Positions 1 through 17,911 of a DNA stretch of 17,911 nucleotides are shown piece by piece. The stretch's first letter is position 1; each line of letters opens with the position of its first letter. The stretch is from the IMG/VR virus record IMGVR_UViG_2706795377_000001, positions 116,360 through 134,270 of that record; one strand, 5' to 3'. The notes below the pieces were generated by a model. It ran no database searches and was not told the DNA's origin. It saw only the letters and a list, made by a program, of their open reading frames with translations. Both the position numbers and the translations under genes were made by a program. The stretch is from a virus (lineage: Duplodnaviria; Heunggongvirae; Uroviricota; Caudoviricetes).

Positions 1-425
1 TGGAAGTCAATTTGACCGCCAATACGAACCACATCACCATCTTTCAGATTGGATACAATGTAATCAATAGCATCGTATTCAACCATAACTTTTCGAATAT
101 TCTTTCCATCTTCACCTTTTTCAAGGTACAAGTTTACACCTAACACTTTGTAGTCGCCATGATTGTCATTGCGTTTCGCCCAATCAATCTTCTTCGTTGT
201 TTTCGCCTTCTGACTGTATGCACTAACTTGGTCTTTGACCATGCCAAACAGCTCAATCTTCACGCGATTCGACTTAGATGTTTGAATGAAAAACGTAATC
301 GACTTGTATGCCTTCTCAGATGTTTTGGTGTACCCTTCTCGTTTGGCGTTCTCGTTACTAATTCCAGTAACAACCCCCACCAATTTGATTTTACCTTTGG
401 TTTGTTCTAGTGCTGTTTTGCTCAC
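1..425 (-). CDS. Partial CDS (continues beyond window start); phage protein, possibly OB-fold ssDNA-binding/replication protein
   Basis: Open frame from GTG at 425 (MSKTALEQTKGKIKLVGVVTGISNENAKREGYTKTSEKAYKSITFFIQTSKSNRVKIELFG...) to the window edge; GGAGAG RBS 8 nt upstream; absent from the ORF track because it has no stop in the window. Product guessed from beta-rich pattern and position only. Confidence 0.7.
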   Translation of the reverse strand, partial: MSKTALEQTKGKIKLVGVVTGISNENAKREGYTKTSEKAYKSITFFIQTSKSNRVKIELFGMVKDQVSAYSQKAKTTKKIDWAKRNDNHGDYKVLGVNLYLEKGEDGKNIRKVMVEYDAIDYIVSNLKDGDVVRIGGQIDF

Positions 426-600
426 TTGTACATCTCTCCGTAACGTATGTGTATTTGGTAGCCCCAACCGACTGCCACCATTTGCCCAAACCTTACGTTT
501 GAACCCTTAATGTTAGGAGATAGTACTTTATTTAGCTTTTTATGATTTTATTAAATCGGTGAGGACGGTTATTGATACAACCGTCGCCCCCGACATAATC

Positions 601-629
601 ATAATACTATATTTGGCTTTTGTAGTCAA
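601..629 (-). promoter_or_regulatory. sigmaA-type promoter TTGACT-N17-TATTAT
   Basis: Minus strand reads ttgact acaaaagccaaatatag tattat, pointing to the CDS starting at 425. Confidence 0.7.
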
Positions 630-736
630 CAGTTAATTTTAAATTTCTTTTCTGCTATTATATTAACATAGACAATCAACTATGTAAAGCAGTCATTGTC
701 TTTGGCTGTGTGTTTGTAAAATATACCGTTTACACA

Positions 737-1183
737 TTATCCGAATCTGAACTCAATCAGAGTAACAAGTTCGGATAATGTGTAGTCTGCTCTATTCTTT
801 GAAACATATTTGTACATGCCTTCAAGTGTTAACTTCCTATTTTCTAAGATAGGTAATATTTTATTTAGTTTTTCTTTGTCAAACATGCCACCAAATAATT
901 TATCCATGCACACCTTCTTCTGTTCATATGTACTCGCGTCTATGTAGTCTTTTGAGAAGTCAGCGTATGTTTGATACAAACTTCTTTCCTTCATGTAAAC
1001 TTTAAATCTACTTACTAAGCTTAACTGAGTCCGAAATCGACCATCGTTTTCGGTCAGGTATTTACGAAAAACACCCATATTGTTTTCGTCCCCAATTGTG
1101 TCAACTAAGTCTTGAAGGAGATTTCCCTCAAACCCGATATCTTTCAATTCGTTGACCCATTGGCAATTCACTGACTCGACCAT
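737..1183 (-). CDS. Hypothetical protein, 148 aa (probably SOS-regulated)
   Basis: ATG with GAGAGGGG RBS; LexA-like box upstream. Confidence 0.8.
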   Translation of the reverse strand: MVESVNCQWVNELKDIGFEGNLLQDLVDTIGDENNMGVFRKYLTENDGRFRTQLSLVSRFKVYMKERSLYQTYADFSKDYIDASTYEQKKVCMDKLFGGMFDKEKLNKILPILENRKLTLEGMYKYVSKNRADYTLSELVTLIEFRFG

Positions 1184-1270
1184 TATTTTTCCCCTCTCTT
1201 GTTGTGTGTGTTATGTTAGGTATTTTGGCTTATGACCGTAGTTAGATTGTACCACAATTGCGAACAAAAG

Positions 1271-1284
1271 GGAACATACGTTTC
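1271..1284. promoter_or_regulatory. LexA (DinR/Cheo) SOS box
   Basis: GGAACATACGTTTC matches the B. subtilis consensus CGAACRNRYGTTYC at 13/14; it overlaps the expected -35 of a minus-strand extended -10 (TGGTACAAT, 1246-1254). Confidence 0.65.
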
Positions 1285-1395
1285 CGTCTAACAATGGACA
1301 ATTTGATTATACTTTAAACCGTAAGGTTTAATCAATAGCCAAATTATTCTTATTTACATGTAAATACTACCAGTACCACACAACTGAAAATTTTA

Positions 1396-1404
1396 TGCTA
1401 TAAT
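1396..1404 (+). promoter_or_regulatory. Extended -10 sigmaA promoter (TGcTATAAT) for the XRE gene
   Basis: Perfect TGnTATAAT 57 nt upstream of the ATG at 1462; AGGAGGT RBS at 1451-1457. Confidence 0.6.
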
Positions 1405-1461
1405 GTGAAATTGCTAGTATGCTAAAAGGTTAAACCATTCGGTTTTGCTTAGGAGGTAATT

Positions 1462-1899
1462 ATGGCTGAAACACTGAGTAATAAGCACCTGAGTTTAGAA
1501 CATACCCGCACAGAGAAAGAGCAGAGACGGCAAGAATTTGGTATGTTCGTAAAAAATCTACGTAAACAGAACTATAAAACTATAGAAGACGTTGCAAAAC
1601 ATATAGGAGTCTCTATCAATTTTATCAGCCTGATTGAACGCGGTCAAAAACAACCAAGCGACCTCGTTATCAGTGGATATGCTGAGTATTTTGGGGTCGA
1701 TGAAATTCTGTTATATGAAAAGCTGGATAAATTGTCACCTCACATAAAGAATACGCTCAAAGAGCATTCTGGTTTCAAAAAGCTAGTTTCGGAATTACTC
1801 GTGACAGTTGACAATCCAGAACTTAGACAGGAGCTGTATGAAGAGGTTTACAATGTCTATAAAGACTTCTTAGACCGTCACAATATAACCAAGGAGTGA
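1462..1899 (+). CDS. XRE/Cro-CI family helix-turn-helix transcriptional regulator
   Basis: FGMFVKNLRKQNYKTIEDVAKHIGVSINFISLIERGQKQPS is a canonical HTH_3 pattern; strong RBS. Confidence 0.9.
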   Translation: MAETLSNKHLSLEHTRTEKEQRRQEFGMFVKNLRKQNYKTIEDVAKHIGVSINFISLIERGQKQPSDLVISGYAEYFGVDEILLYEKLDKLSPHIKNTLKEHSGFKKLVSELLVTVDNPELRQELYEEVYNVYKDFLDRHNITKE

Positions 1900-1906
1900 T
1901 TTCCTG

Positions 1907-2344
1907 TTGGAAATATGCTACGAAGCATTTTTTAAGTTCCTATCAAAGTATATAGGATATATTAATACTGTAAGAGTCGAAGATACATTTCAAATACTTG
2001 TAGCTTTACTAGTAGGATATATCATTGGGCACTTACGGATGGTTTGTCTTATAAAAAGAGAATACAAATTTACCGATAAACTTAAAAATTTTGTTTATCA
2101 GGTAAATGAATGTGGTGATGTCATTGAGTACACCTTTCGAAAACCAACAAATTTCTTAGAACGTTTGCAGTTCCTAGTTGGCTTATATGCAGTTAGGTTT
2201 AAAAATCGAAATAAGAGACTTTCTTTGTCAACAGCAAACAAAGCGATTTTTATAATGTGTGTTATCTTCATAATACTGACCTCTCTTCTTATGTTAGCTT
2301 TTCTTCTTGCATATAATGTTACACTTGCAGAAGACATTACATAA
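1907..2344 (+). CDS. Putative membrane protein, co-transcribed with the XRE gene
   Basis: TTG start with AAGGAG RBS; hydrophobic stretches ILVALLVGYIIG and AIFIMCVIFIILTSLLMLAFLLAY. Confidence 0.65.
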   Translation: MEICYEAFFKFLSKYIGYINTVRVEDTFQILVALLVGYIIGHLRMVCLIKREYKFTDKLKNFVYQVNECGDVIEYTFRKPTNFLERLQFLVGLYAVRFKNRNKRLSLSTANKAIFIMCVIFIILTSLLMLAFLLAYNVTLAEDIT

Positions 2345-2352
2345 TAAATGCA

Positions 2353-2395
2353 AAATAGAGGAATAAATGCCCATTTAGCATTTATTCCTCTATTT
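2353..2395. terminator. Bidirectional terminator-like hairpin between convergent genes
   Basis: Perfect 18-bp inverted repeat aaatagaggaataaatgc / gcatttattcctctattt with a 7-nt loop. Confidence 0.75.
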
Positions 2396-2399
2396 ATAA

Positions 2400-3368
2400 T
2401 CACTCTGGATACAACTCTGCAACTGTATCCACATTCAAGAAATCTCTGAGCGACCACTTGTATTTAATTCCATAATGTTCGCAAATTTCATCTATTTGTT
2501 TTCTCCCAATTTCACCATCTCGCTTATAAAGCTTATATGCCATATGTATCATCCCACTGCGAGTAATGTTCTTTGATGTTAGCGCGTTCGAGTATTCTTT
2601 GAACGCATCCAATTTTTGCATCATTTCTAAACGTGTATATATAGTATAATGACTCACCTTCTTCCCCTCTTTGTCTTTGTTGGTCTTAGCACTTTTTAAT
2701 ATGTAGTCGGATTTTGGAAGCGCAACAAAATCTTTCACTTTTTCGTGATAGTCAAAATTTCCATTCAGCTTTGCATACTCTTCTTCCTTGTTGGCTAGAA
2801 TAGCCATCTCAATTGTTTTATCTTCAACGTCGATTACTCGCTTAATATTTCCTTTCCCATCACGTAGAGAAATTTTATTATTTACTGCATCTATGTCAGT
2901 TATTTTCAATCCAGTTAATTCACAAACCTGCGTTCCCTGTATTCCTTCCCAAAGCGCTTGTACAATAAAACCGTCTTGTCTGTTAACCAATTCACGAAGA
3001 ATATCATCTTTCTCATAAACATTTATGTAAAGTTTGTTTTCCTGTACAAAGCTATAAAAATACTCTTGTCTTCTACGTATCGGATTCGATATATGTTCAG
3101 AAAAATTATTATCTATAGACCACTGAATATATGAACTCAAAACATTGCAATATGTTCTAGCACTTTCTTTAGTTTTTGGCTTTAGTTGATTTTCGATAAA
3201 AATTGCTAAATCTTCTTCACCAAAATTATAGAGGTCTTTATTTCTTTTCTGCTCCATTTCAGCAGACTTTTTAAAAATTCTTGAATACACATCTTTCGTA
3301 TCATCATTATCGAACCTATTTAAAAACAATTCTTTAACTGAGCTGTTGAAAAATACCTCAATGGTCAC
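2400..3368 (-). CDS. mrpR: SPbeta YopR/MrpR (SroF)-like master repressor; tyrosine-recombinase fold, probably catalytically dead
   Basis: 322 aa. Blocks FNSSVKELFL, KDLYNF, YIQWSI, KLYI, LVNRQ, LWEGIQG..CEL, DYILK, LTSKNITRSG, AYKLYK..G are colinear with SPbeta YopR as recalled; lies directly downstream of a DUF262 gene as in SPbeta. GTG start with AAGGGAG RBS. Confidence 0.8.
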   Translation of the reverse strand: MTIEVFFNSSVKELFLNRFDNDDTKDVYSRIFKKSAEMEQKRNKDLYNFGEEDLAIFIENQLKPKTKESARTYCNVLSSYIQWSIDNNFSEHISNPIRRRQEYFYSFVQENKLYINVYEKDDILRELVNRQDGFIVQALWEGIQGTQVCELTGLKITDIDAVNNKISLRDGKGNIKRVIDVEDKTIEMAILANKEEEYAKLNGNFDYHEKVKDFVALPKSDYILKSAKTNKDKEGKKVSHYTIYTRLEMMQKLDAFKEYSNALTSKNITRSGMIHMAYKLYKRDGEIGRKQIDEICEHYGIKYKWSLRDFLNVDTVAELYPE

Positions 3369-3590
3369 GATTGATTACACTCCCTTGTATTTATTCCCTT
3401 TGCCCTTTTATTATACCCTCGAAATAGATTTTACATTCCCCTTATGTAAAATTATATAACAAATAAAAAGAAAAGGCAAAGGGTGTTTTTGAGATGTAGT
3501 CAACTCGCACACCCTATTTATCATGATGTCTCCCTCGTTTGTCCGCCTTATTCTCTACTTTCTGTATCTATCTCTAATAGGCATTTTATT

Positions 3591-4919
3591 TTATTCATCT
3601 TCATTTTCTGTATCTTCGTCATCTTCATTGCCTTCATTAATTTCATTTTCTTTATTATTCACATTGTTTATTTCAGCTAATTCCTTATCGAATTCTTCAA
3701 CAGCCTTGAATGTATTATTTGCGTTTTTAAGCATTTCAACGAATTTATCAAACGCTTTATTCATTTCATGCAAACGTATGATGACATTATCTTTCTTAGA
3801 AGAGCCAGCTTGGCAAGACGCTCCATAATCACTTTCGACACTATAGTTTGTAACTAAGAAACTACGAATAAAGTCTCCAAATCGAGGTGCTGGCATCTTA
3901 ATTGCAATAGCCTTTTGAGCAACTTGGAAGATAATTGGCACATGTATTTTCTTTAAAGATTTTTTGAGTTCGCTACCATCAAAATCATCAACAGCTTGTG
4001 AGAGATATTTTGAAGTTTCCTCAAACTTAACAACCAGTTCGTCAGAAAGAACCTGTTGAGACTCCTTTAAACGAAGAACAAAATCCTTGATATGACTAGA
4101 ACCAAAACCTTTAAGCTTCTCAACGCCTTCTTCTATTAGCATAGAAATTTGTAAGATAATTTCTTGGTCTACAAATCGGTCACGCGCCTTTTTCGTCATA
4201 GCAATATCTCTTGCGAAAAAGTCAAGACTGGAAATATGATTGATAGTTTCAATAAGTTCGGAATGCATCGCTCTTGTTAATTCAATTTTAGATAAACTCG
4301 AACCACTGTTCAAACGAACAAACATCTCGTCGCGCTCTTCGTCTGTCATATTTTCCATTTTGATGATTTGAATTGTTTCATCATCAATGACATCTCTCAT
4401 GTCTTCTGGCAAGTCCATATACTTGCACCCTGCAATTTTATGACCAAATACATCAGGGGTATCTTTTGCCAAAGCCCAATCGCCATTTCGGAAAGTCATG
4501 ATTGTATGACCTACACGTTGGCGACCATCCAAGAACCAGATATTATCGTCGTTCTTATCTTCGCTTGCCTGAACATATACAGGGGGCACAGGATAACCAT
4601 AAAGTAGAGTGTGTATCAATTTGGAGCGTTGATAATTTGTCCAGACATCATTGCGCTGAATTGTTAAATCAAATCGGAGCAAACCTTTTTTCCAATCTTT
4701 ATATAGAGATTTTACTGTGCGATTGGTGGAAGATTTTTTAAGGCGAGTTTTGCGAACAAAAGGGGCAATTGCTTTATTTTCGGAATCTTGTAAGTTAGGA
4801 TTTACACTCTCTTTGGCAACAACATCAACTTTTTTGTCTTTAACTTTTGGAGTGACTTCTTTTAGGTCTTTATTACTATCAGTTTTTACAATTACATCTG
4901 CATTTTTAACATTTGACAT
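3591..4919 (-). CDS. DUF262 (ParB/sulfiredoxin-like) domain protein, SPbeta YopQ/SroE-like
   Basis: DUF262 signatures IQRNDVW, LIHTLLYGYPVPPVY, LDGRQRV and F.RLNSGSSLS..E; no C-terminal HNH motif seen. Start moved from the track's 4937 to ATG 4919 (MSNVKN) on RBS spacing. Confidence 0.85.
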   Translation of the reverse strand: MSNVKNADVIVKTDSNKDLKEVTPKVKDKKVDVVAKESVNPNLQDSENKAIAPFVRKTRLKKSSTNRTVKSLYKDWKKGLLRFDLTIQRNDVWTNYQRSKLIHTLLYGYPVPPVYVQASEDKNDDNIWFLDGRQRVGHTIMTFRNGDWALAKDTPDVFGHKIAGCKYMDLPEDMRDVIDDETIQIIKMENMTDEERDEMFVRLNSGSSLSKIELTRAMHSELIETINHISSLDFFARDIAMTKKARDRFVDQEIILQISMLIEEGVEKLKGFGSSHIKDFVLRLKESQQVLSDELVVKFEETSKYLSQAVDDFDGSELKKSLKKIHVPIIFQVAQKAIAIKMPAPRFGDFIRSFLVTNYSVESDYGASCQAGSSKKDNVIIRLHEMNKAFDKFVEMLKNANNTFKAVEEFDKELAEINNVNNKENEINEGNEDDEDTENEDE

Positions 4920-4980
4920 AATGTTTCCACCCTTCACTTCTTCGTATTTTATATTTTTATTAAGACTTTTTATGGCTTTA

Positions 4981-5118
4981 CTAATTTCCTATTGATTTTA
5001 CAAGTATTATAAAAACAATAAATATAATATAAGTGATGAGAATATCCTTTGTGAATGCTATTCCAGTAGCCTTTCGATGTATTCTTGAAATTAGCCATTC
5101 CTCTTCGTCATCATTCAC
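4981..5118 (-). CDS. Small membrane peptide, about 45 aa (not in ORF track)
   Basis: GAAGGTG RBS, GTG start, VNDDEEEWLISRIHRKATGIAFTKDILITYIIFIVFIILVKSIGN with one hydrophobic segment; extended -10 TGcTATAAT at 5141-5149. Confidence 0.55.
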   Translation of the reverse strand: MNDDEEEWLISRIHRKATGIAFTKDILITYIIFIVFIILVKSIGN

Positions 5119-5225
5119 ATTCATCACCTTCTTTACAACCATTATAGCACAATTCTAAAATATGTATACTAATCATCAATAAATTGTGATAAATATTTCC
5201 TGTTGTTATAAGATGAATTCCCTTA

Positions 5226-5261
5226 CATATATTAATGTAATTTAGGAACAAAAAATCACAC
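5226..5261 (-). promoter_or_regulatory. 36-bp repeated promoter-like element, copy 1
   Basis: Plus strand catatattaatgtaa tttaggaacaaa aaatcacac; points into the DUF262/mrpR operon. Confidence 0.75.
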
Positions 5262-5597
5262 ACCCTTTATGGAAAAACTTGGACAATAATAATCCCCAAG
5301 ATACTCTTTTCTGTACTCTTCTAGCACATCAGGATGAATTCTACGAGCGACACGAAAAATTTCATTTTCATCTATTTCTAAGTATTGTGCTAATCGAATC
5401 AGCATATCATCGTTAGGGAAATTGTCTCCATTGATGACACCACTAAACCAAGTGCCACTGACACCAAGCACTTCTTTTGCCATGTAATTCCTTGAAAGCC
5501 TTCTTCCACTTTTGATTTTGCCAGACCTCTTCAAGTGTGACTCTCTTTGTGCCATCTTGCATTCAATATATCTCCCCAACTCTACTGCTATATTCAT
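5256..5597 (-). CDS. XRE-family HTH protein
   Basis: LSRNYMAKEVLGVSGTWFSGVINGDNFPNDDMLIRLAQYLEID HTH pattern; last codons (GTG TGA) lie inside motif copy 1. Confidence 0.75.
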   Translation of the reverse strand: MNIAVELGRYIECKMAQRESHLKRSGKIKSGRRLSRNYMAKEVLGVSGTWFSGVINGDNFPNDDMLIRLAQYLEIDENEIFRVARRIHPDVLEEYRKEYLGDYYCPSFSIKGV

Positions 5598-5671
5598 TCA
5601 GTATCAACTTCTCGGAAGAATGATATAATGTTAAGTTCCTCAATGACCTCTTCCCAAATACGATTACCCAT
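5594..5671 (-). CDS. Small ORF, 25 aa (MGNRIWEEVIEELNIISFFREVDTE), translationally coupled to the XRE gene
   Basis: GAGGAGAAAGG RBS; ATGA stop/start overlap at 5594-5597; first ORF after motif copy 2. Confidence 0.55.
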   Translation of the reverse strand: MGNRIWEEVIEELNIISFFREVDTE

Positions 5672-5698
5672 AATACCTTTCTCCTCTCGTTTTATCTT

Positions 5699-5734
5699 CA
5701 TATATTAATGTAGTTTTCAATCGAAAAATCACAC
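5699..5734 (-). promoter_or_regulatory. 36-bp repeated promoter-like element, copy 2
   Basis: catatattaatgtag ttttcaatcgaa aaatcacac. Confidence 0.75.
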
Positions 5735-5744
5735 ACAAATTAAA

Positions 5745-5805
5745 AATACCTGTCAAATAATTGAGCATGTAATTCACTCACATACTCAATTATTTGACAG
5801 GTATT
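5745..5805. terminator. Long inverted repeat / terminator-like hairpin
   Basis: Perfect 21-bp arms aatacctgtcaaataattgag (5745-5765) / ctcaattatttgacaggtatt (5785-5805), between the stop at 5830 and motif copy 2. Confidence 0.65.
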
Positions 5806-5829
5806 CATCTTAAAGTGTTAATTGTTACT

Positions 5830-6453
5830 TTATACTTTATATGTCTTTGGAGCTACATCCCCAATGCCTTTTGTGTGTGGTTCAACCCAAATGGTTTTTC
5901 CACTTTTATAGTGTCTCCAATGACCTTTTACGCGCCAAGATTCAATGTGACGTTCATAAGTTCGTTTATCAAGTGTTGCGTAATGATTGAAGGTGTACTG
6001 AACTGAACTCATTTTAACAGTTCTATTGCCCTTCTTCGCAGACTTTTTACGACTGGGCTTCTTTGTATGATTCTTTGTTATTTTTCTTTCTGTGACAGTG
6101 TGTACATTGTTGTTCATATATTGAAAAGTCGCCATCAGCAAGTGGACAAAGTGCTTTGCATTGGAAAGCTCCTGATTATTAATGGAATCATAGTTGGTAT
6201 TAAAAGAAGCAATAAGATTCTTTGATTCCCATTCATAAATTTTCAAGACCATGCTGTCTTCGTCAAATTTGAAATGAACGCCTGTGTGAAGTTCTCTCTT
6301 TAATAAATCAATATAGTTGCTAGTAACCATGACCCCTTCCAACATTGGAAAGTCAACAGAGTTAAAACGATGATGATTTTTCTCATCCCAATCTAAAATT
6401 GTAACCACATCATCTTCTGACAAAACAATTTTGTCTAGTCTGTCTAAGTTCAT
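5830..6453 (-). CDS. Phage hypothetical protein, 207 aa, basic C-terminus with a VKGHWR...WV.PH.KG motif
   Basis: ATG with AAAGGGG RBS; C-terminal motif of a type recalled from uncharacterised phage proteins. Confidence 0.8.
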   Translation of the reverse strand: MNLDRLDKIVLSEDDVVTILDWDEKNHHRFNSVDFPMLEGVMVTSNYIDLLKRELHTGVHFKFDEDSMVLKIYEWESKNLIASFNTNYDSINNQELSNAKHFVHLLMATFQYMNNNVHTVTERKITKNHTKKPSRKKSAKKGNRTVKMSSVQYTFNHYATLDKRTYERHIESWRVKGHWRHYKSGKTIWVEPHTKGIGDVAPKTYKV

Positions 6454-6501
6454 ATCTTAACACCCCTTTCATTTATATTCACAATCAGAAAATCTCACAC
6501 C

Positions 6502-6669
6502 TTAGTAAGAATCAATGAAATCTTTTGCCTCTTGTAATGTTCCTGCTTCATGCTCAGGATAGCGAAATCCTTCACCATAAATCCATTCATCAGCAGTATA
6601 AACGACGAAATCATTTTCCACTTCCTTGATTTTAAAACCTTTATATGTAATTACATTGCTTTTACTCAT
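6502..6669 (-). CDS. Hypothetical protein, 55 aa (MSKSNVITYKGF...)
   Basis: Start reassigned to ATG 6669 behind an AAAGGAG RBS. Confidence 0.7.
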   Translation of the reverse strand: MSKSNVITYKGFKIKEVENDFVVYTADEWIYGEGFRYPEHEAGTLQEAKDFIDSY

Positions 6670-6703
6670 CTTAATAATTCTCCTTTCATGTTGAACCAAG
6701 GCT

Positions 6704-6871
6704 TTATTTAAATTGTGAATTTATGCAGAACATATATAGCTCATTAACATCCTGATTACTCATTGCATCGAAACCACCTTTATCACGAACAATCTCATCA
6801 ATGATTGGTTTAAGCTTTTTGCTTCTGTCAGCAATTATTTGAATTGCTTTAATCATATCGTGCTTGTCCAT
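6704..6871 (-). CDS. Hypothetical protein, 55 aa (MDKHDMIKAIQIIADRSKKL...; not in ORF track)
   Basis: GGAGA RBS, ATG 6871, TAA 6704; fills the operon gap. Confidence 0.65.
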   Translation of the reverse strand: MDKHDMIKAIQIIADRSKKLKPIIDEIVRDKGGFDAMSNQDVNELYMFCINSQFK

Positions 6872-6908
6872 TTTTGATTCTCCATTCTCAATAAAAGTAA
6901 ACTTCCAT

Positions 6909-7139
6909 TTAGAAGTCCATCATCAACTGCACTCTTTCAAAAGTGCTTAATTCTTTTTCTAAATCAGTAATTTTCACTCTAATCTTATCCATCTTAACCA
7001 TAAGCATGTCAATATCGGTTCCACTTATTTCTGATAGACTAGAATAAAAATCAATAACTTGCTTTGCTTCAACTTCCCAATCTGCAATCCTCTTTTTACT
7101 GTCTTTTTTCATTTTTTGTAACTTTTCTTGATTGGTCAT
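6909..7139 (-). CDS. Hypothetical coiled-coil protein, 76 aa
   Basis: AGGAGGA RBS; helical K/E-rich sequence. Confidence 0.75.
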   Translation of the reverse strand: MTNQEKLQKMKKDSKKRIADWEVEAKQVIDFYSSLSEISGTDIDMLMVKMDKIRVKITDLEKELSTFERVQLMMDF

Positions 7140-7153
7140 TAATTATCCTCCTG

Positions 7154-7321
7154 TCATTTTCTTTCAACCTCTTCGATGATTTCATTCAACGGTTTACGTT
7201 CAGGCTCTTTCATAATCTCAACTTGACCATTTATAATTGGAAAGTGTTTAAGAATATGTTCTTTCATCATTTGTGCCGAATCCTCTGTCGCCAGTGTTAC
7301 AACTACTCTATATTTTTGCAT
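7154..7321 (-). CDS. Hypothetical protein, 55 aa (MQKYRVVV...)
   Basis: AAGGAGG RBS between motif copy 3 and ATG 7321; the longer track start runs through the motif. Confidence 0.7.
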   Translation of the reverse strand: MQKYRVVVTLATEDSAQMMKEHILKHFPIINGQVEIMKEPERKPLNEIIEEVERK

Positions 7322-7348
7322 ATTACAATCCTCCTTAATCTCTTCCTT

Positions 7349-7384
7349 CATATAATAATGTAAAGAAGCGATTGAAAAACACAC
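7349..7384 (-). promoter_or_regulatory. 36-bp repeated promoter-like element, copy 3
   Basis: catataataatgtaa agaagcgattga aaaacacac. Confidence 0.75.
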
Positions 7385-7385
7385 G

Positions 7386-7583
7386 CTATGCTTCAAAAAC
7401 AATAAAGTTGTTTTTAAAATAAGATGATTTAGCTCCACCTTCGGAACCCTTGGCAATTGTTTGGGATTCCCCTTTATCATTGTACTGAATTACAATGTCA
7501 CCATCAGAATTGACAATTGCACCATAATATCTTTTATGAGTTAAATTATCAATACCAGTATCTTTCTTCACTGTTACAATCAT
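7386..7583 (-). CDS. Hypothetical protein, 65 aa (MIVTVKKDTG...)
   Basis: ATGA overlap with the upstream gene's stop at 7580-7583. Confidence 0.65.
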   Translation of the reverse strand: MIVTVKKDTGIDNLTHKRYYGAIVNSDGDIVIQYNDKGESQTIAKGSEGGAKSSYFKNNFIVFEA

Positions 7584-7978
7584 CCGAATACCAACTTCCC
7601 AAACAATGCATATTGTAGGATGCAATCAGCAGTTCCAGCGTCGCCCTGTTCCAAGTCACAATCATGAGGACGCTCAATGCAATTCAGCTTGTAACCATTG
7701 ATAAGTTTGTCCAGTGTGATTACCCAATCTCTATCATCTTCGGTTTCTTCTTTGTCATATAGCTTTACAGGCTTGCCTTCCAGAATTAGTTTGGTTGACC
7801 ATGTTGCCCAAGGCTCCCCCTTTGGTTTTGCCTTCATGTCGTCGGAAGAATCGTCCAAGCCCATCCAGTAATTACTTCCACCTTCAAAAGCAGTAACAAT
7901 AATATCCTCAATATCCTTTTCAGTCAGTGGTTTTTCGATAATTGCAGTCCCTACAACCTTATTTGTAAATTCCAACAT
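7580..7978 (-). CDS. Conserved-looking phage hypothetical protein, 132 aa, acidic (DI...AFEGGSNYW; DA..AD.ILQYALFG.LVFG)
   Basis: ATG 7978 with AAAGGA RBS after motif copy 4; motifs of a type recalled from uncharacterised phage proteins. Confidence 0.75.
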   Translation of the reverse strand: MLEFTNKVVGTAIIEKPLTEKDIEDIIVTAFEGGSNYWMGLDDSSDDMKAKPKGEPWATWSTKLILEGKPVKLYDKEETEDDRDWVITLDKLINGYKLNCIERPHDCDLEQGDAGTADCILQYALFGKLVFG

Positions 7979-8004
7979 GTCTATCATCCTTTTCAATTTG
8001 TCTT

Positions 8005-8040
8005 CATATATTAATGTAATTCAGGAACACAAAAACACAC
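8005..8040 (-). promoter_or_regulatory. 36-bp repeated promoter-like element, copy 4
   Basis: catatattaatgtaa ttcaggaacaca aaaacacac. Confidence 0.75.
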
Positions 8041-8042
8041 GC

Positions 8043-8597
8043 TTAATGTAAAATTGGTTGTTTGTGTTTTGAAAAAATTTCATACAGGCAATTAATGTAA
8101 CATTTTGCATTGTAAATAAAGTTGACTTCAATAAGCTCTTGATGCTCTTGCAAAAGATTATCTAGTGATTCGAAATAAACTTCTGGATGTTTCAATTGCA
8201 GATAAGCTTTTAAAGCAATGATTTCATTTATATCATCCCATTGCTTTGTAATGCCATGACCATAGAATGGGATATAAATCATTTGTTCACCAGCATGTGC
8301 CCCTGTCAACATTTTTACAACACCCAAACCTAAGTCAGTAGCAAGACCAATATCAATTGTTTCTTTAACGTTAAAGAAAACAAAGTCTTCGCTACGTTCT
8401 TTCGGGAAAGGTGTAAAAGAATTTTCTAAAATGGTTTTCTTACCTAACAATCCTTTTTTAGAGAATGTTTCAATTGACATTAAATCAAAATCCTCAGTCA
8501 TGACAGTGCTAGAAATAACAACAAAGTCAACGTCTTGCGTCAACTCTTTAGCGCATATCATTGATTTTACAAAATCGTAAATATCATGACTCATCAT
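8043..8597 (-). CDS. Hypothetical protein, 184 aa
   Basis: GGAG RBS immediately after motif copy 5, ATG 8597. Confidence 0.75.
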   Translation of the reverse strand: MMSHDIYDFVKSMICAKELTQDVDFVVISSTVMTEDFDLMSIETFSKKGLLGKKTILENSFTPFPKERSEDFVFFNVKETIDIGLATDLGLGVVKMLTGAHAGEQMIYIPFYGHGITKQWDDINEIIALKAYLQLKHPEVYFESLDNLLQEHQELIEVNFIYNAKCYINCLYEIFSKHKQPILH

Positions 8598-8606
8598 ATC
8601 AACTCC

Positions 8607-8642
8607 CATATATTAATGTAATTCATAAATGCAAAAACACAA
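8607..8642 (-). promoter_or_regulatory. 36-bp repeated promoter-like element, copy 5
   Basis: catatattaatgtaa ttcataaatgca aaaacacaa (one change in the -35-like block). Confidence 0.7.
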
Positions 8643-8713
8643 GTTCACGCATACCAGAAAATTTCTTACCTTTAAAATCTTGTTCTGTCATTTTACTTTC
8701 CCTCCATTCAAGT

Positions 8714-8905
8714 CTATGAATTACTTTGTGCCATTGGCATATAATGAACGTGTTCAAGACCTTTAAACCTCCATCCTATATTTCGACCTGAAACACTCAA
8801 ATTCCTGCATCGCGCCTTTGCAATAACGATACTTTTTCCATATGTATTCTGTTTGAACATTTGCTCCATATACACTTTCCCATCAATAATATACTCAATA
8901 GTCAT
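8714..8905 (-). CDS. Hypothetical protein, 63 aa
   Basis: AGGAGGT RBS, ATG 8905. Confidence 0.75.
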   Translation of the reverse strand: MTIEYIIDGKVYMEQMFKQNTYGKSIVIAKARCRNLSVSGRNIGWRFKGLEHVHYMPMAQSNS

Positions 8906-8957
8906 ATTATACCTCCTATGAATATTGGTGTAAATAAAAAGCTAAGTTATGTACAAA

Positions 8958-9206
8958 CTAATCGTACTTTACTTGGCTCTCGTATGCTTCTTTTTCGCTG
9001 TGGTAAATATAATAATCGTTTGAATCAGCTTCGACTATTGGTACGTCAGTAACAATCCAAATCTCATCAATTGTTGATTTTCCATCCAGACTTTCGTCTG
9101 GAATAGAATCTAATGAACCATAAAGAAAATCATGAACTAGATAAACTTTCTGTAACATCAATACCGCCTCCAAAAATAATGCTGACTTAACAATACTCAT
9201 CGTCAT
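8958..9206 (-). CDS. Hypothetical protein, about 82 aa (start uncertain)
   Basis: Acidic ORF overlapping the upstream gene's end; ATG 9206 preferred over the track's TTG 9227. Confidence 0.55.
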   Translation of the reverse strand: MTMSIVKSALFLEAVLMLQKVYLVHDFLYGSLDSIPDESLDGKSTIDEIWIVTDVPIVEADSNDYYIYHSEKEAYESQVKYD

Positions 9207-9621
9207 TAATTTTGTAGCATCCCTCAAGTTTAATAGCTAGTCTATAACTAAAAGGATAGAAAAGTTCTAATTCCATTTCAGATAAAATCTCTTTCATTCT
9301 ATTCAAAGATACAAGCCCATAATCTTTTGTCAAAAATTGAGTAGAAGAGGCTGTTAGCTCTCCACCATCATGGATATTGATACTCAATAATCCCACAAAC
9401 TCTTGCCCGATTGCATTTTTAATTATTCCTGGTATTAAAGCGTAACCATCATCATCTTCGCAATCACTTGCATTAACAGTGTCTTCTCCATACACAGCCA
9501 TAAAGCCTTTTTTGAAGTCATTCAATAGTTCATTTTGAAAATTTGGTTCTTCTACTTTTTCCATGTCAATATTCTTTATAATCAACTCAACAACATCTGC
9601 AAACGAATTAAATTTACTCAT
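9187..9621 (-). CDS. Hypothetical acidic protein, 144 aa
   Basis: AAAGGA RBS, ATG 9621. Confidence 0.75.
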   Translation of the reverse strand: MSKFNSFADVVELIIKNIDMEKVEEPNFQNELLNDFKKGFMAVYGEDTVNASDCEDDDGYALIPGIIKNAIGQEFVGLLSINIHDGGELTASSTQFLTKDYGLVSLNRMKEILSEMELELFYPFSYRLAIKLEGCYKINDDEYC

Positions 9622-9627
9622 TGTTAA

Positions 9628-9798
9628 TCATCCTTTCTTAACCCTTGTTTGTAATTTTATCATTTTATTACTGACTTTCATAAAAACATATGGATAACTA
9701 TGTGTAGGTGCAAATGCTTCTATGCTCCAATTCTTAGACATTTCCTCAATTCTTCTTTTTGTTTCCAACTCAGATTTCTTTGTTAACCCACTTTCCAT
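9628..9798 (-). CDS. Hypothetical protein, 56 aa (MESGLTKKSELETKRRIEEM...; not in ORF track)
   Basis: ATG 9798 to TGA 9628; fills the operon gap; moderate RBS. Confidence 0.55.
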   Translation of the reverse strand: MESGLTKKSELETKRRIEEMSKNWSIEAFAPTHSYPYVFMKVSNKMIKLQTRVKKG

Positions 9799-9817
9799 AT
9801 TGCACCAACTTTCAATC

Positions 9818-10225
9818 TTATGATAATTTAGGCTTGTAATCAGCTATGTAAGAAACATTAAAGATGTCGTGGTCATTTGCACAGCCGTGACATAAATATC
9901 CATTGAAAGGGATTTCTCTCGCGTCAATTTCATAAAGATTTATCCAACGTTTTCCACGATATAGTGCTGTTTCTACATTATTTCCACAACCAACGCATTC
10001 ACAAGGAGACACTTCAAATTGTTCACAGTATCCCATAGCTTGTTCTAATGAAGTTGCACTATCCCACAATTCGTATCCATCTTTTTCAACCTGTTCTCGC
10101 TTTATGACAAAACGCTTCTCTTGCTTGTCTGATAGAAAAATCGCATGGGTGTTCCATTGGTCAATTTTTTTTGTGTATATATGTATAAAAGACGTTGATG
10201 GAGCATATGTTTTTGTTTCTTTCAT
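9818..10225 (-). CDS. Hypothetical protein, 135 aa, with C-terminal Cys motifs (CECVGC...CHGC), probable Zn-binding
   Basis: GGAGG RBS; two CxxC-type pairs. Confidence 0.75.
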   Translation of the reverse strand: MKETKTYAPSTSFIHIYTKKIDQWNTHAIFLSDKQEKRFVIKREQVEKDGYELWDSATSLEQAMGYCEQFEVSPCECVGCGNNVETALYRGKRWINLYEIDAREIPFNGYLCHGCANDHDIFNVSYIADYKPKLS

Positions 10226-10289
10226 CCTAATTCCTCCACTCTCTATTATTAGAAGAAAATAAAGTTATAGACTAAAACTGCTCATTTGT

Positions 10290-10505
10290 TCAGTCTTCAT
10301 AATCAGCCCAAGCGCTCATGTCAACTGGTTCATTGCATTTTCCGCAATAAATATTGGCTTCAAACAAATTATCAATATTGTCTGGTTCAATATCATAAAC
10401 CTTGTTGTGGCGCGAACCACCCTTTAAGTCAATTCGCTGTTTAGCTTTCACTGAAACTTCTGTATAAAAAAATCTACTTTCGCCACATGTACATTTATAC
10501 TTCAT
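10290..10505 (-). CDS. Small Zn-ribbon-like protein (CxC...CxxC), 71 aa
   Basis: MKYKCTCG...YCGKCNE; ATG 10505 preferred. Confidence 0.7.
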   Translation of the reverse strand: MKYKCTCGESRFFYTEVSVKAKQRIDLKGGSRHNKVYDIEPDNIDNLFEANIYCGKCNEPVDMSAWADYED

Positions 10506-10607
10506 GCCAATTTCATCTCCCAATAATCAATCAGATTAGTCTAACACTTTATTTTCTCTGAACATCTATTCTGTAACAATAATCGCTACCTTAAATAGCC
10601 GCCACTT

Positions 10608-10847
10608 TTAATTTCTGCGAACCTCATACCCTACAACATTAAATTCATCTTCATCTACTTCATCATAAATGGGTGTAATAATATATAATTCTTCGCTAGC
10701 CTCCATGTGAAATTCACCTGTGCATTTCCAAGACTTGGTGAATGCTTCTCCATCCCAACCATTCAACGCAAATACTTCGCCATCAATTTCCACTAACTCT
10801 ATATTATTGTCATTCCACCAAGTGCCCTTAAATTTAAAATTATCCAT
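10608..10847 (-). CDS. Small acidic hypothetical protein, 79 aa
   Basis: GAGGGAG RBS; about 19 D/E versus 6 K/R by hand count. Confidence 0.8.
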   Translation of the reverse strand: MDNFKFKGTWWNDNNIELVEIDGEVFALNGWDGEAFTKSWKCTGEFHMEASEELYIITPIYDEVDEDEFNVVGYEVRRN

Positions 10848-10891
10848 ATAAAGTCAACTCCCTCTCATTAAAAGATAAAATCACATTTTAT

Positions 10892-11077
10892 TTAGTTACC
10901 TAGATATACCCATTTCGTGCCTTCTGGAGAATATTCCGTTTGATACCTGAATACCCTTTTTTCCTTCTCAACAATATAACGTGAAAATTTACTTGCTCTT
11001 GTTTCATCTGAAATAAAAATTTCACCATTTTTTATTAAATCTTCAACCAACTGTTTCGTTGTTCGATGGTATCCCAT
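10892..11077 (-). CDS. Hypothetical protein, 61 aa
   Basis: ATG 11077; in operon order. Confidence 0.65.
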   Translation of the reverse strand: MGYHRTTKQLVEDLIKNGEIFISDETRASKFSRYIVEKEKRVFRYQTEYSPEGTKWVYLGN

Positions 11078-11118
11078 TGAATCTCAAGCCCCCATTCTCA
11101 ATTAAAGTCATATTTTAT

Positions 11119-11493
11119 TTAACCCTCATCGTCTGACTTTTCTTCTCCATACTCTTCTTTCATCATCTCATCAAAAGTCTGTATTTCTTCAAAGTCGCAA
11201 TCAGGATTAGTGCAAGTATATTTATGGGCGTCCCTACCTTTATGAGTTCCTATATAGAAATTTAATTGAAAGCTGTCTTCATATGTTCTGCATATATCGC
11301 ATTCAAATTCATCATGTTCAAAGTGCCATTTATCCATTGGACTATAACACTCCTCCTCTTCTTCATCGTCAATTCTATCTTCAGGAATATGCTTCTTTAA
11401 GTACTCATCAAATTCTTTGTCCTGCCTTTTAGATTCTTGCTCTTTTTTTCTCATCATTTCTCTTTGCCTTTTAATTGCCTCGTTTATATCCAT
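11119..11493 (-). CDS. Acidic hypothetical protein, 124 aa, with Zn-ribbon (CDIC...CTNPDC)
   Basis: GAGGA RBS; Cys pattern. Confidence 0.75.
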   Translation of the reverse strand: MDINEAIKRQREMMRKKEQESKRQDKEFDEYLKKHIPEDRIDDEEEEECYSPMDKWHFEHDEFECDICRTYEDSFQLNFYIGTHKGRDAHKYTCTNPDCDFEEIQTFDEMMKEEYGEEKSDDEG

Positions 11494-11652
11494 AAAACTT
11501 ATTCCTCGCTTTCAGAATTCCTTTTGAATGTCTTTCAAAGATATTCAAAAGGAGTATAATATCCCTTGCTTGCTTCCAAATATTGCTCTTTTGTTATTTG
11601 AATGCATTCACCAAAGTAGTCATAGCTAATTTCCCTATGAGCCCTCCGTTAT

Positions 11653-11847
11653 TCATACTCTCGTAGCCTTCATGCGACCACTTTTACCAATGTACTTAAT
11701 TACAAATTCCGCACCCAATGAGTCAGTCACAGTTTGACCAATTTGATATTCTCCCTTTTCTACGAAGAAAGTGAATCCTTCCCCTACAATCATTACTGGT
11801 GCGTACCCATTTTCTTCTGCCTTTTTTAAACGTTCCTCATATGTCAT
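11653..11847 (-). CDS. Hypothetical protein, 64 aa (MTYEERLKKAEENG...)
   Basis: GGAG RBS, ATG 11847. Confidence 0.65.
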   Translation of the reverse strand: MTYEERLKKAEENGYAPVMIVGEGFTFFVEKGEYQIGQTVTDSLGAEFVIKYIGKSGRMKATRV

Positions 11848-11918
11848 TTTTTGCTCTCCATTTCTATCCATTAATTTTGATGCTTTGCATTTCAATTTTC
11901 TTTACCATACTCTTACCT

Positions 11919-11954
11919 CATATATTAATGTAAAACAGAGAGAGAAAATCACAC
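11919..11954 (-). promoter_or_regulatory. 36-bp repeated promoter-like element, copy 6
   Basis: catatattaatgtaa aacagagagaga aaatcacac; heads the roughly 3.2-kb run of ORFs down to 8714. Confidence 0.75.
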
Positions 11955-11962
11955 GCTTTGAA

Positions 11963-11992
11963 GAAAAAAGGAGTCTAAAGTTTTAGACTCCT
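11963..11992 (-). terminator. Intrinsic terminator
   Basis: Stem aggagtctaa/ttagactcct followed on the minus strand by a U6 tract, at the end of the Zn-finger gene. Confidence 0.8.
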
Positions 11993-12192
11993 ACGTCTTG
12001 CTCTTCGCATGTCTTTTTTAATTCTCGAATTGCCTGCATATCATTAGAATCAAAATACTTTTCACCACATTGGCTACACTGTGCGCCTTCAACTTTTATG
12101 CTAACTACACCTTGAATTCCTACAGGAACCTCCAATACTTTAGAGGGGACATCTTTGCATCCACACATAACACATTCTTCGATTGTGAACAT
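11983..12192 (-). CDS. YgiT-type (MqsA N-terminal-like) zinc-finger protein, putative antitoxin partner
   Basis: CVMCG...VEGAQCSQCGEKYFD pattern; AGGAGG RBS before ATG 12192; follows a DUF4258-like gene. Confidence 0.75.
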   Translation of the reverse strand: MFTIEECVMCGCKDVPSKVLEVPVGIQGVVSIKVEGAQCSQCGEKYFDSNDMQAIRELKKTCEEQDVGV

Positions 12193-12234
12193 TGCTCCCA
12201 CCTCCTAGCTTCTATTATAATACATATTGACCAT

Positions 12235-12522
12235 TCAATCAATTACTGTTATAATGATGAGTTTTTCAGGATAATATACAGAAACAACTACAGACCAATC
12301 ATGTTTTCCCATAACTCTATAATTATTTTTTCCATAGTATTGATTCGATTCCCTTTCGTTTGATATGTATGTAGGATTCAAGAGAATCTCAACAATGTCG
12401 CGCTTATTAATTCTCCTCTCTTCCATTCGTTCTGTTGCATGTCCTGTCTCAATGATTCTTGCTCCATTGTTAATCATGAAAGCAATCGTTTGTAGGATAA
12501 GTTTCTCGTTCAAAGTGTCCAC
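12235..12522 (-). CDS. DUF4258-like protein, putative RNase toxin
   Basis: TGHATERMEERRI...DI.E.L and C-terminal IITVI match the DUF4258 pattern; true start may be TTG 12513. Confidence 0.7.
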   Translation of the reverse strand: MDTLNEKLILQTIAFMINNGARIIETGHATERMEERRINKRDIVEILLNPTYISNERESNQYYGKNNYRVMGKHDWSVVVSVYYPEKLIIITVID

Positions 12523-12540
12523 CCTTCACATTTGATTCTT

Positions 12541-12576
12541 CATATATTAATGTAAATGACAACAAGAAAATCACAC
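12541..12576 (-). promoter_or_regulatory. 36-bp repeated promoter-like element, copy 7
   Basis: catatattaatgtaa atgacaacaaga aaatcacac. Confidence 0.75.
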
Positions 12577-12577
12577 G

Positions 12578-12666
12578 CTTGTGTTAAATTATTTCACAAG
12601 TTGAATTTGTCAAACAATTTAACACAAGAAGCTCACACCTCTATTATCTCATGAGGTATGAGCTTT
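12578..12666 (-). terminator. Two adjacent hairpins after the 12682 ORF (terminator-like)
   Basis: aagctcacacctc/gaggtatgagctt (about 12629-12666) and a 13-bp IR cttgtgttaaatt/aatttaacacaag (12578-12628). Confidence 0.55.
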
Positions 12667-12681
12667 CGGCAATTCTTATTC

Positions 12682-13053
12682 TTACTCTTCAATTATAAAA
12701 TCATCATTTTCTAGTTTGGTTAACAATTGGTCAACAGCACATTCATAACCAAACCAAGCAAACCAGTTACGAATGTCACCTTCTGGAATTTTTGGTTGTA
12801 TACTAGTTTGTTCAATATACTCAAAAAATGCTTTTTCGATTTCTTCAATATATTCCAAAAAGAAAGCATGTGTATCATGATAGTAAACTAAACCAGATAC
12901 AGCACCAGACACACAACCATATGTGTGAACATCTTCCAGCCAAGTCTGTGCGTCTTCTCCTTCATTTAGCGCATCATCAATGACACGATTAATCAGTCTG
13001 TTATCGCTTTGACTTTTAATTGCTTCCAATTTCTTTGTGATTGTGATTTCCAT
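12682..13053 (-). CDS. Acidic phage protein, 123 aa, with GCxSG..LVYY.DT motif; candidate DNA mimic
   Basis: AAAGGA RBS after motif copy 8; about 26 D/E versus 9 K/R by hand count. Confidence 0.8.
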   Translation of the reverse strand: MEITITKKLEAIKSQSDNRLINRVIDDALNEGEDAQTWLEDVHTYGCVSGAVSGLVYYHDTHAFFLEYIEEIEKAFFEYIEQTSIQPKIPEGDIRNWFAWFGYECAVDQLLTKLENDDFIIEE

Positions 13054-13080
13054 TTTTTATCTATCCTTTCATTTATCTTT

Positions 13081-13116
13081 CATGTATTAATGTAAAGTTT
13101 AGACTCAAAAACACAC
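13081..13116 (-). promoter_or_regulatory. 36-bp repeated promoter-like element, copy 8
   Basis: catgtattaatgtaa agtttagactca aaaacacac. Confidence 0.75.
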
Positions 13117-13122
13117 ACTTTT

Positions 13123-13157
13123 AAAAAAGAAAAAGTGCAAACCATTGGTTTACACTT
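13123..13157 (-). terminator. Intrinsic terminator
   Basis: Minus strand aagtgtaaacc-aat-ggtttgcactt followed by a U-rich tail. Confidence 0.8.
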
Positions 13158-13261
13158 TACACGTCAAGCCCATACTTCTTACACTTTCTATGACTCTCAG
13201 CATGCCTCAAAAAAATAAGTTCTTTCTGTTTTTCGTCAAGCTTGCTAAACTTAACTTCCAT
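13157..13261 (-). CDS. Small ORF, 34 aa (MEVKFSKLDEKQKELIFLRHAESHRKCKKYGLDV; not in ORF track)
   Basis: GAGGTG RBS 10 nt upstream; ends at the terminator. Confidence 0.5.
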   Translation of the reverse strand: MEVKFSKLDEKQKELIFLRHAESHRKCKKYGLDV

Positions 13262-13323
13262 TAATCATAATCACCTCACATGTTATCGTAATTGAATAAT
13301 AGAACTTACACCTCCAATTAAAA

Positions 13324-13501
13324 TTCTAAGATGAACCAACAAAGCACACAAGAAAGAAGGAAAGGGAAAGGGAAAAACTTCCTTATGTGCTTTGTTCAAT
13401 CATCTTAGAAAGTCTAACAAGGAAGCCCAAAGGAAAGGGGTAGGGTTAGGGTAGGGTAAACCTTTGGACCCCCTTGTTAGAAGCCAATCGTAATTGGCTT
13501 C
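13324..13501 (-). ncRNA. Candidate structured ncRNA: three tandem hairpins, two with C/U-rich loops
   Basis: Stems 13324-13334/13400-13410 plus 13338-13348/13386-13396; 13413-13422/13472-13481 plus 13427-13433/13461-13467; 13480-13488/13493-13501 (UACG loop on the minus strand). Lies between motif copy 9 and the terminator at 13123-13157. Confidence 0.5.
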
Positions 13502-13641
13502 ATCTATTACCACTCACTTCCCATATCAGATTGTTATAACAATATTTTTTTTGGCTTTTGTTTTACATTCATTCATAAACTCTTGCAAGATTTGCGAAAA
13601 AGTTTTATCTGTATTATTTTGAGTCTTTGTTTGTGTGTTGT

Positions 13642-13677
13642 CATACATTAATGTAAAACAGACACACAAAAACACAC
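13642..13677 (-). promoter_or_regulatory. 36-bp repeated promoter-like element, copy 9
   Basis: catacattaatgtaa aacagacacaca aaaacacac; 35/36 identical to copy 16; no convincing ORF directly downstream. Confidence 0.75.
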
Positions 13678-13680
13678 ATA

Positions 13681-14100
13681 TTAAGAAATTCTTTTCATAA
13701 CTTTGAATGTTTCGTACTCAAAAGCCTTGTTACATTGTGTTTCATTAAACCCACATGCTTTCAAAACATCATGGCAACCTCTTGTTCCTTCACCATGATA
13801 TCCACCTGATACGCCTTTTAAAATGATTCTGTAACCATCAGCATGGTAAAGACTTAGTGTGTAGTGGTGAAGTGTTGTATATGTCAATTTAGCACAATAG
13901 ACTTTATTCATATCAATATTTTTACGCAATACATTAAAAAAGCGCAAACTGTTCCGAGTACTACCCCAACCGTCAGTGTATGACCATTCAGTTAATATTT
14001 TTACACCACGGTTCAAGTCATTGCGTAATGTCATTGTTTTAATCCCTTGCGTTTGTTCCCAATGAGAGGAGTCTAAGTAAAAGTATTTTGGCTTGTCCAT
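13681..14100 (-). CDS. Hypothetical protein, 139 aa (G.SGGY.GEG.RG motif)
   Basis: AAAGGTG RBS, ATG 14100. Confidence 0.8.
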   Translation of the reverse strand: MDKPKYFYLDSSHWEQTQGIKTMTLRNDLNRGVKILTEWSYTDGWGSTRNSLRFFNVLRKNIDMNKVYCAKLTYTTLHHYTLSLYHADGYRIILKGVSGGYHGEGTRGCHDVLKACGFNETQCNKAFEYETFKVMKRIS

Positions 14101-14160
14101 TTAATTCACCTTTCTTTTTATTTCTTCCTTTATAATATAATGAAAATATTTTTTTAAAAA

Positions 14161-14379
14161 TTATTTTTCTTTTGGGAATATTGCTTGTTGAACGATAGAA
14201 CGAACGAAAGTCATTTCGCCCACTTTCCAGCTAGGCAAGACTTGCTTCATTGTCGTCCATCCGACAGGCTCACCAATATGTCTAGCATATTGCAATGCGA
14301 TTTCGTCATTGCCTCCCTTTGTTGTTGAATCATCATATCCGATGAATAGCCCAGATTTGGTAAGAAACACCAACTTCAT
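14161..14379 (-). CDS. Hypothetical protein, 72 aa (MKLVFLTKSGLFIG...)
   Basis: AGGTGAT RBS and ATG 14379 downstream of motif copy 10; the track start at 14487 runs through the motif and hairpin. Confidence 0.7.
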   Translation of the reverse strand: MKLVFLTKSGLFIGYDDSTTKGGNDEIALQYARHIGEPVGWTTMKQVLPSWKVGEMTFVRSIVQQAIFPKEK

Positions 14380-14402
14380 TATATCACCTGCTTCTATTCC
14401 TT

Positions 14403-14438
14403 CATATAGTAATGTAATTTTCACAGCCAAATTCACAC
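14403..14438 (-). promoter_or_regulatory. 36-bp repeated promoter-like element, copy 10
   Basis: catatagtaatgtaa ttttcacagcca aattcacac. Confidence 0.75.
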
Positions 14439-14463
14439 GCTGAATTATTTTTTCAGCATGCGA

Positions 14464-14489
14464 ATTTGAGTGTGAAAACACACTCAAAT
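14464..14489 (-). terminator. Terminator-like hairpin
   Basis: Perfect 11-bp IR atttgagtgtg-aaaa-cacactcaaat at the stop of the 14484 ORF. Confidence 0.6.
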
Positions 14490-14729
14490 AAATTCGTTCA
14501 AGTCAAGACGTAATTTGCCTACATTGAAAACAATTTTATCAGTTAAATATTTCAGTTTAACGAAAAAGAAGTCACGCTTTTCACCATTGGTTACGTAGCC
14601 AAACACTTTATCGTCTATCCCATATTCAACATGACAAACAGATACACCACTTAAATTTGTTAAGTTGGTACTTGCCATGACTTTTAATTCTCCATTGTTA
14701 TATTTTTCAATCAATTGTTGCTTATTCAT
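14484..14729 (-). CDS. Hypothetical protein, 81 aa
   Basis: AAAGGGGAAGG RBS after motif copy 11. Confidence 0.75.
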   Translation of the reverse strand: MNKQQLIEKYNNGELKVMASTNLTNLSGVSVCHVEYGIDDKVFGYVTNGEKRDFFFVKLKYLTDKIVFNVGKLRLDLNEFI

Positions 14730-14757
14730 ACTACCTTCCCCTTTCGTTATTTAGCTT

Positions 14758-14793
14758 CATATAGTAATGTAAATGAAGTATATAAAAACACAC
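14758..14793 (-). promoter_or_regulatory. 36-bp repeated promoter-like element, copy 11
   Basis: catatagtaatgtaa atgaagtatata aaaacacac. Confidence 0.75.
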
Positions 14794-14835
14794 GCTACAA
14801 AGGATTATTTTTTTATAGTGTGTCTTTATATAAAG

Positions 14836-15456
14836 TTAGACTGCAATTCTTCCATCAACAAAAAATTCCCATTCATTGATTTCGCATATTTCTATGAAAT
14901 TTCCTTCTGAATAATATGTTTGCATATCTTTTTCACATGCCAAAAGCCACCCATTAAGACATTCGTACATCAATTCTTTAAATGTCGTATGTTTGCATGG
15001 TTTTTTAAGGAAATCATAAATAGGTTTCAAAATAGATTCATCCATATAATAACCTGTTAAGACGCAAGACGTTTCAAATGTTACTTTTGAGTATCTTTGT
15101 TTTAACTTGCCTATATTTGGATTGTTTAAGCTTTTTTCTTTCTTGCTCCAAAGAGAATAATACTTTCCTTTGAAAAGTTGATTGTAATAATTGTTGTAGA
15201 TATATGTAGCAAGACGAACGCCTGTCATTTCTTCTATTTCATCACTTTCAAGAAATGTAAAGCTGATATGACTGCCACAACCGCTATAATACCAAGTATC
15301 AACTTTGATTGGGAATATGGTTTCAAAAACATTTAGCGTCTTTTCATTTTCCTCACTGGGAAGATATTCACTATCGCACCATTCATGTAAGGCTTTTGCT
15401 TTTGCCTTGTTACTTAATTCGTCATAGTTATAAATACCAACCTTAATCGTTCTCAT
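14836..15456 (-). CDS. Conserved-looking phage hypothetical protein, 206 aa (MRTIKVGIYNYDELS.KAK.KA...EWEF..DG)
   Basis: AAAGGGG RBS, ATG 15456, downstream of motif copy 12; the track extension to 15600 crosses the motif. Confidence 0.8.
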   Translation of the reverse strand: MRTIKVGIYNYDELSNKAKAKALHEWCDSEYLPSEENEKTLNVFETIFPIKVDTWYYSGCGSHISFTFLESDEIEEMTGVRLATYIYNNYYNQLFKGKYYSLWSKKEKSLNNPNIGKLKQRYSKVTFETSCVLTGYYMDESILKPIYDFLKKPCKHTTFKELMYECLNGWLLACEKDMQTYYSEGNFIEICEINEWEFFVDGRIAV

Positions 15457-15487
15457 GTTCATTTCCCCTTTTTTCCTTTTTGTCTTA

Positions 15488-15523
15488 CATATATTAATGT
15501 AAAGTTGAACAAGAAAAACACAC
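15488..15523 (-). promoter_or_regulatory. 36-bp repeated promoter-like element, copy 12
   Basis: catatattaatgtaa agttgaacaaga aaaacacac. Confidence 0.75.
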
Positions 15524-15578
15524 GTTAAAATAAAATATTTTAGTATACCATTTGAAACTGAATAAGGGGAATGACGAA

Positions 15579-15908
15579 TCATTCCCCTGTAAAATACCAT
15601 GTAATTAGTTCATCATCTGTATGATGGTACATAACTTCCACTTTCAAGCCTACCATTTTCTTATAGGCGTTCAGTTTATCTTTGCTGTATGTATCTAGGC
15701 TCCAATCAAGAACCCATTCACCGCCTTCGGCATCTTTTTCAGATACAAGCCAATAGGCTCCATTCTCATAAATAACATTAGCAATTAGGACTTGCTTATA
15801 AGCTAAGTCATGTACGTTTTTAATCGGTGTAACAGGTTTGCAAGCGTATACGCTAGATGCACCAAACAGGATAGTTAATGTAAAAACTAAAGAGAGAATT
15901 TTTTTCAT
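15579..15908 (-). CDS. Secreted protein with Sec-type signal peptide, 109 aa
   Basis: MKKILSLVFTLTILFGASSVYA: basic N-region, hydrophobic core, VYA cleavage motif; AAGGGA RBS after motif copy 13. Confidence 0.75.
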   Translation of the reverse strand: MKKILSLVFTLTILFGASSVYACKPVTPIKNVHDLAYKQVLIANVIYENGAYWLVSEKDAEGGEWVLDWSLDTYSKDKLNAYKKMVGLKVEVMYHHTDDELITWYFTGE

Positions 15909-15923
15909 ATTGTTCGTTCCCTT

Positions 15924-15959
15924 CATATAATAATGTAAAACAACGTGAGAAAATCCCAC
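15924..15959 (-). promoter_or_regulatory. 36-bp repeated promoter-like element, copy 13
   Basis: catataataatgtaa aacaacgtgaga aaatcccac. Confidence 0.7.
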
Positions 15960-15974
15960 GTTGTTCCGAACCTT

Positions 15975-16247
15975 TTATGCAGATTTAAAGTAGCCTTCTT
16001 TATACCATGCTGGACATTCTTCCTTGTTTTTGTATTGCGCATAATAACGAGCAGATGAATAGTAGGGTTTTTTAGAAGTGATATTGACATATTTCATATC
16101 AGAACGATTATTTGCGTTTTCTGCGACTGTGCATGCTTCATAGTAGGAATCGCACTCGAAAACTAGTTTGTTGATTCTTCCACTTGCTCTACCCCAACCA
16201 GACATAAATTTGTCAGTCATTGTTACATAGTATTTTCTGTTTTCCAT
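15975..16247 (-). CDS. Hypothetical protein, 90 aa (YYVTMTDKFMSGWG motif)
   Basis: AAAGGGG RBS after motif copy 14. Confidence 0.8.
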   Translation of the reverse strand: MENRKYYVTMTDKFMSGWGRASGRINKLVFECDSYYEACTVAENANNRSDMKYVNITSKKPYYSSARYYAQYKNKEECPAWYKEGYFKSA

Positions 16248-16275
16248 TGTTTAATTTCCCCTTTCGATTATCCTT

Positions 16276-16311
16276 CATTTATTAATGTAAAGTTGAACTA
16301 TAAAATCACAC
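16276..16311 (-). promoter_or_regulatory. 36-bp repeated promoter-like element, copy 14
   Basis: catttattaatgtaa agttgaactata aaatcacac. Confidence 0.75.
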
Positions 16312-16332
16312 GTTTGTGTTAAAAAATACTAC

Positions 16333-16503
16333 CTAAATTCTTTCCGCCATATATTCAAAGTGGTCTATCTCTTCTATTTCTGCCTCATAACCATGTTCAG
16401 TCATTAGCCACATTTCTATGCTTGAAAAAGAGCCTTTCGCGCTATGGAGAAAAATTCCCCTGTTAGTAATAACGCGAAAATATCTTGCTGGAATTTTTCT
16501 CAT
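16333..16503 (-). CDS. Hypothetical protein, 56 aa (MRKIPARYFRVITNRG...EHGYEAEIEEIDHFEYMAERI; not in ORF track)
   Basis: GAGGAG RBS immediately after motif copy 15; ATG 16503 to TAG 16333. Confidence 0.65.
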   Translation of the reverse strand: MRKIPARYFRVITNRGIFLHSAKGSFSSIEMWLMTEHGYEAEIEEIDHFEYMAERI

Positions 16504-16518
16504 AGCTCAATATCTCCT

Positions 16519-16554
16519 CATATAGTAATGTAAAATTGAATCAAGAAATCACAC
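16519..16554 (-). promoter_or_regulatory. 36-bp repeated promoter-like element, copy 15
   Basis: catatagtaatgtaa aattgaatcaag aaatcacac. Confidence 0.75.
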
Positions 16555-16589
16555 ATAAATTATTATTTTTTTATTTTGCTTTGGTGAAT

Positions 16590-17228
16590 CTACTCTCGCA
16601 TATATGCTTGTAATTTGAATTCAATGCGCTTGTAAATGCGGTCGCATCTTTGCCCCATGATAATATCAATATCCCTCTTCTTGGTATCTTGCATCATAAG
16701 AGAAAGAACTTTCTTCTCTGTCTCGCTGAACATTGAAGCTATGTCAACGCGCTCATTGATTTTATCAGCAAAATTTCCTGCAATTGACTTTTCTTGAATA
16801 GTGCGAACATCTTTTCTATTTTGGACTGCCTTCATCCCTTTAATGACTGTTTCTTTTCTGGTATATGTAACAGTTAAACGCTTTTCGCGTGTGTAACTGA
16901 TTTCTTTTTCATTTCTAGTGTAGCTAATAGTTTGTTCTGTAATGCTCTCATAACTGTCTTCGATTTCAATTTGCTCTGTATCCCATAAGGGAGCAAGTCG
17001 TTTTAAACGATTTACTTCATTGCGTGTAATGTTTTGAATAGTATAGTAGATAGTTGTATATGGATTTCCTTCTACTTCCATTCTGCCTTCCATTGCTTTG
17101 ACGAACACCTCATTGACAATATCTTCATAAGACATAACTGCTGATAGTCCAAGGCGTGAAGCAATTTGTTTCTTAGCCATTTTCTCAACTGCTTTAATGT
17201 TTGCGGTCAAAAATTCAACTGTTTTCAT
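16590..17228 (-). CDS. Divergent ECF-like sigma-70 family RNA polymerase sigma factor, 212 aa
   Basis: Region 2-like YEDIVNEVFVKAME...YTTIYYTIQNITRNEVNRLKR (compare ECF AEDLVQEVFLKAW...FSTWLYRIARN...DYLRK); region 4-like FSETEKKVLSLMMQDTKKRDIDIIMG...RIYKRIEFKL; AGGGG RBS. Confidence 0.6.
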   Translation of the reverse strand: MKTVEFLTANIKAVEKMAKKQIASRLGLSAVMSYEDIVNEVFVKAMEGRMEVEGNPYTTIYYTIQNITRNEVNRLKRLAPLWDTEQIEIEDSYESITEQTISYTRNEKEISYTREKRLTVTYTRKETVIKGMKAVQNRKDVRTIQEKSIAGNFADKINERVDIASMFSETEKKVLSLMMQDTKKRDIDIIMGQRCDRIYKRIEFKLQAYMRE

Positions 17229-17289
17229 AATTTTAATTTCCCCTATTCCTTTTTTATTTGGCTTTCGTTACAACCTGTTCCCTAGCAGG

Positions 17290-17424
17290 CTATCGAACAA
17301 TAATGTTTCGGTCTAGCTTTACCATATCGTATTTTGTAAGTGCTACACCTTGCATAACAATCTGTCTTTGCTTTGGCTTCTGCTGTTGTTTGTAAACCAT
17401 TTCTAGTTTTTCTTGGAGTGACAT
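17290..17424 (-). CDS. Small ORF, 44 aa (MSLQEKLEMVYKQQQKPKQRQ...), first gene of the sigma operon (not in ORF track)
   Basis: AAGGAGA RBS, ATG 17424, TAG 17290. Confidence 0.6.
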   Translation of the reverse strand: MSLQEKLEMVYKQQQKPKQRQIVMQGVALTKYDMVKLDRNIIVR

Positions 17425-17475
17425 TTTTTGTTTTTCTCCTTTTGTTTTTGTTTTGTGTTCGCTTTGCTTAACTTA

Positions 17476-17504
17476 ATGATAAGCCCCAAATAAAGTACAG
17501 TCAA
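17476..17504 (-). promoter_or_regulatory. sigmaA-type promoter TTGACT-N17-TATCAT for the small ORF and sigma gene
   Basis: Minus strand ttgact gtactttatttggggct tatcat. Confidence 0.7.
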
Positions 17505-17631
17505 TAAAAATATTTATTCATTTTTCCTTTAATATAATTGAGAAAAATGAAAAGACACACCAAACAAAAAATAAATTTTTGTAGGTGTGTTCGACTCGTC
17601 AGGCATTGAATTATAAGGGACGAAACGACTT

Positions 17632-17667
17632 CATATATTAATGTAAAACAGACACACAAAAACACAC
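17632..17667 (-). promoter_or_regulatory. 36-bp repeated promoter-like element, copy 16
   Basis: catatattaatgtaa aacagacacaca aaaacacac; upstream of the sigma operon. Confidence 0.75.
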
Positions 17668-17878
17668 GCACATAGGAGAAAAAATCAAAATGAATAAATA
17701 TGCATTTTTGATGCATAAAAATACATTTACATAAAATACCATTCTAATTGATAATGATTTTCGATTTCATTTTCATAATGGTTTTCATTTCCATTGAGAG
17801 TGATTATCATTCTATTTTCACATAACTAGAATTCTGTGAACGGTTTTTAAGGTGGTACGGGGGGTGGTTTACAGGAAA

Positions 17879-17901
17879 ATATTGATAATGATTATCAATA
17901 T
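17879..17901. promoter_or_regulatory. Perfect Fur-box-like palindrome (TGATAATgATTATCA inside an 11-1-11 IR)
   Basis: atattgataat-g-attatcaatat; weaker copies at 17749-17763, 17773-17787 and 17795-17809. Confidence 0.55.
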
Positions 17902-17911
17902 CGGCACGAAC

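Follow-up and report, generated by a model that had tools for sequence, protein, structure and literature searches.

Phage sigma factors are textbook knowledge; in Bacillus phage SPO1, gp28 and gp34 are phage-encoded sigma factors with promoter sets of their own. In bacterial ECF sigmas, the two domains are joined by a short linker. The promoter-early stem-loops (PeSLs) of T4-type phages are promoters read by the main sigma of the host. Phage sigmas with their own promoters include gp47 of Salmonella phage 7-11 (PMC4331800) and gp36 of Escherichia phage phiEco32, which is ECF-like (PMC12276001). In SPbeta, MrpR (YopR) acts on SPBRE operators and gives 10 MrpR peaks (PMC10516654).

In Brevibacillus phage Sundance, a 17,911-nt stretch of the 134-kb genome (hereafter the window) includes an array of small accessory genes with a 212-aa ORF at its head (Table 1). 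The product of this ORF, P0001, is probably a very divergent two-domain factor of the sigma-70 family which redirects the host polymerase to the array promoters. The strategy is known in phages; the protein family that carries it here is most likely rare and unannotated.

The initial annotation had described segments like sigma regions 2 and 4 in this ORF. Such segments are present, though their matches at the sequence level are weak and below cut-off. Among 24,736 Pfam families, the best match of the protein is Sigma70_r2, which covers residues 21–77 (profile positions 11–70 of 71) with an E value of 0.02 and 15.1 bits, below the curated cut-off of 24; GerE matches residues 166–187 (E = 0.058; 13.5 bits, cut-off 23.5), and NCBIfam TIGR02985 reaches 15.5 bits against a cut-off of 126.4. 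For sigma domain 2, P0001 is below every Pfam and NCBIfam cut-off. Within the whole genome, P0001 is the only Sigma70_r2 match (E = 5.8e-4), and neither Sigma70_r4 nor Sigma70_r4_2 has any match at E values up to 10. The 7 remaining family members lack a Pfam match to Sigma70_r2, and a Pfam scan of the remote homologues detects no sigma domains. A profile search of PDB sequences gives no match, and comparison of P0001 with PHROGs gives noise only. Searches of 50,697 phage records, from which the window's own record is possibly absent, yield nothing for the DNA of the region or for the P0001 protein (BLAST, tblastn). By a language model, 40 of the 100 nearest named clusters of P0001 carry Sigma70_r2 and are mostly viral (score 0.95; 171–175 shared features).

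P0001 is the sole candidate for a sigma factor or an RNA polymerase detected in the genome. No other sigma domain is matched in the genome, the DxDGD motif of YonO-type RNA polymerases is absent from all six frames of the whole genome, and the ten large proteins scanned contain no polymerase domain. No anti-sigma candidate with a recognisable domain neighbours the P0001 gene.

Two AlphaFold models of P0001, one made from 5 sequences and the other from 8, have pTM values of 0.38–0.41. The best matches of the N-terminal helical part are to domain 2 of ECF sigmas, namely RpoE (5uxx_C; Z 8.3, rmsd 2.2, 73 residues) and ShbA (9m84_F; Z 8.0, rmsd 2.7, 76 residues) by VIA-align, and region 2 of sigmaE (4lup_A) aligns with an rmsd of 3.0 over 78 residues; the Z range of 8.0–8.3 is flagged as possibly reflecting a common helical arrangement. 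In both models, the C-terminal part aligns with sigma domain 4 (VIA-align; Z 7.9–8.8, rmsd 1.8–2.6, 59–63 residues), with WhiG (7lq4_A; Z 8.8) and sigmaH (3mzy_A; Z 8.6) among the matches, and further with SigK, SigD, CnrH, SigL, sigmaE region 4 and SigW. For both domains, almost all of the top structural rows are sigma factors. ECF and phage sigmas are among the best Foldseek rows (PDB, BFVD), all of which are weak, and a structure search of the ESM Atlas gives no row with a TM above 0.5, one row being a Sigma70_r4_2 cluster. The sigma fold implied by the initial annotation is supported for domain 4; for domain 2, ECF sigmas are the best matches, within the flagged Z range.

Between the two domains, both models predict a long beta-hairpin (strands 82–105 and 108–132), with a mean pLDDT per 10-residue block of 51–67 in the 5-sequence model and 67–85 in the 8-sequence model. 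Y103, Y112 and V120–R124 of the hairpin are invariant among close homologues. Three weak lines, from Pfam, the structural models and the language model, agree in suggesting a sigma-like protein, the two domains of which resemble sigma-2 and sigma-4 in the correct order. The most likely build of P0001, as modelled, would be ECF-like, with sigma-2-like and sigma-4-like domains joined by a beta-hairpin instead of the short linker.

It is very improbable that the two small helical domains resemble those of sigma factors by chance alone, with the ORF encoding an unrelated early protein and the array being driven by other means. Every sequence score under its cut-off, structural Z scores of about 8, near the background of the tool for helical models, and the low pTM would fit such a case, but three independent methods agree on one family, the domains are in the order of a sigma factor, and the gene keeps its place at the head of the array wherever the contig reaches. 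A promoter-specific activator is also unlikely. Such a protein would bind GTGTG near −35 by its C-terminal HTH and recruit the sigmaA holoenzyme to TACATT as a weak −10, in the manner of T4 MotA-type appropriation or of a class II activator. Regulators of the LuxR/GerE type score slightly lower than sigma-4 for the C-terminal domain (DesR, Z 7.5; EsrB, Z 7.1), this domain is the best-conserved stretch of the P0001 family, and in P0010 it is fused to an unrelated N-terminal domain, Phage_Gp111, which would all suit an activator. Against this, the N-terminal domain has a sigma domain 2 match of its own and precedes domain 4 as it should, and Sigma70_r2 is the top assignment by both Pfam and the language model.

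The putative targets of P0001 are copies of motif A, GTGTG-N17-TACATT, of which 14 are exact against 0.12 expected; when GTGTG-N(10–22)-TACATT was scanned for, 200 shuffles gave 2 copies at most. Two further copies have one mismatch in the upstream block, and the total of 16 agrees with the count made initially. All copies are on the minus strand, co-oriented with the genes and followed 20–45 nt later by an RBS and start codon, with a spacer of 17 nt in 16/16. By a genome-wide scan, they are confined to genome positions 121.6–134 kb, i.e., the window, where the array comprises about 12 kb. The consensus consists of GCGTGTG(T/A)TTTT, TACATT 17 nt downstream and a conserved ATGAAG further on. 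Conservation over about 31 positions is far above that of a typical sigma promoter, suggesting that a second factor may bind motif A.

Motif A is unlike a sigmaA promoter, and sigma-70-like matches show no enrichment in this region (67, against an expectation of 59.3). As the activator reading would have it, TACATT retains the two bases required by sigmaA, A in position 2 and T in position 6. Two other readings of the repeat were rejected: a sigmaA promoter with TTTACA as −35, because a conserved −10 is missing at the proper distance, and TAATAT as −10, because the start would fall within the Shine-Dalgarno sequence of several cassettes. An Rfam gathering scan of the window finds no family. 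Among the matches to the motif-A pattern listed for IMG/VR (20 loci) and GTDB genomes (at least 120 rows), no multi-copy array is found elsewhere, and almost all matches are single and at chance level.

The family of P0001 is rare, with about nine relatives found among billions of proteins, and a search for related loci in IMG/VR and JGI metagenomes finds none. Wherever sources name the members, they are called 'hypothetical protein'. Eight relatives were compared (L010, L011, L012, L013, L014, L015, L157 and L158). In 8/8, the gene is at the head of, or adjoins, repeats of a matching two-part motif, consistent with the proposed co-occurrence of gene and motif across related phages, and the gene heads the array in every lineage whose contig extends that far. 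Motif A itself is shared by the relatives with proteins 95, 88, 60 and 55% identical, which carry about 13 copies (L011), 19 copies (L157), at least 20 copies (L010) and one copy on a 2.3-kb contig (L158), respectively.

In the remote homologues P0006, P0007 and P0008, both the G(Q/K)R(C/N)DR helix and the GTGTGTTTTT box are retained, and the downstream blocks vary. In P0009, the recognition helix is altered to QYNCQRVIK, and about 8 repeats of another motif, GCGTATTC ... GCGTATTAGTTAATGA, follow right after the gene; the only relative with an altered recognition helix is also the one with a different upstream box. This covariation of helix and box rests on one clear specificity switch and a handful of lineages. 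The downstream block differs between lineages as well (TACATT, TCCATT, CCACTAT, ACCATATT and GCGTATT), as is expected if a phage protein reads it and less so for the conserved sigmaA of the host, which argues against the activator. Both boxes of L015 consist of one 7-mer, directly repeated, which would suit a tandemly bound transcription factor as well and speaks for the activator.

Table 1. Features of the window, numbered from its first nucleotide
Feature	Position	Strand	Basis or remark
Sigma-like protein gene (P0001), 212 aa, ATG start	16590..17228, stop codon included	minus	ORF translation; Pfam; language model
Residues 1–80, helical, sigma domain 2-like	16989..17228	minus	structural alignment
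Residues 82–132, long beta-hairpin insert, three (I/V)(S/T)YTR-type repeats	16833..16985	minus	both models
Residues 148–212, helix-turn-helix, sigma domain 4-like; candidate recognition helix GQRCDRIYKRIE	16593..16787	minus	structural alignment
44-aa ORF between promoter and sigma gene	17290..17424	minus	ORF list
SigmaA-like promoter of sigma operon, TTGACT-17-TATCAT	17476..17504	minus	10/12 positions match
Motif B copy (GTACTTTATTTGG) inside promoter spacer, candidate repressor operator	17484..17498	minus	genome-wide repeat
Degenerate proximal motif-A copy: GTGTG, 19-nt spacer, TATATT, without downstream block	17531..17560	minus	
Motif-A copy 16, canonical, within 324-bp terminal repeat	17629..17667	minus	pattern match at 17640–17667
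Motif-A copy, first downstream of sigma gene	16527..16554	minus	
Motif-A copy	16284..16311	minus	
Motif-A copy, upstream block GTGGG	15932..15959	minus	one mismatch
Motif-A copy	15496..15523	minus	
Motif-A copy	14766..14793	minus	
Motif-A copy	14411..14438	minus	
Motif-A copy, 28-nt core = copy 16 core, no clear ORF after	13650..13677	minus	
Motif-A copy	13089..13118	minus	
Motif-A copy	12549..12576	minus	
Motif-A copy	11927..11954	minus	
Motif-A copy, upstream block TTGTG	8615..8642	minus	orthologous L011 copy: GTGTG
Motif-A copy	8013..8040	minus	
Motif-A copy	7357..7384	minus	
Motif-A copy	5707..5736	minus	
Motif-A copy, last of array	5234..5263	minus	
MrpR/YopR-like protein, tyrosine-recombinase fold, candidate master repressor	2400..3368	minus	Pfam

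Upstream of the gene, the sigmaA-like promoter noted earlier is present and its position is kept in four other lineages; taken alone it is unremarkable, given the lack of enrichment of such matches in the region. The equivalent promoters are TTGCAA-17-TACATT in L157, TTGACT-17-TAATAT in L158 and an extended −10, TGGTATATT, in L010. At the place of the 44-aa ORF, L011 and L157 likewise have a gene of 44 aa, which is absent in L010. The order of a motif-A copy, a sigmaA-like promoter with motif B and the sigma gene is conserved in five lineages. Positive feedback, by which the sigma would also fire its own promoter, is doubtful in this phage, because copy 16 precedes two hairpins and a terminator-like stem (z −5.2), which lie in the 128 nt downstream of it, and because the proximal copy is degenerate. 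The degenerate copy aligns with a canonical motif-A copy of L010, and in both L010 and L158 a canonical copy lies directly upstream of the gene.

Motif B is a non-palindromic repeat of 13–15 bp which occurs at operon heads in about 23 copies genome-wide. Six of these lie inside the spacers of good sigmaA-like promoters, whereas about 15 have no flanking sigmaA hexamers and are located 3–10 nt before an RBS. Upstream of the sigma gene, motif B is kept in L010, L011, L157, L158 and L012. The MrpR-like protein of the window matches MrpR_N_CB (3.1e-23, 82.6 bits) and MrpR_C_cat (3.7e-13, 50.1 bits) above the Pfam cut-offs and is 28% identical to YopR of SPbeta-type phages over 99% of the YopR length. 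Motif B is probably the operator of this MrpR-like repressor, and the sigma gene would then be silent in the lysogen. An identity of motif B with the SPBRE of SPbeta was rejected on a scan of the SPbeta-type phage Goe14, from which the repeat is absent (4 one-mismatch matches, against 2 for the reversed control).

It is rather improbable that P0001, while being a sigma factor, serves other promoters such as motif B and that motif A is read by another factor, e.g., a small HTH protein of the window or an alternative sigma of the host. The motif B copies without sigmaA hexamers resemble promoters in their own right, and motif B accompanies the sigma gene in all close relatives and L012. The downstream block, CATTAATA, is reminiscent of the −10 of the Bacillus sporulation sigmas E and K, which would fit this reading. 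However, the sigma gene is always followed directly by the cluster of motif A copies, and the upstream box changes in the lineage in which the recognition helix changes. Motif B can face either way with respect to the sigma gene, which is better suited to an operator than to a promoter, and is not present in L013, L014 and L015, which nevertheless carry the gene and a motif-A-type array.

The initial annotation had also let the last motif copy lead into the lysogeny genes and called the phage SPbeta-like. The former is not supported, in view of a hairpin with a T-run at 3461–3514 and a separate promoter-like site, both upstream of the MrpR-like gene. The latter applies in part: the phage has the MrpR homologue, but YonO-type DxDGD is absent, and the terminase is closest to those of other large Bacillus siphophages.

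If P0001 is a sigma factor of the favored kind, the locus could work as follows. Once the phage has infected the cell or been induced, the sigmaA holoenzyme of the host would transcribe the sigma gene from TTGACT-17-TATCAT, a promoter that the MrpR-like master repressor would keep silent in the lysogen by binding motif B. The new phage sigma would bind the host core polymerase; its C-terminal domain might read GCGTGTG(T/A)TTTT, and its N-terminal domain TACATT exactly 17 nt downstream, with transcription predicted to start about 6–8 nt after TACATT, inside the conserved ATGAAG. About 16 promoters of the 12-kb array would thereby fire. The originally proposed cascade from sigmaA to a phage sigma is in part supported by these data: a sigma-like ORF is present, is the only candidate, co-occurs with the array and has a conserved promoter. 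As the sigma promoter overlaps motif B, the cascade likely gains a third, repressor tier.

A further-reaching reading, possible but doubtful, is that the ORF founds a rare new branch of the sigma-70 family. This branch would combine a rigid beta-hairpin in place of the sigma-3.2/ECF linker, an unusually long promoter running through the start site, a three-tier switch, mosaic exchangeable accessory cassettes and at least two specificities (the GTGTG and GCGTATTC types) usable as orthogonal pairs in Bacillota. Should P0001 act as a sigma factor, phage Sundance would have a compact regulatory cascade that shows how cargo arrays stay silent in lysogeny and then switch on together, and the family would provide natural, probably orthogonal sigma–promoter pairs for Gram-positive synthetic biology. 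P0001 would differ from known phage sigmas in that its family is invisible to current annotation, its insert is unusual and its regulon is confined to the accessory block of a temperate phage.

With the sigmas of SPO1, phiEco32 and 7-11, P0001 would share the principle of a small phage sigma, expressed from a host-sigma promoter, that directs the core polymerase to a repeated bipartite consensus. Unlike these, P0001 has a beta-hairpin of about 50 residues between its domains and is without detectable sequence similarity to them (tblastn, 50,697 phage records). Moreover, the putative promoters of Sundance are limited to one accessory array rather than serving middle or late structural genes, and their consensus extends through the predicted start site; Sundance itself, unlike those phages, is temperate and encodes partition functions as well as an MrpR-like repressor.

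Like the bacterial ECF (group 4) sigmas sigmaE, SigW, SigH and SigL, P0001 is predicted to have a two-domain build of about 200 aa. The ECF sigmas also share with this system a two-part promoter, putative here, in which the spacer is fixed at 17 nt and the upstream box is followed by a T-tract, and, in some lineages of the P0001 family, a promoter copy upstream of the own gene. The differences are that P0001 scores below the Pfam and NCBIfam cut-offs, contains the hairpin insert and lacks a recognisable anti-sigma neighbour, and that the boxes are GTGTG/TACATT here and AAC/CGT there.

SPbeta and Sundance have in common an MrpR-family protein and repeats at operon heads, several of which are located in sigmaA spacers, including that of the sigma gene promoter. 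The copies of motif B number about 23, against the 10 MrpR peaks of SPbeta; SPbeta has no P0001 homologue by tblastn, and Sundance has no YonO-type DxDGD. Like the PeSLs of T4-type phages, motif A is a repeated promoter-like element, sometimes placed after a terminator hairpin, which bounds small cassettes that differ between close relatives. The Sundance repeat differs from the PeSLs in lacking a likeness to sigmaA promoters and in having a dedicated sigma-like gene at the head of its array.

The ORF first noted at the head of the array is present on the minus strand and encodes a protein of 212 residues (P0001). Sequence evidence for a sigma factor is weak. The best Pfam family is Sigma70_r2, which scores 15.1 bits where the cut-off is 24; the match spans profile positions 11–70 of 71 and is the sole one genome-wide (E 5.8e-4 in that search). 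GerE reaches 13.5 bits in Pfam and an NCBIfam Bacteroides-type sigma model 15.5 bits. Domain searches gave no match to Sigma70 r4 or r4_2, a PDB sequence search with P0001 gave none, and Sigma70_r2 matches no other family member. By eye, the segments DIVNEVFVKA and TIYYTIQNITRNEVNRLKR would match the patterns that ECF sigmas show in regions 2.2 and 2.4. Two AlphaFold models (pLDDT 68 and 74) contain helices (residues 1–78), a long beta-hairpin (82–132) and further helices (153–211). In exhaustive structural comparison, residues 1–80 resemble ECF sigma domain 2 (RpoE 5uxx, Z 8.3, rmsd 2.2 over 73 residues; ShbA, Z 8.0) and residues 148–212 resemble sigma domain 4 (WhiG, Z 8.8; sigmaH, Z 8.6; also SigK, SigD, CnrH, SigL, sigmaE region 4 and SigW), at Z values where the structure tool warns of common helical arrangements. 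ECF and phage sigmas are among the best Foldseek rows, all weak, and among the 100 named clusters nearest to P0001 by language model, 40 are Sigma70_r2 clusters, mostly viral (score 0.95). As three independent lines (profile match, structure models, language model) agree, P0001 is probably sigma-like; the Z values, being in the range of common helical arrangements, prevent a firmer statement.

The promoter-like repeat (motif A) occurs 14 times as GTGTG-N(10-22)-TACATT, each time on the minus strand (expected, 0.12), and two copies with one mismatch each in the upstream box bring the number to the sixteen first counted. A genome-wide scan finds it restricted to the window region. The consensus is a-G-c-GTGTG-(T/A)TTTT, 11 variable nucleotides, then tTTACATTAaTATATGAAg; GTGTG and TACATT are invariably 17 nt apart, and a ribosome-binding site and start codon follow 20–45 nt downstream. 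TACATT is preferred over TAATAT as the –10 element because several cassettes have their Shine-Dalgarno sequence at ATGAGG, inside which TAATAT would place the start. With TACATT set at –12 to –7, positions –4, +1 and +2 are occupied by the conserved T, T and G; this would correspond to the pattern of the core recognition element read by bacterial RNA polymerase, and offers a lead. Few array genes are recognisable; those that are encode DUF7222, DUF4258 and a weak HTH protein. Several motif-A copies are overlapped or closely preceded by terminator-like hairpins, and part of the array therefore consists of terminator–promoter–gene cassettes.

The P0001 family is rare. Its closest named homologue is a B. 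laterosporus 'hypothetical protein', four homologues are close (95, 88, 60 and 55% identity), and an exhaustive profile search added a few remote ones. In the first three relatives (L011, L157 and L010, the last a separate 134-kb phage), the sigma gene heads a small-gene array with about 13, 19, and 20 or more motif-A copies, respectively; in the fourth (L158, a 2.3-kb contig), a canonical copy lies 130 nt upstream of the gene. The remote homologues P0006, P0008 and P0007 retain the helix G(Q/K)R(C/N)DR(I/T/V)(Y/F), and repeats after their genes share the GTGTGTTTTT box, with varying downstream blocks (TTCCATTAT..ATGA, TACCATATTAGAATGA and TTCCACTATATTATGA). The helix of a further remote homologue, P0009, is QYNCQRVIK, and its gene is followed by about eight copies of another bipartite repeat (GCGTATTCAAA, 11 variable nucleotides, then ATGCGTATTAGTTAATGA); in this one clear case of an altered putative recognition helix, the upstream box is altered as well. 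Across these lineages, sigma gene and motif thus travel together. The proposed co-occurrence check found no array lacking the gene in relatives, and no motif-A array elsewhere among the matches listed from IMG/VR and GTDB pattern scans.

Arrays in close relatives combine shared with unique cassettes in mosaic fashion, which fits an exchangeable cargo block. Window positions 5200–17000 align with L011, L157 and L010 in blocks of 76–96% identity split by unrelated cassettes, with breaks near motif-A copies. This suggests that cassettes are gained and lost at promoter repeats. Sigma-array phages seem to be plasmid-like prophages; the phage contig with P0009 (L015) encodes a TubZ-type tubulin at 2805–3833, and close relatives encode ParA.

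A promoter class outside sigmaA needs a specificity factor. The DxDGD motif is absent from every frame of the genome, hence no multisubunit-type or YonO-type enzyme is encoded. Ten large phage proteins scanned contain no polymerase domain: they are a RecD2-like helicase, a ribonucleotide reductase, PcfJ, a protein weakly resembling DnaB, four that carry carbohydrate-binding or lectin-type domains and are probably tail proteins, one with a weak HTH match only and one without any family. In a separate search, a 1135-aa ORF had matches in other phages to genes of the DNA polymerase III alpha type. As genome searches found neither a rival polymerase nor a rival sigma, the phage appears to rely on the RNA polymerase of its host.

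Positions of features (window numbering unless marked genome)
Feature	Position	Strand	Basis or context
Sigma-like ORF, 212 aa	16590-17228	minus	ORF and translation
SigmaA-like site TTGACT-17-TATCAT	17504-17476	minus	sequence match
Motif-B copy	17484-17498		inside spacer of sigma-gene promoter
44-aa ORF	17290-17424	minus	between promoter and sigma gene
RNA downstream of motif-A copy 16	17505-17632	minus	
Fur-box-like sites (Bacillus)	17881-17896, 17793-17808, 17747-17762		inside terminal repeat, upstream of copy 16
One-mismatch motif-A copies	8615-8642, 15932-15959		
Motif-A copy with 28-nt core of copy 16	13650-13677		
Terminator-like hairpins at motif-A copies	15937-15967, 13132-13158, 11969-11992, 15565-15588, 5752-5798	minus	
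Extended –10 sigmaA-like site	5168-5141		ahead of 53-aa ORF and GmrSD_N gene
GmrSD_N (DUF262) protein, 448 aa	3591-4937	minus	between array and repressor gene
Hairpin with T-run	3461-3514		ahead of MrpR-like gene
MrpR/YopR-family protein gene	2400-3368	minus	protein-family match
HTH_3 (Xre-type) protein gene	1462-1899	plus	short distance from MrpR-like gene, gene ends facing
Motif-B copies	genome (G000:C1) 527, 6086, 8548, 10963, 46613, 46650, 69004 ... 116894		

The 'good' sigmaA promoter first described upstream of the sigma gene is present, but unremarkable alone, as the region holds no excess of sigma-70-like matches (67 found, 59 expected). When k-mers were counted across the remainder of the genome, a second, non-palindromic repeat emerged, AAAG-C(C/T)AAATAAAGTA(C/T) (motif B; about 23 copies, both orientations), and one copy lies in the spacer of this promoter. 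Six of the copies occupy spacers of good sigmaA-like promoters (e.g., TTGACA-N4-motif-TATAAT, genome 82244 and 93138), and most others directly precede a ribosome-binding site. The order motif-A copy, sigmaA-like promoter with motif B, sigma gene is conserved, while the hexamers vary (TTGCAA-17-TACATT in L157, TTGACT-17-TAATAT in L158, an extended –10 in L010). Motif B is kept in the relatives L010, L011, L157, L158 and L012, where it also precedes the sigma-like gene. MrpR, the master repressor of SPbeta, acts at promoters by binding a repeated element of 15 bp (PMC10516654). By analogy, motif B is proposed as the operator bound by the phage's MrpR-like repressor and would keep the sigma gene off in lysogeny; motif B is not present in the SPbeta-type phage Goe14. 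The 44-aa ORF occurs in the 95% and 88% relatives but not in the 60% relative, and its small product could partner or regulate the sigma.

Positive feedback, as first proposed, is uncertain here. RNA from the distal motif-A copy (copy 16) is predicted to form two hairpins and then a terminator-like stem and U-run (–31.9 kcal/mol, z –5.2), and the copy nearest the sigma gene is degenerate (19-nt spacer, TATATT, no downstream block). The copy-16 RNA is without an ORF, and the 3' arm of its terminator-like stem is the GTGTG of the degenerate copy; the copy with the identical core likewise lacks an obvious ORF. The copy-16 RNA may act as a small RNA, or as an attenuator ahead of the sigma operon. 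The virus record (134,270 bp), of which the window is the right-hand 17.9 kb (genome 116360-134270), has a 324-bp direct terminal repeat, and 'short direct terminal repeats' are published for the Brevibacillus laterosporus siphovirus Sundance (KT151959; PMC4616168). The three Fur-like boxes, found nowhere else in the genome, include one with a perfect TGATAATCATTATCA within an 18-bp palindrome, and might serve in Fur binding, in partition or as part of an origin.

The claim that a motif promoter leads into the lysogeny genes is not supported: between the last motif-A copy and the MrpR-like gene lie separate promoter-like sites, one of them ahead of that gene, and the hairpin with a T-run. The GmrSD_N protein is possibly a defence nuclease, and the HTH_3 and MrpR-like genes may both belong to a lysis–lysogeny control module.

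Once repression is lifted, host sigmaA would produce the phage sigma, which would bring core polymerase to GTGTG via domain 4 and to TACATT via domain 2, with transcription starting within ATGAAG. The core interpretation, a sigma-like factor with a cognate array, is supported, with its details corrected, by evidence that is in silico throughout. Cassette gain and loss at promoter repeats is likened to that at PeSLs of T4-type phages, and P0001 with its array is, on this computational evidence, a divergent new form of the well-known phage-sigma strategy.
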